Assembly: GCA_016876035.1 (NCBI GenBank)
Contig: VGOE01000002.1
Span: forward strand, 1,231-65,230
DNA length: 64,000 bases
Direction: 5' to 3'
Origin: Chloroflexota bacterium
Lineage (GTDB): Bacteria > Chloroflexota > Dehalococcoidia > UBA2247 > RBG-13-53-26
Shown here: positions 1-64,000 of the stretch, piece after piece
Layout of the letters: the number at the start of each line of letters is the position of its first letter
Numbering within the stretch: the first letter of the stretch is position 1
The notes under the pieces: generated by a model
The model's input: only the letters and a program-made list of their open reading frames with translations
Told to the model about the DNA's origin: nothing
The model's database searches: none
Translations under genes and position numbers: made by a program

Positions 1-119
1 CGGCACCCGGAGCTAAAGCTAAGAGTGTAGTCGGCCTGAGGCTTTGGAAAATTCTCGCTGACCGTCCACATTGGATTCCGTGTCAAGCAAGGAATGACAT
101 ACTATGTAGTGGCCGGGGG

Positions 120-2093
120 CTATGCAAGTAGCCCTCTCTGTTCCAAATCTGTGGCAATGTCTTCGAGACCTAGCTCCTCGAGCGTTTTCCTGGTCTGAAG
201 GCCTGTGGCCACATCCCAGCGCCTGAGCTGGTAATAGTCGCTTTTCATCCTCTCGAACGCCTCCCTGTCAACTACCGCGCCCTTCCGGGATATCACCTCT
301 CCGTCTTTGCCCGGCACCAGGCACTCAGGGTTCGACATCTCATATTGCAGGGGCACAGTATAGCAGTGGTCTGGAACCTGATCGGAATCCCGTCCCCCAT
401 GCCCCTCCCTGACTGCTATGGCCCTCAGCAGATTAAAGACTCTTTCGCCGATACCATCCAGTTCCTCTTTGTCTACCGCCACGCCGGTAACAGCAGAGAG
501 AATCTTGCTTTCTATTGTGGGGTCTCCCACGTGATCCTCCGATGATTCCAGGTCCATGATGGGCGACTGGAAATCACACAGGATAAGGCACTCCTTGGCT
601 GTCTGGCGATTCTGTATCTTCTTTGCGCCCAGCGCCTTTCCTTCGTAGGTGGAGAAATCTGCGGCCAACTCACTGCCCCAGAATCTGGCAGCAATCGCCC
701 GGGCGACACCGCTGGAGGCCAGGGCACCTTCACTTCCTTTGGCCCACAACAGCCACTTGGGTATGAGGGCACCAACCTCATGGAGTTGCACATTGGGTAG
801 TCTCGGCCCGATAGCGTACAGCAAGGCGGTGAGCGGATAGAGTCTCGGCCCATAAGTGTCGGTGTAGGCAGGGCCAGCCAGGTAGCCGATGGTATTCACC
901 TGCTCTAAAGCAGCAGGCCCTAGAGAATGAGCCGCTTTGGCCACCCCTTGAGCCAGTAGGTCTCCCAGACCTTCACGAAAGGATATTCTGTGGAACAAGG
1001 CATCCACAAACTCCAGAGTCCCCGCTTTAGATATGGGGATGCCCGCACTCTCGTCCGTCAGCACTCCAGCCCTGTAGCAGGATATAAGCCAGCCTATCAT
1101 GCGCTCAATACCCTTGGTGTCCAGCCCATAGTCATCGCAGAGCCTGGTGGCGTGGAAGGGCAAATCGCTGGGCATGTCCTTCCACGCTCCGTAGTACCAC
1201 ACAGCGTAGGGTTGATAGAACATGGCGGAGTGGCACATGTACTTGCCGGCCGAGCCGTTTTCAGCCTCATAGATTCCGCGAAAGCAGCCGGTGCAGCCGT
1301 AGCACGGGTCGAGCCGCTTCATCTTGTGGCTGAGGCTGGGCACCACGTCCCTCGAATAGCGCACTCCTGACATGGGGCCGCGGATTCTGCGCAGCCCACG
1401 GCGGTAGGCCTCCAGCTCCCGCAGCCTCTCTGGCTGGGCTACCTTCACGCCTTTGTCATCGCTCTGGACTGCAATTGCCTTTAGCCGCTTCGAGCCCATG
1501 ACGGCCCCCAGCCCCCCGGCACCGCAGGCATCGTTGTCGGCCACAATGGTAGCCATGACGGCCATGTTTTCGCCTGCTGGGCCGACGGCAGCGACGCTGG
1601 CTGAATTTCCTAACTCACCCTTAAGAATCTCCCCGGTCTTGACAGCGCCCTTCCCCCATAGTGCTGAAGCGTCCCTTATCTCGGCTACGTCATTGTGGAC
1701 GAAGAGGTAAACGGGCCTCTCAGATTTACCTTGAACTACGAGGGCGTCATAGCCAGCAAATTTGAGGTGTGCCCCCCACATCCCCCCGAGATTGCCATAG
1801 CAGAATTGCTCTGGAGTAGGAGCAGGCGATTTCCCACAAATCTGCCATCTGGAGCCGCCATTCAACCCGCGCACACCGGTCAAAGGCCCGGTGACGAACA
1901 CCAGCCTATTGTCTTCATGAAGAGCACCAACTTCTGGTGAGACCTGATCCCAATGTATCTTAGCAGCGAGGCCCCTGCCGCCCAGAAACCGGTCAACATA
2001 GTCCAGGTTGGACATCGTGGAGGCGGTCCCCGAGGACAAGTCCACCGTGAGTATCCGCCCGGCATATCCGAAATCTGCGCCTTTTGTGGTCAT
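120..2093 (-). CDS. Aldehyde:ferredoxin oxidoreductase (tungsten AOR family). The start is called at internal Met22 (MTTKGADFGYAGRIL), which has an AAAGGAGA Shine-Dalgarno sequence; the ORF-track start at 2156 is probably an upstream extension.
   Basis: The 678-aa ORF has AOR-family N-terminal (GRILTVDLSSG...) and C-terminal domains. The Shine-Dalgarno sequence lies 6-8 nt upstream of the ATG at 2093. Confidence 0.85.
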   Translation of the reverse strand: MTTKGADFGYAGRILTVDLSSGTASTMSNLDYVDRFLGGRGLAAKIHWDQVSPEVGALHEDNRLVFVTGPLTGVRGLNGGSRWQICGKSPAPTPEQFCYGNLGGMWGAHLKFAGYDALVVQGKSERPVYLFVHNDVAEIRDASALWGKGAVKTGEILKGELGNSASVAAVGPAGENMAVMATIVADNDACGAGGLGAVMGSKRLKAIAVQSDDKGVKVAQPERLRELEAYRRGLRRIRGPMSGVRYSRDVVPSLSHKMKRLDPCYGCTGCFRGIYEAENGSAGKYMCHSAMFYQPYAVWYYGAWKDMPSDLPFHATRLCDDYGLDTKGIERMIGWLISCYRAGVLTDESAGIPISKAGTLEFVDALFHRISFREGLGDLLAQGVAKAAHSLGPAALEQVNTIGYLAGPAYTDTYGPRLYPLTALLYAIGPRLPNVQLHEVGALIPKWLLWAKGSEGALASSGVARAIAARFWGSELAADFSTYEGKALGAKKIQNRQTAKECLILCDFQSPIMDLESSEDHVGDPTIESKILSAVTGVAVDKEELDGIGERVFNLLRAIAVREGHGGRDSDQVPDHCYTVPLQYEMSNPECLVPGKDGEVISRKGAVVDREAFERMKSDYYQLRRWDVATGLQTRKTLEELGLEDIATDLEQRGLLA

Positions 2094-2257
2094 CGCTATC
2101 TCCTTTTCGTTTGGGACTTCGTGGGACATCTTATCCCATGAACATCGCCCCAGCATCTCATGAAGTGAGACCCTTAGCTACGCTCAGGGTGACAGCATCA
2201 ATAGGTGTCATTCTGATCCGTCCGCAGGCGGAGAAGAATCTGGGTTGTTGGGCAGAA

Positions 2258-2719
2258 CTAGCCCTCCGTGGCGAACTTCTCCTTGTGCACATGTTTCACG
2301 ATTGTTCTCTTTATTTTCCACTCGCCCTTTTCCTTCACATACTCGTCTTCATAGTAGCCGTAGCCCCTGGTCCCTTTGCCGTTCTGGCGATTGAGCAAGT
2401 AGTCGTTTAGCGCCCATGTGGCCCTGGCGGTTGTGTTGCTGGTTATTTCAATCTCAGCATTGTGACCATGGTGTACAGTCACGATATGGTCCACACCCAG
2501 TCCTTGCTTCAAGAAATCCACAATGGGCTTCCCACCTTCAACGAAGATGTTTCGCTCGTGTTCTGCCAGCACGGCATCCGCGGTAAAACAGCCGACCATT
2601 TCGTCCCAGAGCTTCGTGTCAAGGAAGCGAAAATACCTGGCCTTCAGTTTCCTGATAGCCTCGATTTCCTCCAGAGCGCGGGGCTTTTCACTCGTTTCTC
2701 TACTTGCTGACTCAGACAT
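2258..2719 (-). CDS. SnoaL-like / NTF2-like domain protein (about 153 aa). The long 378-aa ORF is trimmed to the internal Met that has a GGAGG Shine-Dalgarno sequence.
   Basis: The C-terminal 153 aa (MSESASRETSEKPRALEEIEAIRKLKARYFRFLDTKLWDEM...) look like a SnoaL polyketide-cyclase-like fold. The upstream 225 aa are Cys/Arg/Gly-rich, look non-coding, and overlap the promoter region of the divergent SDR gene. Confidence 0.6.
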   Translation of the reverse strand: MSESASRETSEKPRALEEIEAIRKLKARYFRFLDTKLWDEMVGCFTADAVLAEHERNIFVEGGKPIVDFLKQGLGVDHIVTVHHGHNAEIEITSNTTARATWALNDYLLNRQNGKGTRGYGYYEDEYVKEKGEWKIKRTIVKHVHKEKFATEG

Positions 2720-3037
2720 GTTGGTATCCTCCCTTCGAATTCCTTCAATTCGTAAGCGGGCTGTAAGTGTTCTGGACACACCTCTCATAGGGACAGAGAC
2801 ACCCTGTTGTGTGTGCCCCCATTCTAGTCGCTTGCCTTCCCATCCGTCAATCTCGCTCATAGCATTAACAACTCCGTGCAGGGCATGCCGCCTCGCTTCG
2901 ATGTGCCGTGACTGTCGCGGCAGTCTTGCCCCGGTTGTAGCCGAAATCGGATATGGTGCGTAAGTTGACAGCCCGCAGTGCTTCCCATATCCTACGGGCG
3001 TGGGAAAGACATTATTGCCAGAAAGGAACGTGAAACT

Positions 3038-3844
3038 ATGGGCAGGCAGACAATAGCCGAACTCTTCGACCTGAAGGGGAAGGGTGCTGTGGTGACCGGT
3101 GGCGCCATGGGCATCGGGCAAGCCATCGCCTTCAGACTGGCCGAGGCTGGCGCCAACGTTATGATCACCGATATCGCAATGGAGGCAGCCAACCAGACGG
3201 TAGAGCAGATTAAGGCCACAGGAGGCAAAGCCTGGGCTATTCAAGCCGACGTCAGTTCGGCTGCCGACGCCAGGAAGATAGCAAAGACTGCAGTAGAGGT
3301 ACTGGGCAGCCTGGACATACTGGTCAACAATGCGGGCGTCTACCCCTGGTCGCCTGTCATGGAGATCACGGAACAGATGTGGGACAGAACACACGATATC
3401 AACCTCAAAGGGGTCTTTTTCTGTTCCCAGGCAGCGGCTACGGAGATGATCAGAGCTGGCCGCGGGGGAAAGATCATCAACATAGCCTCGAAAGACGGCA
3501 TAAACCCAGGGGGCAATGCTGCAGCCTCATACGTTGCCTCCAAGGGCGGAGTGATCATGCTCACCAAGGCCCTGGCACTGGAACTGGCACCTCATAATAT
3601 CCTGGTCAATGCCGTGGCCCCAGGTGGCATTGTGACGCCAGGTGGCAAAGGAATGGCGCGCGACCTCAGAGCGAAAGGGGTGGACCTCGTGGAAGTGGGC
3701 AAGAGGGCCAAGGAGCGCACGCCCTTGGGCCACGCCGGCGAACCTGATGATATTGCCAAGGTGGTACTCTTCTTGGCCAGTGCGGCGGCGGACTATATGA
3801 CCGGCAGCCTGCTGCTGGTGGACGGAGGATACCTGTTATCGTAA
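3038..3844 (+). CDS. SDR-family short-chain dehydrogenase/reductase
   Basis: It has the TGGAMGIGQAIA Rossmann motif, an NNAG motif and Y/K catalytic residues. Start MGRQTIAELF is preceded by AAAGGAA. It is a paralog of 24323..25129. Confidence 0.85.
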   Translation: MGRQTIAELFDLKGKGAVVTGGAMGIGQAIAFRLAEAGANVMITDIAMEAANQTVEQIKATGGKAWAIQADVSSAADARKIAKTAVEVLGSLDILVNNAGVYPWSPVMEITEQMWDRTHDINLKGVFFCSQAAATEMIRAGRGGKIINIASKDGINPGGNAAASYVASKGGVIMLTKALALELAPHNILVNAVAPGGIVTPGGKGMARDLRAKGVDLVEVGKRAKERTPLGHAGEPDDIAKVVLFLASAAADYMTGSLLLVDGGYLLS

Positions 3845-4081
3845 TTAGGCGAGGCCATGTCTCAGCAGATGGGTTCTCAATGCGGCATTGAACTCAAGGT
3901 TGATATCACCCATTTCTGGGAAACATTCCTTGGGCAACTATGCCGACTCGGTTCCCCGCCTTCGCCCCCCTAAATTCTTATAAAATCTTTATAACTTTTT
4001 CGTACCTTCCTCGTGCCTTTTTGTAGACAATTGCGTACCGTTGTGTTCAAATATAGTTTCGTTGTGTGAACACTGTGGGTT

Positions 4082-4103
4082 AAGTGACATAAGTCAATCA
4101 CTT
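4082..4103. promoter_or_regulatory. A perfect 6-bp inverted repeat AAGTGA-N10-TCACTT lies in the roughly 500-bp 5' region of the cNMP operon; nearby TGTGA motifs make it a candidate operator.
   Basis: The repeat was read directly at 4082-4103. A TGTGAACACTGTGGG motif lies just upstream at about 4065-4080. The regulator is unknown. Confidence 0.25.
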
Positions 4104-4339
4104 GTGAGATGGGCTATCGTGGCAATATTCCTTAACAATATACGCTTCACGATGGGCGAGAGTGATTAGTTGCCATTGGGCAGCGTGAAGTGCCAAAGCA
4201 GCCACTGGCAGCAGTGCTGAGATTAACTGGCTTCGTTCGGCATGAAAGTCTGAGTTGTCAAACATACTCGATGGCACAGTATTGACAATCTCTAGATCGG
4301 TAGCGCACCTGAAACCGTCGGCAGAGGGGTGATCTTGAA

Positions 4340-4732
4340 ATGGTTGAGCTTCCTTATGATAGGTTCATACGGGCTTATACCAAGGACGATATGGTATTCA
4401 AGGAGAACAACCCCGGGAAAGAAATGTTCATCGTCCGTTCAGGGAAGATACACCTGTATAAGGAGCGGCAAGATGGAAGAATCCTCCTCGCCGCTGTTCA
4501 CGAGGGAGAGTTTTTTGGGGAGATGTCTCTCGTGGATAACAGTCCTCGGTCTGCCACTGCCATCGCCGCTGAGGATACCGAGCTCATTGTTCTCGACGAA
4601 CCAAAGTTCCTTTATCTTCTCCACCACCAACCCGAGTTTGCTCTGGTCGTCATGCAAAAACTGTGCGAGACTCTGCGTCGGGTGACGGATGGATGGGCGC
4701 ACGAAAGACAAAATGGAAACATCCTTCCCTAA
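4340..4732 (+). CDS. Stand-alone cyclic-nucleotide-binding (CAP-effector-type) domain protein with no DNA-binding or other output domain
   Basis: It carries the canonical phosphate-binding cassette FFGEMSLVDNSPRSATAIA. It is only 130 aa. Confidence 0.75.
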   Translation: MVELPYDRFIRAYTKDDMVFKENNPGKEMFIVRSGKIHLYKERQDGRILLAAVHEGEFFGEMSLVDNSPRSATAIAAEDTELIVLDEPKFLYLLHHQPEFALVVMQKLCETLRRVTDGWAHERQNGNILP

Positions 4733-5477
4733 AGAACTGAGACCCAATATATATCAGCTACCGGCAGAAAAACCTGGGAGCCATGTCTACCTCATAAAAG
4801 GAGAAGCCAAGAATCTACTCATCGATACTGGGGTTACCGCCAAGTTCGCTCAGCTTGCCAGCCAGTTGCAGAAATTGGGCCTGGGTGTAAAGGATATACA
4901 TTTCGTCATTCTCACTCACGAACACTTCGACCACATAGGGGCCACCACCTTTTTCGATACGGCGGTTATTGCGGCTCACGCCCTGGCCGCAAACAAGATC
5001 GAACTTCAAGATGAGTTTGTAACCTACAACAAATACTTCAATATTCCCTCCAAGCCTTTCTATGCCAACCTCTGGCTGGAGGACAAGATACTGGTAGACC
5101 TGGGCAACTATAAGTTACAGGTACTTCATACCCCGGGACACAGCTCAGGATGCATCTGTCTCTATGAGCTTAGGGAGAAGGTGCTTTTCTCCGGAGATAC
5201 CGTTTTCTCTGGCGGGCTTCTTTCAGATATTGGTAGCTCGGGTAATATCAGCGACTATGTAAGTTCGTTACAGCGATTGGCTAATCTCAAAGTGGAAGCG
5301 CTTTACCCTGGACACGGGCCTATCTCTTCTGCTCCTGGAGAAGACATCAGTCGAGCGGTGGCATACGCCCGCACGATGATGGAGGAATCGAAACTACTTT
5401 TTGAAGCCCTGGCGAAGAGCGAGTCCCGACTGAAGGTCTTGAAAAAGTTTGGTAAGAAGCCTATTCAAACGGAATAA
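4689..5477 (+). CDS. MBL-fold metallo-hydrolase. The start is ambiguous between 4689 and 4713, and the ORF overlaps the 3' end of the cNMP-binding gene.
   Basis: It has the THEHFDHIG (HxHxDH) motif and downstream His/Asp ligands (HTPGHSSG, SGD). It may be translationally coupled to the upstream gene. Confidence 0.75.
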   Translation: MDGRTKDKMETSFPKELRPNIYQLPAEKPGSHVYLIKGEAKNLLIDTGVTAKFAQLASQLQKLGLGVKDIHFVILTHEHFDHIGATTFFDTAVIAAHALAANKIELQDEFVTYNKYFNIPSKPFYANLWLEDKILVDLGNYKLQVLHTPGHSSGCICLYELREKVLFSGDTVFSGGLLSDIGSSGNISDYVSSLQRLANLKVEALYPGHGPISSAPGEDISRAVAYARTMMEESKLLFEALAKSESRLKVLKKFGKKPIQTE

Positions 5478-6567
5478 CGCGCCCGGCTACAAGAGCCAGA
5501 AGTGGAGGTGGACCATCAAACTGGGAAAATTTGCACTAGGCATAGTCGGTTCACTGGCGATAGTACTCCTCGGTATTCATTTCCTCCTTCCCTCCTTTTC
5601 CCGCTCGGCTCTCTCTCTTCCTCTGTCAACGAAACTAACTGTCATCTCGCATGATGTGTTTGTGAAAGAGGGGGATTCGGGAAATTGGGAGAGGATAGCA
5701 ACAGAGGCAAGCCTAAAAGAAGGGAACTGGGTGAAGACTTCCTCCAAAGGGCGGGCTGTTATCACCTTCTTCGAAGGTAGCTCCACCGAGATTGAGCCTG
5801 ATACCGTTGTCTGCCTTGAAGAATTGTTCTCAACTCTCAAAGGTTCCAGCACAATAAGGCTGAATCAGCAGGCGGGCCACACATGGAGCAGCGTGGGAAG
5901 ACTCTTTGACCCAGCGTCACGCTTTGAGGTAACGACGACAGCGGCTGCAGCAGTAGTGCGAGGCACACTTATTGGTATTGATGCAGAAGAAGATGGACAC
6001 ACTACAGTCAAGGTTTTTGCAGGCGAGGCAGGGGTCAGAGGTGAAGGGCATGAGGTAACTGTATCTGCTGGCTGGCAAACCACAGTCAACCCTGGTCAAC
6101 CACCATCCCCTCCCTCCCTGATCCCTCCCCCATCACGCCAGCTCACCGTGTCTATAGGCTTATCTGCCTGGCTTCAGATAATTGACCCCCTGGGCAGAAA
6201 CACCGGCATGATTCCCCCGGGGTTCGGGGTTAACCGGATCCCCTTTAGCATTACCACGATTGCCGCCGAGGAGCAAACTGTGACTATAAATGATCCTGTG
6301 GCTGGAAAATATTTCATTGCCTTTTATGCGCAGGATAATGGCTCAGTTCGAGTGACTGCCAAGGCCACTTCACAGAATGGGTTCAGTCAGCAAGAAAACC
6401 GAGAATTGGAGGTTAAGAAAGGCTGGGGTTACTACATTTCACTGGAACTGGATGTTGATGAGCAAGGGGTTATCACGTCTCTGGTTTCTGGGGAGGTTAG
6501 GGCCCTGGAGCCTGGCTTCGTCGCCGACAAGTTTTATGGCATCAAATACAGGCCTTATGACTCATGA
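5449..6567 (+). CDS. FecR-domain membrane protein, the usual partner of CHASE2 sensors. The only in-frame start is a TTG at 5449.
   Basis: A single N-terminal TM helix (FALGIVGSLAIVLLGIHFLL) is followed by a FecR-like region (VITFFEGSSTEIEPDTVV), then a Pro-rich linker and an uncharacterised C-terminal domain of about 150 aa. It lies directly upstream of the CHASE2 cyclase. Confidence 0.6.
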   Translation: MVRSLFKRNNAPGYKSQKWRWTIKLGKFALGIVGSLAIVLLGIHFLLPSFSRSALSLPLSTKLTVISHDVFVKEGDSGNWERIATEASLKEGNWVKTSSKGRAVITFFEGSSTEIEPDTVVCLEELFSTLKGSSTIRLNQQAGHTWSSVGRLFDPASRFEVTTTAAAAVVRGTLIGIDAEEDGHTTVKVFAGEAGVRGEGHEVTVSAGWQTTVNPGQPPSPPSLIPPPSRQLTVSIGLSAWLQIIDPLGRNTGMIPPGFGVNRIPFSITTIAAEEQTVTINDPVAGKYFIAFYAQDNGSVRVTAKATSQNGFSQQENRELEVKKGWGYYISLELDVDEQGVITSLVSGEVRALEPGFVADKFYGIKYRPYDS

Positions 6568-6651
6568 CAGTTTCCAACCGAATGCCGGAACATAAGGAGG
6601 ACCAGATGTGCTTGTCTGCCAATGCCTTATTGGGATTAGGGACGAGCTAAC

Positions 6652-8436
6652 ATGTTTTCCTATCTAAAAAGCCTTCTACGAAAAGGGACGAGAAAACAAA
6701 GGAGGTTACGAAACCACTCTCTAATCCTGTTGAGCTTAGGAGTAGTTTTTGGGCTGATTGTCTTTTCCATCCAGCCCTTCAGTAGCTTCAATTGGCGGCT
6801 TAAGGATTCTCTCTTCAACTCCAGAGCACCTACACCTGACATTGTCATTGTTGCCATTGACGACGAGACCTTACAGACTTACGGAAGGCTGGGCGACTGG
6901 TCCCGTTCCCTGCACGCCCAGGCCATAGATAATTTGAAAGCAGCCCAGGCAGAGGTAATCGGCTTTGATGTGCTATTCGCCGAGCCAGCAGAGGGCGATA
7001 CCGACCTGGAAGCAGCGATATCGGATGCCGAGAATGTCATCATGCCGGTTGTGGGTACTGGTCTTTTGAAGACAAAAGGAGAGGTTGTCTTCAATGATTT
7101 TGTTACCCCCACCACGGCTTTTTCCAGTGTCCCCGCCGCTCTCGGGCATGTTAACGTGCTTGTTGATGGTGACGGGACGGTACGCCGCCTCCCTGTCATC
7201 GCTAGTGATGTTTCTGGGGGAACCTATTCCTCTTTCTCCACAGCCATAGTTTCGGTGGCACGGGGCGAGCCTCCCCCCGATATCCCTACGGACAGCTCCA
7301 GGGGCATGCGCATTAATTATGTTGGTGGTCCTGGATCCTTTCCCCGCATCTCCTATAAGGACGTGATCACGGGGGATTTCGACCCACGGTTAGTTAGAGG
7401 AAAGATAGTGCTTATTGGCACAACCGCTGTAGGTAGTGGAGACTTGTTTAGCACCCCTGCCCCTGGTGGGCAAATGTATGGCGTCGAAGTACACGCAAAC
7501 GCCATAGATACCATTATCACAGGTAAATTTGTTGCCGATTCCGGGGGTGGAATTACTTTGCTGGCCATCCTCCTCACGGCAGCAGTATGTGGCGTGTTTC
7601 TGCCGCGATTGACGTTGCGGAGGAGCGGCCTGCTCACCGCGGCACTCCTCGGAGCCTTCATTGGGGCTGTTATTGTGTGTTTTGGCAAAGGCTATATGCT
7701 AGACATCATTTACACCCCAATAGCACTCGCCCTCTTCTTCGTAGGCGTGGTCCTCTGCCGCGTGACCGCTGAGATGGCCGATAGGCAGGAGGTCACCGGC
7801 CTTTTCGGCAAGTATGTCTCCCCGCAGGTTGCCGGGGCTATCATTGCGATGGCTGATAAGGATGAGCTGACTCTCACTGGCGAGAAACGTGAGGTAACGG
7901 TCCTTTTTGCGGATATGCGTGGGTTTACCAAACTCAGTAGCGGACTGGAGCCTGGTAAGGTCGTTGACATACTCAACACCTACTTTTCAGTTATCATCGA
8001 TTGCATCAATGCCAATGGCGGAATGGTTAATAAGTTTGCTGGTGACAACATAATGGCCATCTGGAACGCTCCCCAGAGCCAGCCAGAGCACGCTTTTCTG
8101 GCGGTCAAGGCAGCTCTTGAGAGCCAAAAAGCCATAGACGAGCTCAACCGAAAGTCAGGTCATGTTTCCCCGGTGGAATTTGGCATAGGTATCAATACTG
8201 GGGAGGCGACCGCTGGGAGCATAGGTTCCAAAGGAAGAGCGGAATACAGTGTAATTGGAGATACGGTTAACCTTGCGTCACGTATTTGCGGCGCTGCACC
8301 CGGAGGGCGAGTCTGGATAGGTTGGCAAAGTTATAAGAAAGTAAAGGAGAACGTGGTGGCAAGCCAACTCGAACCACAACACTTCAAGGGGAAAGAGGAG
8401 GCTTTTGCGGTTTATGAGGTAAGAGCCCTCGTGTGA
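6652..8436 (+). CDS. CHASE2-sensor adenylate/guanylate cyclase (class III nucleotidyl cyclase)
   Basis: An N-terminal TM helix and a periplasmic CHASE2-like domain are followed by three or more TM helices. The C-terminal cyclase domain carries LFADMRGFTKLS, KFAGDNIMAIWNAP and GINTGEATAG motifs. Confidence 0.85.
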   Translation: MFSYLKSLLRKGTRKQRRLRNHSLILLSLGVVFGLIVFSIQPFSSFNWRLKDSLFNSRAPTPDIVIVAIDDETLQTYGRLGDWSRSLHAQAIDNLKAAQAEVIGFDVLFAEPAEGDTDLEAAISDAENVIMPVVGTGLLKTKGEVVFNDFVTPTTAFSSVPAALGHVNVLVDGDGTVRRLPVIASDVSGGTYSSFSTAIVSVARGEPPPDIPTDSSRGMRINYVGGPGSFPRISYKDVITGDFDPRLVRGKIVLIGTTAVGSGDLFSTPAPGGQMYGVEVHANAIDTIITGKFVADSGGGITLLAILLTAAVCGVFLPRLTLRRSGLLTAALLGAFIGAVIVCFGKGYMLDIIYTPIALALFFVGVVLCRVTAEMADRQEVTGLFGKYVSPQVAGAIIAMADKDELTLTGEKREVTVLFADMRGFTKLSSGLEPGKVVDILNTYFSVIIDCINANGGMVNKFAGDNIMAIWNAPQSQPEHAFLAVKAALESQKAIDELNRKSGHVSPVEFGIGINTGEATAGSIGSKGRAEYSVIGDTVNLASRICGAAPGGRVWIGWQSYKKVKENVVASQLEPQHFKGKEEAFAVYEVRALV

Positions 8437-8485
8437 GCCTCCTCGGCAAGAACACATAACACTGGCTATCAGGAGGAAGACAAAG

Positions 8486-10246
8486 ATGTCATTCTTAAGC
8501 GCGTTACAGGGTGAGGAACTCACTATCTTAGAACAGTACCTCAGCCCTGTGCACTTCCCGCGCAACAGTTGCATTATGCGCGAAGGTGATCCAGGCGATG
8601 GGTGCTACATTATTGATGCCGGAACAATCCGTCTTGAGCTACAGAACGTGGAAACGGATACGGATAGTGTCCTGGGCTATTTGGAGGCAGGATCGTTTCT
8701 AGGGGAGTTCAGTTTGCTTGATGGCAGACCGCGATCTGCGACTGCTTACGCACACACAGACGTCAAAGGGCGCTGGTTCTCCAAGCAGAGTTTTGAAGAA
8801 ATGTGCCAGCAACATTCTAGAGTTGGCTTGATGATATCAATGGCTTTGGGTCAAGACCTTGCCACAAAACTGCGTGACTTTAACAAAAGACTTGCTGGTT
8901 ACATATTCGCCGATCAGATTGACGAGGATACAAACCGGATGGTTGCCCGCGCTGTAAAGGCCCAACAACATTTTGAAGAGTGGCCAGAAGACCGTGTCGA
9001 CGCCTTGCTACAGGATGTATCGCAATCCATAGCGGCACACGCTCAAGAGTTGGCCGAAGCAAATGTGGCCGAAACAGGCATAGGCAATGTTGAAGATAAG
9101 ATAACTAAGATCCGGTTTGCCAGCCTTGAGGTGTACAGAACGATAGCCGGCCGTTCGGCTGCGGGGCTACTCAGGACAGACGCACAAACCCGTGTTACGG
9201 AGATCGCCAGCCCGGTTGGGGTTGTACTCGGTCTAATTCCTGTGACAAATCCCGTGTCTACCGTTGTTTTCAAGGTTCTCGTCACTCTCAAAGGACGAAA
9301 TGCCGTCATTCTCAGTTGTCATCGCGATGCTTTGAAAGTCGGCGGCCAGGCGTGCGATATCATCCGGGATGTACTGGAGCGGCACGGAGCGCCAAAGGAT
9401 CTGGTGCAAACGGTGTGGCGACGAGCTAGCAGGCAGAAAACGATGATGTTTATGCATCACCCCGACGTTAAGCTCATTTTGGCGACTGGTGGCACGAGTA
9501 TGGTGAAAGCTGCCTATAGCTCTGGCACCCCCGCTATCGGGGTCGGCCCGGGTAATGCTCCCGTCCTGATTTGCGCCGATGCCGATTTAGCCAAGGCCGC
9601 ATCAGCAATCATTCAGAGCAAGTCCTTTGACAACGGCGTTATCTGCGGATCCGAAAACAACCTGGTTGTTGTTGCTTCGGTTCGTGATAGTTTCGTCGAA
9701 TCGCTGGAGGCGCATGGTGCAATCATACTGCGACCAGATGAGAAGAATCGCTTTGCTGCACAAGCCTTCGATCATGAGTCTTCAACTCTGAAGAAATCCA
9801 TCGTCGGCAAGTCTGCCCAGTTCATTGCTGACTTGACTGGTGTCCGCCGAGGCAAAGATGTCCGGCTAATTGTCATTCCTATAAGGCAAGATGAACTTCG
9901 AGGTCCCTTTGGACATGAAAAGCTGGCCCCTGTTCTCTCTCTGGGCACAGTGAAAGACGAGGAAGAAGGTCTTCAGGTCTGCAGGCAGATTCTGCTCAAC
10001 CAGGGGCAAGGGCATACAGCCATTATCTATACCGAGAATCAAGAACTGATGCAACGGTTTGGTCGCGAGATCCCGGCCAGCCGAGTTTTGGTCAATGCAC
10101 AAGGTGCTCAGGGTTGTGTCGGCCTCGGCACCGGCCTGACCCCGTCCTTTACACTAGGTTGCGGGACATTCGGGGGCAATTCCACGACCGACAATGTGAC
10201 CTATACGCACCTGATCAATGTTAAGAGGCTAGCCCTTAACCTGTAG
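8486..10246 (+). CDS. Fusion of an N-terminal cNMP-binding domain to an AdhE/EutE-type CoA-acylating aldehyde dehydrogenase domain
   Basis: The N-terminal 140 aa carry the cNMP-binding cassette (FLGEFSLLDGRPRSATAYA). The remainder resembles the ALDH half of AdhE, including FDNGVICGSENN with the catalytic Cys, and GVGPGNAP. A strong AGGAGGA Shine-Dalgarno sequence precedes the start. Confidence 0.8.
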   Translation: MSFLSALQGEELTILEQYLSPVHFPRNSCIMREGDPGDGCYIIDAGTIRLELQNVETDTDSVLGYLEAGSFLGEFSLLDGRPRSATAYAHTDVKGRWFSKQSFEEMCQQHSRVGLMISMALGQDLATKLRDFNKRLAGYIFADQIDEDTNRMVARAVKAQQHFEEWPEDRVDALLQDVSQSIAAHAQELAEANVAETGIGNVEDKITKIRFASLEVYRTIAGRSAAGLLRTDAQTRVTEIASPVGVVLGLIPVTNPVSTVVFKVLVTLKGRNAVILSCHRDALKVGGQACDIIRDVLERHGAPKDLVQTVWRRASRQKTMMFMHHPDVKLILATGGTSMVKAAYSSGTPAIGVGPGNAPVLICADADLAKAASAIIQSKSFDNGVICGSENNLVVVASVRDSFVESLEAHGAIILRPDEKNRFAAQAFDHESSTLKKSIVGKSAQFIADLTGVRRGKDVRLIVIPIRQDELRGPFGHEKLAPVLSLGTVKDEEEGLQVCRQILLNQGQGHTAIIYTENQELMQRFGREIPASRVLVNAQGAQGCVGLGTGLTPSFTLGCGTFGGNSTTDNVTYTHLINVKRLALNL

Positions 10247-10363
10247 AAGAAGGCCTTTTTCGGCTAGACCAATTCCTGAAGGCATGGGAGGAATATCTAG
10301 GGTAATGGACCATCCACCACGAATGTTCGCACACTTGGCTCATTCATTTGTGCTGATCACGAA

Positions 10364-10795
10364 CTAAAGCGCGTAGATCTCTTTGCCAAAAGTGCGAACC
10401 CAGTTCCTCTCCAGAACCTTCAGCGCTTCTTCGATCCTATCGACGCCAAGAATGACAATGGCTTGCCCGCTTTCTCCTCTGCCTAGGTAGGGGTAAAGGT
10501 GCAGTACATTGATGTTAGCTGCTTTTAGAGGCTTGAGCACCGCCTGAAGGCCGCCAGGATGGTCTGGGACCTCTACGGCAATGACATCAGTCTCCTTAAC
10601 GTAATATCCCTGGCTCTGCAGGACATTGACAGTCTTGGTGGGGTCATCAGTGACAAACCTCACAGTGCTAATGTCAGTGGTGTCGGCCACTGAGATTGCC
10701 CTGATGTTTATCCCTTCAAGGCCTAACCGCTCACTCACCTCCAGAAGCTTCCCTGGCACATTTTCCAGGGTAACCGAAATCTGTTTTACAAACAT
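10364..10795 (-). CDS. Tandem ACT-domain protein, last gene of the four-subunit OFOR operon
   Basis: It contains two ACT-like beta-alpha-beta-beta-alpha-beta units (VTLENVPGKLLEVSERLGLEGINI, VEVPDHPGGLQAVLKPLKAANINV). Confidence 0.7.
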   Translation of the reverse strand: MFVKQISVTLENVPGKLLEVSERLGLEGINIRAISVADTTDISTVRFVTDDPTKTVNVLQSQGYYVKETDVIAVEVPDHPGGLQAVLKPLKAANINVLHLYPYLGRGESGQAIVILGVDRIEEALKVLERNWVRTFGKEIYAL

Positions 10796-10825
10796 GCCAT
10801 ACCCCCCAATTTGTCCGTATATGAA

Positions 10826-11356
10826 CTAAAGGAGATCGCATCCTGCCATCAGGGCTTTACTGTCGATGGTGATCAGTTTCGTCTTATCCTTCAAGGTGCT
10901 CTTCAGTCCTTCAACTAAGGCACCAATGGAGACCAAGTTGCTCTTCTTGATGAATGCCCCCATCATCACCATGTTGGCCGATCTGGGACTGCCCAACTCC
11001 TCGGCGATACGACTGGCCGGAATCCCCAAAAGCTCGATATCTCCCCGGGAAACCTCCGCTTTGATCAGAGACGAGTTGAAGAACAAAGCACCGCCTGACT
11101 GGACCTTATTTTGGAATCTGATCAAGGAGGGTTGATTCATGGCAACAACGAGATCCGGAGCCGAAGCCACTGGTGAGGCAATCTCTTCATCTGATATGGC
11201 CACCGTGCAGTTGGCGGTACCCCCTCGGACCTCAACACCATAGGAGGGTAAATAGGTGACGTATTTCCCTTCAACCATGGCTGCCTGAGCCAGAACAAGG
11301 CCCATGGAGAGGACTCCCTGACCTCCAAAGCCAGCGAAGATCGTCTTAATCAGCAT
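10826..11356 (-). CDS. 2-oxoacid:ferredoxin oxidoreductase, gamma subunit
   Basis: The GFGGQGV motif is typical of POR/VOR gamma subunits. Confidence 0.8.
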   Translation of the reverse strand: MLIKTIFAGFGGQGVLSMGLVLAQAAMVEGKYVTYLPSYGVEVRGGTANCTVAISDEEIASPVASAPDLVVAMNQPSLIRFQNKVQSGGALFFNSSLIKAEVSRGDIELLGIPASRIAEELGSPRSANMVMMGAFIKKSNLVSIGALVEGLKSTLKDKTKLITIDSKALMAGCDLL

Positions 11357-12101
11357 CCTTTTGTCCAGTGAGATCCTTCATGACTCCCATCGGAAACTCT
11401 TTGATCATCTCTTTGCCAATCCATTGCCAAGACTCTAACGGGTCCCTCTTCCAATTGATGGGACACGGAGAGAGTATCTCCACCAGTGAGAAACCCAGAT
11501 CATCGAGCTGCACCTGAAAAGCCTTGCGGATGGCTCTTTTCGTCCTTCTGATGTTGGCCGGAGAATCCACCGCTGTTCGCTCAACATAGACCACGCCTCT
11601 GAGCATTGCCAGCATCTCGCTCACTCTGATGGGATATCCTTCCAGCCTGGCATCCCGTCCCAGAGGAGTGGTGGTGGTCTGTTGGGCCAGCAGGGTAGTC
11701 GGAGCCATCTGCCCACCAGTCATTCCATAAACGGCATTATTGACGAAAATGGCTGTTATCCTTTCCCCTCTGTTGGCAGCGTGGATGGTCTCTGCAGTGC
11801 CGATGGCTGCCAGATCACCGTCCCCTTGGTAGGTAAACACTATTGTTTCAGGAGAAGCCCTTTTTAGGCCGGTAGCTACTGCCAGCCCTCTGCCATGGGC
11901 CGATTCTGCCATATCAAGATCAAGATAGTTGTAGGCGAAGACGGAGCAGCCAGCCGAGTTGACCCCGACAATCCTGTCTTGAAGGTTCATCTCTTCGATA
12001 ACTTCAGCCACCAGTCGATGGATAATCGAATGCCCGCAGCCCGCACAGTAATGAAAAGGAGTTCTCTTCAGCAATTTGGGTCGGCTATATACCTTTTCCA
12101 T
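11346..12101 (-). CDS. 2-oxoacid:ferredoxin oxidoreductase, beta (TPP-binding) subunit
   Basis: It has a CAGCGH iron-sulfur motif and a GDGD TPP/Mg motif. Confidence 0.85.
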   Translation of the reverse strand: MEKVYSRPKLLKRTPFHYCAGCGHSIIHRLVAEVIEEMNLQDRIVGVNSAGCSVFAYNYLDLDMAESAHGRGLAVATGLKRASPETIVFTYQGDGDLAAIGTAETIHAANRGERITAIFVNNAVYGMTGGQMAPTTLLAQQTTTTPLGRDARLEGYPIRVSEMLAMLRGVVYVERTAVDSPANIRRTKRAIRKAFQVQLDDLGFSLVEILSPCPINWKRDPLESWQWIGKEMIKEFPMGVMKDLTGQKDAD

Positions 12102-12108
12102 CTCTCTG

Positions 12109-13176
12109 TTACTTGAGACCTTTCTGATAGTAATGGCGTGAGATTACCCGTAGAACCTCGCTGGGAGTGGGGATTACTCCTCCTGGCCTCCCGTAAAAGA
12201 AGACCTCCCCTTTGCCGTTCAAGGCCAGTTGCACATCCTCCAGCATCTGGCCCATGTTCAACTCGAAGTCCAGGAAGTACTTCGTCCTATTGGCGAGTTC
12301 CTCCACCTTGTTGGAAGGGAACGGCCATAGTGTGATGGGTCGAAACAGGCCAACCTTCAGGCCACTGGCACGCGCATTCTTAACCGCGCCGCGCGCAATG
12401 CGGGCCGCTATGCCAAAAGCCACCACAATCAGCTCAGCATCCTCAACCAGGAACGTTTCACAGGCAGTCTCTTCTTCCCTGATTAGCTGATATCTCCTGT
12501 ACAAGCTCCAGTTGATTTCCTCCATCTCGCTCGGGTTTGACGTACAGGTCTTGACAATCCGTCTCGGACGTCCCTTTGCTCCTCTTAAGGCACTGCTCCT
12601 TACTGGCAACCTTTCAGGAGGTTCGTGTTTGAATTCTACTGGCTCCATCATCTGCCCCAGCACCCCATCCGCCAGGATGATCACCGGAATCCTATACGTG
12701 TCGGCCAGGTCGAAAGCCCGATGAGTCATGTCTGCCAGTTCCTGTACCGATGAAGGCGCCAGAACTATGGTTCGATAGTCCCCGTGCCCCCCACCCTTGG
12801 TGGCCTGGAAATAATCTGACTGTGCAGCAGATATAGTTCCCAAGCCCGGCCCGCCCCGGGATATGTCGACAATAACAGACGGAAGCTCACAGCTTGCCAA
12901 ATAAGAGATTCCTTCCTGTTTGAGGCTCATTCCCGGACTAGACGAAGATGTCATTACTCTGACCCCGGCCAGGCTGGCTCCGAATACCATGTTTACGGCA
13001 GCAATCTCACTTTCCGCCTGAATGAAAGTACAGCCTTTCCTCTTGCTCAGGTGAGTAGCCATGTACTCGGTCAGTTCGTTCTGAGGGGTGATGGGGTAAC
13101 CAAAATAGCACTGACAGCCAGCCCTGATGGCGGCTTCTCCAACCACGCTGTTGCCATCCATGAGAACCTTAGCCAC
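12109..13176 (-). CDS. 2-oxoacid:ferredoxin oxidoreductase, alpha subunit
   Basis: The 355-aa alpha-subunit-like protein overlaps the delta gene by 8 nt. Confidence 0.85.
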   Translation of the reverse strand: MAKVLMDGNSVVGEAAIRAGCQCYFGYPITPQNELTEYMATHLSKRKGCTFIQAESEIAAVNMVFGASLAGVRVMTSSSSPGMSLKQEGISYLASCELPSVIVDISRGGPGLGTISAAQSDYFQATKGGGHGDYRTIVLAPSSVQELADMTHRAFDLADTYRIPVIILADGVLGQMMEPVEFKHEPPERLPVRSSALRGAKGRPRRIVKTCTSNPSEMEEINWSLYRRYQLIREEETACETFLVEDAELIVVAFGIAARIARGAVKNARASGLKVGLFRPITLWPFPSNKVEELANRTKYFLDFELNMGQMLEDVQLALNGKGEVFFYGRPGGVIPTPSEVLRVISRHYYQKGLK

Positions 13177-13378
13177 GGTAAACCTCTATTACGACCTCTG
13201 GGCAGACTAAGGCACAGATAGCACAGCCTGTGCACTCGCCGCTATCGCTGAAGGACGCGGGTGTATAGCCGCTGGCATTGAGTTTGTCGGACAGAACGAT
13301 CACGCTCTTCGGGCAGAAGGCTATGCAGGTCTGGCATCCCTTGCATAGCTCTTGGTCAATCTCAATATATCCCTTCAC
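13169..13378 (-). CDS. 2-oxoacid:ferredoxin oxidoreductase, delta subunit (2x[4Fe-4S] ferredoxin)
   Basis: It has two CxxCxxCxxxCP motifs in 69 aa. Confidence 0.8.
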   Translation of the reverse strand: MKGYIEIDQELCKGCQTCIAFCPKSVIVLSDKLNASGYTPASFSDSGECTGCAICALVCPEVVIEVYRG

Positions 13379-13538
13379 ACCTATCTCTGTCCTTTAACCT
13401 TCAACGTGAACGATCTATAACTCCGTATTATCCTATTCCGGATTACGTCAGACGTCAAACGGCTAGCTTCTTGTGAGTTTGATCTGGTGTGTTTCATCTT
13501 TTGCGGAAGGAACTTCCTCGTCCATCAGGTCTGGAAGC

Positions 13539-14510
13539 TTATCTCTTGTTCCTGAAGTAATCTATGTATCCTGAAGGATTCGTAAGGATTGAGTCCGGGA
13601 GTCTGGCTTTCGGTGAGCAGCTTTCGACATATTTGGAGATACGTTCCATTATTCCGAGGTCATCCTCGCCTGCCTGAACAGCCTCCTGGACAATCTTGGC
13701 AAAAGCGATACTGTTCTCCTTTACTTGACGAATAAGCTGGTTGTCCACATTGTCCCTGACTCCTTGGTGGGAATAGAAGAGAAGCCTGGGAGAAAGCTTC
13801 TCCAGCCTCCTTATCGTGTCCAGGTATGCGTCGGGATCAAACGGAGGGATTCCCGCCGGCAATACGACATCGGGCGCGCTGTCCAAGGGAAACCCCAGTG
13901 CCTCACCACAGAATAAGCCACCAGTTAGACTATCCAGTATGGAGATATGATGTGAAGCATGTCCTGGCGAGAATAGTATTCTCAGCGCCCTTTTCCCTAG
14001 CCGAATTTCTTCACCATCGCGGGCGATGTGAATCTGGCCTTGCGGGATAGGCAGAATAGGACCAAAACCCTCTTCGAAGTTGTCGCCAAAGGCCAGGCGG
14101 GTGCCCTGGATAAGTCTTGAGGGGTCTATCATGTGCGTTGCACCCTTGGGATTGAGAACCACCTTTGTCTGAGGGAGTCTCTGGGCTAGATAGCCTGCCC
14201 CACCTCCATGATCCACGTGTATATGGGTGGGAATTATGTATGAGACTTCGTCAAGATGCAGGCCGAGCCTCTCTGAATCGTCAAGCAGCCTTGAAGCGGC
14301 AACTGCCGCACCTGGCTCAATCAGTACCGAGGTGTGGTCAACCACCAGGTAGGCCACCTGAGGCATCATGAAGAAGGGGACTTTTCCGCAGTCAAGCAGG
14401 TATGTAGCCGGAGCTACCTCTTTGATCTCAACTGTCATTCTTGAGACTTGTGGACCACCCTCTACAGCTAATGATAGCACAAGTTCCAGGCAATTCATAA
14501 TCTTAGACAT
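13539..14510 (-). CDS. MBL-fold metallo-hydrolase (second copy in the window)
   Basis: It has the HIHVDHGGG motif. The start is uncertain between Met1 and Met25. Confidence 0.7.
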   Translation of the reverse strand: MSKIMNCLELVLSLAVEGGPQVSRMTVEIKEVAPATYLLDCGKVPFFMMPQVAYLVVDHTSVLIEPGAAVAASRLLDDSERLGLHLDEVSYIIPTHIHVDHGGGAGYLAQRLPQTKVVLNPKGATHMIDPSRLIQGTRLAFGDNFEEGFGPILPIPQGQIHIARDGEEIRLGKRALRILFSPGHASHHISILDSLTGGLFCGEALGFPLDSAPDVVLPAGIPPFDPDAYLDTIRRLEKLSPRLLFYSHQGVRDNVDNQLIRQVKENSIAFAKIVQEAVQAGEDDLGIMERISKYVESCSPKARLPDSILTNPSGYIDYFRNKR

Positions 14511-14711
14511 GAGGGGTGGCGCCGTGTCTACTCTCGACTCATATCGTCTCTCAGGGTGGGCCTAAGCTTGGCTCAATGCTAAAGCAGAAGGTTGCTGTGC
14601 GCCTCACAACTGGCTATTGTAATACCTCCGACTTCTAGCTATAATATTTCCCGTATTTGGCAGCCAGGCAGAGGATTTGCTATTGTCATGTATCTACAAT
14701 GGTGGTGAGAA

Positions 14712-16178
14712 ATGGCAATGCGAATTGTGCAGCAGACGAAGAGGGAAGTGGCGGAGCGGGTGCTTGGTCAGGCTTTAGGCCTTTTGGGCAACAGCCCAGA
14801 TAAAGGGGCTCAGTATGTTATCACAGCGATTGAGCACATTGCCAAGAGTGAAAAACAGGGCGTGATCCGTGACTTTGCCTACAACTGGCTAGGCGAAGGA
14901 AAACCAGGGCGTGAGTTCCTTGGCAGGATACTGGCTAACGTCCATCCCAATGTACGCCGGCGCTACATAGCCCGCATGGTGGTAAGCATGTTGTTCCGCG
15001 ACTCGCAGATCAGTGAGCGCTGCACGCGGAAACATGGCATAACCCCACCCTATACCATGCTGATATCCCCGACGATGAGATGCAACTTCCGCTGCCACGG
15101 TTGCTATGCCGCTAGCTACAGGCGTGAGGATGATATGGAGCCGGAGGTGTTCGACCGTGTGATAGGCGAGGCGGAGGATATAGGCATAAACTTCTTCATC
15201 ATACTTGGCGGCGAGCCATTCCTCTACCCAGAACTGCTGCCTACCATCCGCAAGCATAACAGGTCCTTCTTTCAACTATACACTAATGGCTCCTTGATCG
15301 ATAGAGCGATGGCCAAGAAGCTGGTGCAATTGGGCAATGTGGGGCCGCAGTTGAGCGTGAATGGGCCGGCCGAATACACGGATGCCTCACGCGTCAAGGG
15401 AGCCTTCAATCAGGTGATGCAGGCTATGGATAACCTCCGCGAGGCTGGTTGTGTGTTTGGTTTCTCTTCACTGTTGACCCGTGAGAATTTGGACGCGGTG
15501 TGCTCTGAGGAATGGATGGACCTACTGATTGAGAAGGGCGCCCTTTATGGTTGGCTTTTCTTGTACATGCCGGTGGGCGATGATGTTGACATCAACCTGA
15601 TGCCAACGCCGGAGCAGCGCAACAAGTTGCGGATTGCCATGCGTCACTTCCGACAGACGAAGCCCATACTGCCGATTGACTTCTGGAACGATGGGACGCT
15701 TACCGGTGGCTGCATTGCTGGTGGCAGGCTGTACTTTCACATAAACCATCATGGCGACGTGGAACCCTGTATCTTCTGCCACTTTGCCACCCATAACATC
15801 AACAACTGCAGTTTAGCCGAGGCACTAGCCTCGCCGTTCTTCATGGGCATAAAAGAGAACCAGCCCTTCAGTTACAATACGCTCCGCCCCTGCCCCATGA
15901 TAGACCACCCCGACACCATGTGGAGCATAATTCAGCAGCATGGGGCCAAAGCGACTCATCCAGGTGCTGAAAAGATGTTTACCAGTCTAGCACCGGAGAT
16001 CAAGAGGTATGCTGCCCGGGTGGAGGAGATAATGGATGATGTTTGGGATAACGATGACTATCATGACTGGGCAGCCAAGTGGGAGGCCATGTGCGGCATA
16101 CCACCGGAGAGGCTGAAAGCACGCCGTCAGGCCTATGAGGAATCAAGGGCCAAGAAGCGGAACCTCATTTTGGTGTAG
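14712..16178 (+). CDS. Radical SAM protein with a Cys-rich C-terminal (SPASM-like) region and an N-terminal extension of about 120 aa
   Basis: The CNFRCHGCYA (CX3CX2C) cluster is present. A second Cys cluster is CIAGG...CIFCH...C...C. It is divergent from the MBL gene. Confidence 0.8.
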   Translation: MAMRIVQQTKREVAERVLGQALGLLGNSPDKGAQYVITAIEHIAKSEKQGVIRDFAYNWLGEGKPGREFLGRILANVHPNVRRRYIARMVVSMLFRDSQISERCTRKHGITPPYTMLISPTMRCNFRCHGCYAASYRREDDMEPEVFDRVIGEAEDIGINFFIILGGEPFLYPELLPTIRKHNRSFFQLYTNGSLIDRAMAKKLVQLGNVGPQLSVNGPAEYTDASRVKGAFNQVMQAMDNLREAGCVFGFSSLLTRENLDAVCSEEWMDLLIEKGALYGWLFLYMPVGDDVDINLMPTPEQRNKLRIAMRHFRQTKPILPIDFWNDGTLTGGCIAGGRLYFHINHHGDVEPCIFCHFATHNINNCSLAEALASPFFMGIKENQPFSYNTLRPCPMIDHPDTMWSIIQQHGAKATHPGAEKMFTSLAPEIKRYAARVEEIMDDVWDNDDYHDWAAKWEAMCGIPPERLKARRQAYEESRAKKRNLILV

Positions 16179-16234
16179 CGTCTAGCCAGGACTAGGCACC
16201 TTGCCCATAACCAAAGGCTTCTACCAGCCAGCGC

Positions 16235-17101
16235 TTACTTGAACTCGTTCATTAACTCGCGAAACTGCAAAGGATTGATTTCTTCCCTCACTAAAGGCGC
16301 TGCGGCAGAAACTCCGATGTATTCTTCAAAAAGAGGCCTTTCCTTTTGATAAATAACGCCTATAGGTATTCGGTCGCCCCATTCCAGTGCTTTATTGAAA
16401 GCGGCAGCCCTGTCGCCAGGATTGTAACCGACCTCAGCCTCTAATTTGTAGACCCTCTGCTTATACCACTGAAACGTGTTCTTGTTGTTAAAGGTAACGC
16501 AAGGCTGAAGGATTTCGATAAGCGCAAAGCCTCTGTGTTTGACTCCTATTTCTACCAACCTTGCTAGATGGTCAACCTCGCCAGCAAACCCGCGGGCTAC
16601 AAAGCTGCAATCACATGCCACTGCCAGCGCAAGGGGCCTGAGGCTGACCCAGGCTCCCTGGGGGTTCATTCTGGTGGTGTAGCCCAGGTCAGTAGTGGGA
16701 CATGCTTGACCTTTAGTTAGAGCATAAACCTGGTTGTTATGCACTAAATAGGTGATATCAACATTTCGGTTCATAGAGTGAATGAAGTGATTGCCGCCTT
16801 CACCGTAGGCGTCACCGTCACCGGAAATGGCGATAACTGTAAGCTCGGGATTGACTATCTTGGCGGCGGTGGCCGCAGGAATGGGCCTGCCGTGAAGTTC
16901 ATTCAATACATGGCATCTGGTATAGTGAGGGAATTTGCCAGCCTGGCCTATGCCTGACACCATCAGCACCCGGTGGGGCTCAATCTGGAGCGATACCAGC
17001 GCTTTTCTAACAGCACGCAAAATTCCGAAATTCCCGCAACCGGGGCACCAGGCGATTTCTGACGCCGCGGCGTAGTCTTCAGTAGTTACCTTGGTCACCA
17101 T
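16235..17101 (-). CDS. 2-oxoacid(2-oxoglutarate-type):ferredoxin oxidoreductase, beta subunit (two-subunit KorAB-like)
   Basis: It has the WCPGCGNFGIL and GDGDAYGEGG TPP motifs. Confidence 0.85.
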   Translation of the reverse strand: MVTKVTTEDYAAASEIAWCPGCGNFGILRAVRKALVSLQIEPHRVLMVSGIGQAGKFPHYTRCHVLNELHGRPIPAATAAKIVNPELTVIAISGDGDAYGEGGNHFIHSMNRNVDITYLVHNNQVYALTKGQACPTTDLGYTTRMNPQGAWVSLRPLALAVACDCSFVARGFAGEVDHLARLVEIGVKHRGFALIEILQPCVTFNNKNTFQWYKQRVYKLEAEVGYNPGDRAAAFNKALEWGDRIPIGVIYQKERPLFEEYIGVSAAAPLVREEINPLQFRELMNEFK

Positions 17102-18841
17102 TCAGGATGCCTCCTTTTTCACACCATTGACGATGTATTGTGCTGAGAACGGGCGTCCGTCGAACTTCAGGATAGTGGCGTCCGCCTTGATACCGGTCTC
17201 TCGGCGAGTCAGTTGGGCTAGTTGGCCGGTGGCATTACTCTCAATAAAGATGTTCTTCTTAGAGCCGCGCAGGATCAAAGCAACATCGTCTGCCGGGAAA
17301 GGCCATATCTCGTTCAGGTGCAGAACATTTACGGGAAGGCCCTCTGCCACCAGTAGCTCCTGAGCCTCCTTTATGGCGCCATAAGTACTTCCCCAGCCTA
17401 CCAAGGTGATTTTGGCACCGCGCTTCTTGTGAACGCGAGGTTTGCCTAGTTCACTTCTGAGACCGTCGAGTTTCCTCATGCGCTTGAGCACCATTTGCCT
17501 TCTGGTCTCGGCGTCTTCGATAGAGTGTCCCTCCTCGTTGTGCTCGTCAGAATCCGTTGCCACAAGGGCTTTCCCCACCAGAGGTAAGGCACGTGGGGAT
17601 ACGCCGGAATCAGTGATAAGATGCCTTTTGTAGGCGGTTAGCTGGTTCACTTCTTGTTCAGAGAGAAGCTCACCCCTATCAATTGTTACCTGGCTCAGAT
17701 CAAAAGGCTCGACAGTGCTGTAGGAATCAGCGAGGTCGTGATCAGTGAGGATGATTACCGGCGACTGATACTTTTCGGCCAAGTTGAAAGCCTTGATGGT
17801 CAGCCAGAACGCATCATCGATGCCGCCTGGAGCCAGGATCGCCCGTGGAAACTCCCCATGCCCGGCATGGAGGGCAAACCAAAGCTCACCCTGCTCTGTT
17901 CTTGTAGGTAGTCCTATCGCCGGACCGGGGCGCTGTCCCAGTACGACAACAACAGGTGTTTCCGTCATCCCAGCAAGGCTCAGGCCTTCCACCATAAGGC
18001 AAAACCCGCCGCCGGATGTGGCAGTCATGGCTCTGACGCCAGCATAGCCAGCACCTACGACCATGTTGATGGCCGAAATCTCATCCTCTGTCTGAATTAC
18101 TTTGACACCAAAATCTCTGCCCTTCTGGGCGACGTACTCCAAAATCGACGTGGTGGGTGTCATTGGATAACCAGCTACAAACTTGCAGCCGGCAACCATG
18201 GCACCAAAAGCAACTGCTTCATGGCCGGTGAGAAATATCTTGGTGCTTGCTCTTCGTGCTTTCAGACGCTGACCAAATTTCTTTCCCCTGTGCTGTAGGG
18301 CATAATCATAACCGGCTCGGGCAGCCTTCACATTGTCCTCGGCAACTTTCTCCCCGTGCCTGCTGAATTCCTGACGCAGAACTCCGGCAAGTAGGTCAAA
18401 ATCATATTCCACCGCCCCCAAAGCGGCACCAAGGGCAACCGTGTTTGACATTATTCTGTTTGCGGTCGACTGGATGGCCAGTTGCTCAAGCGGTACATCA
18501 AGCATAATTCCTTTGTCTGCTAACCCGCTCCTAACCGTTCGTTCATCGAGGATAACTAACGCCTCTCCCTCTGGCTTCATTTCATCTAGATGCCGGTCTA
18601 CTGTATCCTTGTTCAGAGCCAGAAGAATACTTACCTCCTCTGACGGTGCCCGCACTTTTCTATCTCTGACCCTCACCCGCGAGAAACTGTGACCACCCCT
18701 GATTCGGGACTCAAAGTCCTGGTCAGAATAGACATAGTAACCGCCTCTCATCATGGCCTTCGACAGGATAAAACTCACGGACTGAATTCCCTGCCCAGCT
18801 TCACCACCGATCATGAAGTTGAAATCGACCGTCATAGCCAC
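17102..18841 (-). CDS. 2-oxoacid:ferredoxin oxidoreductase, alpha subunit (fused gamma-like N-terminal domain plus alpha domain)
   Basis: The N-terminus has GGEAGQGIQS (gamma-like). The C-terminal region resembles OFOR alpha subunits. It abuts the beta gene with a 0-nt gap. Confidence 0.85.
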   Translation of the reverse strand: MAMTVDFNFMIGGEAGQGIQSVSFILSKAMMRGGYYVYSDQDFESRIRGGHSFSRVRVRDRKVRAPSEEVSILLALNKDTVDRHLDEMKPEGEALVILDERTVRSGLADKGIMLDVPLEQLAIQSTANRIMSNTVALGAALGAVEYDFDLLAGVLRQEFSRHGEKVAEDNVKAARAGYDYALQHRGKKFGQRLKARRASTKIFLTGHEAVAFGAMVAGCKFVAGYPMTPTTSILEYVAQKGRDFGVKVIQTEDEISAINMVVGAGYAGVRAMTATSGGGFCLMVEGLSLAGMTETPVVVVLGQRPGPAIGLPTRTEQGELWFALHAGHGEFPRAILAPGGIDDAFWLTIKAFNLAEKYQSPVIILTDHDLADSYSTVEPFDLSQVTIDRGELLSEQEVNQLTAYKRHLITDSGVSPRALPLVGKALVATDSDEHNEEGHSIEDAETRRQMVLKRMRKLDGLRSELGKPRVHKKRGAKITLVGWGSTYGAIKEAQELLVAEGLPVNVLHLNEIWPFPADDVALILRGSKKNIFIESNATGQLAQLTRRETGIKADATILKFDGRPFSAQYIVNGVKKEAS

Positions 18842-19146
18842 AACCTCCTTTGGTATTACCGCAAGTACTTGTTCTTGCCCTTTCTGAGAGATTATGTGAA
18901 GTCAACTATTATAGAGAGCGTTTAACAATCCAATATGTTATTGCGAGGGAAGCAACGCAATCACAAATAAACGACCTCATTGTAGACAATCGACAATGGA
19001 AAAGTCATAACATCCGGCTGGGAAAAGTTAAGAAAAGGTGTCATCACGCCACTGAAATGGGATACTCGGGCTTGATCCCGTCGGCTTTTGGTTAGCAATT
19101 TGCTGCGAGCAGTACCAGCCATTGCAGCCAAATCTTCAATTCAGCC

Positions 19147-19944
19147 TTAAGTGACGACCTCCTCCACATGCCACTCAATCACACTGCTTGACCATACACG
19201 TCCCACTGCTATTTCCAGCACACGCCTATTTGGTTTTGGTATGTCTAATAGCGGCGGCAGGACGCGGTTATCAAACTGTCCCAGGAACGGACACTGCTTT
19301 TGAAGGGACAGTATCGTAGTCCATGCGCCACCGTAAACTACATAATCTAATGCCTTGGCCTGGGGCTCAAGGTGTTCTTGCGCATGGCAGCACACCCTAT
19401 CTAGAAAGAACTCTATTTGCTTTTCCCGGTGCCGGCGGAAACGCTGTTGTGAGGAACCACCCTTCTTGTGCCGTCCGTGGACAAGACCAGTTCCCACTTT
19501 GCTGGTGATAAGGTTTTCTCCCCGGCAAAGGCCGACGGCATAGGCCCCCAAACGTACCAGGATGAGGCCAATCCTGAGATCGGTCCTGAGCAAAGATCGC
19601 AGTGGTTCAACGTTGTACCCGTTAGTGCAGCATTCATCCGCAATTGGAAAGGGCGGTAGAATCAGGCACTTTCGTGAGCAGCTCCAAAATAGGACTGCCC
19701 CCGTTTTTGAACCAGCGGCAAAATCGGGCAATTCCCAGGGCATGTCCGGCGGGTCAATAGCCCTTTCCAGCAAATCCCTAATCTCCGGCAACGATAGCCC
19801 CAGTGGTAGATATAGTGACCTCGCTGCATCGGCAGTAGTTTCCAGTTCATCAAGGTAGCTGATCATCTTTCTCCTGTTGAGAAAGAATAGTCTAGGGATT
19901 AACACGCCAGGGTTAGCTTCCACCTGCGGTTCCTCCGACAACAA
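19147..19944 (-). CDS. Vms1/ANKZF1-like (VLRF1-type) eRF1-fold protein, a putative peptidyl-tRNA hydrolase
   Basis: The motif LVHGRHKKGGSSQQRFRRHREKQ resembles the eRF1 GGQ loop (HGRGGQSALRFARLR) in its GxxQ variant as seen in Vms1. It lies 12 bp downstream of mutS2 on the same strand. Confidence 0.55.
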   Translation of the reverse strand: MLSEEPQVEANPGVLIPRLFFLNRRKMISYLDELETTADAARSLYLPLGLSLPEIRDLLERAIDPPDMPWELPDFAAGSKTGAVLFWSCSRKCLILPPFPIADECCTNGYNVEPLRSLLRTDLRIGLILVRLGAYAVGLCRGENLITSKVGTGLVHGRHKKGGSSQQRFRRHREKQIEFFLDRVCCHAQEHLEPQAKALDYVVYGGAWTTILSLQKQCPFLGQFDNRVLPPLLDIPKPNRRVLEIAVGRVWSSSVIEWHVEEVVT

Positions 19945-19956
19945 GGCATACTACAG

Positions 19957-22338
19957 CTAAAGCTCAACAATAGTTACCCCATCCCCGCCTTCGCCCTTCT
20001 GGCCAGGACGAAAGGACTTGACTAGAGGATGAGCACCCAGAATTTCCCTCACCATGTTGCGTACTGTGCCAGTGCCAAAGCCATGAATGATACGTGCTTC
20101 GCTCAAATTTGCCAAAGAAGCATCATTAAGGTAGATATCAAGTGATGGCTCCACCTCGCCAGCTCGCTTTCCCCGCAGGTCAAGTTCACGAGAAACCACC
20201 CGTCGTATAATCTGTTTTTTCACCGGGGCAAATTCGGGGGCGGCACTGGGATGCGTTACCTTTTCCACGCTGTCGAGGCTGAGCCTGAACCTGGATTGCC
20301 CAGCTTGGACTTCGACCTGCTGTGTTTCCTGCGATACCGAGAGCACTGTTGCCTGCAGATTTGCTTCTCTCAGCCACACAGTATCACCCGCAGTGATCCT
20401 GCTGTCGTCTATCGTGTCCCTCTCTGTTTTTTCCTCTGCCTTCACCTGCCATACCTCGCCCTCCAAGCGCTTCTCTACAACAGCCATAGTTTTCCGTGCT
20501 TGCTCTATTCTCTCTTTCGACTTTTCTTTGCGCAATTCCGATGCAGCCTGGCGAATCTCCTTAAGCAGATCTGCTGCCTCACGGAGAACTCTGTCCCGTG
20601 TCTCTTGGATAACCTTTCGACCCTCCACTTTTGACCGTTGCAGCTCATCTTCTAACTCGAACTTCTTTCGTTGTAGTTCATCCCACTCCTTTTTCAGGTC
20701 AAGGCGAAGGGCTTCAGCCCCTTGTTTCTCTTCCCTCAGGTCGGCGAGGAGGGTCTCCAACTCCCGAGCTCCGCTTGCTACCATGCCCTCGGCATTGGCG
20801 ATAATCTCAGGGGCCAGGCCCAGGCGTGAAGCAGTAGCCATTGCATTGCTGCCACCAGGGATGCCCACTATCAGGTGATAGGTCGGTGCCAGCGTGACTG
20901 GGTCAAAGTCCAGCGAGGCATTTTGCAACCCGGGAGTGATGTGCGCGAATATCTTCAGATCGCCGTAATGCGTGGTAGCTACAGTCATCGTTTTCCGCGA
21001 TAAGAAGGAGAGTAGAATGGCACGGGCTAGGGCGGAACCTTCCGCTGGGTCAGTACTCGTACCCAGCTCGTCCAAGAGGACCAGGCTATTTTCCGTAGCG
21101 CCGTTGATAATACGCACGATGTTACCTATATGCCAGCTAAAACTGGAAATCGTCTGCTCGATGCTTTGCTCGTCGCCAATGTCGGCGAATACGCTGTCAA
21201 AGACAGGGATGCGACTTTCGGCCGAGGCAGGAATTGGCAGGCCAGCCTGTGCCATCAAGCTGAGCAGGCCAATCGTCTTAAGGGCGACCGTCTTACCACC
21301 TGTATTAGGTCCTGTGATCACGAGGACGGAGAAGTCCCGCCCTATCTCAACAGAAAGCGGCACTGCTCTTTCAGCCAGTAACGGATGTCTGGCTTCAATA
21401 AGCCTCAGAACACCAGTCGGTTCACCAGCGGTCGTTTTCCCACCTTCGTTGAACTTGGTAAGGATCGGCTCAACGGCCCCGGCCTTCCTTGCGAGTCTCG
21501 CCTTTGCCAGTGCCAGATCCAGCTCGGCCACCAAGGCTATACTACGAGAGATTTCTGCCTCATTCGCCCCGACTTTGGCACTGAGGTCTCTCAGAATCCT
21601 TTCCGTCTCGCGCTTCTCCTCTACCGCCAGCTCTCTCATAGTGTTTCCCATCTCCACAGTGGTCCACGGCTCAACAAATGCAGTGGCTCCAGTGTTAGAG
21701 ACGTCGTGTACAATGCCTTTCATCTCTTTTCGGAACTCGATCTTAACTGGAACGACGTACCTACCCTCCCGCTCAGCGATAAAATGCTCCTGGATTATCT
21801 TCCGCCCTTTAGGCGACCTCATTACGGCTTCCAGGCGGTCTAGCAACTGCTGGCGCACTTCTCTCAATTGCTGCCTGGCCGCAGCTAGCCTGGTCGAGGC
21901 ATGATCCAGTAGTTCACCGCTGGGTGCCAGGCAGGCAGAAATATCTTCCTCGAGATGGCGAAGATCGGATATGCCCTTGGCGATACTCCAGAGCAGCGGG
22001 ACTTTCTCTGACCACTTGCTGAGGCTGCTGTGCACCTGGTACATAGCGGCTAAGGTCTTCTGGATTTCTATCAAGCTTTCAGGTGCCATGATCTTACCCC
22101 GTGCTGCCATCTTCACCCCTTCCCGCACGTCCGTAACTCCTCCGATGGAGAAGCCTGGCTCTAAGGATAGGAGATAGCGAGCCTCGGCTGACTGCCTTAG
22201 CAGGAGGGAAGCCAGTTCATAGTCACGAAGCGGTTGCAGATTGAGCGCCAATTCGCGGCTGGCTGAGAAGGAAGTAAATGAGGCGAGTATCTCCCTTATC
22301 TGAGGGAATTCGAGCATTTGCAGGCTTTTGTCATCCAT
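19957..22338 (-). CDS. mutS2: Endonuclease MutS2 (MutS domains III-V plus a C-terminal Smr domain)
   Basis: A Walker A motif (GPNTGGKT) is present. The protein has the typical MutS2 length, and a C-terminal Smr domain (LDLRGKRAGE...IHGFGTG). Confidence 0.9.
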   Translation of the reverse strand: MDDKSLQMLEFPQIREILASFTSFSASRELALNLQPLRDYELASLLLRQSAEARYLLSLEPGFSIGGVTDVREGVKMAARGKIMAPESLIEIQKTLAAMYQVHSSLSKWSEKVPLLWSIAKGISDLRHLEEDISACLAPSGELLDHASTRLAAARQQLREVRQQLLDRLEAVMRSPKGRKIIQEHFIAEREGRYVVPVKIEFRKEMKGIVHDVSNTGATAFVEPWTTVEMGNTMRELAVEEKRETERILRDLSAKVGANEAEISRSIALVAELDLALAKARLARKAGAVEPILTKFNEGGKTTAGEPTGVLRLIEARHPLLAERAVPLSVEIGRDFSVLVITGPNTGGKTVALKTIGLLSLMAQAGLPIPASAESRIPVFDSVFADIGDEQSIEQTISSFSWHIGNIVRIINGATENSLVLLDELGTSTDPAEGSALARAILLSFLSRKTMTVATTHYGDLKIFAHITPGLQNASLDFDPVTLAPTYHLIVGIPGGSNAMATASRLGLAPEIIANAEGMVASGARELETLLADLREEKQGAEALRLDLKKEWDELQRKKFELEDELQRSKVEGRKVIQETRDRVLREAADLLKEIRQAASELRKEKSKERIEQARKTMAVVEKRLEGEVWQVKAEEKTERDTIDDSRITAGDTVWLREANLQATVLSVSQETQQVEVQAGQSRFRLSLDSVEKVTHPSAAPEFAPVKKQIIRRVVSRELDLRGKRAGEVEPSLDIYLNDASLANLSEARIIHGFGTGTVRNMVREILGAHPLVKSFRPGQKGEGGDGVTIVEL

Positions 22339-22403
22339 AGCAACTGCCTATTGGTACAAGCTATTATACCATCAGGTGCTGAGCGAGAAATTAGCAATTT
22401 GTG

Positions 22404-22427
22404 CATGTATCTCCCATAGGATACATG
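22404..22427. promoter_or_regulatory. A perfect 8-bp palindrome CATGTATC-N8-GATACATG lies in the divergent mutS2/MFS promoter region.
   Basis: The palindrome was read directly from the sequence. It sits about 150 bp upstream of the MFS transporter start. Confidence 0.25.
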
Positions 22428-22577
22428 TAGACCGTGACAAGCAGAGGGCGAGTTGTTCACTAAGAAAGTTGTTCTGGTATCCCCTGGTGTGATATAGTAC
22501 TGGCTAATCGAGGTTCCCCAAAGGAAACCCCTGTCGGCCCCCGGGGAAATGTCCGCTCCTCGAGTTGTCACCCCTTT

Positions 22578-24107
22578 ATGATGAAAGAAGAAACAGTAAA
22601 AGATAGCAAGCGCTGGGGCGCTGCGGCCTTTCTGTGTCTGGCGGTGATAATCCTCGGTATGGACGACAGTGTCCTCAACCTGGCGTTGCCATCCATTTCG
22701 AGGGAGTTCAACGCCAGTACCAGCGATATGCAGTGGGCGATCAATGCCTATCTCCTGGCCTTCGCAGCATTGCTGCTGACCATGGGAGCCCTCGGCGATC
22801 GCTTTGGCCGCAAGCTCATGTTTCTGGTAGGCATGGTCTTGTTTTGTGTCAGCTCACTGGCAGCAGCCTTATCTACATCCATGATCATGCTCATCCTTTG
22901 CCGTGCTTTTATGGGCATTGGCGGGGCAATAGCCATTCCCCAGACGCTCTCGATTATCACAGCGACCTTCACAGACTTGAAAGAGCGTACGCAGGCGATT
23001 GCGCTCTGGGCTGGTGTTTTTGGGTTCGGTTATGGGATCGGTCCCGTAGTCGGTGGAGTCTTGCTGAATCACTTTGCATGGAATTCGGTGTTCATCATAA
23101 ATATTCCCCTGGCTATGATTGCCTTCGCGGGGGGATACTTCTTCGCCCGGGAATCCAGGGATCAGAGTGCTCCCAGACTGGATCCACCGGGTGTATTGTT
23201 GTCCACTGCTGGACTGTTTGCGATAGCTTATGGCATCACCGAGGCAGGTCGGCTGACCTGGACTGAGGGTTCAGTGATCCTCTGGCTCGGTATGGGAGCG
23301 GTCCTGTTGTTTTTCTTTGTTGCGTGGGAAAGACGCACGGATCACCCCATGTTACCGATGAAATTCTTCAAGAACATGTCTTTCACGGGGGCCACCATCC
23401 CCATGACGCTGGCTGCCCTCAGCTCAGGCGCACTACTGTTTTTCCTGAGCCAGTATCTTCAGTCGGTGCAAGGATACTCACCCTTGTCGGCAGCGGTGCG
23501 TATCTTGCCAGGGGCTGTGTTCACATTATTGGTAGCCATGGTGGCAGCGCCCGTGTCTAATCGCATCGGCATTAAGCTAACGGTAGCCCTGGGTGCCCTG
23601 ATAATCGCAGGTGGGCTATTCTGGTTCTCTCTTGTCACACCGGGGACTGCCTATCCGGTGATACTTGGTGCCAATGTTGCCATAGGAGCAGGTTTTGGGT
23701 TGATATGGAGCCCAGCCGCCAACTCCGTTATGGGCTCGTTACCCCTGGGCCGGGTTGGAATTGGCTCGGCGCTGGACGCGACTGCGCAGCAGGTAGGCGG
23801 TGTTTTGGGCGTGGCAGCCCTGGGTGCGGTCTTGAACGGGATATACTTGGATAAGATAGCAAATTTGAATGTGGTGGCATCCTTGCCAGCAGAGGCTTAC
23901 GAAGCAATGCGGAGCAGCATACAGGGTGCTCATATTGTGGCAGAACAATTTCCCGATGAAATTTCTCAGCAGATTATCGACGGATCCAGTGAAGCCTTCA
24001 CTTCAGGTATGGTGGAGGCCATGTTCATCGGGGGGATAATCATGGTAGCAACCACCGTGATCACCTTGCTTATCCTGCCAACCCGCATACGCCCGACACA
24101 GGAATAG
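22578..24107 (+). CDS. MFS transporter (DHA2-like, 14 TM helices)
   Basis: The 509-aa protein is highly hydrophobic. It has MFS signature-like GxLaDrfGrk (ALGDRFGRK). Confidence 0.85.
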   Translation: MMKEETVKDSKRWGAAAFLCLAVIILGMDDSVLNLALPSISREFNASTSDMQWAINAYLLAFAALLLTMGALGDRFGRKLMFLVGMVLFCVSSLAAALSTSMIMLILCRAFMGIGGAIAIPQTLSIITATFTDLKERTQAIALWAGVFGFGYGIGPVVGGVLLNHFAWNSVFIINIPLAMIAFAGGYFFARESRDQSAPRLDPPGVLLSTAGLFAIAYGITEAGRLTWTEGSVILWLGMGAVLLFFFVAWERRTDHPMLPMKFFKNMSFTGATIPMTLAALSSGALLFFLSQYLQSVQGYSPLSAAVRILPGAVFTLLVAMVAAPVSNRIGIKLTVALGALIIAGGLFWFSLVTPGTAYPVILGANVAIGAGFGLIWSPAANSVMGSLPLGRVGIGSALDATAQQVGGVLGVAALGAVLNGIYLDKIANLNVVASLPAEAYEAMRSSIQGAHIVAEQFPDEISQQIIDGSSEAFTSGMVEAMFIGGIIMVATTVITLLILPTRIRPTQE

Positions 24108-24322
24108 CGGGGCAAAGCAAAAAGGCGTGACTCCTGGGTGGGTGGGGGCTGGGAAGAGAAAGGAGCCAATGAGAGACAACGGGGCATCCAGAACCTGTTG
24201 CGCTCCTGAAGCAGTCGTGTGGCAAGCCTGATGCTGGTTGAACCCTCAAGTGTGCGGCCTACCCCTGCCGTTGAACTATATGCTTTCGAGGGTGCGCGCG
24301 CTGTCCGCTGCCACACTGAAAG

Positions 24323-25129
24323 CTACGAGAGCAGGTATCCACCGTCCACCAGCAAGAAGCTGCCAGTGACGTAGTCGGCTGCCGCGCTGGCCAGGAACAG
24401 CACCACCTTGGCGATATCATCAGGCTCGCCCCTGCGCTTCAAGGGTATGCGCTGGATGAAGCCCTGCATCAGCACCTCCGGTTCCAAGCCGGTAGCCTGG
24501 CTAAAGGCCTTGTTGGCAGCCGCCACTCCGGGCGTGTTGATGCCGCCGGGCGCCACTGTGTTGACCAGAATCCTGTGGGGAGCAAGCTCCAGAGCCAGGC
24601 TCTTGGTCAGCATTATGACACCACCTTTGGAAGCGTTGTAGTGTATCCCCATCTCCTGAGGTTTCAGGGCATCTATCGAAGCTATGTTGATGATCCTTCC
24701 TCCATGGCCGGCTTTGATCATCTCCTCGGCACATGCCTGAGCATACAGGAAACTCCCCTTTAGGTTAACGTCCAGGACTCTGTCCCACAGGTCCTCAGTG
24801 ACCTGCATGAGGGGTTTCAGGGGATAGATGCCGGCGTTGTTGACCAGGATATCGAGGGAACCGAAGGCCTCTACCGTGGCCTTGGCCACTTTCTTGGCAT
24901 CGGCTGCGCTTCGTACATCGGCATGAATGGCCTTCGCCTTGCCGCCTCTGGACTTGATCTCCTGTACGGTCTGGTTGGCCGCTTCCAGGTTAATGTCGGC
25001 GATCATCACGCCCGCGCCGGCTTCGGATAGACGGAAGGCAATGCCTTGCCCGATGCCCATGGCACCGCCAGTCACCACGGCGCACTTACCGCTCAAGTCG
25101 AAAAGTTCGGCGATGGTCTGCTTTGTCAT
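24323..25129 (-). CDS. SDR-family oxidoreductase (paralog of 3038..3844)
   Basis: It is about 70% identical at the protein level to the first SDR. The N-terminus (MTKQTIAELFDL..TGGAMGIGQ) and C-terminus (DYVTGSFLLVDGGYLLS) are conserved between the two. Confidence 0.85.
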   Translation of the reverse strand: MTKQTIAELFDLSGKCAVVTGGAMGIGQGIAFRLSEAGAGVMIADINLEAANQTVQEIKSRGGKAKAIHADVRSAADAKKVAKATVEAFGSLDILVNNAGIYPLKPLMQVTEDLWDRVLDVNLKGSFLYAQACAEEMIKAGHGGRIINIASIDALKPQEMGIHYNASKGGVIMLTKSLALELAPHRILVNTVAPGGINTPGVAAANKAFSQATGLEPEVLMQGFIQRIPLKRRGEPDDIAKVVLFLASAAADYVTGSFLLVDGGYLLS

Positions 25130-25266
25130 CTTTCATCCTCCTTTGCAGTATTGATCCTTTGCTAGTTCAAATTGTGAACCGCACAGGAAATCCCTCTTAA
25201 ACGGATCGAGATTCAAGACGCCCTTGCCACGTGGATAAGGTCCAGATGATGGCATAGGTGTACGTC

Positions 25267-25596
25267 CTATTTGATGACCTTCTCCTCAGTGACAATGGAT
25301 ACCATTTGGCTCAAGTCTACGAACCTCTCCAAATCATCGAGGTGCGCTCTGCCGGCCTCAGATTGCAAGATGGCAACGGCTGCCTGGAAGGTATCCATGT
25401 CAGGCCACCAGGTCTCAGCCACCCCGTCGTAGGCTTGTTCACCGCTGGGCAGAATCACGCCGTGGTTCTGAACGTATTTGACCATCTGCGGGTTATCCCG
25501 CAACGCTACAGGGGCATGCTTTTCTTTCCAATACTTGTAGAATTCTTCCAGCGACAGACCCGGCTTTCTTTTGAGCAGCGTAATCACCTTGATCAT
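25267..25596 (-). CDS. EthD-family / dimeric alpha+beta-barrel protein
   Basis: The 109-aa protein has an EthD-like N-terminus (MIKVITLLKRKPGLSLEEFYKYWKEKHAP). Confidence 0.55.
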   Translation of the reverse strand: MIKVITLLKRKPGLSLEEFYKYWKEKHAPVALRDNPQMVKYVQNHGVILPSGEQAYDGVAETWWPDMDTFQAAVAILQSEAGRAHLDDLERFVDLSQMVSIVTEEKVIK

Positions 25597-25777
25597 CTTC
25601 CTTCATCTCCTTTAGTCGTCTTGGCAAGGGGCAGATTGGGTGACAGGAACAATTGGGAGGTGCTCCCCTTGCTTGTAATTCGACGTAAGCCTCGGCAGTG
25701 AATTCTCGGGTGACCCCAAGCACAGGCGGCGATTGAGTGTCAGACAATTCACGGAATTGCGCCCGACCCGTCTCCAT

Positions 25778-26812
25778 CTACGAATCTACGATTACCCTGC
25801 ACCTATTTCTTTCTACATATAGCGTCAAGCCCCGAAGCAAGACCACTCGCTTACCCCTGGGCAATGTTAGAGCGTGTCTCATGCTCTCGATATGCTTCCA
25901 CTCTACATCGTCCAGGTTGCCCAGCAGTCTCCGCAGCACTTCGCGGAGCAGATGGCGTTGCAAAGCAGGATGGAGAGACTTGAGTTCTTTCGCTTGAAGA
26001 ACAAGTGCCTCCCCCTCCTGGCTGACCACACTGTCCCATACCTGGGACACCTGTTGCTGAAAAAAAGCTAGCTCAGCAGCTAGAGTATCCGCAGTGCGCA
26101 GCAAGGCCTCATCCATCTTTGGATTGTAGCTTCGAAGCAGAGGAATAAGCTCGGAGCGGACGCGATTCCTGAGATGGGAGGGGGAGAGATTGGAGGAATC
26201 CTGCCTGGGAGCCAGAGCGTGCTTCTGACAATAGGCATCCACGTCCTTGCGGCTCACTCCCAGGAGAGGACGCACGATCTTCAGCCCAGTGTTGCCACCA
26301 AGCGAGTCCCACTCGGTCAGAGGCTGCATGCCCTGCAAACCCAGGTTCCCGGCCCCACGCACCAGACGCATCAGGATTGTCTCTGCCTGGTCATCAGAGG
26401 TGTGTCCCACCGCTATCTTGCTAGCTCCGACCCTTCCGGCTAGATCGGCAAGAAACTGGTATCGTACCTGGCGGGCGCCCTCTTCCAGGGATAGGCGATG
26501 CTCCTCTTGGTAGCTCTTGACATCCCTTCGCTCCACGGTGATGGCCAAGCCAAGGCCGTGTGCTAGCTCAGAGACATATTGGGCGTCGGCCTCGGACTCG
26601 GTGCCCCGGAGCATGTGATCCAGATGAGCAACGTGGAGCCCGATGTCCAGTCTGTCTTTGAGCATTGCCAGGAGGTGCACCAGGCAGACTGAATCGGGGC
26701 CACCGGAGACCCCGACTATCAGCGTCTCACAGGCCGAGACCAGGCTGTGCTGGCGGATGAAACCCAGGACGCTTTCAACGAGCTTCTCTTTTGGGCGGGT
26801 TTTGGGCACCAT
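25778..26812 (-). CDS. tilS: tRNA(Ile)-lysidine synthetase. The start is trimmed to Met19 (MVPKTRPKEK), which has an AGGAG Shine-Dalgarno sequence.
   Basis: It has the PP-loop SGGPDS motif and a C-terminal TilS substrate-binding region. Confidence 0.8.
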   Translation of the reverse strand: MVPKTRPKEKLVESVLGFIRQHSLVSACETLIVGVSGGPDSVCLVHLLAMLKDRLDIGLHVAHLDHMLRGTESEADAQYVSELAHGLGLAITVERRDVKSYQEEHRLSLEEGARQVRYQFLADLAGRVGASKIAVGHTSDDQAETILMRLVRGAGNLGLQGMQPLTEWDSLGGNTGLKIVRPLLGVSRKDVDAYCQKHALAPRQDSSNLSPSHLRNRVRSELIPLLRSYNPKMDEALLRTADTLAAELAFFQQQVSQVWDSVVSQEGEALVLQAKELKSLHPALQRHLLREVLRRLLGNLDDVEWKHIESMRHALTLPRGKRVVLLRGLTLYVERNRCRVIVDS

Positions 26813-27100
26813 TCTCCTTTGAAAGATAACATAACACAGTATAAGAAGGGGATTGCCCACTGTCAAAGCAGGGAAATGGGGGGTTGTTCATCAACGTGTT
26901 CGTCCTTCCCGGGAGAAGGAAAAGAATCTGGTGGGGGATGCTTCACCACCCCGCAATTGCCAAGCTCGCCTGCAGCGATCTCACAATGACGGAGGAAGGC
27001 AGCACTCACTCGAGTCATGTGAGGCTTTCGTCTTTCCTAAGAAGAGGGAACAGAATGACATTACTAGACGTTCTCGCAATGAGGCCTGACAAGGTTTATA

Positions 27101-27832
27101 ATGCTAACTGTGGCCATCAGATTGGATGTTATCGAAGAGGTAGAGCTTAGCTATGAAATACCCTATCTTACTGGCAAAGGTGAGGTGATCGATCGCACCA
27201 CCGTCTGCATTAACGAACGGAGACAGGGAGTCAACATCAGTTATGCGCTGGTGGAGTGCACAGAGGAGCACCTGGACAGTCTCTTCCCTCCGGAGGGCGT
27301 GAACACGCTGGCGCGAATGACAAAACGGATCCTGCGAGACCTGGGGATGAAGCCAGCGAGGATCATCCTGCAACTCAGAGAGCACAGCCCGGCCCACAAC
27401 TGGCACTCGTTGGAAGGGAGAGCGCCAGTCAATAAGCAGAGGGATTCGGTGCTAATCATCATCACTAAGCCTCCCTTTTTGTATAAGTTTGGACATGAAC
27501 TGGTACTGTGGCATCAAGCGATGCATGCTAAGGATAGGTGGGAGCACAGGTTTCCCTCTGCTCACCCGATGGTAGAGGCCGGTGAATGGCTGGATGCTCT
27601 GTGGCACTTTTCCATCGATGGAAGATTGGAAGGCTGGGGGAGGCCACACTACTCCAGAACTGAGCGACTGGAAGAAGCCACTAGAGTGCTCAAAGGTCTC
27701 TGTCGCGGTGAGAACCTTCAGTCCCGCGTGGGCGAGGTATGTGATCGACTTTGGGGGAAAGAGACGACCTTTGCCCAGCTACTGGACATTGGGAAGAAAC
27801 TGGGACTGGAGCCTGCTGCTGGGCTCCAGTAA
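27101..27832 (+). CDS. Hypothetical protein of 243 aa
   Basis: The long ORF has no recognisable family. It contains the His-rich segment FGHELVLWHQAMHAKDRWEH. The Shine-Dalgarno sequence is weak. Confidence 0.4.
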   Translation: MLTVAIRLDVIEEVELSYEIPYLTGKGEVIDRTTVCINERRQGVNISYALVECTEEHLDSLFPPEGVNTLARMTKRILRDLGMKPARIILQLREHSPAHNWHSLEGRAPVNKQRDSVLIIITKPPFLYKFGHELVLWHQAMHAKDRWEHRFPSAHPMVEAGEWLDALWHFSIDGRLEGWGRPHYSRTERLEEATRVLKGLCRGENLQSRVGEVCDRLWGKETTFAQLLDIGKKLGLEPAAGLQ

Positions 27833-28021
27833 CTGCTGCAGAGAAGCCAGCCTGGGGGTAGGCCAACCGTGGACATGCTTTCATATTTGCCCTTCTCCAG
27901 GAAGGGAAGAGCCTTTCGCAAGGGGAGGATCAGATGACGTTATTAAGTGACCTTTAGGATATTTGCCAAGCCAGGCCTCATGGTATATACTATGCTAGAT
28001 TATTAAGGCGGAGGTGGCTTT

Positions 28022-28234
28022 GTGGAGCATAACTGTTTTCCCAGATGCCAAAAATGTAGTGCTGGTGACCTTGTGCCCCTGTCTGATTTCGGCAGTCAAG
28101 GAGCTGCCATTCAATACAAGGCATGGGTGTGCACCAATCCCAATTGCGGCTTCAACTTGAAGATACGAAACGGGGACGTTTACATAAATGAGCCGATTAT
28201 GAGCGGCTCGATGCACAACGCCCGAGTGCGTTGA
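28022..28234 (+). CDS. Small putative zinc-ribbon protein (GTG start)
   Basis: It has Cys motifs CxxxCxxC and CxxxxC. A GGAGGT Shine-Dalgarno sequence lies 7 nt upstream of the GTG. It is directly upstream of comF. Confidence 0.35.
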   Translation: MEHNCFPRCQKCSAGDLVPLSDFGSQGAAIQYKAWVCTNPNCGFNLKIRNGDVYINEPIMSGSMHNARVR

Positions 28235-28260
28235 AATACCTCGCTGAGTGAATATAGGAT

Positions 28261-28968
28261 GTGACTTTGCGTGCCCAGCTAGACCAGCTGAAGGGCAAGG
28301 TTGTTGATTTCTTCTTTCCTGCCCATTGCCTTGGTTGTGCTGTAGAGGGGAGTTTCATCTGTACCGCGTGCCAGCGCACTTTACCGCGTCTTCTGCCACC
28401 AGTATGCCCCAAGTGCAGCAGACCCCTGATGCAAGAAGAACGCTGTCCTCTCTGTCTGAAATGGGGGTTGGAGATAGACGGTATTCGTGCTCTTTTCCTT
28501 TTGCAGGGGCTGGTACGCCAGTCCGTTCATCAGTTCAAATACAATAACCTGAAGGCGCTGTCTTTCCCTCTAGCCCGTTTGTTGGCAGACAGTCTGGAAA
28601 GCAAACCCCTGCCAGTTGAGGTCATAGTACCTGTGCCTCTTCATCCCCGACGGATACGGGAGCGAGGCTACAATCAGTCAGCGCTTCTGGCTCGGGAACT
28701 GGGTAGACTTATCGGCCTACCGGTATGGGAGGAGTCGCTCCTGAGACTGAGAAATACCCCGGCCCAAGTCAGGGCGGCTACTGCTGACGACCGACGCAGC
28801 AACGTACGTGGGGCCTTTTCGTGCTATGACGAAAGAGTGAGAGGGAAACAAGTTCTTGTTCTTGATGACGTCTGCACTACGGGAGCCACTTTGGACTCCT
28901 GTGCTGTCACCTTGAAGGCGGCTGGTGCCAGCTCAGTCTGGGGTTTAGTGTTAGCTCGGGAGGCGTGA
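28261..28968 (+). CDS. ComF-family protein (phosphoribosyltransferase domain with an N-terminal zinc finger)
   Basis: It has an N-terminal four-Cys zinc finger and a PRTase motif [14 protein letters not shown]. Confidence 0.75.
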
Positions 28969-30194
28969 AGGTGCCACAAGTAGACCGGGAAATTCTTGAC
29001 CTGATTCGGAGGGAAGAGGAGCGGCAGTCATGTAAGCTGGTGCTCATTGCTTCTGAGAACTACGTCAGTCGAGCAGTGCTGGAAGCCCAAGGGTCTGTCC
29101 TCACCAACAAGTATGCTGAAGGCTACCCAGGACGTCGCTATTATGGTAGCTGTCAGGAAATAGATGAGGTTGAAAAAGTAGCGATAGAGAGGGCAAAGAA
29201 GCTCTTCAGCGCCGAGCATGCGAATGTCCAGCCTCATAGCGGAACCCAGGCCAATGAGGCAGCCTACCTCGCCCTGCTCAACTATGGAGATACGGTGTTG
29301 AGCATGAAGCTGACTGACGGCGGGCATCTCAGCCACGGAAGCCCAGCCAGCTTCTCCGGGAAGTGGTATCAGTTTGTTCACTATGGAGTGGATAGAGAAA
29401 CGGAAATGATTGACTACGATCAGATAGACAGCCTGGCCAAGAAGCACAGGCCAAAGCTGATTGTAGCGGGGGCCAGCTCCTATCCTAGAGTCATCGATTT
29501 TGAGAGGCTGCACCACATCGCGGAGGAGGTGGGAGCGCTGCTTATGGCGGATACGGCGCACATTGCTGGCTTAATTGCTGCTGGGGTGCATCCCTCGCCA
29601 GTACCCTGGGCGCAGGTGGTTACTTCTACTACTCACAAGACTTTGCGTGGACCGCGGGGAGGTTTTCTTCTCTGCCAGGAGAGATTCGGCCGATCCCTTG
29701 ATGCTGCGGTGTTCCCAGGCACTCAAGGTGGCCCTCTGATGCATGTCATTGCTGCCAAGGCCATCGCCTTTCGCGAAGCTATGCAACCTGACTTCGTCAA
29801 CTATCAACAAAGAGTGGTGGAAAACGCTAGGACTTTGGCCAGTGAGCTACAAAGACTGGGGTTTCGCATCGTTACCGGCGGGACTGACAATCATCTTCTG
29901 CTCGTTGATCTCCGCCCAGCGGGAGTGACAGGCAGGTTGGCAGAAGAAGTGCTCGATAGTGTGGGCATCTCGGCCAATCGGAACAGCATCCCCTTTGACC
30001 CTCTCCCACCCCAGTCTACCAGTGGTCTCAGGCTGGGCACACCAGCAGTGACTACCAGAGGTCTTGGGCCAACAGAGATGAGGCAAATTGCGTCGTTGAT
30101 ACACAAGGTGCTAGCTAGCCCGGGAGATGAGAAAGTGAAACACGCAACCTCTCGGGAGGTGACAGAACTGACGCGCCGCTTTCCGCTGCCTTGA
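28965..30194 (+). CDS. glyA: Serine hydroxymethyltransferase
   Basis: SHMT motifs are conserved throughout, including [12 protein letters not shown]. Confidence 0.95.
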
Positions 30195-30295
30195 TGTTGT
30201 CGGTTGAGTCACTTATGTGCTATAGTTGACGTTGGCTTAAAAAAGGGATATTTTATGTCTAAGTACCAATGGAGGGAGCAAGAGCTTAACTAGTT

Positions 30296-30586
30296 ATGAG
30301 GGAATACGAGTTGACGGTGGTCTTCAGCCCTGAGATTTCTGATGAGGATATGGCCGACGAAATCGAAAAGGTCAACCGGTTGGTTACTGAAAAGGGAGGC
30401 GTTCTTAATGGCGAGGTGCAGCGGTGGGGGAAGAAGAGGTTAGCTTACCCGATACGGCGCTTCAAGGAAGGGAACTACGTGTTGACCCGGTTTAAGATTA
30501 GCCCTGGCCAGACAGCAGAGTTGGAAAGGAACTTGCATAGTCTGGAGGTAATCCTGCGTCATTTGTTGGTGAAATTAGAGGAGTGA
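30296..30586 (+). CDS. rpsF: 30S ribosomal protein S6
   Basis: The N-terminus is MREYELTVVF. It is the first gene of the rpsF-ssb-rpsR cluster. Confidence 0.9.
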   Translation: MREYELTVVFSPEISDEDMADEIEKVNRLVTEKGGVLNGEVQRWGKKRLAYPIRRFKEGNYVLTRFKISPGQTAELERNLHSLEVILRHLLVKLEE

Positions 30587-30697
30587 GGGCTCTTACTCTG
30601 TCACTCCGAGCAGTGGAGGATGATTTAGCTCCTTGCCTATCTCAGGATGGTAGGCGAGATGCCCAGGGTCCTCGCGGCGCGATTGGAGGTCAGACAG

Positions 30698-31117
30698 ATG
30701 GCTAATTTGAACAAGGTGATGATCATCGGCAATGTAGGGACTGATCCTGAGATGCGCTTCACCCCTAATGGGAATCCGGTAACTACCTTCCGTATTGCCA
30801 CCAGCCGGATCTTCACAAGCTCGGAAGGGGAGCGAAGACAAGAGACGGAGTGGTTCACGGTAGTTACCTGGAACAAGCTGGCGGAGAGCTGTAACCAGTT
30901 TCTAGCAAAAGGCAGACGAGCCTATGTGGAAGGCAGGCTGCGGACTCGGGCATGGGAGAGCCAAGACGGGCAGAAGCGAAGCCGGGTGGAGATAGTGGCA
31001 GACCGAGTCCTTTTCCTCGACAGGCAGGGGACTGCCCTGCTTCCCGAGGAGGCCAGGGTAAGTGCCGAGGAGGCCAAGGGAGGCGATGATTTGGCGGCGG
31101 AAGACCTCCCTTTCTAG
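30698..31117 (+). CDS. ssb: Single-stranded DNA-binding protein (start MANLNKVMIIGN, GGAGGT Shine-Dalgarno)
   Basis: It has an OB-fold SSB N-terminus and an acidic C-terminal tail ending DDLAAEDLPF. Confidence 0.9.
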   Translation: MANLNKVMIIGNVGTDPEMRFTPNGNPVTTFRIATSRIFTSSEGERRQETEWFTVVTWNKLAESCNQFLAKGRRAYVEGRLRTRAWESQDGQKRSRVEIVADRVLFLDRQGTALLPEEARVSAEEAKGGDDLAAEDLPF

Positions 31118-31135
31118 ATAAGGACGGGAAAGAGA

Positions 31136-31429
31136 GTGGTTAAAGGAAGAGCAAAGCCCAGGAGACCAAGCAGAGGGCAGAGATTTGTGCCCAGACGTAA
31201 GGTGTGTGTTTTCTGCGCTGACAAGAAAGAGATAGACTACAAAGCTGTGGAATCTCTACGTCGATATATATCGGACCGGGGCAAACTTGAACCGCGGCGT
31301 AGAACTGGTAACTGTGCTAAGCACCAGCGGTTTCTTGCCCAAGCAATTAAGAGGGCACGCCACTTGGCTCTACTGCCGTATACGGTAGATCATATCTACC
31401 AAATGGGAGGTTTTGGCCCGAGGGGCTAG
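31136..31429 (+). CDS. rpsR: 30S ribosomal protein S18
   Basis: It has the S18 core [24 protein letters not shown]. Confidence 0.85.
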
Positions 31430-31507
31430 TCAAATCATCCCTTCGTTTACACCTCCATGAGCCGATTTCCCTATCAGGGTGGTGTTGTGCCTTTATGGGA
31501 GTAAGGA

Positions 31508-32824
31508 TTGCGTAAGAGGCGAAAAGAACAGCCGAAGCGGAGGATCAGTAAGGGGGGGCGGGAGAAGCGGAGACGATTTATCCTCCTGAGTGTGGTCGTA
31601 GTCGTTATCATTTCTGCCCTGGCAGTAGTTGGCTGGGGCTATTATGATACCTACGTCAAGCCGTGGCAGCGAGACATTGCCAGGGTTAATGATACGGTTT
31701 TCGGTATGCACTACTATGTAGATATGCTTCGCCTCTACGGAGCAGGACAGGGCTCCGATCCTACCCAGGATTTTCAGTTGGCCTATAATGTGGTGACGGT
31801 CATACAGAATAATGAGCTCGTGAAACAGGAAGCACAGAGGCTCGGCATCACTGTTGACCGACTTGAATTGGTAGAGGAGACCAAAAGTTACCTCAGCTTC
31901 GATCCTGACAAAGAAAGCATGGACGAGTTTGATCAGCGAATTGACGCAGCGCTGAAGCAAAGAGGTTTGTCCAGGGCAGACTTCGAGGAAATGTTCATTG
32001 TGCCGATGGTGCTGCAAAAGAAGTTGCAGGAGAATGTTGGGAATGGGAAGTACCCCGAAGATCAACTACTTCAGCATGTCAATGTTCAAGCCATGCTTCT
32101 GGGGACCAAGGAAAAGGCTTTGGAGGCCAGAAGCAAATGGGAGGGAGGGAAAGCCTTTGATCAGCTCGTCACTGAGTTTTCGCCCTCGCGGCACTACGAC
32201 TCCAGCGATTGGCTGCCTTGGGGCATCGAGAGTTACGTCTTTAACAGTTTTGCCTTCGCCGAGGGGTCAGAGAACCGTGGCATAAGCGGAGCAATGCTGC
32301 GGGATACGGCCTATTCCACGAAGGGTGGCTACTGGTTAGTGGAAGTCCTTGATACAACGGGAGTGGGTCAGCAGATGAAGTTGCATTTGAGGAGCATATT
32401 GGTGGATAGCGAAGCCACGGCCAATGAGCTCAGAGATAAGATAACAGCGGGCGATGACTTTGCTACCCTAGCTAAGGAGAACTCACTGCACACTAGCTCT
32501 CAAGCCAATGGTGGTAATATGGGAACGCTGAGCCTGAGCGACGTTGAATCACAGTTTGGCAAACAGAATCTTAATACTGTACTGGCCCTGGGTCTCAAAA
32601 ACCTTAGCCAGCCATTCTATCAGGCAGAAATCCCCAAGGACTCAGGCTACTGGCTGATAAAGGTTCTGGGCAAAGAGAAGAGGACTTTGAGCAAGGATAA
32701 CCGGTCAACGCTGGTCAGCGAGGCTTTCAGAGAATGGTTCGAAAACGCGCCAAGCGCAGAAGGAATCCGGGTAGAAAGCTACATTGACTACAGCAGGATA
32801 CGCTGGGCTTTACGTCATGTCTAA
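31508..32824 (+). CDS. Peptidyl-prolyl cis-trans isomerase, SurA/PrsA-like (PpiC-type rotamase domain), membrane-anchored
   Basis: It has an N-terminal TM helix, a SurA-N-like region and parvulin-type PPIase motifs. The probable start is a TTG at 31508 with a GGGAG Shine-Dalgarno sequence. Confidence 0.7.
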   Translation: MRKRRKEQPKRRISKGGREKRRRFILLSVVVVVIISALAVVGWGYYDTYVKPWQRDIARVNDTVFGMHYYVDMLRLYGAGQGSDPTQDFQLAYNVVTVIQNNELVKQEAQRLGITVDRLELVEETKSYLSFDPDKESMDEFDQRIDAALKQRGLSRADFEEMFIVPMVLQKKLQENVGNGKYPEDQLLQHVNVQAMLLGTKEKALEARSKWEGGKAFDQLVTEFSPSRHYDSSDWLPWGIESYVFNSFAFAEGSENRGISGAMLRDTAYSTKGGYWLVEVLDTTGVGQQMKLHLRSILVDSEATANELRDKITAGDDFATLAKENSLHTSSQANGGNMGTLSLSDVESQFGKQNLNTVLALGLKNLSQPFYQAEIPKDSGYWLIKVLGKEKRTLSKDNRSTLVSEAFREWFENAPSAEGIRVESYIDYSRIRWALRHV

Positions 32825-32841
32825 GAGAGGGCGCACTGGAG

Positions 32842-34179
32842 ATGGCGGATAGGGAAAGTATTGGCGTCGGGCTAATGGGGTTGGGGGTGGTGGGTAGTGG
32901 GGTGGCCCGAACTCTCGTGGAGAAGAATAGAGCTCTAGCCGAAGAGATAGGTTGCCGTTTAGCACTGAAGAAGATATTGGTTCGTGACCTTTCAAAGCCG
33001 CGGGCCGTGTCCCTAGAATCACCCCTTTTCACTCTAGACCCACAGCAAATCCTCAGCGATCCGGCAATACAGATCGTCATTGAAGTCATCGGCGGAGAGC
33101 AGCCGGCTGCGGCCTTTATCAAGCAGGCACTCCTGAATGGTAAGTATGTAGTCACTGCCAATAAAGAGGTGATAGCCAAGCATGGGCCTGAACTCATGGA
33201 GATAGCGCAACAAAATGGGGTGAGCCTTCTTTATGAGGCCAGTGTCGGCGGCGGCATCCCTCTGCTCCTTCCTCTGAAGCAGGGACTACCGGCCAATGAA
33301 ATCTCGGCCATCTACGCCATCATTAACGGGACCACTAACTACATTCTCACCAAGATGTCGGCTGAGGGTCTCAGTTTTCCGACGGCTCTAAAGCAGGCCC
33401 AGGAACTGGGTTATGCTGAGCCTGATGCCGCCAATGATATTGAAGGGATAGACGCTGCCTACAAGTTGGCTATCCTGGCCACTGCTGCCTTTCATACCAT
33501 TGTTCGTCCTGAAGATGTCTTCCGCCAGGGGATCGCTCGCCTGGCTGAACATGACTTCCGCTACGCCAAAGAGTTGGACTACGAAATAAAGCTTCTGGCC
33601 ATTGCCAAGAAGGTCAACGGAGCAATTGAGGTAAGGGTTCATCCCGCTTTTGTCCCCACGGACTTTTTGCTGGCCAAGGTGAGCGGCGTTTACAACGCTA
33701 TCCAAATCGAAGGTGACTTGGTGGGCAAGGTGCTGTTTTATGGTGAGGGAGCCGGCTCTCTGCCTACCTCGAGTGCTATTGTGGCCGACGTCATCGCTGC
33801 AGCCAAGAGCGTGATACAGCAAAGAGAGTTAGGAGCAAAGGGGCTATCTCGAAGTGCCAGAAGTCCCTTGATTGCTTCCCATTCCCCCTTCCTCGCGTTA
33901 GCCATCAAGCCCATATCGGAGCTACAGACCCGTTATTATCTCAGGATGAGCGTTGCCGATAGCCCCGGCGTTCTGGCTCAAATAGCCAGGGCGCTGGGCG
34001 ACCGTTCGATAAGCATCTCCTCGGTCATCCAGAAGGAAACTGACACTGATGCTCAAACCGCCGAGATAGTAATCATGACCCACCCCGCTCGAGAGGAATT
34101 TATGCGTCAGGCTTTGGAGGAGATGGAGAAACTCCCGGTAGTCAAGGAGATATGCAATCTCATCAGAGTTGAAGGGTAG
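32842..34179 (+). CDS. hom: Homoserine dehydrogenase with a C-terminal ACT domain
   Basis: It has an NAD-binding motif GLMGLGVVGSG and a C-terminal ACT domain. Confidence 0.9.
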   Translation: MADRESIGVGLMGLGVVGSGVARTLVEKNRALAEEIGCRLALKKILVRDLSKPRAVSLESPLFTLDPQQILSDPAIQIVIEVIGGEQPAAAFIKQALLNGKYVVTANKEVIAKHGPELMEIAQQNGVSLLYEASVGGGIPLLLPLKQGLPANEISAIYAIINGTTNYILTKMSAEGLSFPTALKQAQELGYAEPDAANDIEGIDAAYKLAILATAAFHTIVRPEDVFRQGIARLAEHDFRYAKELDYEIKLLAIAKKVNGAIEVRVHPAFVPTDFLLAKVSGVYNAIQIEGDLVGKVLFYGEGAGSLPTSSAIVADVIAAAKSVIQQRELGAKGLSRSARSPLIASHSPFLALAIKPISELQTRYYLRMSVADSPGVLAQIARALGDRSISISSVIQKETDTDAQTAEIVIMTHPAREEFMRQALEEMEKLPVVKEICNLIRVEG

Positions 34180-34190
34180 GTGATTAAGAG

Positions 34191-34397
34191 ATGGCAACCT
34201 GGGTTGCTGGACTGATCGTTACCGGAGAGATAATCTGCGATGGTTGTGGCAGGAGTATGAAACATCCCGAGAAGTATGCCTATGTTTGCGAAGAGGAGCA
34301 GGAGCCACTGCGGTTCTGTAAGGATTGCTCACGGGCCAAAGGATACCTCAAATCGAGAAGGGATGAAAAGGGGCGTGAGGTAGAAAGCTACCTCTAG
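34191..34397 (+). CDS. Small zinc-ribbon protein (68 aa) between hom and thrC
   Basis: It has CDGC and CKDC pairs. An AGGTGA Shine-Dalgarno sequence lies 8 nt upstream. Confidence 0.4.
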   Translation: MATWVAGLIVTGEIICDGCGRSMKHPEKYAYVCEEEQEPLRFCKDCSRAKGYLKSRRDEKGREVESYL

Positions 34398-34408
34398 AGA
34401 CGGCCGCT

Positions 34409-35458
34409 ATGGGCATAGGGGTCTTGGCTAGGTATGGCGATTTTCTCCCTGTGACGCCCGACACTCCCAAAATAACCTTGGGTGAGGGAGATACTCCTCT
34501 GGTCAGGTCGCCAAGGCTGGAAAAGGAGATAGGCTGCAAGGAACTATACTTCAAATTGGAGGGGTGCAATCCCACTGGCTCTTTCAAGGATCGGGGCATG
34601 GTGGTAGCAGTGGCCAAGGCCTTAGAGGCAAAGAGTCGTGCTATTATCTGCGCCTCTACCGGTAATACCAGTGCCTCGGCAGCAGCCTACGGAGCAGCTT
34701 TTGGGCTGAGCACCATTATCGTTGTCCCCCAGGGAAACATTGCCCTGGGTAAGCTGGCTCAAGCTATTGTTCATGGTGCGAAAGTAATCGCCGTCTCCGG
34801 TAACTTTGACCAGGCCCTGGAAATAGTGCGCCGCCTGGTGGAGAAGCATGCTGTCATCCTGGTCAACTCTGTGAATCCCTATCGCATTGAAGGGCAGAAG
34901 ACCGCTGCCTTTGAAATCGTGGACAGCCTGGGTGAGGCCCCCGACTATCAGTTCATGCCAGTAGGCAACGCTGGTAACATTACGGCCTACTGGAAAGGTT
35001 TCGTGGAGTACCGCACAGCGGGAAGGGCCAGGCAAACTCCCATAATGATGGGGTTTCAGGCAGAAGGGGCAGCACCGATTGTCAAGGGTCACAAGATCGA
35101 TCGACCGGAGACCATTGCCACAGCAATACGCATCGGCAATCCGGCTAGCTGGAAGGGTGCTGTGGCCGCCCGGGATGAGTCCGGGGGCATCATTGATTCC
35201 GTTAGCGATGAGGAGATACTCACTGCCTATCATCTCCTGGCCTCCAAGGGAGGCTTCTTCTGTGAACCGGCTTCAGCCGCCTCCTTTGCCGGTCTGATGA
35301 AGTGGTCTCGGAAGCATGACTGCTCGGCGAAAAAGATAGTTTGTATACTCACCGGAACCGGTCTAAAGGACCCAGACATTGCCATGGCGAGGGCTGCCCC
35401 CTTTGTAGAGGTTCCTGCTGAGCTTGGTAGCGTGGAAAAAGCCCTCGGCTGGAGCTAA
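34409..35458 (+). CDS. thrC: Threonine synthase
   Basis: It has a PLP-fold with a PTGSFKDRG lysine motif. Confidence 0.9.
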   Translation: MGIGVLARYGDFLPVTPDTPKITLGEGDTPLVRSPRLEKEIGCKELYFKLEGCNPTGSFKDRGMVVAVAKALEAKSRAIICASTGNTSASAAAYGAAFGLSTIIVVPQGNIALGKLAQAIVHGAKVIAVSGNFDQALEIVRRLVEKHAVILVNSVNPYRIEGQKTAAFEIVDSLGEAPDYQFMPVGNAGNITAYWKGFVEYRTAGRARQTPIMMGFQAEGAAPIVKGHKIDRPETIATAIRIGNPASWKGAVAARDESGGIIDSVSDEEILTAYHLLASKGGFFCEPASAASFAGLMKWSRKHDCSAKKIVCILTGTGLKDPDIAMARAAPFVEVPAELGSVEKALGWS

Positions 35459-35469
35459 CGGGTCAAGGG

Positions 35470-36375
35470 ATGTCTCTTCCCCACGCTAGGGTCATCGTCA
35501 ATCCTGCCTCTGGAGCGGGGGCAGTCCGAAGGAAGTGGCCACGCATTCAGAGAATGCTCAGTGAAACAGGTTTACCCTTCGACCATGAATTTACCCAGGG
35601 GGCGTTACACGGTACAGAGCTGGCTAAGGAAGCTGTCGCCAAGGGATACGAACTGGTGGTAGCGCTGGGGGGTGATGGTACCATCAACGAAGTGGTAAAC
35701 GGCCTGATAGGTCCCGCGGGTAGAAGCCAGGCAGATTTGGGCATTATCTACACCGGCACGGCCAATGACTTTGCTCGCTCCCTCGGTCTACCGAGAAATC
35801 TGAGGCAAAGTTGCTCTCTCCTGACCTCCCCCAAGAGGGTGGAGGTTGACGTTGGCGCTGTCGAATATGTTTGCCGAGGAGAGCTGAAGCAGCGCCTCTT
35901 CGTCAATGTGGCAGGTGCAGGCTTTGATGCTGCTTTTCTCCAGGCCGCCGTAACGTCGCTTAGACCTCTTGGAGCTAAACTGCCCTATGTGGCTGGTCTA
36001 TTCAAAGTTATCATGACCTTCCCCCCAAAAGACTTCCTGGTGAGCCTCAGTGATGGAACGGAAAAATGGCGTGCTCTCACAGTTCTGGTAAGCAATGGCA
36101 GATATGCAGCCACAATGCCTTTTGCCTGTGACGCCGACCTGGTGGATGGGCAATTCGAGGTCATGCCTCTTGGCTTTCTGGAGATGCTGCAAGCCGTGCC
36201 TAAGGCTTACCTCAGATTTCCTGATAGCTACGGCAAGGCCAAGTACAAGAGGTCAAGCTTTGTGCAATTGGAGTCTCAGCAATGCCTGCAGGTGGAAGCA
36301 GATGGGGAGGTCTTGGGAGAACTACCGGCGCGCATGTGGGTGCTGCCCAAGGCCCTAAGGGTGGTTGCTGGATAA
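35470..36375 (+). CDS. Diacylglycerol-kinase-family lipid kinase (DAGK_cat, YegS/DgkA-like)
   Basis: It has the GGDGT motif and GTANDFAR. Confidence 0.8.
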
Positions 36376-36428
36376 AGAGGGACTCCAAACGAACGGATAG
36401 TCTGAACCTCATTCTGCAAGGAGGACGC

Positions 36429-36998
36429 ATGGCGATTGACCAGGCCAAGATTGAACAAGCAGTAGCCTCTATTATTGAGGCTATCGGTGACAATCCCCGA
36501 CGGCAGGGATTATTAGGCACACCGCAGCGCATCGCTGAAATGTATGCCGAGCTTTTCAGCGGTATGAACAAGGATCCTAAGGAAGAACTGGCTGTCGGTT
36601 TTGAGGAAGGGCATAGGGAAATGGTGGTGTTGAAGGATATTCCTTTTTACTCCATGTGTGAGCATCACTTGCTTCCTTTTTTCGGGGTGGCTCATGTGGG
36701 CTATATTCCTAACATGAATGGTCGGGTCGTGGGAGCTAGCAAAATAGCCAGGGTTGTGGAAATTATTGCTCACCGTCCTCAGCTTCAGGAGCGGATGACC
36801 ACCCAGATTGCCGAAGCTATCCTCGAGGCTATCCAGCCAGAGGGTGTCGCTGTCATTATCCAGGCGGAGCACCTGTGCATGACCATGCGGGGGATAAAGA
36901 AGCCGGGCAGTAACATCGTGACCTCAGCCAACAGGGGTCTCTTCCGCCAGAAACCCGCCACCAGAGCCGAGTTTCTGTCTCTGGTGCAAGGGAAGTAG
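36429..36998 (+). CDS. folE: GTP cyclohydrolase I (start trimmed to MAIDQAK with a CAAGGAGGA Shine-Dalgarno sequence)
   Basis: It has the [10 protein letters not shown] and CEHHLLPF motifs. Confidence 0.9.
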
Positions 36999-37005
36999 TA
37001 GCCTC

Positions 37006-38454
37006 TCAGCCAGTAAAGCCGTCCTCAGATATCCTTCTCAAGATATCCCAGAAGGCCCCTCTGTAGCCTTGGCGTATGGCCTCCACCAGAAGGGTGTTCT
37101 GATTGTAGTTATAGTTCCTATCGCCACCCTCCGGAGGGCTCATGAGGAAGAACCGCTCATCGCCACCCACCAGATCGGACAGGTACTGCGCCGCGTTTTC
37201 GCCCAAGGCTGCTGAAAGGTAGAAGATAGGGGCGAAGAACCTCTCATTATTGGTGATGTTCCCTTTGAGGTTGGGATTAGTGGGCATTGGCCCCATTCTG
37301 CGAACCATGCTTGACAGCTTTGTACCAGGGAAGATGCGCACCCCCAGGGCAGCCCCCACCCGTGAAGGGGAGAGTTCCTTCATGACTTCCACCGTCTCCC
37401 GCAGAGTCTCCCGTGTCTCGCCCGGGCCTCCAAGCAGGAGGTCATACATGAAAACCAGACCCTGCTCATGACAGATAGCAGCCGTGCGCCGTATGTCTTC
37501 CACCTTGAAATCCCGGCCCAGGGTGTGCAGAATGTGGTCAACACCGCTGTCTACCCCAAAATTTATTCCCCGGCATCCCGCCCTTTGAAACAGCGCAGCC
37601 ATCTCCTGGGTGAAGGGAGTCGGGCTGCAGTAGGCATACCAGTGCAGCCTGTTCCCCAGTTGGCGCCGGGTGATTTCCAGGCAGACCTGCTCAGCATGTA
37701 GGGGCGGCAGGTTGAACTCGCTGTCACAGAAGTGGAAACAATCGATGTTCATTTGGAGAAGGGACTCCATCTCATCGACCACGCTTTCCGGGGAGCGCAA
37801 CCTCAACACTCTGCCCTTGGCTGGCGGGTCAGCGCAATAGATACAGCCTTTGTGGCAACCCCGCTTGCTCTCGATGCTTCCCATACCTCCCTCAACGAAG
37901 TAGCGATAGTTGTCCACGGCTGTTCTCGTGGGGGCAGAGGCACTGTTCAGGTCCACGTATGACGGCGGGTTACACCGAAACTCCTCACCAGCACGATATA
38001 CCAGGCCGGGGATGGACATGTAGTCCTCTCCCGATATCAGATTTCCCACCAGAAGGGGCAGGGGCCCTTCACCGTCACCGGTAATTCCTAGGTCAACCCC
38101 GCAATAGCGCAGGATGTCCTCTGGCATGACGGAAAAGGCTGAGCCTCCAATGATGACCGGCGCCGGTGTCCGCGTCCTGATATGATCGATTATCTGCTTG
38201 AAGCTGGGGAGGAAGAACTCCTGGCTGGCAAAAGAGGTGTCGTCGCTGTTGCGCAGGCTCACTCCCACGGCAGCCACCGAGTCATGAGCAAAATATGTAT
38301 CGATATCCCCTGCCCAATCGGGAGAGAAACAGAGGTCGAGCACGTCCACCTGAAACTGGTGCTGGGTAAGGGCATCGGCCAGATAGTCCAGGGCTATAGG
38401 AGCTACGGCCGGTTTCATTTGGTTGGGATTGACCAGCACTACCCTTTCGGTCAC
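37006..38454 (-). CDS. B12-binding-domain radical SAM protein
   Basis: It has an N-terminal B12-binding-like domain and the radical SAM cluster SKRGCHKGCIYC. Confidence 0.8.
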   Translation of the reverse strand: MTERVVLVNPNQMKPAVAPIALDYLADALTQHQFQVDVLDLCFSPDWAGDIDTYFAHDSVAAVGVSLRNSDDTSFASQEFFLPSFKQIIDHIRTRTPAPVIIGGSAFSVMPEDILRYCGVDLGITGDGEGPLPLLVGNLISGEDYMSIPGLVYRAGEEFRCNPPSYVDLNSASAPTRTAVDNYRYFVEGGMGSIESKRGCHKGCIYCADPPAKGRVLRLRSPESVVDEMESLLQMNIDCFHFCDSEFNLPPLHAEQVCLEITRRQLGNRLHWYAYCSPTPFTQEMAALFQRAGCRGINFGVDSGVDHILHTLGRDFKVEDIRRTAAICHEQGLVFMYDLLLGGPGETRETLRETVEVMKELSPSRVGAALGVRIFPGTKLSSMVRRMGPMPTNPNLKGNITNNERFFAPIFYLSAALGENAAQYLSDLVGGDERFFLMSPPEGGDRNYNYNQNTLLVEAIRQGYRGAFWDILRRISEDGFTG

Positions 38455-38457
38455 TAA

Positions 38458-40638
38458 TCAATCCCCCGTCTTGCCGGTCACATTGGCGATCTTCGGTGTC
38501 TGTGGCTCTTGCCGCATGGACAGGGAAATGCGCCCGCGGGCCTTGTCCACCTCCAGAACGGTGACCGTCACCTTCTGGTTGACCTTGACCACCTCGGTGG
38601 GGTCTTTCACAAAGCGATCGGCCAGGCGGCTGATGTGCACCAGCCCGTCCTGGTGGACGCCGATATCCACGAAGGCGCCAAACTTGGTCACGTTGGTGAC
38701 GATCCCCGGCAGCTTCATCCCCGGCACGAGGTCGTCCATGGTGTTGACACCCTCAGCAAAAGAAAATGTTTCAAACTTATCGCGCGGGTCACGACCGGGT
38801 CTCGCCAGCTCTTCCAGAATGTCGGTCAGCGTCGGAAGCCCCACTGTGTCACTGACATAGCGCTTCAGGTCGATCTGCTGTCGTAGTCCCTCGTTTCGCA
38901 TAAGGTCCTGTACAGTACAGCCCAGGTCTTGCGCCATGCGTTCAACGATGGGGTAGCTCTCTGGGTGAACGGCGCTGGCATCGAGCGGGTCTCCGCCACC
39001 GCGGATGCGCAGGAAGCCTGCTGCCTGTTCGAAGGCTTTCGGGCCAAGGCGGGGTATCTTCTTCAGGTCATCCCGGCTGCGGAAGGGGCCATTCTCATTG
39101 CGGTGGGCGACTATGTTCTTGGCTAAGGCAGGCCCAAGACCAGGGACGTAGGTGAGAAGCTCCTTGCTGGCCGTATTGACCTCTACGCCCACTCCACCCA
39201 CACAACTCATCACCACCTCATCCAGGCTGCCCTTCAGCTTACCCTGGTCAACATCATGCTGGTACTGTCCCACGCCGATGGACTTGGGGTCGATCTTCAC
39301 CAGCTCCGCCAGCGGGTCCATCAGCCGCCGCCCGATGGAGACTGCCCCGCGCACGGTGACATCCTCATCAGGGAACTCCTCCCTGGCCACCTGTGACGCG
39401 GAGTACACCGACGCACCACTCTCGTTCACCATTACCACCGGTATCGGCTTCGGCAGGTTCAGCCCACGCACGAAGGCCTCGGTCTCGCGGCTGGCAGTGC
39501 CGTTGCCGATAGCGATAGCCTCAACATGAAAGCGTTCCACCAGGCGCAGGATGGTCTTGGCTGCTTCCTCGGCTAGCTTGGCCGACTGCGTGATGAAGAT
39601 GGTGGTGTGGTCGAGGAGCTTGCCCTGCCGGTCGAGGCAAGCCACCTTGCAGCCCGTCCGGTAGCCAGGATCAATGGCCAGCACTGCTTTCTGCCCCAGG
39701 GGCGGCGCCATGAGGCACTGGCGCAGGTTCTGGGCAAAGACGCGGATGGCCTCGTCGTCGGCTCGCTCCTTGATTTCGTGGCGGACCTCTGTTTCCATAG
39801 ACGGCCCCAGCAGCCGTCCGTAGCTGTCCTCCACGGCCAGGGCGACCTGCTGGGAAGCAGGACCATGACCCTTCACAAAGCGTCCCAGCAAGAATTCCAG
39901 CGCCTCTTCTTCAGGAGGCCGTATGCTGAGTTTCAGATATCCTTCAGCTTCGCCCCGGAACATGGCCAGCACCCGATGGCTGGGGGCCTTAGGCACGGGG
40001 TCACGCCAGTCAAAATAATCGCGGTACTTAGCGCCTTCCTCTTCCTTGTCTTTTGCTGCTTTGGACTGGAGGGCGCCGTGTCGGGCAAAGTGCTGGCGCA
40101 TGGCCTGCCGCGTCTCGGCGTCTTCGTTCACCCACTCGGCAATGATATCGCGTGCCCCGGCAAGGGCATCGTCAGTTGAAGCAACACCCAGTTCAGCATT
40201 GACAAAGGGGGCGGCTTCCCGGAGCGGGTTGATGGTGTCTTCCTGGGTGAAAATCTTCTGTGCCAGAGGCTCCAGGCCCTTCTCACGGGCGACGGTGGCC
40301 CGGGTGCGGCGCTTGGGGCGGTAGGGGAGGTAGATATCCTCCAGCACGGCCAGGGTCGAGGCTTCTTCGATGGCGCTCCTTAGCTCGTCCGTAAGAAGCT
40401 CTCGTTCCTGGAGGGAATTCAGGATAACCTCGCGGCGCTTGTCCAGTGCGGCCAGTTGCGCCAGGCGATCCCGCGCTCTGGTAAGGGCTACCTCGTCTAG
40501 CGAACCGGTGCGCTCCTTGCGGTAGCGGGCGATGAAGGGAATAGTAGCCCCCTCAGCCAGCAACTCCTCGACGGCCCGCACGTGCTCTTCAGCGATCCCC
40601 AACTCGCTGGCAACCAGCGTCAAATGGGCTTCAGTCAT
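38458..40638 (-). CDS. tex: Tex-family RNA-binding transcription accessory protein
   Basis: The 726-aa protein has YqgF and HhH regions and a C-terminal S1 domain. Confidence 0.9.
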   Translation of the reverse strand: MTEAHLTLVASELGIAEEHVRAVEELLAEGATIPFIARYRKERTGSLDEVALTRARDRLAQLAALDKRREVILNSLQERELLTDELRSAIEEASTLAVLEDIYLPYRPKRRTRATVAREKGLEPLAQKIFTQEDTINPLREAAPFVNAELGVASTDDALAGARDIIAEWVNEDAETRQAMRQHFARHGALQSKAAKDKEEEGAKYRDYFDWRDPVPKAPSHRVLAMFRGEAEGYLKLSIRPPEEEALEFLLGRFVKGHGPASQQVALAVEDSYGRLLGPSMETEVRHEIKERADDEAIRVFAQNLRQCLMAPPLGQKAVLAIDPGYRTGCKVACLDRQGKLLDHTTIFITQSAKLAEEAAKTILRLVERFHVEAIAIGNGTASRETEAFVRGLNLPKPIPVVMVNESGASVYSASQVAREEFPDEDVTVRGAVSIGRRLMDPLAELVKIDPKSIGVGQYQHDVDQGKLKGSLDEVVMSCVGGVGVEVNTASKELLTYVPGLGPALAKNIVAHRNENGPFRSRDDLKKIPRLGPKAFEQAAGFLRIRGGGDPLDASAVHPESYPIVERMAQDLGCTVQDLMRNEGLRQQIDLKRYVSDTVGLPTLTDILEELARPGRDPRDKFETFSFAEGVNTMDDLVPGMKLPGIVTNVTKFGAFVDIGVHQDGLVHISRLADRFVKDPTEVVKVNQKVTVTVLEVDKARGRISLSMRQEPQTPKIANVTGKTGD

Positions 40639-40755
40639 AGTATCATTTCCCTTGCGCCCTTGTGGGGAGCCATAGTGGTTTCATACAGGCTGGCCTTACT
40701 GGAAACAATTGTAGACTATCGGCTTCGGCCGTTTCAATTTGGGGGTGGGGTAGTA

Positions 40756-40794
40756 GGGTGGGTGTAGTCCTTCCCGAGAAAGGCTACACCCACC
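40756..40794. repeat. Strong 13-bp stem hairpin (GGTGGGTGTAG(T)CC / GGCTACACCCACC), with a partial upstream duplication of the arm
   Basis: Read directly from the sequence: perfect 11-bp arms plus 2 bp, with loop TTCCCGAGAAA. It lies in the ackA-tex intergenic region. No T-tract follows on the minus strand. Confidence 0.4.
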
Positions 40795-40909
40795 ATTATC
40801 TCATTCCAAATCCATTCCCACAGGGTCTGTGCCCACCGTGTGCCCTCAGCTCTCAGGATAAACACCCATCTCATTCCACCCACCCTACATTGACTTGCAG
40901 ACCCACCCC

Positions 40910-42124
40910 TTATCTCTGGCGTTGGCTCAGACACCACACAGTATCGCGGGCAATGATCAGTGCCTCATCGACCGGGGTGACGTAGACATGGACTGTGGCA
41001 TCATCGGCGCTGATCTTTCCCTCAATGCCTATTATAGCAGCGTTTCGGTCGCCGTCTATTTTCAGCCCACACCAGTCCATACCGGCACAGATGCGGTCTC
41101 GTACCTCGGGTGAGTTTTCACCAATGCCGCCGCCAAATACGACCGCGTCTGCTGTGCCAAGGACAGCCATGTAGGCACCTATGTACTTGCGTACGCGGTA
41201 AGAAAACATCTCCACGGCCAGGGCGGCGCCGGCATTCCCCTGTCGTGCCGCTTCCAGGATTTCCCGCATATCTCGAGATACGCCCGATACCCCCAGGAGA
41301 CCCGACCTCAGGTTGAGCCAGCCTTCCACCTCCTCATTTTTCACACCCTCCTTGCGGGCCAGGAAGCCCGCTAGCGATGGATCAACATCTCCCGAACGCG
41401 TCCCCATCATCAACCCCTCCAGCGGGGTAAACCCCATGGAGGTGTCCACCGAACACCCCCCATCAACTGCCGTGACCGAACAACCATTCCCCAGTTGCAG
41501 CGTTATTAGCTTCGCCTGCCGCAAATCTCTGGACGCAAGGGCAGCATACCGTTCGGCCATATAGCGGTGGGCCAGCCCGTGGAACCCGTAGCGCCGTATG
41601 CGATGCTTTGCTGCCAGTTCCTGAGGAATAGCGTAGCGGGAGGCGAGCTCGGACATAGTAGAGTGAAAGGCAGTATCGAAGACGGCCACCATAGGTACAG
41701 AGGGGCCGAGGGCGGCCCGGGCAGCTCGAATTGCCATCAGCGATGGTTCGTTATGCAGTGGCGCCAAGTCGCTGAGAGCCTCGATAGCGCTGATGACCTC
41801 GTCATCAATAAAGATCGGCTCTAGAAAGCGGTCCCCGCCGTGCACTACCCTGTGCCCCACCGCCCCAAGCCCAGGCTTATAGAGGCCTGTGGAGCCCAAC
41901 CAGCGAAGCGCCAGCCGGGCTGCTTCGCCGTGGTCGGCCACATCCGCCGCCTTTTCGAGCCCGCCATTCCTGGCTGCGAATTTCAAGGCGGCACGGCCGC
42001 CGATTCTATCGACAGTGCCACGGGCCAGCCGCTGCTCCGGGCTGCGGGGTTCACCCTCCCCCACCATCTCCAGGAGATCGAACTTCAGTGTCGAACTGCC
42101 GCAGTTGATAGCCAGAACTCTCAT
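40910..42124 (-). CDS. ackA: Acetate (propionate) kinase
   Basis: The N-terminus is MRVLAINCGSSTLKF, and ASKHA-fold motifs are present. Confidence 0.85.
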   Translation of the reverse strand: MRVLAINCGSSTLKFDLLEMVGEGEPRSPEQRLARGTVDRIGGRAALKFAARNGGLEKAADVADHGEAARLALRWLGSTGLYKPGLGAVGHRVVHGGDRFLEPIFIDDEVISAIEALSDLAPLHNEPSLMAIRAARAALGPSVPMVAVFDTAFHSTMSELASRYAIPQELAAKHRIRRYGFHGLAHRYMAERYAALASRDLRQAKLITLQLGNGCSVTAVDGGCSVDTSMGFTPLEGLMMGTRSGDVDPSLAGFLARKEGVKNEEVEGWLNLRSGLLGVSGVSRDMREILEAARQGNAGAALAVEMFSYRVRKYIGAYMAVLGTADAVVFGGGIGENSPEVRDRICAGMDWCGLKIDGDRNAAIIGIEGKISADDATVHVYVTPVDEALIIARDTVWCLSQRQR

Positions 42125-42185
42125 CCCTCTCCGTTTTTGGTCGTTATCAGGGTATCTACCTGCTTTCTTTTCGCGGCCCTACGTT

Positions 42186-43919
42186 TCAAAGCCGTGAGTG
42201 GCGCTCTATCACCAGCCGGTATGCGTTTCTGACGTACTGGGAGACCATACGCTGGGCGTTGAAAAACGAGCCGTTTATGGCGATGGCTGAGCGCATGATT
42301 TCGGTAAAAGCCTCCGGCCTTTTGTAGAAAGCTGGCAATATCAGATACTCCAGTTTGTCGTAGAGTGAGGCTGTCTCCAGGACAGAGTCACTGGCCGAGT
42401 GCCAACTGTCGCCAATCGACCATCCAGTCACCCCTTCCAGGTGCCCCTCAATCCACCAGCCATCCAGTATGCTCAAGCTGGGCACTCCATTAAGTGCAGC
42501 CTTCATCCCGCTTGTCCCGGAAGCCTCCTGGGGCTTCTGTGGAGTATTTACCCACAAATCCACGCCAGCACAAAGGTGCTTGGCGACAGACATATCATAG
42601 TCCTCTAGATACACGACAGGCATAACGTCCCCGATGGCATACGCAGCTTCAAAAACTCGACGGATGACTTCTTTGCCACCTTCATCGCGGGGATGGGCTT
42701 TGCCTCCGTAAATGATCTGCAATGGACCCGCCTGACGTGCTATTCTCTTGAGGCGTTCTATATCGGAGAGTAACAGGTCGGCCCTCTTATAACTTGTGGC
42801 GCGTCTGGCAAAACCGAGTGTCATCAGAGAAGGCTCCAGGCGGACGCCAGTTCGCCGCTCTACTTCAGCCAACAGCTCTTGTTTTGCCTCGGCGTGAGCC
42901 TGACGGATTTCTTGGGGTGGAATACTTATCGCGTATCGCAGGTAGTGGTTATCGTTGCGCCATTCGGGGATATACCTGTCGTAGATGCGCTGGAAAGGCG
43001 CGGCTGTCCAGGTAACAGCGTGTACCCCATTGGTAATAGAGTCGACAGGATAGTTAGGATACATGCCACGAGAGATCTCCCCGTGGCGCATGGCGACGCC
43101 GTTGATGTAGCGGGAAAAATACAAGGCGAGATAGGTCATGTTCAGCGTGCCCATGGGGCAGCAATCGGCGCCTCTAAGAGCGTTGGCCTCCGCTTCTCCC
43201 ATTACCCGTTGCACCAGATCAAGGGGGAAGTTATCATGGCCTGCTGGCACCGGGGTGTGTGTGGTGAATACGCATTTCTGGCGGATTGCCTGTCTATGTG
43301 CTGCGCTGGCAGCCTTCAGACCACCGCCTTTAGTCCGCTCATGCAATAATGCTAGAGCGAGCAGAGCAGAGTGTCCCTCGTTCATGTGGAAGGTTCGTAT
43401 CCTGGTATGTCCTGCGGCACGTAGCATCGCCACACCTCCCAAACCCAATATCACCTCCTGACACAGGCGATAGCGGTCATCGCCTCCGTAGAGGTAGTCG
43501 GTGAGGGCCTGGTCTGAGGGGCTGTTCTCCGGAAGAGCCGTGTCCAGGAAGTACACCGGCACAACGTGGCCGGACACACCGCTTATGAAATGGCACCAGG
43601 CTCGTATGAACACCTGTCGCCCTTCGATGTTGACCGAAACACGTGGCTTTATTGGTCGCAGAACCCCTTCTGGAGACCATTCGCAAGGGCTCTCGGTCTG
43701 GTTGCCGTGGGCATCAAGACGCTGGCAGAAATAACCCTTGCGGTGCAATAGCGTCACTCCAACCATTGGTACACCCAGGTCAGCCGCGGCACGCAGGGTG
43801 TCTCCTGCTAAGATACCGAGGCCGCCGCTGTAGGTAGGCATGCTGGGGTCAATACCTACTTCCATTGAGAAATATGCAATCAATGGTGAAGGAACCGCCG
43901 TTTTGGATGCTCTTGCCAT
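42186..43919 (-). CDS. Alpha-glucan (glycogen/maltodextrin) phosphorylase, GT35 short form
   Basis: The N-terminus is FSMEVGIDPSMPTYSGGLGILAGD, and there is a PLP-lysine region (GGKAHP). Confidence 0.8.
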   Translation of the reverse strand: MARASKTAVPSPLIAYFSMEVGIDPSMPTYSGGLGILAGDTLRAAADLGVPMVGVTLLHRKGYFCQRLDAHGNQTESPCEWSPEGVLRPIKPRVSVNIEGRQVFIRAWCHFISGVSGHVVPVYFLDTALPENSPSDQALTDYLYGGDDRYRLCQEVILGLGGVAMLRAAGHTRIRTFHMNEGHSALLALALLHERTKGGGLKAASAAHRQAIRQKCVFTTHTPVPAGHDNFPLDLVQRVMGEAEANALRGADCCPMGTLNMTYLALYFSRYINGVAMRHGEISRGMYPNYPVDSITNGVHAVTWTAAPFQRIYDRYIPEWRNDNHYLRYAISIPPQEIRQAHAEAKQELLAEVERRTGVRLEPSLMTLGFARRATSYKRADLLLSDIERLKRIARQAGPLQIIYGGKAHPRDEGGKEVIRRVFEAAYAIGDVMPVVYLEDYDMSVAKHLCAGVDLWVNTPQKPQEASGTSGMKAALNGVPSLSILDGWWIEGHLEGVTGWSIGDSWHSASDSVLETASLYDKLEYLILPAFYKRPEAFTEIMRSAIAINGSFFNAQRMVSQYVRNAYRLVIERHSRL

Positions 43920-43938
43920 CAGAAATGCTCCTCCATCG

Positions 43939-46410
43939 TTATACTATCACTCCCTCCGGAGATGCTTTGCCGTCAAGGGCTGCCAGTTCCTGGGCTGTCA
44001 ACACGGCTTCACGGGATATACCCAGCACTCTCGCCGTTTCCGCCAGGATGTGGGCCCAAGTGCAACGGTTCACAAACAGCATCCCTGGAACATTCAGAGT
44101 CCCACCACGGTTTATGAAGCCCAGCGCTGTAGTTCGCTCACTGCCAGTGTGAAGCGGCTGTAACGTGCCAAGCAGTGGCTCCGGACGGGTATGGGTCACG
44201 AATATGCGGGCTGGCACGGAGCTTGGATAAAGCTCCGCCTTCAGTTTGGTGGGTGCTACGTGAGCGCTTTCACCCTTGCTGCGAGGCTGGCGGAATCTGC
44301 CGGGTTCCAGCATATAGACAACGGAATGAGGCACCTGCCGCGCCTTTAGCCTTTCCGATGCTCTTATCACCTCCTCCAACTGGTAGGCCCCAATAGCGGT
44401 AAGCACTACCTGCTGTTGCGCCAGTTCGTAGCAAGTCCAGTCCAGCCTCAGGGCGCCCTGATCAAGAAGGCGGATGGCTTCGTCACCGGTGAAAAGGTCA
44501 GGTATCACGTCGATCTTGGGCACCACCAAAGTCCAGATCTGCCCGTGCGTTTGATAGAGGTTCTGCATGACGACAGCAGCCGTGTTGTAATCAGGCACGA
44601 ATAGAACCCGGGACACATCCGAAGGCTCGCCCAGCATAGCCTCGGCCATGGAAGGATCCTGGTGTGAGCGCTCATTCTTGGCGTTTTCCCAGGTGTGGGA
44701 GGTGAGCACCAGGGGTATGGAAAGCCAGCCCTGGGGACGTCCAGCCTCATTGTATTCGTCGATGAATATGATCTCCTGGCGCATGACACCGTGCATTTTG
44801 GTACCGAAGGCTTCATAAGTGTGGATGAAGTTGATGCCGCCCTTATTGGCTACAGCCGCAGAGGCTACTGCCTCCTCGTTCAGGACAGTGATGACCGTGC
44901 CGTGAATGTCTTCGGGAATACCCGGCTCGGGGTCAGTCACGCGGAATTTTAGATGCTCCAGGGTCTTAATCATCCGGTTAGAGCGCATCTCGTCTGGATT
45001 ACCTACCCGGGGTCGAAGGTGAGGGTTGGCCTGAACTATGGCCAGGAACATGGCATCCACGGCATACATAGGAGAGGTTCTGCCCCACAGAGAGCGATCC
45101 TGGCGGTTGTCAGGCACCGGCCGTAGAGTTGGAGACGGGACATGCTCTAGCTGCACCTTGCGGTATGCCAGGGAATGGTCTCGCTCGCGGGGTCGGTTGG
45201 AGGCCTCATGCTTCTGAAACCTGTTGATGCTGTCTTTAAGTTCGCCCAGAGGCACCCAGAGCTTTCTGGCACTATCATTGAACCGCTGGGCGGCAACGGG
45301 GTCAGTGTGGGGGTTTGACATTAGAGGGAGGTTGTGAGCGAGGTTCGTCCCCTCACCGTAGAACCCGGCACCTTTCGGCGCGACAGCAATGCCATAGGGT
45401 AAGGGGGCCGGATAACGCTCTCCCTGAGACCGGATTGCTTCGCCAGCGGCTTCCAGCCGCCCTTCCATCTCAAATATAGCCCAGGCGAAAGCGGCTGGGT
45501 CTCTGCCATCAAAGACGATGGGGTCAAAACCGTTGAGTCTCAGGTGCTCTACAAACCAGTCCACATCCCCTTGTTGGGACAGCGTGGTTCTCTGGTCAAT
45601 ACGCCGTCCGTTTTTTATCATGATAGGCGTTGCTAGGCCGCAGTCCTCAGCCCTCCACCAGCGGGGTATCCAGTCACTTCCTCTTTGCTCTTCAAAGGCA
45701 CCGTCACTGAGAAAGACCACGAGCCTTTCCCCGGGAAGAGGCATGTGGATATACTGGAGCTCCACCAGGCCAAGGTAGCCACCCTCCGCCATGCCGCCGG
45801 CTGTATAGGCATTTACATGGCTGCCGAGAGGAGAGTCTTGCCTGCCATCGTCAGTCAGGCGGTACGAGTAGAAATCCCGAACGTATTTGGTGAGGCCTTC
45901 ATCGGTAAGGGAGTAGCGCTGGGCATGCTCCTTCCACATGTTGTCCAGGAGCAGGTTGACCGTATCACTGGCGGCAACGCAGTGCCCTTGCCCCATAATC
46001 CACGACCGAGTCATGCCGGTTATGACATTAATAGCCATGTAACCTACGTAGGCAGGCACCATATTCAGAACGCCCCCCGTGTGCCCCTCGGGGGCAGGTT
46101 TGAAATCGTCTGGCCCTAGGTCACGCCCGTCGAGATATACATTACGGGCATAGGTCTCGTGCACTGCAATCCACATGGCGGCATTGGCTACCCGGTCTGC
46201 GGCATACAGCAGATTGAATAGTGGCACGCCATCCCCTTTTACTCCCTTGATGGCAAGTCGCTCGGCCATGTTGAAGACTCGCTCCTGGGTCTCGATGGTA
46301 TGGGCAATCGGTCCATACCCTGCCGCCCACTTGTCTGCTGCGGGATTCCTCTTCCGGTAGAGGTCTACCCATTCTTTCGTTCTTACCATTTCTGCTGCTG
46401 TTGAGTTCAT
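43939..46410 (-). CDS. Phosphoketolase (xylulose-5-P / fructose-6-P phosphoketolase)
   Basis: The 823-aa protein has the typical XFP length and TPP-enzyme N-terminal motifs (EGHTGG, GHCVAASD). Confidence 0.85.
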   Translation of the reverse strand: MNSTAAEMVRTKEWVDLYRKRNPAADKWAAGYGPIAHTIETQERVFNMAERLAIKGVKGDGVPLFNLLYAADRVANAAMWIAVHETYARNVYLDGRDLGPDDFKPAPEGHTGGVLNMVPAYVGYMAINVITGMTRSWIMGQGHCVAASDTVNLLLDNMWKEHAQRYSLTDEGLTKYVRDFYSYRLTDDGRQDSPLGSHVNAYTAGGMAEGGYLGLVELQYIHMPLPGERLVVFLSDGAFEEQRGSDWIPRWWRAEDCGLATPIMIKNGRRIDQRTTLSQQGDVDWFVEHLRLNGFDPIVFDGRDPAAFAWAIFEMEGRLEAAGEAIRSQGERYPAPLPYGIAVAPKGAGFYGEGTNLAHNLPLMSNPHTDPVAAQRFNDSARKLWVPLGELKDSINRFQKHEASNRPRERDHSLAYRKVQLEHVPSPTLRPVPDNRQDRSLWGRTSPMYAVDAMFLAIVQANPHLRPRVGNPDEMRSNRMIKTLEHLKFRVTDPEPGIPEDIHGTVITVLNEEAVASAAVANKGGINFIHTYEAFGTKMHGVMRQEIIFIDEYNEAGRPQGWLSIPLVLTSHTWENAKNERSHQDPSMAEAMLGEPSDVSRVLFVPDYNTAAVVMQNLYQTHGQIWTLVVPKIDVIPDLFTGDEAIRLLDQGALRLDWTCYELAQQQVVLTAIGAYQLEEVIRASERLKARQVPHSVVYMLEPGRFRQPRSKGESAHVAPTKLKAELYPSSVPARIFVTHTRPEPLLGTLQPLHTGSERTTALGFINRGGTLNVPGMLFVNRCTWAHILAETARVLGISREAVLTAQELAALDGKASPEGVIV

Positions 46411-46440
46411 TTCTGTTCTCCTCCCTGGTTTGTGGGATAC

Positions 46441-47004
46441 TCACTTCACCTCAGACTCCTCTTCTTTTCTTAGCGTATCCAGGACTTTTCTGGCTGCCAA
46501 AGGCACCTCTATGCCAGGCTGAACACCATCCAGCGCATCCAATACCGGCTGTACCGTGGCTCTAAGACTCCTCTGAGCTAGAGTACGGAGTACGAGGTAT
46601 GCCCCTTGACGAAGCCATTGAGCATCGGCATGCTTCATCAGTTCAGCTAGCAAGGGTTTCAATGCATCACGCCCTAGGCCAATCAATGCCTCTGCTGCCA
46701 ACCAGCGCACGGCAAATTCTTTGTCTCGCAAAGCGCCCACCAGTGCTTCGGCTGCCACTGGATCGGCAATCTGTCCCAGGGCCTTGGCCGCCTCCCAGCG
46801 CACCCAGAGCTTACGGCTTCTTAACGCCTCGATCAGCGGGCCCACAGCCGGTTTCCCGATAGATACCAGACTGAGGCGAGCTTTCTGGCATGTTTCCACA
46901 TCGGCACAATCCATGCCACCGATCAATCTAGGGATGGCAGTGTGGTCAGCTTCATCGACCTGAACCACATTGTTCTGGTCAACGGCATCCTTGGACTTGT
47001 TCAT
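46441..47004 (-). CDS. HEAT-repeat protein (PBS-lyase-like HEAT repeats), first gene of the phosphoketolase operon
   Basis: Repeats include VRWEAAKALGQIADPVAAEALVGALRD and VRWLAAEALIGLG. Confidence 0.6.
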   Translation of the reverse strand: MNKSKDAVDQNNVVQVDEADHTAIPRLIGGMDCADVETCQKARLSLVSIGKPAVGPLIEALRSRKLWVRWEAAKALGQIADPVAAEALVGALRDKEFAVRWLAAEALIGLGRDALKPLLAELMKHADAQWLRQGAYLVLRTLAQRSLRATVQPVLDALDGVQPGIEVPLAARKVLDTLRKEEESEVK

Positions 47005-47394
47005 GGTTCCTCCTTAAGTAGTTCACTGGGTCGGCAATCGAGATTGCTTCTGTCTCCTGCTCAGTGTGATCACGGCGTCTGCTTTCACCTAGCCGACGCT
47101 ATCTGGCACAAGCCCGATTTGCTCCTGGGCGCAATGGCTCCGGTTAGGCCAGCCTAACCTCGGTCAAAAACCATGATAGCGACTTTGAGCTAAAAAAGTT
47201 GTGAAATTAGAGCCAGGAATCTTGCAAAGTTATGACATTATGCTTAGATGACCACAATCTACCGAAATGCGGCGTTGGCCTCACGCGCTCAGCCAACCAA
47301 TGACAAAACAAGCGGCTTCAGCTCCGCCTCAGCAAAATCAATGATTGCGCCGGACAAGGGTCAAATAGGCAGCCTGCTACTACAGGACTCTCGC

Positions 47395-48867
47395 CTACAG
47401 CATCGCCTGCCTCATCCGGTAATAATGGAACACCATCCCAGCTACCCTAATGCCTGAGTCCGTCGCCTGGTGTGTACCCATGAGGACGCCACCAGCATCG
47501 CATCCCACGTAGAACAGACCACGAATAGGCGACTTGGGCGATGGCTTGTAGCGTCCGCACTGGCCCACTATCTGCCCCATACCCACGGCTTCGCCTCCCT
47601 GACCAGGCAAAACATGGTCCCGTGAAAGATTCGATACCTCGGCTGGCCCAGCGTATTCCTTGGCTTCGATGACAGGCACCATTTCAGGCCAGAGCTTGAA
47701 AAGGGTCTGGTCAACCTTCTCCCACAGCATCTTTATCTCTGTAGCCTCAGGGTTGGGGGAGCACACAGTGCCCGCAATCAGAAGCTGCTTGCCTTTGGGT
47801 GCCATCTGAGGATCGTAGTTGGACGTGACGATTCCCCAGATGCTCAAATCCTCAGGAAGCTGGCCAGCCTTCACCTTCAGGAAGCGCCCCATGTCCAGTG
47901 AGCTGTCATCGGTGTAAACAGAGCACTGGTCAAACTTCAGGACTGGTTTACTGAGAAAATAGCGCTGGCCGGTGAATCCCCACCCAGGCACCAAATCCTT
48001 CACATAGTTTACGTAGCTCTGGTCAAAGTGCTTTTCCCCCACTAGCTTGAGCACCGTAGGATGAATACCGGCATCGCTTACCACAATTGGAGCCTGGAAC
48101 TCTCCATCCCTGGTAACCACACCGGTAACGGCACCATCCTTAACATTGATCCTCTCCACTCTGACGCGCGTTTGTATTTCGCCACCGTTGTCCTTGATCG
48201 CCTGAGTTATGACATCAACGACATGCCCCAGCCCGCCGGCTGGGTAGGAGCCACCACCATTGGCGACTATGTCCTGCAACATCCTTATATACTCTGAGGC
48301 AGAAACCAAATCCATGGGCTCGGCTAGTGCGCAGTTGCAGAAGGAAGCTAGCCAGCTATAAACAGGCCGTGGTACCTCGTACTGAGCCAGGAACTGCTCA
48401 AGAGTGGTGTCATCCAAGGCGCTCACCTTCTCCGGAGGTAGCACATAGATATCAGTCAGCAATTGCATGGCAAGCTCCTGTTCCTTGGCGTCGAGACCCC
48501 ACTGCTGGAGCATGCCTTCTGCACTTATTGGCTGCTGTGGGTCAATAACCGTAACATTAATGTTCCACTTCCCTGAACGACCTCGATATGCCGTGGCTAC
48601 GGTCTTCGGGTCTATTAGCTTGAGCTTGGACTCTACCCCCAATTGCTTGAAGATAGACTCGAAGGCATGACCCCTAATAGGAGTCACCCCGATGGGCCAC
48701 AGCTCATACTTGAACCCTTTTGCGGAAATGGCCATGGCTTTGCCGCCGGTTCGTTCGTTTTTCTCCAGCACCAGGGGCTTAAGGCCCCACTTCGCCAGCA
48801 GGGCAGCACATGCAATGCCACCTAGACCTCCCCCGACTATGATCACATCGTATTTTGTGTTTGGCAT
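47395..48867 (-). CDS. FAD-dependent oxidoreductase of the phytoene desaturase (CrtI/amine oxidase) family
   Basis: The N-terminus is a dinucleotide-binding fold YDVIIVGGGLGGIACAALLA...EKNERTGGKA. Confidence 0.75.
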   Translation of the reverse strand: MPNTKYDVIIVGGGLGGIACAALLAKWGLKPLVLEKNERTGGKAMAISAKGFKYELWPIGVTPIRGHAFESIFKQLGVESKLKLIDPKTVATAYRGRSGKWNINVTVIDPQQPISAEGMLQQWGLDAKEQELAMQLLTDIYVLPPEKVSALDDTTLEQFLAQYEVPRPVYSWLASFCNCALAEPMDLVSASEYIRMLQDIVANGGGSYPAGGLGHVVDVITQAIKDNGGEIQTRVRVERINVKDGAVTGVVTRDGEFQAPIVVSDAGIHPTVLKLVGEKHFDQSYVNYVKDLVPGWGFTGQRYFLSKPVLKFDQCSVYTDDSSLDMGRFLKVKAGQLPEDLSIWGIVTSNYDPQMAPKGKQLLIAGTVCSPNPEATEIKMLWEKVDQTLFKLWPEMVPVIEAKEYAGPAEVSNLSRDHVLPGQGGEAVGMGQIVGQCGRYKPSPKSPIRGLFYVGCDAGGVLMGTHQATDSGIRVAGMVFHYYRMRQAML

Positions 48868-49204
48868 AGCGCGCCTCCTTATTGCTTTTGTCTAATTCTA
48901 TCGGTATCCGGCATAGTTGGCAACGCTGTGATTGGACACGTGCTGCGTTGCCCGCTGCCCTGTACTAGTCCTTTCGCGAGGGAGGAGAACAATCTCTTGT
49001 CTCTGAGGTACCAGATGTAACGATAGAGTCCTTCCTCGAGAGTGCTTCGCCTACCCGTTCCGACGGCCTAAAGAGGCTGCTGCGAAATTGCTGTGTGCAA
49101 AGCCGAACTGTTGACCCGCCATCGAAGTATTGACAAAGACGTCCCAGGATGTTATAACTGGGGCATCATTCGACAACTGAATAACGGAAAAGGCGAGGAA
49201 CGAG

Positions 49205-49480
49205 AAGAGTAGGCTTCCAGCGAAGCACAGAGAGTCGGGATTAGGTGAGAGCCCGATGCTGGCGCAGGAGTTGAATGGGCTCGGGAGCTGCAAACCGAAG
49301 GCAGATGCTGCGTAGGCTTTGACGGAGGGGTACCGTTATCATAGCCCAGGGTATAGGACAGGCGGGAGATCTGATCCAGTACCCAAAAAGAGATGGTCGG
49401 TCTTCGGGCCGACTGAGAAGGGTGGCACCGCGGAATTGGCCCTCCGCCCCGTTCAGGGTGGAGGGCCTACTTTTTAGGCT
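49205..49480 (+). promoter_or_regulatory. Candidate T-box leader (tRNA-Trp responsive) upstream of trpE
   Basis: The conserved T-box sequence AGGGTGGCACCGCGG lies at 49419-49433, immediately 5' of a terminator hairpin. An upstream stem carries a TGG (Trp) triplet in GAATGGG at about 49273-49279. An AGAGAG GA-motif lies at about 49229. Confidence 0.5.
49438..49476 (+). terminator. Intrinsic terminator/attenuator hairpin (GGCCCTCC...GGAGGGCC followed by TACTTTTT), 10 nt before the trpE start
   Basis: Read directly from the sequence: an 8-bp GC-rich stem followed by a T5 tract. Confidence 0.55.
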
Positions 49481-49485
49481 AGTGG

Positions 49486-50997
49486 GTGAAGATGACAAAT
49501 CTAGAAACTTCCTATACAAGAAAGCATCAGGACAGCTTCGTGCCTGTGGTCAGGGAACTACCGGCTGACCTGGAAACGCCAGTGTCGGTATTCCTTAAAC
49601 TGGCCAAGAATCCGCCAAGCTTCCTTCTGGAAAGCGTCGAAGGAGGTGAGCACCTGGGCAGATACTCCTTCATTGGCACCGATCCCTATCTGACGCTCGA
49701 GACTTTCGGAAACGAAGGCCTTATTCGCCAGAAACAAGGGGTGAGCCAGGTGACCCTAGGAAGGCCACCCCAGGGATCGGATCCCCTGCACCTGGTTCAG
49801 TCGTTGCTAGCTCAGCGTAGAATAGCCAAGGCTCCAGGACTGCCAACCTTTTTCGGAGGAGCTGTCGGTTACCTGTCCTATGACGTCGTCCGCTTTTTTG
49901 AAAGGCTGCCACAGTGCTCCAGCAATGAACTGCGATTGCCAGATTCAACTTTTCTGTTCACCGATACGGTGGTCATATTTGATCATGTCCAGCACAAGAT
50001 GAAGATCGTCTCCAACGGGCCTGCTGACGTGAACGATGCTGCAGCCCAGCGGCAGGCAGCAGAGAGGGTCGAGGGTATCATCGCCAGTTTAGGCCATAGT
50101 TTACCTTCTGAACCCCAAGTTCGCCCTCCAGCCTCAGCAGAAGAGACTCCACTCCTGGAATCCAATTTTACCCGCTCACAGTTTGCCGACATGGTCAGAG
50201 CGGCCAAAGAATACATTCTGGCCGGCGACATCTTTCAGGTCGTCCTGTCTCAAAGGCTGCGTCGCCGGACTTCGGCTGATCCCTTTTCTATCTACCGGGC
50301 ACTGCGCATGCTCAATCCCTCGCCATATATGTTCTACTTCGATTTCGGCAGCTTCCAGCTTATTGGATCCTCACCTGAGATGCTGGTGAAGTTGGAGGAA
50401 GACCGAGCGGAAACCAGGCCAATTGCGGGCACCAGACCCAGGGGAAGAAGCGATGAGGAGGATCAGATAACCATCGCTAACCTTCTGGCTGATCCCAAAG
50501 AGAGGGCAGAGCATACCATGCTGGTAGACCTGGGGAGAAACGACCTCGGCAGGGTATCACGCTTTGGCAGTGTGCGGGTGCCGCTGCTTATGGGAATAGA
50601 GAAGTACTCCCATGTCATACACATCGTCTCATCTGTCCAAGGCGAGCTGAGGCCAGAGTGTAACGCCTTCGATCTGCTGAGAGCCTGCTTCCCGGCGGGC
50701 ACGCTCAGTGGTGCGCCGAAGGTTCGCGCCATGGAGATAATCTGCGAGTTAGAGGGGACAGAAAGAGGGCCCTATGGTGGGGCAGTGGGCTACTTCGGTT
50801 TTGGTGGCAACATGGACACCTGTATAACCATCCGTACCATTGTCATGATTGGTGATACTGTTTATCTACAGGGTGGGGCCGGTATAGTGGCTGACTCTGA
50901 CCCAGATAGGGAGTATGAGGAGACCATGAGCAAGATGCGGGTCTTGGAGGATGCTGTCCGACTGGCCGAAAACTGGAAGGTGCAGAAGTCTAGCTAA
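49486..50997 (+). CDS. trpE: Anthranilate synthase component I
   Basis: The 503-aa protein has chorismate-binding-enzyme motifs (LLESVEGG, GAVGY, PKVRAMEII). Confidence 0.9.
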   Translation: MKMTNLETSYTRKHQDSFVPVVRELPADLETPVSVFLKLAKNPPSFLLESVEGGEHLGRYSFIGTDPYLTLETFGNEGLIRQKQGVSQVTLGRPPQGSDPLHLVQSLLAQRRIAKAPGLPTFFGGAVGYLSYDVVRFFERLPQCSSNELRLPDSTFLFTDTVVIFDHVQHKMKIVSNGPADVNDAAAQRQAAERVEGIIASLGHSLPSEPQVRPPASAEETPLLESNFTRSQFADMVRAAKEYILAGDIFQVVLSQRLRRRTSADPFSIYRALRMLNPSPYMFYFDFGSFQLIGSSPEMLVKLEEDRAETRPIAGTRPRGRSDEEDQITIANLLADPKERAEHTMLVDLGRNDLGRVSRFGSVRVPLLMGIEKYSHVIHIVSSVQGELRPECNAFDLLRACFPAGTLSGAPKVRAMEIICELEGTERGPYGGAVGYFGFGGNMDTCITIRTIVMIGDTVYLQGGAGIVADSDPDREYEETMSKMRVLEDAVRLAENWKVQKSS

Positions 50998-51010
50998 GTT
51001 GCGGGGCAAG

Positions 51011-52042
51011 ATGATCAAGGAAGCAATTGCCAAACTGATACAAAAGGAAGACCTTAGCTCCGCGGAAGCCGAAGCAGTAATGCAGGAGATCATGCTGGGG
51101 CAGGCTACCCCAAGCCAGATAGGCGCCTTCCTCATTGCGCTGCGGATGAAGCGGGAGACAGTGGAGGAAATCGTTGGCTGCGCTAAAGCCATGCGTGCCA
51201 ACGCCATCAACGTGGTGACCAAGCAGAACCCGGTAGTGGACACCTGCGGCACGGGTGGAGACGGAGTCGGCACCTTCAACGTGTCCACCGTGGTGGCCTT
51301 CGTGATAGCTGGTGCTGGTGTAGCTGTGGCCAAGCATGGCAATCGCTCGGTATCCAGCCGCTGCGGCAGTGCCGACGTACTGGAATCTCTGGGGGCCAGA
51401 ATTGATCTTGGCCCAGAGGAGACGGCCCGATGCCTAGACGAGATAGGTATCGGTTTCCTCTTTGCGCCTCGCTTGCATCCGGCAATGAAACATGCTGCTT
51501 TGCCACGGCGCGAGATAGGGGTAAGGACAGTCTTCAATCTGCTTGGGCCATTGACCAATCCGGCTTCAGCCTCGATTCAACTGCTCGGTGTATACGACCC
51601 TACCTTGACTGAAACCCTAGCTCAGGTGCTCTGCCTTATGGGCACCCACCGCGCTCTAGTAGTTCACGGGGCTGACGGGCTGGACGAACTGTCAGTCACA
51701 GGGGTTAATAAGCTCACCGAACTACACGACGGTGAGATAAGTACGTACTACCTCGATCCCGAAGAGCTAGGCCTGTTTCGTGCCGAGCTAGCTTCACTTA
51801 AAGGCGGGCAGCCCGAGGACAACGCTGCGATAATGATGGCCTTGCTCCAGGGCGAGCGGGGGCCTAAGCGGGATACGGTACTGCTCAATGCTGCTGCCGG
51901 GTTTTTGGCCGCCGACAAGGCAAGTGACTATATAGAGGGCCTCAGCCTGGCAGCCGAATCGATTGACAGTGGCAGGGCGATGCGTAAACTAGATCAATTC
52001 ATTCGCTTGAGCAATACGCTGGGGGAGAAGGATGGTTCTTGA
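51011..52042 (+). CDS. trpD: Anthranilate phosphoribosyltransferase (start trimmed to MIKEAIAKL)
   Basis: It has the GTGGDG motif. Confidence 0.9.
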   Translation: MIKEAIAKLIQKEDLSSAEAEAVMQEIMLGQATPSQIGAFLIALRMKRETVEEIVGCAKAMRANAINVVTKQNPVVDTCGTGGDGVGTFNVSTVVAFVIAGAGVAVAKHGNRSVSSRCGSADVLESLGARIDLGPEETARCLDEIGIGFLFAPRLHPAMKHAALPRREIGVRTVFNLLGPLTNPASASIQLLGVYDPTLTETLAQVLCLMGTHRALVVHGADGLDELSVTGVNKLTELHDGEISTYYLDPEELGLFRAELASLKGGQPEDNAAIMMALLQGERGPKRDTVLLNAAAGFLAADKASDYIEGLSLAAESIDSGRAMRKLDQFIRLSNTLGEKDGS

Positions 52043-52811
52043 CCAGATAATGGCTGGCGTCCGCCAGCGACTGGCCGAGAAGAAAGAGCAGGTGCCTCTG
52101 GCTGAACTGAAACCTCTGGTGGGCAAGCACGGTCCCCCTCGAGATTTCAGAGGAGCGCTGCAAGGCGAAGGCATCAAGATCATCGCTGAAATCAAACGGG
52201 CTTCTCCCTCGAAAGGCTGGCTCTGCTCCGACATCAACGTAGCCAGCTTGGTGCGTAGCTATACAAGAGGTGGTGCTGCAGCCGTCTCCGTGCTCACTGA
52301 GCAGATCGGGTTCAAGGGCAGCCTTGATGATCTGGCAGAGGCACGCCAGGCAACGCGTCTGCCCCTGCTGGCCAAATGCTTTATCCTCGACCCTTATCAG
52401 GTGTATGAGGCCCGGGTTTACGGGGCCGACGCTGTCCTGCTGATCGCAGCCACCCTTTCATCAGCCGAGATGTCTCAGCTAATTGAGTTAACCCGCGCCT
52501 TGGGAATGGCCGCTCTAGTGGAAGTGCACACGGAAAAAGAGGTCGAAAGGGCACTTAAGGCCAAGGCAAATCTCATCGGCGTCAATAATCGCAACCTGGC
52601 CGATTTCACCGTTGACCTGAGAACAACCTTCAGGCTTCGACCTCTTATCCCACCGGAGATAACTGTGGTTAGCGAAAGCGGCATCAGGTCATTTGCTGAT
52701 GCGTCTGCTTTACAAAAAGCCGGAATCAACGCCATACTGGTAGGTGAAACACTGGTTACCAGCGGCGACCCGGAGGCCAGGATCAAAGAGCTGAGAGGGG
52801 AGCACCGCTAA
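52032..52811 (+). CDS. trpC: Indole-3-glycerol-phosphate synthase
   Basis: It has IIAEIKRASPSKG and a TIM barrel. It overlaps trpD by 11 nt. Confidence 0.9.
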   Translation: MVLDQIMAGVRQRLAEKKEQVPLAELKPLVGKHGPPRDFRGALQGEGIKIIAEIKRASPSKGWLCSDINVASLVRSYTRGGAAAVSVLTEQIGFKGSLDDLAEARQATRLPLLAKCFILDPYQVYEARVYGADAVLLIAATLSSAEMSQLIELTRALGMAALVEVHTEKEVERALKAKANLIGVNNRNLADFTVDLRTTFRLRPLIPPEITVVSESGIRSFADASALQKAGINAILVGETLVTSGDPEARIKELRGEHR

Positions 52812-52821
52812 TACAAAGCAG

Positions 52822-53436
52822 ATGGTGAAGGTCAAGGTGTGCGGCATAACCAATACAGAAGACGCCCTAGCCGCCGTGGAGTTAGGCGCAGACGCTTTGG
52901 GTTTTGTTTTTGCACCTAGCCCGAGACAGGTAACTCGGCAGCAGGTAGCAGACATCGTGGCCAAAGTGCCTCCCTTTGTCTCGAAGGTAGGCGTTTTCGT
53001 GGATAGTTCGCCACAGGAGGTGACAGAGATTCTGCAATCTTGTGGCCTGGATCTGGCTCAACTGCACGGCTCAGAAAGCCCAGGGGTTTGCCAGGCGCTG
53101 CTCCCTCGGGTGATCAAGGCCTTCAGGGTCAAGGACGAGTCTGTATTAGAGCTTTTGCCCCGGTACAAAGCGAGTGCCTATCTGCTGGACAGCTATCATG
53201 AGGCACTCAAAGGCGGCACAGGGAGGAGCTTCAACTGGGGAATTGCCAGGAAGGCCAAAAGATATGGGCTGGTCGTACTTTCAGGGGGGCTGAGCCCTGA
53301 GAATGTGCGTCAGGCCATTACAGAGGTTCAGCCTTTCGCTGTCGACGCCTCCAGCGGAGTAGAGTCCCGGCCCGGGGTGAAAGATCATGCCAAGCTGCGG
53401 GCTTTTCTTCAAGCAGTCAAGAACACACCGTTGTGA
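52822..53436 (+). CDS. trpF: Phosphoribosylanthranilate isomerase
   Basis: The N-terminus is KVCGITN, and the protein is 204 aa. Confidence 0.85.
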   Translation: MVKVKVCGITNTEDALAAVELGADALGFVFAPSPRQVTRQQVADIVAKVPPFVSKVGVFVDSSPQEVTEILQSCGLDLAQLHGSESPGVCQALLPRVIKAFRVKDESVLELLPRYKASAYLLDSYHEALKGGTGRSFNWGIARKAKRYGLVVLSGGLSPENVRQAITEVQPFAVDASSGVESRPGVKDHAKLRAFLQAVKNTPL

Positions 53437-53472
53437 TATGCGCGGCACGCATGTTGAGAGAGGAAAGCGAAT

Positions 53473-54663
53473 TTGAAGGTATCTGACGAAAGAGGGTATT
53501 TCGGCCCGTATGGGGGCAAATTCGTCCCCGAGACAGTGATGAGCGCCCTGAGCGAACTGGAGGAGGCTTACATTGGGGCGCGTGGCGCCCCTCAATTCTG
53601 GAAAGAGTTAGAGTCACTGAGTCACGATTATGCCGGCCGGCCCACGCCTCTGTATTATGCTAAGCAGCTATCTGCCAGGTCCGGTAACGCCACCCTTCTC
53701 CTCAAGAGAGAGGATCTGCTTCACACTGGGGCTCACAAAATCAACAACGCTCTGGGGCAAGGCCTGCTGGCTAAGCGAATGGGGAAGAAGCGGATAGTAG
53801 CGGAGACAGGGGCAGGCCAGCACGGCGTGGCGGTAGCTACGGTCTGCACTTTGCTCAATCTTGAATGTGTCATCTATATGGGGGAGGAAGATGTACACCG
53901 TCAAGCCTCAAATGTCTTCCGCATGAAGCTCCTAGGAGCTGAGGTGCGCTCAGTTCCTTCTGGCAGCCGCACCTTGAAAGATGCCATTAACGAAGCAATT
54001 CGAGATTGGGTAACCAACGTGCGCAGCACACACTATCTGCTCGGATCGGCAGTGGGGCCACATCCCTATCCCACCATCGTTCGGGATTTCCAGTCCGTAA
54101 TCGGGCGCGAAACCAGAGAGCAGGTCTTGTCCAGATACCATCGCCTTCCTGACTATCTGGTTGCCTGTGTGGGCGGAGGCAGCAATGCCATAGGCCTTTT
54201 TCACCCCTTTGTTGAGGATACTGAGGTTCGCTTCATTGGCGTAGAGGCAGCCGGGAAAGGGCTGAGCAGTGGGCAACATGCCGCCTCCCTGGCAGCAGGC
54301 AGAGTAGGGGTACTCCATGGAGCAAAATCTTACCTGCTGCAAGACAAATACGGCCAGGTAGCGTCTACCGCCAGCATCGCCCCAGGCCTGGACTATCCAG
54401 GAGTTGGCCCCGAACACAGTTACTATAAGGATACCGGCCGGGCTACATATGTAGCCGTCAACGATAGCCAGGCGCTGGAGGGATTCAAACTGCTTTGTGA
54501 AGCGGAAGGCATAATCCCTGCCCTGGAACCCTCCCATGCCATCTATTATGCCGCCCAAATGGCTCCAGAGTTGCCACCTGACACGCTGGTGGTGATCAAT
54601 CTTTCTGGCCGAGGGGACAAAGACCTGGATATCGTGTCTAAGGCTTTGGAGGGAACAAAGTGA
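53473..54663 (+). CDS. trpB: Tryptophan synthase beta chain (TrpB1)
   Basis: It has [11 protein letters not shown] with the PLP lysine, and GGGSNAIG. Confidence 0.95.
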
Positions 54664-55430
54664 GCCGTATCGCTCATGCTCTGGCGAAGCGCAAGGCATT
54701 AATTAGCTACCTCACTGTAGGCTATCCTTCGATGGGCATGACTCTGGAGATTATCCCTGCCCTAGCTGGTTGGGGCTGCGACCTTGTTGAGCTAGGCATT
54801 CCCTTCTCTGATCCTCTGGCAGATGGTACTACCATACAACATGCGGGCCAGCAAGCCTTACAAAACAACGTGACTCCTGAGCTGTGCCTGGACATAGCCT
54901 CTCAACTACGGGAGAAAACAGACGTCCCACTGATATTCATGACCTACTATAACCCGGTATTCAGCTTTGGACTGCGAGCCTTTTGCCAGGCTTCAGCACA
55001 GGCCGGCGTTGACGGGTTGATTGTATCTGACCTGCCTCCTGAGGAAAGCCCTGAACTGGAGACATGTGCTTCTGAAGCAGGGTTAGACCTGATTTATCTT
55101 CTCGCTCCTACCAGCACTGAGGAACGCATTGACTTGGTGGCGCAAAGATCGCGGGGATTCATTTACATCGTTTCTGTTGCCGGGGTAACCGGTGCCAGGG
55201 CGAGTCTGCCGGCGGATTTGGAGGAATTCGTTACCAGAGTTAGAAGAAAGACTTCCCTACCACTATGTGTCGGCTTTGGTATCTCCACCCCAGAACAGGC
55301 AAAAAGGGTAGCCAGGATAGCTGATGGCATAATAGTAGGGAGCCGCCTCATCCAGTTACTGGATGGCCGCCCGACTTCCGAATTAAGGGAATTTGTGGTA
55401 CAACTAAGGAATGCCTTAGACTCTTGCTAA
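54660..55430 (+). CDS. trpA: Tryptophan synthase alpha chain
   Basis: It has the GFGIS motif. It overlaps trpB by 4 nt. Confidence 0.9.
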
Positions 55431-55527
55431 GGCCAGATGCTGCACAGTTCTTGCATCGCCTAAAACTGAAAATGAGGAACTAAGCCAGTTCAGGGCCAAC
55501 AATAGTCAAATTCAAAAGGAGGAGAAG

Positions 55528-56883
55528 ATGGAGCAAACAAAGTTTATCTTGACTGAGCGGGAGATGCCCACTTCCTGGTATAACGTTCAAGCTGATCTGC
55601 CGGAGCCATTACCGCCGATACTGCATCCAGGTACCAAGGAACCTACCATCCTGCCACCCCCGTTGTTCCCCAGAGCACTGAACGATCAGGAATTCAGCAA
55701 GGAGCGCTACATAGAAATCCCGGAGGAGATACAGCAAATCTACAGGCTGTGGAGACCTACCATGCTGCATCGAGCCCACCGGCTGGAGAAGGCTTTGGGC
55801 ACGCCAGCGAAGATATTCTACAAATATGAAGGGACGAGCCCAGCGGGCAGCCACAAGCTTAACACCGCGGTCGCCCAGGCCTATTATGGCAAAAAAGAAG
55901 GTGCCAAGCGCCTGGCCACCGAGACCGGCGCAGGACAGTGGGGCAGCGCTTTGGCCATGGGATGTAAGTTCATTGGGCTGGAGTGCAAGGTATACATGGT
56001 CAAGGTTAGCTACAACCAGAAGCCCTATCGCCGTATCCTGATGGAGACCTTCGGAGCAAAAGTGGTGCCCAGTCCCAGTCAGGAGACCCAGATCGGGCGT
56101 CGCATCCTGACGGAAAACCCGGATTCTACCGGAAGCCTGGGGATTGCCATCAGCGAGGCGGTGGAGGATGCTTTTGGGCGCGATGATACCTTCTACTCTC
56201 TGGGCAGCGTTCTCAACCATGTCTTGATGCATCAAACAGTTATCGGGCAAGAAGCAAAGAAACAGATGGAAATGGCAGGGGCTTATCCCGATATGATCGT
56301 TGGCTGCATCGGTGGCGGAAGCAACTTTGCTGGTACATTTCTGCCCTTTATCCCGGACAAGTTAAAGAAGAAAAGGAAGATACAAATCATTGCTGTTGAG
56401 CCCGAAGCCTGCCCCAGCGTGACTAAGGGCCCCTACACCTGGGACTACGGTGACGTGGCTGGGATGGCACCGATAGCCAAGATGTTTACTCTAGGACATG
56501 CCTTCGTTCCTCCCCCCGTCCATGCCGGAGGCCTGCGCTACCATGGAATGGCCCCTGTTGTCAGCCATCTCGTGAAGCTGGGACTGGTCGAAGCCAGGGC
56601 AGAACATCAGGTAGCCGTTTTTCGCAGCGCCGTTACCTTTGCCCAAGCTGAGGGCATTATCCCTGCCCCCGAACCGGCTCATGCCATCAAAGTAGTGATT
56701 GATGAAGCTCTTAAGTGCAAAGAGTCTGGGGAGAAGAAGACCATCCTTCTGGCCCTGTCAGGACACGGACACTTCGACCTGGGGGCTTATGACGAATATC
56801 TCAAGGGCAAGCTGGTGGATTACCAATTCCCGAAAGAAAAGATGGAGGAAGCGCTAGCCCAGTTGCCCAAGGTGCCAGCCTAA
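55528..56883 (+). CDS. TrpB2-type tryptophan synthase beta-like protein
   Basis: The 451-aa protein has a long N-terminal extension and TrpB2 family features (GSHKLNTA with the PLP lysine, GGGSNFAG). Confidence 0.8.
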
Positions 56884-56977
56884 GTCATCTCGATGCTAGC
56901 AGCCTAACGTGGGTGTCAGGTCAAGAACCTGACACCCACTTACACCAATTATGAGCCAGCATCTGCTGAACCGATGC

Positions 56978-58147
56978 TCAGACTGGCTCAATAGTTCCCT
57001 CTTTCACCCTAAGCTGAGTTGCCTCGGAGAGGAAAGAGGAACCAAAGTAATCCACATCCACAGCAGCAATCAACACCTGCTGGAAGGGTAGTATGGCATC
57101 CAGCAGGTGCTGACGCCGAGACCGATCCAGTTCGGAAAATATGTCGTCCAGCAACAGGACAGGGGCATCGCCCGCCTGACCGTATATATATTTGGCTTCA
57201 GCAAGCTTCAGCGAGAGGGCCAAAGTTTGTTGTTGCCCTCGACTTCCGTACTTACTCATGTCAGTCCCATTGACGCGAAACCGCAGAGTGTCTCGATGAG
57301 GCCCAACTAGGGTGACTCCCTGGGCGATTTCCCTGGCCCGGTTCTGATGCAGCACCTTTCCAAAATGTGCTTCGATGTCAGCAGAGCTTCTCGCATCACC
57401 CGTGTTGGGCGCATAGACCAACTCCTGACTCTCAGCCCCGCCACTTAGCTCCTGATGAACTTCCCGAGCCAGCTTATCTAGTTCTGTCACCAGTTGCCGC
57501 CGCCGCATCACGATATATGAGCCATTTTCTACCAACTCCCTGTCCCAAAATTCTAGCTGCTCGGATTGAGCCCTACGCTCCTGTACCAGCCGAAGGAGAT
57601 GATTGCGCTGCAACAGAACCCTGTGGTAACGCTGTAAGCACCTCAGGTAGCGAGGATCGGTCTGGCAGTTGATCAGGTCAATGTAACGTCGGCAGAGGAC
57701 AGGGCTGCCACTAATGAGATCAATATCCTGAGCACTAAACATAACCACCTTAAGCTGGCCCACAGCATCTATGGCCCGTCGGGCAACATCATTAACTCTG
57801 ATCCGCTTGCGTACCACGAGGGAAGTGGGGGCAGTGGATTCCTCTGGAGGTTGCCCCATTATTTCCAGTCGCAGGACGATCTCTATCTTGATATCACCAG
57901 CGACTCTTTGAACCTCGGCGAAAAGCCGGCTGAAGGGCGGGCTTTCGTGAAGCGCAAGATGGTGAACCACGTCTCTGTCGCTGGAGGCACGATGCGACCT
58001 GGTAGTCGCCAGCATATGAACAGCTTCCAGGAGGTTTGTCTTGCCTTGGGCATTTTCTCCCTGGATGACCACCAGGTGAGGTGGCAGTGTCAACTCCAGC
58101 GAGCGGTAATTACGAAAGTTGGTCAGGCTTAGACGAGTAATACGCAC
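56978..58147 (-). CDS. recF: DNA replication and repair protein RecF (GTG start)
   Basis: The N-terminus is MRITRLSLTNFRNY with a Walker A motif GENAQGKT. SMC-like signature motifs are present. Confidence 0.9.
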   Translation of the reverse strand: MRITRLSLTNFRNYRSLELTLPPHLVVIQGENAQGKTNLLEAVHMLATTRSHRASSDRDVVHHLALHESPPFSRLFAEVQRVAGDIKIEIVLRLEIMGQPPEESTAPTSLVVRKRIRVNDVARRAIDAVGQLKVVMFSAQDIDLISGSPVLCRRYIDLINCQTDPRYLRCLQRYHRVLLQRNHLLRLVQERRAQSEQLEFWDRELVENGSYIVMRRRQLVTELDKLAREVHQELSGGAESQELVYAPNTGDARSSADIEAHFGKVLHQNRAREIAQGVTLVGPHRDTLRFRVNGTDMSKYGSRGQQQTLALSLKLAEAKYIYGQAGDAPVLLLDDIFSELDRSRRQHLLDAILPFQQVLIAAVDVDYFGSSFLSEATQLRVKEGTIEPV

Positions 58148-58535
58148 AATAAGCTCCCAGGCATTCCAAGCGCAGACGTCGCTGTACGGACAACAAGCTC
58201 ACCTATTAACTCTACGCCGAACTCTGGACTTGCGCAATCGCCGAGCGTGCTCGTCCATTACATGTACAAGACAAAGGACTCACTTGGCCTTCCCCTCAGC
58301 ACAACCACCTCCAATATCGCATAACCTGCTCTGGCTTAGCAATTTTTCATGCTGGCTTGCAACCAGCACCACAAGGAATGAAAATGACGAGGCAGGCTGC
58401 CGTCACAGGGTTCCTGGATTCCCGCTTCTGCGGGAACGACAGTCTGGAAGTAGCCTCTCTACCGGTATTTTCGTGAGAATCCGCTGTTGAGCGCACCATG
58501 TCTGGAGTGAACCTTCGTGGAACGTGGTGGGTTGG

Positions 58536-58572
58536 CGAGAAGAACAAAGGGGGCTAGGTCAAGTCCCCCGAA
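58536..58572 (-). terminator. Candidate intrinsic terminator downstream of the acyl-CoA dehydrogenase gene (minus-strand hairpin GGGGGAC..TAGCCCCC followed by TTTGTTCTTCT)
   Basis: Read from the reverse complement of 58541-58570: a 5-bp G/C stem, an 11-nt loop and a U-rich tail. The stem is weak. Confidence 0.3.
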
Positions 58573-58694
58573 TTCTGAGTTCCGCGCATCACGGGCTTCG
58601 CCTATGCCGAAGCAACGCCTAACCCTTGCCCTATCATTAGGGGGTTAAACGGTGACCGACTCAGGCCGTCTAGTATCTAACAATACCCCGTAGA

Positions 58695-59867
58695 CTAACC
58701 TCTGGGAAGATCGAGACCCCGTGCAGCGATGATGTTTCTCATCACCTCCGATGTCCCACCGGCAATGGTATTGAGGAGGGTTTCCCGACAGAGGTACTCT
58801 ATCTTTCCGTCCAGCGGCGCCCATTTAGAGCTCTTTTGAATCAACCCCGGCAACCCCAGGATTTCCATGCCTAGTCTGGCCATCCTCTGGGAAAGCTCGC
58901 TGCTGAAGAGCTTTGAAGCCGCAGCTTCGTAGTTAGCCACTACACGCTTGGTCTGTAGCCAGGCCAATCGATAGCAGAACAACCTGGCCACCTCAATCTC
59001 CGTAGCTATTTGGGCTATCTTCTGTCTCACCAGAGGGTCATCACCCAGAGAAGGCACCTGTTTTATGTAGTCTACCAGCTTCTCGAAAGTCCTCTTCAAC
59101 CCACCTACAGTGAGAACACGCTCAAACTCCAGTGCAGTGACGGTGTAGTAGAATCCCTGGTTCTTCTTACCTACCAGGTTACCCTTGGGAACGACAACGT
59201 TGTCGTAGAAGACCTCGTTTGTCCGAATGCCATCAACGCCCCACAGAGGGCGAAGCGTTATCCCTGGGCTAGCCAGGTCAACGATCATGAGAGAGATACC
59301 CCTGTGCTTGGGCACGTTGGGGTCGGTTCTGACCGCCAGCCAGTGGTACTGGGCGAAGTGACACCTGGTATTGAAGACCTTTTGACCAGTCAGAATGTAG
59401 CTGTCATCCTTTTCCTCAGCTCGGATTTCCAGGTTGGCCAAGTCGGAGCCAGCCTGGGGCTCAGTATAACCCAGCGCAAACTCAATCTCGCCTCTGGCGA
59501 TTCGGGGAAGATACTCCCTTTTCTGCTCCTCCGAGCCATAAAGCATAATGGTGGGGCCAGCCACATTTGCCCCGACCACTAGAGCTTCCTGGGGCAACGC
59601 TCCGGAGTAGTCCAGTTCCTCATGCATTATGAAACGATAGATAGGGGGAAGCCCCAGACCTCCGTACTCCTTCGGCCAGGTGGGAGTCAAATATCCCTTC
59701 GCTCCCAGCTTGCGCATAAACTCCCAGGTGTGCGGCCCCCACCCCAGCCCACCCTCTGCCTCCTCTATGAGCTCTGGCGTCACTACCTTCTTCAGGAACT
59801 GTCTGACCTCCTGGCGAAACGATTCTTGTTCCTGCGAAAAACCAAAATCCATCCGGGCACCTCTCAA
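58695..59867 (-). CDS. Acyl-CoA dehydrogenase
   Basis: The 390-aa protein has ACAD N-terminal, middle and C-terminal domain signatures. Its C-terminus is ETLLNTIAGGTSEVMRNIIA. Confidence 0.85.
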   Translation of the reverse strand: MRGARMDFGFSQEQESFRQEVRQFLKKVVTPELIEEAEGGLGWGPHTWEFMRKLGAKGYLTPTWPKEYGGLGLPPIYRFIMHEELDYSGALPQEALVVGANVAGPTIMLYGSEEQKREYLPRIARGEIEFALGYTEPQAGSDLANLEIRAEEKDDSYILTGQKVFNTRCHFAQYHWLAVRTDPNVPKHRGISLMIVDLASPGITLRPLWGVDGIRTNEVFYDNVVVPKGNLVGKKNQGFYYTVTALEFERVLTVGGLKRTFEKLVDYIKQVPSLGDDPLVRQKIAQIATEIEVARLFCYRLAWLQTKRVVANYEAAASKLFSSELSQRMARLGMEILGLPGLIQKSSKWAPLDGKIEYLCRETLLNTIAGGTSEVMRNIIAARGLDLPRG

Positions 59868-60027
59868 ATACTGCTAAAATTCAACATGGATTCTAAGGGA
59901 TTTGCAAGAGAAGTGTCAAAAATGTGCAGCATGTGGACATCCGCCCATCGCTGTGGCGAACCACAGGTGCTCTTGAACCATTTGACGTGCATGATATAAT
60001 TATGACTAGAAATGACCGCCAAAGAGG

Positions 60028-60975
60028 GTGACAAGAGTGAAGAAGTTATTATTAGGTATCTTGGCAGCAGTGTTGACCCTTGCGCTTGTGTCATCACCGG
60101 TAGCAGCTAAACCCGGAATGGATAAGCTGTTGCCGGCAACTGATATTGAGCTTGTGAAAAGGGCCACGATCCATGGGGAGCGTGGAAGCGCGGGTAAGCC
60201 AGCGCCAGGAGCGTCGACCGGCCTTCTGGGGCAACTGGCTTTGGGAAACAAGTATGCTATAGTAATCGGTATTTCTGACTACCCGGGTACAGCGAATGAC
60301 CTTTCCTACTGTGATGAGGACGCCAGAGACATGGTTTCGGCTCTTACCAGCCTTCACGGTTACGATGCAGCTAATATTATCAGCCTTATCGATCTTAATG
60401 CCAGCTTCGATAATATCAAAAATGCTGTTAATGACATAAAAGGGAGGGTGGCCGCAGACTCAGCACCGGCGCAGGCTGAGGTTGTCTTCTTCTTCAGCGG
60501 GCACGGTGCCAAAGGCAAGTTCGCTGATGACGATGCACAGGACAAGTTGCAGGGAGTTGACTCAAACGGTACTGATGAAGCCATCGTTTGCCACAATGGT
60601 AGCCAGAATGGGCAGTTGAGGGATTGGTTTAACGGCTTCGGAACCTCAAGGATTATCTTCGTATTTGACTCTTGCTTGGCTGGCGGGATGACCGACCTGG
60701 CAAGTTCAGGAAGAGTCATTAACATGGCATGCAGCGAAACCGGGGTTTCCTACGAAAGCAGTTCTTGGGGAGGGGGACACGGGCAATTCACCTATTACTT
60801 TGTTGACCAGGGAATGCTATCTGGCCTAGCTGACAAGTACGATTATGACAGAGATGGAAAACTCAAGGAACCGGGTGACGTGAGTATTGAAGAGGCTTTT
60901 GATTATGCCAAGGCAAATTGCTTGAAGCAGACCCCGTCGATAAGGGATTCCTTTATCAACGACTTGCTGTTATAA
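60028..60975 (+). CDS. Secreted caspase-family (peptidase C14, orthocaspase-like) protein
   Basis: It has a signal peptide (LLLGILAAVLTLALVSSPVAA). Caspase signatures are YAIVIGISDY, FFFSGHG (catalytic His) and FDSCLAGG (catalytic Cys). The start is a GTG at 60028 with an AAAGAGGG Shine-Dalgarno sequence. Confidence 0.65.
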   Translation: MTRVKKLLLGILAAVLTLALVSSPVAAKPGMDKLLPATDIELVKRATIHGERGSAGKPAPGASTGLLGQLALGNKYAIVIGISDYPGTANDLSYCDEDARDMVSALTSLHGYDAANIISLIDLNASFDNIKNAVNDIKGRVAADSAPAQAEVVFFFSGHGAKGKFADDDAQDKLQGVDSNGTDEAIVCHNGSQNGQLRDWFNGFGTSRIIFVFDSCLAGGMTDLASSGRVINMACSETGVSYESSSWGGGHGQFTYYFVDQGMLSGLADKYDYDRDGKLKEPGDVSIEEAFDYAKANCLKQTPSIRDSFINDLLL

Positions 60976-61619
60976 GTCTTCGGTTTACAAGAGCTGGGCA
61001 GGGGCCATAAGCGTCAGTCCAAACCGGGCGGGCCATACGGATTTGGCTCCGCACGGTGGTATTTTCTCAAGCTGATTTCGACGTAAACTAAAGGGTGGTA
61101 CGAATTCCCTCCATATTATCTTGTCGCTGGCAAGCCAAAGCTTCTAACAACCTCCCTCACTCTATCCAGTGTGGTGACTCTAGCTTCGTTGCGCGTCGCT
61201 GTCCTATCCTCTGACGGGAATCTTGATCCTGTCTCTCCTGGCGATGCCATTGCAGCAGGCTAGGATGACGAAAACCAGCGGAGTGCTTGTACCAGGAAGA
61301 TGCTACGTTCATGCTCCCACGCAGCGATGTAGCTTTGCATGGTTTCCCGGTCGGTCATCCGTAGTCTCTGGGCGCCGTGGCTTTCCTGGTTGCTTGCGCT
61401 CCCTTGCTGCAACCAGCCGTCTCTGGTTTGTTGTGCCCAAGTCGTGCAGAAGCTATCGACTCATGAGGATCGAAATCAGAATGTTGCGGTGTACAGGCTT
61501 TGCCTTGAAGTATCAGAAGACCTTCGCCATGCGCCCGTGGCTTTTCAGGCTGTCGAAAATATTTATGAAATCCTTATGGTCTGCTACGGAATCTTTATGC
61601 CTTCTTTATGCTATTCCTG

Positions 61620-61838
61620 TCATAGTGGTCGTGAGACAAGCGAATAGGTGGAGGAGGGGGATGGGGTCATTGAAACAGAGGCAAGCGTAGCGGCAGTGCT
61701 ATCTGCTACGTTTAAGGGACGGTCTATTGCGCTTTGGCTCTGGTAGCGCTGGAGAACCTGTGGTGGGAAGGCAGCCAGGTTCAGAGCTTGGGATGCACTC
61801 AGGATAGCGATCGTCTGGGAGGCTCGGTTTGTCGTCAT
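61620..61838 (-). CDS. Possible small protein (72 aa, Ser/Ala/Thr-rich) with a strong Shine-Dalgarno sequence, in an otherwise low-coding gap
   Basis: A GGAGGA Shine-Dalgarno sequence lies 6 nt upstream of the ATG (reverse complement of 61839-61852). The protein shows no family resemblance. Confidence 0.25.
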   Translation of the reverse strand: MTTNRASQTIAILSASQALNLAAFPPQVLQRYQSQSAIDRPLNVADSTAATLASVSMTPSPSSTYSLVSRPL

Positions 61839-61938
61839 GCTTCGTGGCTCCTCCGTTTGTAGACAGAACCAAGCAGAATTTCAACGTATATGTTGGAGGG
61901 TCATTCGGTAGGACAGATAGAACGCACTGGCAGTTTCA

Positions 61939-62364
61939 GTGAGGAACACAGAGATGATGGGTGGAAAGAAGATTCTGGTTGTAGATGATGACCGGCTAGT
62001 TGCCAAGACCATCGATATGTGCCTGAGCAAGAGAGGGTACCAGGTCAAGGTATTACACAACGGAGCTGCTGCAGTAAAATATTTATTCGAGGAAAAGCCA
62101 GACTTGCTGATTTTGGACATCAGGTTGCCTGATTGCGATGGCTGGTTTATTATGGGACTATTAGAAAAGCTGGGAGCGGCTCGAAAGGTGCAAGTTATCG
62201 TCATATCGGCCTTGGAGCCTGACCGGCAGAGAGTTTCTGAAGCCAAGCCATATGCTTATGTTCAGAAACCCTTTGACATGGGACAGCTTATACAAATAGC
62301 TGAGAGAAGCCTCAAAACAGGTGAGGAGACTAATCACGCCATAATGGGTCCGCCTGACACATAG
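61939..62364 (+). CDS. Stand-alone response-regulator receiver (CheY-like) protein
   Basis: It has the phospho-acceptor region KILVVDDD...LLILDIRLPDCDG. It is 141 aa with no output domain. Confidence 0.8.
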   Translation: MRNTEMMGGKKILVVDDDRLVAKTIDMCLSKRGYQVKVLHNGAAAVKYLFEEKPDLLILDIRLPDCDGWFIMGLLEKLGAARKVQVIVISALEPDRQRVSEAKPYAYVQKPFDMGQLIQIAERSLKTGEETNHAIMGPPDT

Positions 62365-62473
62365 TGATATCCGAGGTGGGAAAGAATGGCTGTGATTGAC
62401 ACATCAAGGGAATCTGGCCTATTCTGATAGTCGATCTCTCAGAGTGGAGCGCAGGTCAGCAAGAGAAGATGCC

Positions 62474-64000
62474 ATGCACAAAGCTACCGCTCAAGATAGT
62501 GTGGTGTCTCTGAAAAGACTCAACAATGGAGCTGCCCGTGTCATCCATGCTTTTGCAGGAATCGGTAAGGTATGTGGGGCGGATTCCGTGTCAAGGGTGG
62601 AATGGCATGCTGCAGAATTATTGGGAGGACACTACGGCAGAAGTCACCTGAGCATACTCAGAGGCCGTGAATTGCGCTTCTTGCTGTTGCTCATTGGCGT
62701 GTGTGTCTGGCTTTGGTTTGCCTTTGGCCCCAATCCTGTTCTCCGATCCGGTTTCTTTCATGAGGGGTTCGCGGTGATGCTGCTCATCATGGTCGGTAGT
62801 GTTGCACGTCCCTTTACCGGAGGCAATGAAGCAGAATGGATCAGATATCTCGAGGAGTTGGTGCGGAGCGAAAGAGACCGGGTGATGGCAATTCTGAACT
62901 CCATGGAGGAAGGTGTTGTTATCATCGACTTAGACCGCAAGATACGGTTTATGAACCCTAGCATGGTAAGGGAGTTCGGTGACGGTGTGGGTTTACATTG
63001 TTACAGACATCTACGTGGCCTCGACGAACCTTGCGGTGAGATTTGCAGACTGCCCAATGTCATACGGGGGAAGAACGAGAGATGGGAATACATTTTCCCG
63101 GATGGCAGAACATATGACGTGATTGGGTCACCCTTCGCCGATTTGGATCAGGTGCCCTGTATGCTGGCTACATTCAGAAATATCACGCAACGGAAGCAGG
63201 CCGAGATTGAGCTTGTTAAGTTGAATCAACTCAAGTCAGATCTTTTGTCTCAGAAGACAAGAGAACTGGAGGAGATTTCCAGAGAGGTAGCTAAACTGGA
63301 AGAACAAGAACGTCGCTTCGTGCGCTTTCTCCGCGTCGTCGCTCATGATCTCCAGTCTCCGCTTGCTGCAACTCAGACTTGCCTATGGGACATTTTGGAT
63401 GGATATTGCGGGAAGATCACTGACGAGCAAAGAGATATGCTGGAAAGGAGCAGCCGGAGAATCGACGGGCTTTCAACGCTGATTGGCGACCTGTTGGATA
63501 TCCCGCGTATTGAAGCGGGCCAGATCGTGCACGAGATGAAGGAAACCTCTTTGAGTGAAGTAATTGAGCGTTCCGTTGATGAGCTCAGTAACCTGGCAAA
63601 AGAGAAGGGGATAACGTTAAAGGTGGAATTGCCTCAGAGTTTACCTCGGATTCATGGGTCAAGCATCAGGCTACAGCAAGTCGTCAGGAACCTGATAAGC
63701 AATGCCATAAAATACTCACGAGAGGGCACGGTATTGGTTAGGGCAACGGAAGATGAAGGCGATCTAAGAGTTGAAGTGATAGACAGCGGAATTGGCATCT
63801 TGCCTGAGGACTTGCCCCTGCTCTTCACTGATTTCTTCCGAGGCAAGAACGTGGAAACTAGGGGGACTGGCTTGGGGTTGTCTATATCCAAAAGGATAGT
63901 CGAAGCCCACGGGGGCAGAATCTGGGCTGAAAGCCCATGCCCTGAAACTGGCAAAGGCAGTAAGTTCAGTTTCACCCTGCCCAAAGTAGCTGGGCCACAG
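62474..64000 (+). CDS. PAS-domain sensor histidine kinase (3' partial; it runs off the window end and is absent from the ORF track)
   Basis: Hand translation in frame 2 from the ATG at 62474 gives a TM segment (LRFLLLLIGVCVWLWFAF), a PAS domain (MEEGVVIIDLDRKIRFMNPSM), HisKA (FLRVVAHDLQSPLAA) and HATPase_c (NLISNAIKYS...GTGLGLSI). An in-frame stop lies upstream at 62393. Confidence 0.75.
   Translation, partial: MHKATAQDSVVSLKRLNNGAARVIHAFAGIGKVCGADSVSRVEWHAAELLGGHYGRSHLSILRGRELRFLLLLIGVCVWLWFAFGPNPVLRSGFFHEGFAVMLLIMVGSVARPFTGGNEAEWIRYLEELVRSERDRVMAILNSMEEGVVIIDLDRKIRFMNPSMVREFGDGVGLHCYRHLRGLDEPCGEICRLPNVIRGKNERWEYIFPDGRTYDVIGSPFADLDQVPCMLATFRNITQRKQAEIELVKLNQLKSDLLSQKTRELEEISREVAKLEEQERRFVRFLRVVAHDLQSPLAATQTCLWDILDGYCGKITDEQRDMLERSSRRIDGLSTLIGDLLDIPRIEAGQIVHEMKETSLSEVIERSVDELSNLAKEKGITLKVELPQSLPRIHGSSIRLQQVVRNLISNAIKYSREGTVLVRATEDEGDLRVEVIDSGIGILPEDLPLLFTDFFRGKNVETRGTGLGLSISKRIVEAHGGRIWAESPCPETGKGSKFSFTLPKVAGPQ

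Follow-up and report, generated by a model that had tools for sequence, protein, structure and literature searches.

Five closely packed plus-strand genes in a 64,000-nucleotide stretch of a contig from an uncultured Chloroflexota bacterium (the window) raise the question of whether they form a self-contained cyclic-nucleotide signalling module, as a preliminary description had proposed, and of what such a signal would act upon. All five genes were confirmed with the domains and coordinates that this description had given them and with every Pfam match above its gathering cut-off, and public gene calls for contigs of the same organism, which are independent of our map of the window, match the five ORFs. 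The cluster and its upstream region comprise the following features:

3845..4339, no strand: intergenic region of 495 nt with lower GC, upstream of the first gene (from ORF map, sequence and composition)
4340..4732, plus strand: stand-alone cNMP-binding (CNB) protein, 130 aa (PF00027 cNMP_binding, 85.7 bits)
4689..5477, plus strand: metallo-beta-lactamase (MBL)-fold metallo-hydrolase, 262 aa, with HEHFDH motif (PF00753 Lactamase_B, 124.7 bits)
5449..6567, plus strand: FecR-domain membrane protein (PF04773 FecR, 37 bits)
6606..6650, plus strand: mini-ORF of 14 codons (MCLSANALLGLGTS) in the FecR-cyclase spacer, read from the sequence
6652..8436, plus strand: CHASE2-sensor class III nucleotidyl cyclase, 594 aa (CHASE2, 199.4 bits; Guanylate_cyc, 85.2 bits)
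8486..10246, plus strand: fusion of a CNB domain and a CoA-acylating (acetylating) aldehyde dehydrogenase (ALDH), 586 aa (PF00027, 63.7 bits; PF00171 Aldedh, 115.7 bits)

The first four genes had been described as overlapping, which holds for the CNB, MBL and FecR genes but not for the cyclase gene. The CNB and MBL genes share 44 nt, or 20 nt with the ATG at 4713 as start codon, while the MBL and FecR genes share 29 nt, given the TTG at 5449 as start, the sole start codon upstream of the FecR protein's transmembrane segment. The FecR gene ends at 6567 and the earliest possible cyclase start lies at 6652, leaving a spacer of 84 nt. Within it, the mini-ORF is preceded by AAGGAGG at 6594-6600, and its stop codon precedes the cyclase ATG by 1 nt. 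This small frame may couple translation or serve as a leader; no equivalent was found in the compared upstream regions of seven related cyclases. A 49-nt spacer separates the cyclase from the fusion gene, with AGGAGG 9 nt before the fusion ATG. Neither promoter-like nor terminator-like signals exceeded chance within the cluster and the gene downstream of the fusion is convergent, so that a single transcript of all five genes is plausible. Its promoter or regulatory region is presumed to be the intergenic stretch upstream of the CNB gene, where no Rfam match was found, CRP-like sites were at or below chance and promoter-like sites did not exceed it.

In the cyclase, hydrophobic segments at residues 22-40 and ~299-368 flank the CHASE2 domain, giving the topology TM-CHASE2-3TM-cyclase. 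Its best PDB relatives are Cya2 and the E-to-K adenylate variant of that enzyme, 6fht; where the guanylate cyclase Cya2 has Glu, the window protein carries Lys (VNKFAGD), as does the engineered variant. Both metal-binding Asp residues and the Asn/Arg pair of TVNLASR are kept. From these residues the enzyme is predicted to be an adenylate cyclase; its nucleotide specificity is uncertain, since the second specificity position is Ser (YSVIGD) and not the classical Asp or Thr. The FecR protein has one hydrophobic segment (residues 29-47) and so crosses the membrane once; its FecR domain lies outside the cytoplasm and its C-terminal domain is of no recognised type. It is presumed to be a co-sensor of the cyclase.

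Both CNB domains of the window retain G-E...R-S-A, and the phosphate-binding cassette of the stand-alone protein, FGEMSLVDNSPRSATA, keeps its Glu and Arg. CNB-fold domains in general can have other ligands or none, as examples from the CRP/FNR superfamily show. A profile search with the MBL hydrolase returned long homologues, many of 380-460 aa, and all nine of those tested carry cNMP_binding and Lactamase_B in one chain, colinear with the CNB and MBL proteins of the window. The CNB protein is 34-46% identical to, and colinear with, the N-terminal domain of these single-chain proteins. Judged by this Rosetta-stone fusion, the two window proteins represent a single-chain CNB-MBL family in split form, and the CNB protein is predicted to be the cAMP-sensing subunit of the hydrolase. 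Fusion in one chain also ties the MBL family directly to the CNB ligand.

We then compared five loci with MBL homologues, on five different contigs, in which the MBL is 57-61% identical by family alignment and 60-66% by local tblastn. A CNB orthologue lies directly upstream of the MBL gene and a FecR-like sequence is present in all five, and a CHASE2 cyclase in four, in several gene orders. The components are orthologous across these loci (CNB 47-62%, FecR 34-40% and cyclase catalytic domain 56-62% identity) and recur together through at least five gene orders. By these comparisons, CNB, MBL, FecR and CHASE2 cyclase are a recurring Chloroflexota-type module.

The five-gene order, by contrast, is not conserved in relatives: the fusion belongs to the neighbourhood only among those at least 72% identical, where a cyclase, CNB or MBL neighbour is kept in shuffled arrangements. 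Across eleven non-window loci with the fusion at 73-91% identity, a class III cyclase is on the contig, itself often short, in eight, and a small CNB, an MBL orthologue or an MBL remnant in five. These neighbours are arranged upstream and co-directional, divergent, convergent, or with the MBL after the fusion; in one locus (L088) an MBL orthologue directly follows it. Homologues of the 586-aa fusion form more than 120 clusters, and the full-length architecture is found in many phyla without a cyclase, none being nearby in ~70 of 80 fusion loci from other lineages; the linkage of the fifth gene is thus clade-specific. We therefore describe the fusion, from its sequence neighbourhoods, as accessory to the module, an add-on restricted to relatives at least 72% identical. 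Part of this linkage may stem from the common descent of closely related genomes, and class III cyclases may be numerous enough in such genomes to weaken cases of loose proximity, such as L087 at 5.4 kb. The comparative evidence, namely the recurrent four-gene set, the CNB-MBL fusions and the neighbours kept by the CNB-ALDH fusion, supports a functional link between the genes via a cyclic nucleotide; it favours the module of the preliminary description as a functional unit, but not as a fixed five-gene operon.

The ALDH part of the fusion is of the CoA-acylating AdhE-N/EutE type (NCBIfam AdhE 468 bits, EutE-type 418.6 bits). Since these scores do not reach the NCBIfam equivalog cut-offs (for TIGR02518, 620.1 is required and 418.6 obtained), the substrate is possibly not acetaldehyde. 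It resembles the AdhE N-terminal domain and stand-alone acetylating ALDHs (PDB 5j78 and 6tqh; full-length alignments, E = 1e-102 and 3e-96); its alignments with 5j78 and the ALDH domain of E. coli AdhE run from end to end, FDNGVIC(G/A)SE included, and the E. coli AdhE active-site segment FDNGVIC-SE falls on the Cys387 motif of the fusion. This Cys is the catalytic nucleophile of acylating ALDHs. Unlike AdhE, the fusion has a 145-residue N-terminal CNB domain plus linker and lacks an alcohol dehydrogenase domain. Cassette residues Glu74 and Arg83 are invariant in the family, as is Cys387; the catalytic Cys is conserved in 79 of 80 homologues, and among 67 full-length homologues of other lineages, 23 have a degenerate cassette. 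NCBIfam NF058543 matches the CNB parts. We found no report of a CNB-acylating ALDH architecture in the literature, and no published study of a CNB-MBL or CNB-ALDH enzyme family. Other CNB-enzyme fusions include mycobacterial Pat, a cAMP-regulated protein lysine acetyltransferase (CNB-GNAT). As in Pat, the CNB domain is fused N-terminally to an acetyl-CoA-related enzyme, and cAMP would act post-translationally and not through CRP, although the catalytic partner is an acylating ALDH where that of Pat is a GNAT.

Taken together, this analysis suggests that the cluster is probably a cAMP signalling module that has enzymes, and not transcription factors, as its receptors. An extracytoplasmic cue would be sensed by the membrane cyclase through its CHASE2 domain, the single-pass FecR protein probably taking part, and the cytoplasmic class III domain would produce cAMP, which we infer to be the ligand read by the two CNB domains with intact cassettes. 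The 130-aa CNB protein, its translation coupled to that of the MBL hydrolase, would serve as regulatory subunit of the latter, and the N-terminal CNB domain of the fusion would exert allosteric control over the step from acetyl/acyl-CoA to aldehyde. Such an arrangement suggests that cAMP would switch metabolic enzymes directly, here a metallo-hydrolase and an acetaldehyde dehydrogenase.

What the MBL hydrolase acts on was assessed from its residues, fold and relatives. Its metal ligands (H77/H79/D81/H82, H151, D170 and H209) are invariant in the family, and the AF2 model (pLDDT 76.7) has long C-terminal helices at residues 216-255. The nearest folds are TTHA1429, PqsE, LACTB2, B3 MBLs and YcbL, and the nearest relatives by sequence and structure are YcbL/glyoxalase II-like enzymes, TTHA1429, the PqsE thioesterase and B3 lactamases. 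It shares the HxHxDH di-metal site with PqsE (2-aminobenzoylacetyl-CoA thioesterase) and the YcbL/glyoxalase II-like MBLs, which are among its closest neighbours, a likeness of fold and sequence at only 19-26% identity and with no family cut-off reached; unlike PqsE and YcbL, it has a dedicated CNB partner. A glyoxalase II-type assignment had been raised earlier, and such enzymes are indeed among the nearest relatives, but the GSH_gloB score of 58 bits is far from its cut-off, 200.8. The protein had also been put forward as a candidate degrader of the signal since class II phosphodiesterases (PDEs) share the MBL fold. That argument fails, and a class II PDE is not supported: a Pfam search gave no PDEase_II match, Apyc1 reached 20.1 bits against a cut-off of 50 and covered only the HxHxDH region, and the relatives are of the PqsE, glyoxalase II-like and B3 lactamase kinds.

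We lean, at somewhat short of an even chance, towards an output hydrolase under cAMP control, of thioesterase/glyoxalase II/PqsE type. This reading is favoured because three to four related loci carry, beside the CNB-MBL pair, a separate MBL of the Lactamase_B_2 kind, weakly similar to PDEase_II and a candidate for the PDE; because fused CNB-MBL genes adjoin acetyl-CoA hydrolase/transferase-GNAT or GNAT genes in all three contexts, in a small sample of five split and three fused; and because the MBL orthologue of L088 directly follows the acyl-CoA-forming fusion. Fold rank and neighbouring genes, and no diagnostic residues, underlie the thioesterase idea. More tentatively, the CNB and MBL proteins may form a cAMP-stimulated cAMP PDE giving feedback, a split bacterial counterpart of Dictyostelium GbpB/GbpA, and the operon would then combine signal synthesis, self-limiting degradation and a single enzyme receptor. 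CNB plus MBL is the exact domain content of GbpA/GbpB (PdeD/PdeE), type IIb metallo-beta-lactamase PDEs activated by cNMP through their own CNB domains (PMC11988041), which offer a precedent for a cNMP-stimulated MBL and feedback degradation. The likeness is one of domain content, PDE activity being putative here: the CNB domain is N-terminal in the bacterial fused forms, reversing the order, and a separate subunit in the window, and there is one in the window and bacterial forms against two in GbpA/GbpB. Tight linkage of the pair to CHASE2 cyclases agrees with a PDE, as does a PDE gene accompanying a CHASE2 cyclase and FecR in Campylobacterota (PMC9239204), and the window holds neither a class II PDE-like Lactamase_B_2 MBL nor any other PDE candidate. 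Against it stand the profile results above, folds of lactamase, glyoxalase II and PqsE type and not of phosphodiesterase-type MBLs, the two PDEs per cluster it would imply in the loci with the separate MBL, and the acetyl-CoA/GNAT genes that replace cyclases beside fused CNB-MBL genes in two of three cases. The remaining probability falls to some other role.

An unlikely reading is that the genes lie together but share no signal, with CNB domains binding a non-nucleotide ligand or none, the MBL acting in ordinary glyoxalase II-like detoxification and the ALDH, a housekeeping enzyme of fermentation, placed by chance beside a signalling pair. Source records do annotate the MBL family as 'hydroxyacylglutathione hydrolase' or 'glyoxylase-like', and both the degenerate cassettes in other lineages and the missing cyclases at most distant fusion loci fit this account; the low GSH_gloB score, the CNB-MBL fusion in every long homologue tested, the canonical Glu/Arg cassette in both window CNB domains and the joint recurrence of the components argue against it. 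Very improbable, to our reading, is a Pycsar-like antiphage system in which infection would lead the cyclase to make a cyclic (pyrimidine) nucleotide for CNB-domain effectors. PADLOC matches of the cyclase catalytic domain to PycC models (up to 91.4 bits) and of the CNB protein to the CNB part of PycTIR effector models (33-36 bits) reflect general class III cyclase and CNB homology, and the best solved cyclase relatives are adenylate and guanylate cyclases. Moreover, CHASE2 gives the cyclase an extracytoplasmic sensor and FecR is its partner, the CNB domains are paired with an ALDH and an MBL, no TIR or membrane-disrupting effector is encoded, and the surrounding genes are metabolic, not defence islands.

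In Campylobacterota, a gene cluster has been described that encodes a CHASE2 adenylate cyclase, a cAMP phosphodiesterase and proteins with FecR and TPR domains, and a common pathway was inferred from the gene clustering (Mo et al., mBio 2022, PMC9239204). The combination of generator, degrader and FecR within a single cluster is therefore not new in principle. In both clusters the neighbours of the CHASE2 class III cyclase include a FecR-domain protein and a hydrolase that has the signal as its proposed substrate. Unlike its Campylobacterota counterpart, the window has no TPR protein and has an enzyme-fused receptor, the CNB-ALDH protein, attached; its hydrolase is a PF00753 MBL with its own CNB subunit where that of Campylobacterota is a PDE, and its FecR protein is a single-pass membrane protein in a Chloroflexota-type host, whereas that of Campylobacterota is outer-membrane-associated.

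The five genes and their flanks are laid out as follows, and each domain that the preliminary description had named in the five genes was recovered by Pfam above its gathering score.

120-2156, minus strand: aldehyde:ferredoxin oxidoreductase, in the left flank (120-3844), which also holds a SnoaL-like protein
2978-3844, plus strand: short-chain dehydrogenase (SDR), left flank
4340-4732, plus strand: ORF1, a cNMP-binding (CNB) protein; cNMP_binding (PF00027) 85.7 bits
4689-5477, plus strand: ORF2, a metallo-beta-lactamase (MBL) fold protein; Lactamase_B 124.7 bits
5449-6567, plus strand: FecR protein; FecR 37 bits
6652-8436, plus strand: cyclase; CHASE2 (PF05226) 199.4 bits (cut-off 26.3), Guanylate_cyc (PF00211) 85.2 bits (cut-off 21.9)
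8486-10246, plus strand: fusion of CNB and aldehyde dehydrogenase (ALDH); cNMP_binding 63.7 bits, Aldedh 115.7 bits
10364-13176, minus strand: ACT-domain protein and three 2-oxoacid:ferredoxin oxidoreductase subunits, right flank (10364-16178)
13539-14510, minus strand: further MBL, right flank, which also holds a radical SAM protein

Identical gene models appear in public gene calls on two independent assemblies (JGI 3300020083 and SRR7008372) of this organism, which NCBI names 'Chloroflexi bacterium'. The overlap proposed for the first four genes was observed at the CNB/MBL (44 nt) and MBL/FecR (29 nt) junctions, but an 84-nt spacer separates the FecR gene from the cyclase gene. This spacer contains a mini-ORF of 14 codons (MCLSANALLGLGTS; 6594-6650 including its own strong AAGGAGG), whose stop lies 1 nt ahead of the cyclase ATG; when an equivalent was sought upstream of seven related cyclases, it proved not to be conserved. 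The cyclase start codon itself has no good Shine-Dalgarno sequence, and the 49-nt spacer between cyclase and fusion contains a good one. The cluster is limited by a 495-nt leader on one side and a convergent gene downstream on the other, and a single transcript for all five genes is plausible. Scanning of the cluster for promoters and terminators gave chance-level results only, as did the search for repeats in the leader (short pairs), whilst CRP-type sites in the window were uninformative (19 matches against 25.8 expected) and an Rfam search of 3400-10800 returned no match. The flanking genes suggest an anaerobic aldehyde/acyl-CoA setting, compatible with an acetyl-CoA/aldehyde fermentation node; we give them little weight because they are not conserved in relatives.

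The cyclase consists of an N-terminal hydrophobic segment (residues 22-40), a CHASE2 region of ~260 residues, three hydrophobic segments (299-317, 326-344 and 350-368) and a cytoplasmic catalytic domain, CHASE2 being bracketed by transmembrane segments as expected of an extracytoplasmic sensor. The catalytic domain keeps its two metal-binding Asp residues as well as the Asn/Arg of the transition state, with FADMRGF, KFAGD and TVNLASR matching the Cya2/6fht motifs. The predicted product is cAMP, with some reserve: the first specificity position is Lys (VNKFAGD), as in the engineered adenylate-forming variant 6fht and unlike the guanylate cyclase Cya2, where it is Glu, but the second is Ser (YSVIGD) as against the Asp/Thr of the adenine-specifying pair. 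The FecR protein has a single hydrophobic segment (residues 29-47), and its FecR domain is therefore extracytoplasmic. No sigma-factor or TonB-receptor domain, as would mark a FecI/FecR/FecA-type anti-sigma system, was found in nine long flanking ORFs; by analogy with other CHASE2 clusters, the FecR protein is presumed to be a partner of the cyclase.

Both CNB domains carry a canonical phosphate-binding cassette (FGEMSL..PRSATA in ORF1, LGEFSL..PRSATA in the fusion), and the cassette residues Glu74 and Arg83 of the fusion are invariant across the family. PF00027 scores and the Glu/Arg cassette together predict that both domains are putative cAMP/cGMP receptors. NCBIfam and PDB searches refined the enzyme half of the fusion to a CoA-acylating ALDH of the AdhE-N/EutE type: the stretch 148-584 can be aligned to 5j78 (E = 1e-102) and to 6tqh, the AdhE of E. 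coli (E = 3e-96), the active-site segment SFDNGVICGSEN matches TFDNGVICASEQ of AdhE and contains the Cys of the FDNGxxCxSE motif, and the catalytic Cys is kept in 79 of 80 homologues. Scores did not reach the equivalog level that would indicate the same substrate as EutE/AdhE (TIGR02518, 418.6 against a cut-off of 620.1; PRK13805, a model that takes in the ADH half too, 468 against 951). The same architecture recurs in over 120 clusters of 586-aa proteins at an identity of at least 60%. Scanning species-representative genomes with the fusion yielded 80 loci, of which 67 encode a full-length CNB-ALDH, in lineages that include Chloroflexota, Planctomycetota/Verrucomicrobiota-type bacteria, Bacteroidota, Actinomycetota, Acidobacteriota, Myxococcota and Gammaproteobacteria (Oleispira, Bermanella); 44 of these 67 have the canonical Glu/Arg cassette.

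The metal site of ORF2 (HxHxDH/H/D/H) is complete, and is invariant in 18 family members. More than 120 clusters at an identity of at least 59% make up its family, all of them stand-alone among the matches listed; a family profile run against 1.84 billion representatives retrieved many members of 380-460 aa, in which the MBL part starts from about residue 135, and all nine long members scanned hold cNMP_binding and Lactamase_B in one chain. ORF1 and ORF2 are colinear with the two halves of these single-chain CNB-MBL proteins (34-46% and 36-47% identity, respectively), and the pair in the window is therefore their split form, which couples the MBL directly to the ligand of CNB. Judged by sequence, ORF1 and ORF2 almost certainly act as a complex. 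A frameshift artefact splitting a fused gene was rejected, since six loci have separate genes with differing junctions (overlap 44, gap 18, gap 33, overlap 4, overlap 4 and gap 2) and independent assemblies agree. One close member of the MBL family, P0242 (309 aa), carries an N-terminal 4Fe-4S ferredoxin domain instead of CNB, which suggests that alternative, possibly redox, regulatory inputs may feed the same hydrolase. In two independent contigs, a single-chain CNB-MBL lies directly downstream of a 620-aa AcetylCoA_hydro/AcetylCoA_hyd_C + GNAT protein (L116 1091-4141, L117 75-3217), and a third single-chain protein (P0249) adjoins a GNAT gene and lies 6.6 kb from a CHASE2 cyclase.

The MBL had been put forward as a candidate degrader of the signal on the ground that class II phosphodiesterases share its fold. 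This argument fails: ORF2 gave no match to PDEase_II (PF02112, yeast Pde1/CpdP type) at an E-value of 0.01 or better, its match to Apyc1 (PF23023, the Anti-Pycsar cNMP phosphodiesterase) is weak and was set aside (20.1 bits against a cut-off of 50, over residues 34-89 only, the HxHxDH region), and the nearest structural neighbours checked are not phosphodiesterase-type MBLs. On profile scores and fold ranking, we rejected both a class II phosphodiesterase and an Apyc1 identity for ORF2. The closest solved relatives by sequence are YcbL, TTHA1429, GOB-18 and LACTB2, with YcbL the best PDB match (E = 4.8e-17, residues 70-216). The glyoxalase II equivalog (hydroxyacylglutathione hydrolase, TIGR03413) was also discarded at 58.2 bits against a cut-off of 200.8. 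Diiron proteins carry an HxExDH motif; a sensor of the ODP/flavodiiron type scores above cut-off (PF19583, 51 bits), yet the motif of ORF2 is HxHxDH and not the diiron type, and we therefore treat it as a hydrolase.

We put at a little under even the chance that the MBL is a thioesterase-type output hydrolase gated by cAMP. Set against the evidence for an output hydrolase are the phosphodiesterase that lies beside a CHASE2 cyclase and FecR in Campylobacterota, and Dictyostelium GbpA/GbpB, in which an MBL-type domain is the cNMP phosphodiesterase and is switched on by attached CNB domains (PMC11988041). As in GbpA/GbpB, the bacterial MBL is physically joined to CNB (fused in 9 of 9 long members, split in the window pair), but the domain order of the bacterial CNB-MBL is reversed. 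That the MBL is a cAMP-stimulated feedback phosphodiesterase is possible, though we would sooner doubt it than assume it, and a substrate class other than these two is unlikely.

A second MBL of the Lactamase_B_2 type lies beside the CNB-MBL/cyclase module in four related loci on other contigs (L111 10417-11229, minus strand; L113 7894-8664, minus; L087 356-1126, plus; L112 7798-8544, plus). The copies in L111, L113 and L087 are orthologous (44-67% mutual identity), and that in L112 is another Lactamase_B_2 MBL. Weak similarity to class II phosphodiesterases was detected in three of the four, with L113 scoring 26.1 bits against the PF02112 cut-off of 23.7. This second MBL is likely a cAMP phosphodiesterase, and its sequence makes it a better candidate for that activity than ORF2. 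Elsewhere in the 64-kb window, no homologue of it, further cyclase or further CNB was found.

Comparison of neighbourhoods did not bear out a fixed five-gene order: the other four genes are mostly absent from distant fusion loci, where a cyclase-like neighbour occurs in roughly 10 of 80, and they are shuffled in close relatives. The latter comprise 11 distinct loci outside the window (73-91% identity), in which the parts persist but are rearranged; a metagenome scan with the single fusion protein gave seven informative close loci only, the remainder being non-fused ALDHs. The CHASE2 cyclase is directly upstream of the fusion on the same strand in three loci (L083, L088 and L090), a divergent Rrf2-FecR-CHASE2 cyclase operon is upstream in L085, and a convergent cyclase is downstream in L003 and L092, with or without FecR. 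An MBL orthologue (63% identical) directly follows the fusion in L088, a divergent CNB-MBL pair precedes it in L109, and a small CNB gene precedes it in L089 and L107. With the MBL as anchor instead, five homologues on long contigs were compared: a small CNB gene is directly upstream in all five (the junctions ranging between 4 nt of overlap and a gap of 33 nt), FecR-like sequence is present in all five, a CHASE2 cyclase in four and the ALDH fusion in none, with orders of CNB-MBL-FecR-cyclase, FecR-cyclase-CNB-MBL or divergent. Taken together, the two anchored comparisons define a conserved core of CNB, MBL, FecR and CHASE2 cyclase, to which the CNB-ALDH is an accessory putative receptor recruited in one subclade.

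Some loci contain altered parts. Immediately after the fusion, an MBL remnant (57.6% over 66 aa) is found in L085 (9887-10084) and also in L086 (9159-9356), and in L003 the small CNB gene upstream of the fusion (4072-4316) is split across two reading frames; these look like decaying or mis-assembled module parts. L087 encodes a 5TM-5TMR_LYT cyclase (10479-11732), 5.4 kb from the fusion orthologue; in its catalytic domain this cyclase shares 70.6% identity with the CHASE2 cyclase of the window, which suggests a sensor-domain swap on the same catalytic module.

We propose that an external cue would act on CHASE2 together with FecR, and that the cyclase would then make cAMP. Bound by ORF1, cAMP would bring the MBL hydrolase under ORF1 control; bound also by the N-terminal CNB of the fusion, it would adjust the acyl-CoA/aldehyde step. 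More broadly, and only tentatively, we suggest that in many non-model bacteria the main role of cAMP (or a related cNMP) may be to switch acetyl-CoA, aldehyde and NADH metabolism directly and allosterically through CNB-linked enzymes. These would include CNB-ALDH, split or fused CNB-MBL, and type II NADH dehydrogenases that carry a CNB at the C-terminus; their genes cluster together and, in Chloroflexota, also with that of a FecR/CHASE2 cyclase. On this view, the window would offer the fullest natural example of a cAMP pathway that runs from sensor to enzyme without passing through transcription.

A chance neighbourhood, in which the CNB domains bind non-nucleotide ligands, is improbable given the canonical cassettes in both CNB domains, the single-chain CNB-MBL fusions and the recurrence of module parts through rearrangement. 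The same single-chain proteins argue strongly against the MBL being a housekeeping enzyme unrelated to signalling, as they tie the MBL to the CNB ligand. We likewise hold a Pycsar-like antiphage defence system to be improbable: PADLOC models for it were matched, but through generic cyclase/CNB similarity only, the cyclase is a membrane CHASE2 sensor as opposed to a soluble pyrimidine cyclase, and the CNB-linked proteins are an ALDH and an MBL, with no killing effector (TIR or transmembrane).

In bacterial cAMP biology, CRP-type transcription control predominates. Mycobacterial Pat and GbpA/GbpB are precedents for CNB-regulated enzymes, and to our knowledge Pat is among the few documented cases of direct enzyme control by cAMP in bacteria. 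Our literature search, in which most subscription journals lay outside the scope and absence is not proof, found no description of the CNB-acylating ALDH family, of a bacterial CNB-MBL family, split or fused, or of the linkage of either to a sensor cyclase. The view that the linkage of cyclase, enzyme-fused receptor and MBL is undescribed stands to that extent, but the clustering of CHASE2 cyclase, FecR and phosphodiesterase is already known from Campylobacterota (PMC9239204), and S. meliloti has a FecR-domain Clr target (PMC5498481). CNB-acylating ALDH and CNB-MBL represent two large enzyme families, putatively under cAMP control, in which the cNMP receptor is either built in or a dedicated partner; in one lineage both are wired to an extracytoplasmic sensor cyclase. 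If cAMP gates the acetyl-CoA/aldehyde branch point, it would give abundant uncultured anaerobes a rapid post-translational means of controlling fermentation and redox balance. In the CNB-MBL pair we would have either a new type of hydrolase controlled by cAMP or, for the first time in bacteria, a counterpart to the MBL phosphodiesterases that cNMP stimulates in Dictyostelium. These predictions are directly testable in vitro because every protein either is soluble or has soluble domains.

Across the wider family, a type II NADH dehydrogenase adjoins the CNB-ALDH in 17 of 80 loci by clustering (L012, L029, L035, L036, L038, L040-L047, L049, L050, L054 and L075; Bacteroidota/Ignavibacteria, Salinivenus and Solirubrobacterales/Actinomycetes), neighbour-cluster sizes being approximate since greedy ORF calling gives spurious long ORFs in high-GC loci, with key neighbours re-checked by Pfam. 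Coordinates for this CNB-ALDH/NADH dehydrogenase pairing include L043 7078-8661, L047 11614-13422, L035 7761-9371 and L036 11781-13490. Four of five NADH dehydrogenases scanned with Pfam carry a C-terminal cNMP-binding domain (Pyr_redox_2 + NDH2_C + cNMP_binding), that of L044 having Pyr_redox_2 only, and L035 further holds a CNB-NTE_Ploop-Patatin protein (11648-13468). These loci are islands of CNB-linked metabolic enzymes, and many of their ALDH fusions show Arg-to-His cassette changes. The CNB domain is absent from ten ALDH homologues (L048, L052, L055, L056, L058, L061, L065, L068, L078 and L080), from Acidobacteriota (several annotated Vicinamibacterales) and one gammaproteobacterium; a Trans_reg_C + alpha/beta-hydrolase protein adjoins those of L052 and L058. 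In the Oleispira/Bermanella CNB-ALDHs (L060-L081), the cassette Glu is changed to Ala, and the constant flanks are a DUF6976 protein and an unannotated 417-aa protein (e.g. L063 2135-3151, L077 8580-9833).

Follow-up and report, generated by a model that had tools for sequence, protein, structure and literature searches.

The stretch of DNA analysed here (the window, 64,000 nucleotides from a Chloroflexota bacterium of the class Dehalococcoidia) encodes a protein in which a cyclic-nucleotide-binding (CNB) domain is fused to an aldehyde dehydrogenase (ALDH) domain. The fusion gene lies at 8486..10246 on the + strand, starts with ATG and encodes 586 aa plus a stop codon, exactly the open reading frame that had been delimited in a first-pass annotation of the same DNA. 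A Shine-Dalgarno motif, AGGAGG, can be read directly from the sequence at 8471..8476 (+), 9 nt 5' of the start codon. Scanning the surroundings of the gene for promoters and terminators was uninformative, since the counts did not rise above shuffled expectation. The protein is identical to NCBI MBM4461791.1, annotated 'aldehyde dehydrogenase family protein [Chloroflexi bacterium]', the general label that databases give it. In a Pfam scan, cNMP_binding covers aa 22-110 and Aldedh covers aa 146-542, and the Pfam, NCBIfam and PDB matches agree with the two domains that the annotation had proposed, a cNMP-binding domain and an AdhE-type ALDH.

The N-terminal beta-barrel (aa 22-110; 8549..8815, +) matches Pfam PF00027 over profile positions 2-89 of 89, with 63.7 bits against a cut-off of 27.5 (E 1.6e-17). 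In the AF2 model of the fusion protein (pLDDT 91.7, pTM 0.78; mostly 80-94 in the CNB region), the CNB strands fall within aa 20-99, with a helix at aa 76-79, a B helix at aa 100-109 and a C helix at aa 111-143; the model thus contains the eight-stranded barrel, the cassette helix and the B and C helices by which a CNB domain is recognised. The phosphate-binding cassette, quoted as a string in the first-pass annotation, is present at aa 71-89 (8696..8752, +) as FLGEFSLLDGRPRSATAYA. Its G73-E74 and R83-S84-A85 align without gaps to cAMP sites A and B of PKA RI-alpha, and Glu74 and Arg83 coincide with the cassette Glu and Arg of that protein. Both of these residues, singled out beforehand as the ones to check, are invariant in 113/113 close homologs, as is Gly73, and Ala85 is kept in 112/113. 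The CNB barrel and the enzyme are equally conserved (mean entropy 1.22 vs 1.21). The NCBIfam CRP model matches aa 16-144 only and the M. tuberculosis CRP match covers aa 10-143; no HTH family, and hence no HTH DNA-binding domain, was found in the Pfam scan of the protein. Judged by its residues, the CNB domain looks intact and similar to a cyclic AMP sensor.

The rest of the protein (aa 147-586; 8924..10243, +) is a CoA-acylating ALDH domain of the AdhE-N/EutE type, with an Aldedh match of 115.7 bits (cut-off 23; E 2.7e-33). Among NCBIfam models it scores 468 bits with the AdhE N-terminal half NF010378 (E 4.8e-140; below the equivalog cut-off of 951), 418.6 bits with the acetylating acetaldehyde dehydrogenase TIGR02518 (below the equivalog cut-off of 620.1) and 334.5 bits with SauS (below the equivalog cut-off of 600), and it reaches none of the NCBIfam equivalog cut-offs for AdhE, EutH-ACDH or SauS. 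By profile score, it is a member of the broad acylating-ALDH class without being the equivalog of a named enzyme. PDB 5j78 matches this part at E 1e-102, and Foldseek places the ALDH part of the model on 5j7i with a TM of 0.94 and an rmsd of 2.0 A; 5j78 and 5j7i are the G. thermoglucosidasius enzyme. C. kluyveri SucD (8cei) matches at E 6e-78 with a TM of 0.93-0.94, and the solved spirosomes 6ahc and 8uhw are also among the matches to the domain.

The AdhE-like catalytic Cys loop recognised in the first-pass annotation is present as FDNGVICGSENN at aa 381-392 (9626..9661, +) and includes the nucleophile Cys387, encoded at 9644-9646, which aligns with the catalytic-loop Cys of AdhE. This residue, the HEK motif and the segment GGxxMVKAAYSSGxPAIGVGxGN all align to E. 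coli AdhE and 5j78, and C387, G388, S389 and E390 are each at least 90% conserved in the window protein and 113 close homologs. No Fe-ADH domain was found in the fusion protein, whose last domain is the ALDH (to aa 586), or in 36 relatives scanned. The substrate is most likely acetyl-CoA, judging from the enzymes that the domain resembles.

The two domains are joined by a long C-helix (aa 111-143; 8816..8914, +) that leads to the first ALDH helix. The AF2 model draws it as a single helix running into ALDH helix 147-163, with pLDDT falling to about 66 at aa 131-140. The distance from Arg83 to Ala159 is 76 residues in 129/136 sequences, and the other 7/136 deviate by +/-1 or -4/-5 residues.

Directly upstream of the fusion gene, as the first-pass annotation had placed it, is a gene for a CHASE2 membrane sensor with a class III nucleotide cyclase (6652..8436, +), a predicted adenylyl cyclase. 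The gap between the two genes in the window is 49 nt, and no terminator-like site was found in it. The two metal-binding Asp of the cyclase (the D in LFADMRG and the D in FAGDN) and its transition-state Asn and Arg (the N and R in VNLASR) are invariant in five orthologs. The base-specifying pair, Lys in NKFAGD and Ser/Thr in EY(S/T)VIGD, is conserved in the five orthologs as well, with Ser in the window. The Lys position is Glu in the guanylyl cyclase Cya2 (2w01) and Lys in its engineered adenylyl version 6fht, and the Ser/Thr position is Thr in P. aeruginosa CyaB (3r5g). The neighbouring cyclase therefore has the residues expected of a class III adenylyl cyclase and is predicted to make cAMP.

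A gene for a FecR-domain protein (5449..6567, +) lies 5' of the cyclase and pairs with it in L001/L002 too, with a fragment in L011. The start of the FecR gene is overlapped by 29 nt by a gene for a metallo-beta-lactamase (MBL)-fold hydrolase (4689..5477, +), which may be the first gene of a FecR/cyclase/fusion transcription unit; its membership of the module is uncertain. Genes for MBL-fold proteins lie close to the fusion in many of the loci, and we considered whether they represent a conserved phosphodiesterase partner. That idea was rejected: between the window, L001 and L007 the MBL genes share only 21-23% identity or are unrelated, so they do not represent a single orthologous partner. 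Orthologs of one MBL type are present in L012, L013 and L081, with a class II cAMP-PDE score that falls slightly short of the cut-off.

An orthologous FecR/CHASE2 cyclase adjoins the fusion gene in six of the nine subclade-A loci sampled (the window, L001/L002, L007, L011, L012 and L013). The cyclase orthologs are 47-86% identical across these loci, and the two genes occur in three kinds of arrangement (tandem, divergent and convergent). No cyclase was found within 7-8 kb in the other three subclade-A loci (L080, L081 and L082) or in any of the eight distinct subclade B and C loci sampled, among which L084 has almost no downstream flank. The linkage is therefore not universal, and in genomes lacking an adjoining copy the cyclase could be encoded elsewhere. 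A rule by which every homolog of at least 73% identity has the cyclase held for the first 11 loci and was broken by L080 (75%).

The first-pass annotation had proposed a check of whether the fusion architecture recurs, and it recurs widely. Of the best 90%-identity clusters, 118/120 are proteins of ~586 aa that contain PF00027 as well as PF00171, which argues that the fusion is under selection and is not an assembly artefact. About 30 further 50%-identity clusters cover the two domains, with identity falling to about 30%, and both Pfam domains are present in 31/36 sampled relatives. Named family members come mostly from Chloroflexota/Dehalococcoidia MAGs. An exact-peptide pattern scan of genome contigs returned 66 loci with unfused ALDHs and just three with the fusion (L011-L013).

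Within the wider family, a sister subclade (B) has an altered pocket (PREA) and a partner-switching module as its neighbour, with an RsbW-like kinase gene always directly adjoining the fusion gene. The catalytic Cys is lost in eight distant 50%-identity clusters (P0129, P0135, P0139, P0145, P0154, P0165, P0177 and P0263), most of which retain an intact GE...RSASA cassette; thus catalysis is not the sole possible output in the wider family. The cassette Arg is lost in 10 distant clusters, which are therefore unlikely to bind cNMP. Aminotransferase, SDR or Pyr_redox_2 domains are present at the C-terminus of relatives, and P0174, a relative with no significant CNB match, has an O-methyltransferase there. 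No conserved alcohol dehydrogenase gene was found beside the fusion in the sampled loci.

The genomic setting had been described as a region rich in fermentative enzymes. The genes themselves are present, namely AOR (120-2156), two 2-oxoacid:ferredoxin oxidoreductases (OFORs; 10826-13176 and 16235-18841), acetate kinase (ackA; 40910-42124) and phosphoketolase (43939-46410), but they form a loose neighbourhood, dispersed among housekeeping genes rather than gathered in one operon. Synteny with the nearest relative, L011, is limited to ACT/OFOR, and most fusion homologs lie in unrelated gene contexts.

In its arrangement the fusion protein resembles the cAMP-regulated lysine acetyltransferase of mycobacteria, MtPatA / Rv0998 (and MSMEG_5458), in which an N-terminal CNB domain is followed by a catalytic domain in one chain. 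In MtPatA the CNB domain spans residues 12-142, the catalytic domain starts at 146, and the enzyme is allosterically controlled by cAMP (PMC4964394). The corresponding boundaries in the fusion protein (about 10-143 and 147) are nearly equal, and both proteins are tied to acetyl-CoA-linked metabolism. However, the output of MtPatA is a GNAT acetyltransferase that modifies proteins, whereas that of the fusion protein is an oxidoreductase acting on a metabolite. MtPatA is from Actinomycetota and is autoinhibited via a C-terminal lid; the fusion protein is from Chloroflexota and has no evident equivalent of the lid. The NCBIfam Pat model matches only aa 2-120 of the fusion protein, at E 1e-10 and far below the cut-off of 460. 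By analogy, the fusion protein may act like MtPatA, but with no GNAT domain it is not a member of the MtPatA family.

The enzyme half resembles AdhE/EutE/TIGR02518 enzymes (5j78/5j7i; Listeria 3k9d) in its ALDH fold (TM 0.94) and in the shared catalytic loop FDNGVIC(A/G)SE and the HEK and GGxxMVKAAYSSG motifs. It differs from AdhE in lacking the Fe-ADH domain and in scoring under every NCBIfam equivalog cut-off, and from all solved acylating ALDHs matched in having a 146-aa N-terminal sensor domain. The sensor half shares the CNB fold, the canonical cassette and the long C-helix with CRP/FNR cAMP receptors and PKA regulatory subunits; unlike them it has no HTH and no kinase-inhibitory segment, and carries an enzyme in cis. 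Other bacterial CNB fusions include the CNB-EAL phosphodiesterase Bd1971, CNB-patatin/NTE esterases, the channels MloK1/SthK, the CNB-TIR/TM effectors of Pycsar systems and family 2B encapsulins. All share with the CNB-ALDH protein a single cNMP sensor domain governing a fused output, and we know of none, nor did the literature searched yield one, whose output is a dehydrogenase of central metabolism.

We infer that the fusion protein binds a cyclic nucleotide and that this ligand regulates the ALDH. The reading that we prefer, with a probability of roughly 55%, is that the protein is a cAMP-gated acyl-CoA reductase and the direct effector of the adjacent cyclase. In this scenario, an extracytoplasmic signal would act through the FecR/CHASE2 membrane adenylyl cyclase to produce cAMP, and the N-terminal CNB domain would take up a 3',5'-cyclic mononucleotide, most likely the cAMP made next door. 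Ligand-driven shifts in the cassette and in helices B and C could then be passed along the fixed-length C-helix to the first ALDH helix, altering an activity that would interconvert acyl-CoA (most likely acetyl-CoA) and NAD(P)H with aldehyde and CoA. Flux would thereby be redirected at the acetyl-CoA/acetaldehyde branch point, post-translationally and without a transcription factor. The identity of the ligand, the substrate, the sign of the regulation (activation or inhibition) and the physiological direction of the reaction are parts of the scheme that we infer as well.

Gating by a cyclic nucleotide would be compatible with a substrate other than acetyl-CoA, such as succinyl-, sulfoacetyl-, propionyl- or a longer acyl-CoA. 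The failure to reach any equivalog cut-off, the good matches to SauS and C. kluyveri SucD, the C-terminal domains of relatives, which fit aldehyde pathways beyond ethanol, and the lack of a conserved neighbouring alcohol dehydrogenase gene all speak for such a substrate. However, the top scores all belong to acetaldehyde/acetyl-CoA enzymes (the AdhE N-half, TIGR02518 and 5j78) and the window encodes enzymes of acetyl-CoA and acetate metabolism (the OFORs, acetate kinase, phosphoketolase and AOR), and we consider a different substrate somewhat unlikely. Another possibility would be a protein that binds cNMP but whose output is oligomerisation, filament formation, localisation or partner binding, with the ALDH as a scaffold or moonlighting module. 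The clusters that have lost the catalytic Cys and mostly kept the cassette are consistent with this, the RsbW-like kinase of subclade B hints at protein-protein signalling, and AdhE-type ALDH domains form higher-order assemblies, two spirosomes being among the structural matches. In the window protein and its 113 close homologs, though, the catalytic loop is conserved as in a functioning enzyme, as are the motifs for cofactor and CoA, and spirosome formation by AdhE involves the ADH domain, which the fusion lacks; a non-catalytic output is therefore improbable for this protein.

The sensor domain could instead be a ligand-independent dimerisation or structural module, or bind something other than a cyclic mononucleotide. 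In the CRP/FNR superfamily, the ligands of CNB-fold domains include haem, 2-oxoglutarate and halophenols, the long C-helix looks like the dimerisation helix of CRP, and the cassette Arg is missing from the 10 distant clusters. Against these points stand a canonical cassette that matches both PKA RI-alpha sites in a gap-free alignment, with Gly, Glu and Arg kept throughout the close homologs, and the repeated linkage to a cyclase with intact predicted catalytic residues, and we regard this explanation as very unlikely. A Pycsar-like anti-phage system, in which cyclase and CNB protein would act together and the ALDH would be an abortive-infection effector, was rejected as scarcely credible. PADLOC PycC models do match the cyclase domain (best 91.4 bits) and effector models match the CNB domain weakly (21 bits), but these are generic matches that stem from folds shared by class III cyclases and by CNB domains. 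The cyclase comes with an extracytoplasmic CHASE2 sensor and is paired with FecR, and the ALDH, a conserved enzyme of metabolism, carries neither a TIR nor a membrane-disrupting domain. In many loci the fusion occurs without any cyclase, and it is conserved across the lineage in housekeeping or metabolic neighbourhoods with no defence-island context.

Around the preferred reading of a cAMP-gated acyl-CoA reductase, a wider picture is possible, though we hold it only tentatively and would not yet bet on it. The FecR/CHASE2 sensor-cyclase, cAMP and the CNB-ALDH protein as a dedicated effector that bypasses transcription, possibly with an MBL-fold phosphodiesterase for reset, would form a compact module through which, in Dehalococcoidia that are anaerobic and uncultured, an external cue directly opens or closes a redox valve between acetyl-CoA and aldehyde. 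The family would also have diversified into a second ligand class (with the PREA pocket and a partner-switching kinase/phosphatase) and into Cys-less cNMP-binding pseudoenzymes.

In bacteria, cAMP is seen almost exclusively as a signal to transcription that acts via CRP, and to our knowledge there are few well-studied cases of direct post-translational enzyme control by cAMP in bacteria, chief among them MtPatA. No description of the CNB-ALDH architecture or of a link between cAMP and ALDH in Dehalococcoidia was found in the literature searched, and cyclic-nucleotide switching of a fermentation ALDH appears unstudied. The fusion and its frequent membrane adenylyl cyclase neighbour suggest, at the level of sequence, that a second messenger directly switches a central fermentation enzyme. 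If so, the direct target of the messenger would be a branch point of central carbon and redox metabolism, and the protein could serve metabolic engineering as a natural ligand-switchable acetyl-CoA/aldehyde enzyme. For Dehalococcoidia/Chloroflexota, which are mostly uncultured and abound in the subsurface and in sediments, such an enzyme would also provide a first functional entry point to cAMP signalling. Should the module and its diversification prove real, the family would represent a broad class, so far unrecognised, of metabolic dehydrogenases under second-messenger control.

The gene at 8486..10246 (+) starts with ATG 9 nt downstream of an AGGAGG ribosome-binding site and encodes a 586-aa protein, identical to NCBI entry MBM4461791.1. 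In this protein a cNMP-binding (CNB) domain (Pfam, aa 22-110; 63.7 bits against a cut-off of 27.5) is joined to an aldehyde dehydrogenase (ALDH) domain (Pfam, aa 146-542; 115.7 bits against a cut-off of 23). The first-pass annotation had described a textbook phosphate-binding cassette at the N-terminus, and the string it quoted is indeed found at aa 71-89. In a search with the N-terminal 147 aa alone, this cassette is gap-free against both cAMP sites of PKA RI-alpha, with LGEFSLLDGRPRSAT pairing with FGELALIYGTPRAAT and FGEIALLMNRPRAAT. Loss of the cassette Glu and Arg had been named there as a sequence-level reason for doubt; given the presence of the cassette and its gap-free match to both sites, the two residues are retained. 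Among solved structures, the N-terminus matches PKA RI-alpha at E 1e-16 and the CRP of M. tuberculosis at E 2e-11.

The same annotation had assigned the remainder to AdhE-type enzymes with a catalytic Cys loop, and the profile and structure matches agree: the loop lies at aa 381-392, with Cys387. Among NCBIfam models, the N-terminal half of AdhE scores 468 bits (E 4.8e-140; equivalog cut-off 951), TIGR02518 (acetylating acetaldehyde dehydrogenase) 418.6 bits (cut-off 620.1) and SauS 334.5 bits (cut-off 600). These scores place the ALDH domain in the CoA-acylating class, although none of the three equivalog cut-offs is attained. Among solved structures, this domain matches the acetylating ALDH of G. 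thermoglucosidasius, 5j78, at E 1e-102 and the AdhE of E. coli at E 3e-96. The enzyme is predicted to be active, since its motifs for catalysis and cofactor binding (FDNGVIC387GSE, HEK at 477-479 and GGTSMVKAAYSSGTPAIGVGPGN) can be aligned to those of AdhE and 5j78 and show conservation of 90% or more.

CNB-ALDH is a genuine fusion under selection. The recurrence of this architecture, which the first-pass annotation had proposed checking, is extensive: both PF00027 and PF00171 occur in 118 of the 120 best 90%-identity clusters, nearly all of about 586 aa and ranging from 100% to 60% identity. When 1.84 billion cluster representatives were searched exhaustively, about 30 more 50%-identity clusters proved to align over both domains, with identity down to about 30%; both Pfam domains were present in 31 of 36 sampled clusters. 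Where sources give an organism label, it is Chloroflexota, Dehalococcoidia or Dehalococcoidales, with the exception of one 2.2-kb contig labelled Desulfobacteraceae and one Armatimonadota protein. Two close homologs, P0079 (447 aa, 89% identity) and P0105 (458 aa, 82% identity), have PF00171 only, at 76-78% query coverage and with the CNB domain absent, and may be shortened gene calls or true N-terminal losses.

The CNB barrel and the enzyme are equally conserved, with mean column entropies of 1.22 (aa 20-99) and 1.21 (aa 147-586). Of 113 homologs at 60% identity or more, all have Gly73, Glu74 and Arg83, and 112 have Ala85. A confident AlphaFold2 model built from a 136-sequence alignment (mean pLDDT 91.7, pTM 0.78) contains the CNB barrel, a short cassette helix (76-79) and a B helix (100-109), and a single long C-helix (111-143) that runs into the first ALDH helix (147-163); pLDDT falls to about 66 at aa 131-140. 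Arg83 and Ala159 lie exactly 76 residues apart in 129 of the 136 sequences, and in distant clusters the spacing is off by only +/-1 or -4/-5 residues, the latter being about one helical turn. Such a constant linker length would be expected if the C-helix transmits a conformational signal. In a Foldseek search against the PDB, only the ALDH part was matched (target-normalised TM 0.93-0.94, rmsd about 2 A, to 5j7i, 3k9d and 8cei), and no solved structure spanning both domains was found.

The fusion gene had been placed immediately after a cyclase, and a gene encoding a CHASE2 sensor and a class III nucleotide cyclase (6652-8436, +) does end 49 nt upstream, with no terminator-like site in the gap (scans around the gene did not exceed shuffled expectation). 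Ahead of it, also on the + strand, come genes for an MBL-fold protein (4689-5477) and a FecR-domain protein (5449-6567), with neighbours either closely spaced or overlapping. Orthologous cyclases, 47-86% identical over their full length, adjoin the fusion gene at other loci: in tandem upstream in L011 (fusion 90% identical to that of the window, with ACT and OFOR genes also syntenic) and L007 (76%), divergently in L001/L002 (73%), with FecR and an Rrf2 regulator in between, and convergently downstream in L012 and L013 (78%). The persistence of this adjacency through three different arrangements argues for functional coupling. The linkage is not universal: no cyclase lies within 7 kb at the subclade A loci (the window's own subclade) L080 (75%), L081 (70%) and L082 (64%), nor at any of eight distinct loci sampled from subclades B and C, one of which, L084, has almost no downstream flank.

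The cyclase retains the metal-binding Asp residues, Asn and Arg, and its base-specifying positions are Lys plus Ser or Thr. Its top structural match is Synechocystis Cya2 (2w01), a guanylyl cyclase. The Lys position is Glu in Cya2 and Lys in its engineered adenylyl derivative, 6fht; the second position is Thr in CyaB (3r5g), an adenylyl cyclase of P. aeruginosa. Because of this resemblance to 6fht and CyaB, the product is predicted to be cAMP.

In the window, the MBL-fold gene and the beginning of the FecR gene share 29 nt. L001/L002 may have a decayed copy of this MBL gene: just 3' of their fusion gene, at L001 9887-10084, 66 aa are 58% identical to the MBL protein of the window, and gene calling gives only a 37-aa gene there. 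Another MBL-fold (Lactamase_B_2) type, whose members are orthologous to each other (55-57% identity), adjoins the fusion gene in L081 (8811-9620, -), L012 (1434-2204, +) and L013 (3262-4032, +), and the MBL genes of the window, L001 and L007 show no orthology to it. Against class II cAMP phosphodiesterase (cut-off 23.7) this type falls just short, at 23.5 and 21.2 bits; it is a candidate for the module's phosphodiesterase, and the L081 copy has a precomputed Anti-Pycsar_Apyc1 match. Beside the fusion and MBL genes, L081 9821-15761 encodes two further proteins: a stand-alone GAF protein, and a giant of over 2538 aa that has no Pfam annotation and includes a FecR-like segment, 37% identical over 160 aa to the FecR protein of the window. 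A Pycsar-like defence system was considered and rejected, as the PADLOC matches are generic and the fusion genes do not sit in defence islands.

The close family divides by co-varying pocket residues into the subclade of the window (G69, PRSA, W97) and a sister, subclade B (P0056-P0107; 38 clusters, 64-69% identity), with I or V69, PREA and Y97. These changes suggest a different ligand specificity in subclade B. At three of five sampled subclade B loci (L008 9791-12056, L009 5750-7919 and L083 8813-14190), the fusion gene directly adjoins an RsbW-like HATPase_c_2 gene, accompanied by genes for a SpoIIE phosphatase and a STAS protein. The members of this set are orthologous between loci (48-80% identity) and occur in three arrangements, and no cyclase was found near the fusion gene at any of the three.

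Other relatives vary in either domain. The catalytic Cys is replaced by N, S, P or other residues in P0129, P0135, P0139 (from an Armatimonadota MAG), P0145, P0154, P0165, P0177 and P0263, most of which retain an intact GE...RSASA cassette; these relatives may be pseudoenzymes that bind cNMP. The opposite pattern, with the cassette Arg lost and the Cys kept, is seen in about 10 clusters (e.g., P0126, P0132, P0144, P0147, P0149 and P0155). Extended architectures on the same ALDH type (P0127, P0131, P0134, P0154, P0174 and P0210) include CNB-ALDH with a C-terminal SDR (906 aa), Pyr_redox_2 (978 aa) or class III aminotransferase (989 aa), FHA-CNB-ALDH (698 aa), a globin in place of the CNB domain in one cluster (608 aa) and, in P0174, a degenerate N-domain with no significant CNB match followed by ALDH and an O-methyltransferase (927 aa). 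None of the six has an Fe-ADH domain.

In the scenario that we propose, FecR/CHASE2 would detect an extracytoplasmic signal, the cyclase would produce cAMP, and its binding to the CNB domain would rearrange the cassette and the B and C helices. The constant-length C-helix would carry this rearrangement to the N-terminal helix and cofactor domain of the ALDH, altering acyl-CoA reductase or aldehyde dehydrogenase activity. We infer the ligand, the sign of regulation and the substrate. The nearest characterised precedent is MtPatA, which has a CNB domain at 12-142 and a catalytic domain from 146 and is allosterically regulated by cAMP (PMC4964394); the domain boundaries of the fusion protein are almost identical. 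A CNB domain that acts independently of ligand, or that binds something other than a cNMP, is disfavoured by the invariance of the canonical cassette. The Cys-less relatives that keep their cassette would fit a non-catalytic output, such as assembly or partner binding, which we disfavour for the protein of the window, where the catalytic site is conserved.

Acetyl-CoA is the favoured substrate for two reasons: the top scores all belong to enzymes that form acetaldehyde, and the fermentative enzymes that had been listed for this region (OFORs, acetate kinase, phosphoketolase and aldehyde:ferredoxin oxidoreductase) are encoded in the window. Some other acyl-CoA is less likely but plausible. No alcohol dehydrogenase was found conserved near the fusion gene at the sampled loci. 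Convergent to the fusion gene, 10364-13176 (-) encodes an ACT-domain-pair protein and a three-subunit 2-oxoacid:ferredoxin oxidoreductase, a synteny retained in the 90%-identical relative L011 (3953-6766) and absent from more distant loci. Elsewhere in the window, a phosphoketolase-like ORF (43939-46410, -; 823 aa; XFP 130 bits, XFP_N weakly, 42 bits) is followed by a phosphorylase-family gene (42186-43919, -; partial profile match, positions 323-583 of 713) and acetate kinase, which may form a compact route from glycogen or sugar phosphate via acetyl-phosphate to acetate. An Actinobacteria/Chloroflexi VLRF1-type release-factor-like gene (acVLRF1, 101.9 bits; 19147-19944, -) adjoins a MutS2/Smr gene (19957-22338).

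The CNB-ALDH architecture is present in public databases under generic names only, and full-text literature searches found no paper that describes or characterises it. In a 2024 listing by a mycobacterial cAMP laboratory, the CNB domains of mycobacterial cAMP-binding proteins are joined to effector domains of three kinds: acyltransferase, DNA-binding and, by prediction, ATPase (PMC11107214). CNB-regulated enzymes are already known, and we rate the fusion as not categorically new; what is new, given the generic naming and the lack of a describing paper, is a central-metabolic output domain.

Follow-up and report, generated by a model that had tools for sequence, protein, structure and literature searches.

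The release of the nascent chain is the least understood step of bacterial RQC. According to a 2024 paper, no dedicated bacterial termination factor is known, and in Bacillus release is carried out by the housekeeping enzyme Pth after Ala-tailing; the ester bond is accessible to Pth only once Ala-tailing exposes it (PMC11633108). The window analyzed here, a 64,000-nucleotide stretch of DNA from a Chloroflexota bacterium of the class Dehalococcoidia, contains a mutS2 gene followed by a gene for a protein resembling Vms1, which raises the question of whether the two products act in succession, with the first splitting stalled ribosomes and the second releasing the nascent chain, as an earlier note on this DNA had proposed. 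Both open reading frames were found in the ORF list where the earlier note had placed them, with mutS2 first and the second gene, here called acVLRF1, next on the same (minus) strand (Table 1). The conserved pairing of these genes suggests a dedicated bacterial factor by which the unfinished protein is freed once the stalled ribosome has been split.

Table 1. Features of the mutS2-acVLRF1 locus, in window positions.
Feature	Positions	Strand	Evidence
mutS2, 793 aa	19957..22338	-	TIGR01069 equivalog, 792 bits; Pfam MutS_V, MSSS, Smr and weak MutS_III only
MutS domain V ATPase core, aa 339-519	20782..21324	-	PF00488, E 2.1e-30; Walker motifs from translation
MSSS / KOW-like SH3 domain, aa 650-690	20269..20391	-	PF20297, 24.7 bits, E 1.8e-5
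Smr domain, aa 719-793	19960..20184	-	PF01713, E 1.3e-21
Intergenic spacer with Shine-Dalgarno GGAGG (19932-19936)	19924..19956	-	Sequence reading and terminator scan
acVLRF1-family gene, 258 aa from GTG 19923	19147..19923	-	PF18859, NF041024, P0001, N-terminal alignment
acVLRF1 N-terminal extension domain, aa 14-120 (265-aa ORF numbering)	19585..19905	-	AF2 model
VLRF1 / eRF1-M-like (RNase H-fold) domain, aa 124-255	19180..19575	-	Pfam and Foldseek
GGSSQ loop, aa 162-166	19447..19461	-	Homolog alignments; AF2 pLDDT

Profile searches support the assignment of the upstream gene as an orthologous MutS2 with an Smr domain, in agreement with the earlier note. The TIGR01069 match covers residues 3-793 at 792 bits (cutoff of 400), and the Pfam Smr match (E = 1.3e-21) reaches 77 bits against a cutoff of 25.7. 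The MSSS/KOW-like match is borderline, as its score lies slightly below the Pfam cutoff of 26.8, and no match to the MutS_I or MutS_II mismatch-recognition domains was obtained in Pfam at E ≤ 1. The translation of the ATPase core contains both a Walker A motif (GPNTGGKT) and a Walker B motif (LVLLDELG). In the Smr domain the nuclease motif DxH is replaced by DLR and the GxG motif is retained (HGFGTG), the meaning of these motifs being taken from previous work (PMC10897456); DLRG is present in 75 of the 87 scoreable MutS2 copies across the fetched loci. The ATP-dependent splitting of collided ribosomes by MutS2 is known solely for B. subtilis (PMC10897456), and by orthology to the B. subtilis protein (MutS2/RqcU) the MutS2 of the window would be expected to split collided ribosomes as well.

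The downstream protein had been read as an eRF1-fold protein of the Vms1/VLRF1 type, and this reading is borne out by profile searches and structure modeling. The Pfam acVLRF1 model (PF18859) scores 101.9 bits against a cutoff of 27.1 and, ahead of baeRF_family10 (50.8 bits) and eRF1_2 (33.9 bits; E = 4.5e-8), is the best aeRF1-superfamily model in Pfam. The NCBIfam model NF041024 is narrowly missed (120.4 bits; curated cutoff of 125), and NCBI names the 65%-identical relatives P0080 and P0082 'acVLRF1 family' or 'Vms1/Ankzf1 family peptidyl-tRNA hydrolase'. The aRF1/eRF1 equivalog TIGR03676 fails at 57 bits (cutoff of 234.7), and the Pfam search of the protein gave no matches to the eRF1_1 and eRF1_3 domains. 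In the AF2 model (pLDDT 88, pTM 0.83) the N-terminal extension is a confidently predicted mixed α/β domain (strand E15-22; block pLDDT 80-96), the first strand of which is formed by residues upstream of an internal ATG. A Foldseek search with this model returned aRF1 (4af1, 4.3e-11), eRF1, Balon, Pelota and Vms1 (6r84_R, 2.4e-5 over 192 columns). The fold recovered is therefore that of an eRF1 M domain with a short N-terminal extension, lacking the stop-codon-binding and C-terminal domains. Taken together, the profiles and the predicted structure support a protein with the eRF1 M-domain fold that belongs to the Vms1-like clade known in Pfam as acVLRF1.

The protein itself is not new. The acVLRF1 family was described computationally in 2019 by Burroughs and Aravind as a stand-alone, predicted peptidyl-tRNA hydrolase with a characteristic short extension at the N terminus, the eRF1 M domain having an RNase H-like fold (PMC6514570), and both the family and its predicted role are recorded in Pfam and NCBIfam. 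Peptidyl-tRNA hydrolase activity is a prediction for acVLRF1. The earlier note had considered an RqcH-independent rescue route of this kind to be experimentally uncharacterized in bacteria, which holds insofar as no experimental work on bacterial VLRF1 was found in the literature, but not for the family and its predicted role, which were already in print. No paper linking VLRF1 to MutS2 was found, and what is new here is the pairing with MutS2, as opposed to the stand-alone family described previously.

While the order and strand of the two genes given in the earlier note stand, the length of 265 residues and the gap of 12 bp do not. That form is merely the longest possible ORF, beginning at TTG 19944, and two in-frame TAG codons lie upstream of this codon. 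In the alignment, the N-termini of homologs begin at the conserved sequence 'ML.SRRF.LSR.K', which corresponds to GTG 19905 and a protein of 252 residues. The call made by NCBI (P0001, 258 residues, 100% identical) corresponds to GTG 19923, which has GGAGG 8 nt ahead of it; the internal ATG at 19866 is not kept among homologs. The true acVLRF1 gene probably encodes 252-258 residues and starts 33-51 nt past mutS2, the two values of the spacer following from a start at GTG 19923 or GTG 19905. No terminator-like site was found in the scan of this spacer. The promoter and terminator scans gave nothing above background, and tRNA/tmRNA and Rfam scans of the window gave nothing related to the pair. 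The TTG-initiated ORF shares the mutS2 frame, and a stop-codon readthrough fusion of the two proteins was also considered; it is ruled out by a second in-frame TAG two codons past the MutS2 stop and by gaps in other loci that are not multiples of three.

The ORF at 19147..19944 contains HGRHKKGGSSQQRFRRHRE, a flexible basic loop that houses GGSSQ and that the earlier note had matched to the GGQ-loop region of eRF1. A phmmer comparison upholds this match: in an ungapped alignment (E = 9.6e-9) with archaeal aRF1 (4af1), the loop falls on the GGQ region and KGGSSQQRF is paired with KGGQSAQRF. In this ungapped alignment the position of the canonical GGQ glutamine is a Ser in the window protein, giving the motif GGS, and GGSSQ, with its GGxSQ pattern, is the family counterpart of the GGQ motif. 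All five residues of GGSSQ are invariant in an alignment of 27 close homologs, and in 37 diverse members, down to 26% identity, there is no variation in the GG pair, the Ser, the RF or several arginines of the loop and helix. Among 120 close relatives, 113 retain the loop Gln, the presumed catalytic residue, but Ala or Ser takes its place (GGSSA, GGSSS or GGQSA) in 46 of the 136 clusters formed at 50% identity, and the MutS2-linked members P0132, P0137 and P0148 are among those lacking it. The conservation of the loop that the earlier note proposed to check thus extends to GG, Ser and RF but not to the Gln. The block pLDDT of the AF2 model drops to 66-70 at this loop. Because many linked members lack the Gln, the release chemistry of the family, to judge from these alignments, may be independent of the loop glutamine.

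The pairing with MutS2 was examined across genomes using a scan with a narrow alignment, the 37-sequence alignment being too divergent for it. The scan returned 80 loci, all from a close clade, and deeper lineages were sampled one by one. Of 75 informative loci, taken from different Dehalococcoidia species, 74 carry MutS2 directly upstream in the same orientation, the median gap being 37 nt, and the pair is conserved in roughly 80 related species. Its flanks are variable, with upstream neighbors falling into 34 clusters among 50 and downstream neighbors into 40 clusters among 65. Four divergent lineages, in which acVLRF1 is 40-43% and MutS2 47-55% identical to the window proteins, retain the pair, the genes being 1-7 nt apart or overlapping by 4 nt. 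When loci were instead ascertained through MutS2, acVLRF1 lay downstream in eight of nine cases at MutS2 identities of at least 57% and in none of 58 at 49% or lower. Furthermore, the sequence identity of acVLRF1 rises and falls with that of MutS2 (r = 0.90, 70 loci), and every MutS2-linked acVLRF1 falls into one clade of the neighbor-joining tree, within which two loci, L012 and L105, are exceptions. This adjacency is far beyond chance, and these results demonstrate a clade-wide operon that is maintained by selection and has reciprocal specificity.

The linkage is nevertheless confined to one of three acVLRF1 clades, so the adjacency that the earlier note proposed to check across genomes is conserved within Dehalococcoidia but does not extend to the family as a whole. 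Genes of the other two clades do not adjoin MutS2; one is located after an RsmI-like gene, another in the vicinity of rplJ-rplL. The family is also found in Actinobacteria, which lack MutS2, according to the literature and to the membership implied by the Pfam name. Therefore, the family does not depend on MutS2.

Like the acVLRF1 family at large (PF18859/NF041024), the window protein combines a short N-terminal extension with an eRF1 M-like domain and a GGxSQ loop and has no codon-recognition domain; the difference is that the 2019 description is of proteins independent of other RQC components, whereas here one clade is locked in an operon with MutS2. With yeast Vms1/human ANKZF1, the release factor of eukaryotic RQC, it has in common an eRF1-fold core of the VLRF1 type, including a Gly-x-x-Gln loop, its model matches 60S-bound Vms1, and by analogy it would occupy the same position in the pathway, acting on the peptidyl-tRNA after subunit splitting as Vms1 does on 60S-peptidyl-tRNA. 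In contrast to Vms1/ANKZF1, the protein is much smaller (~250 residues) and has GG in place of a single Gly, and Pfam detected in it neither a zinc finger of the Rei1 type nor ankyrin repeats, VIM or a treble-clef domain; the upstream splitter is MutS2 rather than the RQT complex. No Pfam match at E ≤ 1 to bVLRF1 or eukaryotic VLRF1 was obtained, and the protein is not a member of eVLRF1, the resemblance to Vms1 being one of modeled fold and proposed role. The RQC of B. subtilis (MutS2/RqcU, RqcH with RqcP/YlmH, and Pth) has an orthologous, non-cleaving MutS2 of the same architecture (ATPase, KOW-like and DLR-type Smr domains); no dedicated termination factor is known there, while in the window the gene next to mutS2 encodes a Vms1-like protein. 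The eRF1 M-domain fold is also common to aRF1/eRF1, which are the best sequence and structure matches, to Pelota/Dom34 and to Balon, and in Pelota-ABCE1 type systems an eRF1-fold protein is likewise paired with an ABC-type ATPase. Relative to these proteins, acVLRF1 has a single catalytic-type domain without N and C domains, GGS for GGQ, and no evident GTPase partner.

Based on the above results, the pair is on balance probably a two-gene operon for the rescue of collided ribosomes, in which ribosome splitting by MutS2 is followed by removal of the nascent chain from the 50S-bound peptidyl-tRNA by acVLRF1. First, by orthology to B. subtilis MutS2/RqcU, collided ribosomes would be recognized through the KOW-like and nuclease-dead (DLR) Smr domains, and the ABC ATPase of MutS2 would split the stalled ribosome to leave a 50S subunit bearing peptidyl-tRNA. 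Next, as the fold, the motif and the conserved operon suggest, co-expressed acVLRF1 would bind the vacated A-site side of the 50S subunit, comparable to Vms1 on the 60S subunit, and its basic GGSSQ loop would be pushed into the peptidyl-transferase center to take the nascent chain off the tRNA. Ester hydrolysis is favored because the loop retains the di-glycine of true release factors; alternatively, the CCA end of the tRNA could be cleaved. The family membership, fold and loop conservation of acVLRF1 are established by the searches, models and alignments above, while its ribosome binding, substrate and catalysis are inferred, and a link between the two proteins, whether physical or in sequence, is suggested by the gene order.

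A further possibility, put forward tentatively and on the doubtful side, is that Dehalococcoidia have a streamlined RQC in which a dedicated Vms1-like termination factor takes over directly after splitting by MutS2, without alanine tailing by RqcH/RqcP. Mapping the ORFs of the window and scanning the large unassigned ones against Pfam turned up no rqcH, and a tblastn search with a B. subtilis RqcH query, a weak test run without a positive control, gave no match in 1.2 Mb of pair neighborhoods. At the level of the phylum Chloroflexota, one survey finds RqcP and YlmH almost absent and RqcH in about a quarter of 1,306 genomes, and another finds RqcH in 26 of 41 genomes and mutS2 in 35 of 41.

Other readings of acVLRF1 keep it on the ribosome but change what it does there. 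As a Vms1/ANKZF1-type tRNA endonuclease in the same pathway, an unlikely reading, it would fit with its place in the Vms1-like clade, its match to Vms1-60S structures and the current description of Vms1/ANKZF1 as a tRNA endonuclease (PMC11317155), and the absence of the loop Gln from many members is easier to accept without classical GGQ-type hydrolysis. However, acVLRF1 has the GG pair of true hydrolases, while the GxuQ motif of eukaryotic VLRF1 contains just one Gly (PMC6514570), and no tRNA-repair genes recur beside the pair in its variable flanks. A non-catalytic ribosome-binding partner in the A site/peptidyl-transferase center, like Pelota/Dom34-ABCE1 or the hibernation factor Balon, would aid MutS2 splitting or block 50S rejoining and leave release to Pth or another factor. 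This role is improbable, even though the structural matches include Pelota and Balon, the pair of eRF1-fold protein and ABC ATPase resembles that of Pelota and ABCE1 (PMC10897456 also makes this comparison for SMR and eRF1 families), and the Gln is absent in the three MutS2-linked members named above. The invariant GG, Ser, RF and several Arg residues in 37 sequences are the pattern of active eRF1-type loops, as opposed to the inactive baeRF-1 families, which are poorly conserved in the loop region according to Burroughs and Aravind (PMC6514570), and acVLRF1 is without the N and C domains by which Pelota contacts the decoding center and ABCE1.

The remaining readings loosen or relocate the partnership. 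Burroughs and Aravind proposed single-component, stand-alone roles for bacterial VLRF-1 proteins, and two of the three clades lie away from MutS2, with one such gene after an RsmI-like gene and another near rplJ-rplL, as would be expected if acVLRF1 were an independent single-component rescue or release factor (compare ArfB) with its own substrates, merely co-transcribed with mutS2 in Dehalococcoidia as a translation-stress regulon and with no hand-over between the two. Such independence is quite unlikely given that, in the linked clade, adjacency is almost obligate whichever gene is taken as the starting point, often comes with translational coupling, and outlasts turnover of the flanks, and that the protein has neither an mRNA-channel-probing tail nor a codon-recognition domain with which to sense a stalled 70S ribosome. 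MutS2 has been described in some bacteria as a recombination-suppressing endonuclease, and the pair could instead act on DNA with the RNase H-fold partner as a nucleic-acid-processing cofactor. The equivalog name is still 'endonuclease MutS2', and the eRF1 M domain does have an RNase H-like fold (PMC6514570), but the Smr nuclease His is absent (the motif is DLR), the partner's nearest matches in sequence and in structure are without exception factors of the ribosomal A site, and no DNA-repair genes recur in the flanks, which leaves a role in DNA processing very improbable. Anti-phage defense was considered and rejected, as neither MutS2 nor acVLRF1 matches PADLOC.

If Dehalococcoidia do have such a streamlined RQC, acVLRF1 would rank as the first dedicated release factor of bacterial RQC and as a prokaryotic equivalent of the 'split, then Vms1' sequence of eukaryotes. 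The mutS2-acVLRF1 operon provides a concrete, purifiable candidate release factor, as well as a natural system in which to ask whether split 50S-peptidyl-tRNA is resolved without RqcH in bacteria, how old the split-then-release logic common to eukaryotes is, and whether VLRF1-type proteins need the loop glutamine for release. Additionally, annotation would gain in many Chloroflexota genomes, where these genes are often labeled 'hypothetical protein' or 'eRF1'.

The mutS2-acVLRF1 adjacency has been probed from both sides. A scan for relatives of the small protein, with one genome per GTDB species, recovered 80 loci (52–84% identity, nearly all labelled Dehalococcoidia), and tblastn with the window MutS2 as query found mutS2 immediately ahead of the small gene, in the same orientation, in 74 of them. 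Five loci are uninformative (<230 nt of upstream DNA), and the single exception, locus L012, has a peptidase (M16-like) and groEL upstream of acVLRF1 (4154-4942) in place of mutS2. The two genes are separated by a median of 37 nt (≤100 nt in 68/74 loci). The immediate upstream neighbours of mutS2 at 50 loci form 34 sequence clusters, and the immediate downstream neighbours of acVLRF1 at 65 loci form 40; consequently, the conserved adjacency is not inherited long-range synteny. The pair is also kept, with a 1–7 nt gap or a 4-nt overlap, in the deeper lineages of homologues P0132, P0135, P0137 and P0148, whose acVLRF1 and MutS2 are 40–43% and 47–55% identical to the window copies, and the two identities co-vary (r = 0.90, 70 loci). 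The reverse test used a metagenome scan ascertained via MutS2 (80 loci, 80% down to 35% identity). Where MutS2 is ≥57% identical and enough downstream DNA is present, acVLRF1 follows immediately in 8 of 9 loci; the exception, L105 (mutS2 4001-6367, 57% identical), has a convergent gene downstream, no acVLRF1, and degenerate Smr motifs (NLR, HGIATG). At ≤49% MutS2 identity, acVLRF1 was found in the 4-kb flanks of 0/58 informative loci. The adjacency, whose conservation the earlier note proposed to check, is widespread in this clade.

The upstream product is the MutS2/Smr protein it was taken for. A profile search matches it to TIGR01069 (792 bits, cutoff 400), and Pfam scans identify MutS domain V, a borderline MSSS/KOW-like region and a C-terminal Smr domain, with no MutS I/II mismatch-recognition domains. 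Both nucleotide-binding motifs are intact in the translation (Walker A GPNTGGKT, Walker B LVLLDELG). The Smr domain carries DLR in place of the nuclease DxH and retains GxG (HGFGTG), and DLRG is present in 75/87 scorable MutS2 copies from the fetched loci. The DLR-type Smr is the state of B. subtilis MutS2, a protein that detects collisions and separates the ribosomal subunits but leaves mRNA uncut (Park et al., PMC10897456).

The proposed eRF1-fold, Vms1/VLRF1-like nature of the downstream product is borne out by sequence and structure comparisons. The protein matches PF18859, 'Actinobacteria/chloroflexi VLRF1 release factor' (101.9 bits, cutoff 27.1), with lower-scoring Pfam matches to baeRF family 10 and eRF1 domain 2, and scores narrowly under the NCBIfam cutoff for NF041024 (120.4 bits, cutoff 125). 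Relatives with 65% identity carry the NCBI names 'acVLRF1 family' or 'Vms1/Ankzf1 family peptidyl-tRNA hydrolase', and the GGQ region of archaeal aRF1 (4af1) aligns directly with the small protein (phmmer, E 9.6e-9). In a confident AlphaFold2 model made with 27 homologues as input (pLDDT 88, pTM 0.83), the GGSSQ motif is a flexible loop. The best Foldseek matches in the PDB are aRF1 and eRF1 (top 4.3e-11), with further matches to the bacterial hibernation factor Balon, Pelota/Dom34 and 60S-bound yeast Vms1 (6r84_R, 2.4e-5). The acVLRF-1 family was defined in 2019 by Burroughs and Aravind, who described its GGxSQ motif and loss of the codon-binding domain in a paper that mentions neither MutS2 nor Smr (PMC6514570). 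Full-text literature searches found no paper on a VLRF1-MutS2 link and no experimental study of any bacterial VLRF1, in line with the statement that this route is experimentally uncharacterised in bacteria. The role of MutS2 in ribosome-associated quality control (RQC) was recognised only after the 2019 family description.

The gene model requires revision, as the claimed 265-aa product starting 12 bp behind mutS2 does not agree with homologue starts or the NCBI call. Homologues begin at a conserved 'ML.SRRF.LSR.K', corresponding to GTG 19905, while NCBI starts at GTG 19923, with GGAGG 8 nt upstream. Residues ahead of an internal ATG form a confident beta-strand in the AlphaFold2 model, and the internal Met is absent from several aligned homologues. 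Based on the conserved start, the GGAGG-preceded GTG and this strand, the true length is probably 252–258 aa and the spacer 33–51 nt. A terminator scan of the spacer gave no terminator-like site.

Features of the window (whole-stretch coordinates)
Feature	Coordinates	Strand	Remarks
Signalling genes	4340-10246	plus	FecR-like protein, CHASE2-adenylate/guanylate cyclase
2-oxoacid:ferredoxin oxidoreductase, two separate sets	10364-13176 and 16235-18841	minus	radical-SAM gene in between
acVLRF1 ORF, longest version	19147..19944	minus	265 aa
mutS2	19957..22338	minus	793 aa; head to tail with acVLRF1 ORF
ORF	27101-27832	plus	243 aa; no Pfam match at E ≤ 1e-5
Three small ORFs, compact run	30296-31429	plus	putative rpsF-ssb-rpsR
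Tex, full-length	38458-40638	minus	S1/YqgF/HHH
T-box leader	49187-49454	plus	RF00230, 95.4 bits
Seven-gene cluster	49486-56883	plus	putative tryptophan biosynthesis operon

Elsewhere in the window, the T-box leader lies immediately upstream of the seven-gene cluster, which we take from position and gene sizes to be a tryptophan operon; the compact run is presumed to be rpsF-ssb-rpsR from size and N-terminal sequence. According to Pfam assignments listed for this organism's contig, a cNMP-binding/aldehyde dehydrogenase fusion follows the signalling cluster. The second oxidoreductase set is immediately downstream of acVLRF1, a neighbour not kept at other loci.

The acVLRF1 family as such is independent of MutS2, and one clade became coupled to it, as unlinked members exist and the family also occurs in Actinobacteria (PMC6514570), where a survey of 3,213 genomes detected neither mutS2 nor rqcH. 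The proteins without adjoining MutS2 all exceed the Pfam threshold, and a neighbour-joining tree contains three clades, with every MutS2-linked member in one. P0152, basal in the linked clade, is near rplJ-rplL with no adjoining MutS2; P0169 and P0172 have unrelated neighbours and no MutS2, two SAR202-like genes come after an Abhydrolase_10 gene, without MutS2, and P0409 after an RsmI-like methyltransferase gene. In SAR202-like loci L085 (3986-6762), L086 and L087 (3971-6762), a stand-alone acVLRF1 lies directly behind Abhydrolase_10 (PF20091), while L087 shares little else of its surroundings with L085/L086, and the two genes may represent another conserved pairing. The two arrangements with translation-related neighbours, both from SAR202, were each seen once: acVLRF1 beginning 3 nt behind an RsmI-like 16S rRNA methyltransferase gene (L178, 4158-5744) and acVLRF1 ~1.2 kb from rplL-rplJ (L177, 3367-6320).

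The GGSSQQ loop highlighted in the earlier note is conserved in its core, but not in its glutamine. The 27 close homologues all share GGSSQ (window 19447-19461) and the R.F.R.RE behind it, and GG, the position-4 Ser, RF and one Arg (R160) are invariant across 37 members with identity down to 26%. In 46 of the 136 family clusters (50% identity, recognisable loop), Ala or Ser stands in place of position-5 Gln, the presumed catalytic residue of GGxSQ (PMC6514570), the representatives carrying GGSSQ (48), GGSSA (30), GGQSQ (22), GGSSS (14), GGTSQ (10) and GGWSQ (6). Gln-less loops also occur among MutS2-linked members (GGSSA in P0132 and P0137, GGSSS in P0148), and an alignment of the window protein with aRF1, made without gaps, pairs the glutamine of the canonical GGQ with a Ser. 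In class-1 release factors, the glycines and backbone weigh more in catalysis than the Gln side chain, and the Gln variation is therefore compatible with hydrolysis; it also fits a non-catalytic or differently catalysed role. C185 and C218 (265-aa numbering; window 19293-19392) are near-invariant family-wide, and His187 of a 'VCxH' motif is invariant only in the 27 close homologues; the three residues might make up a metal-binding or redox site.

Functional coupling of mutS2 and acVLRF1 in ribosome rescue is highly probable. By orthology to B. subtilis, MutS2 would bind collided ribosomes and split the stalled one, yielding 50S with peptidyl-tRNA. In Bacillus this complex is processed by RqcH with RqcP or YlmH, and Pth cleaves the ester bond only once an Ala tail exposes it (PMC11633108), whereas the Dehalococcoidia clade encodes a protein resembling the eRF1/Vms1 catalytic module beside mutS2. 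In the simplest reading, acVLRF1, probably a product of the same transcript as MutS2, would enter the 50S complex on its vacant A-site side and detach the nascent chain. The main alternative to hydrolysis is cleavage at the CCA end, the chemistry currently assigned to Vms1 (PMC11317155); hydrolysis is favoured because the di-glycine is kept in the loop. Release by acVLRF1 through one chemistry or the other is likely, while the specific proposal that MutS2 splits and acVLRF1 releases by hydrolysis has slightly better than even chances. ORF mapping and Pfam scans of the large unassigned ORFs found no rqcH in the 64-kb window. A survey of 1,306 Chloroflexota genomes gives RqcH in ~26% and hardly any RqcP or YlmH; a second lists mutS2 in 35 and rqcH in 26 of 41 genomes, and therefore at least 9 have MutS2 without RqcH. 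These counts, which describe Chloroflexota overall rather than the linked clade, fit RqcH-independent release.

The observation of a ribosome-rescue candidate pair is thus real and its interpretation largely right, although the protein family is already known and its peptidyl-tRNA hydrolase role already predicted. The operon with MutS2, tight, reciprocal and spanning the clade, seems to be the new element. It turns a stand-alone prediction for acVLRF1 into a specific, testable pathway and puts acVLRF1 forward as a candidate dedicated termination factor, a component still missing from bacterial RQC.
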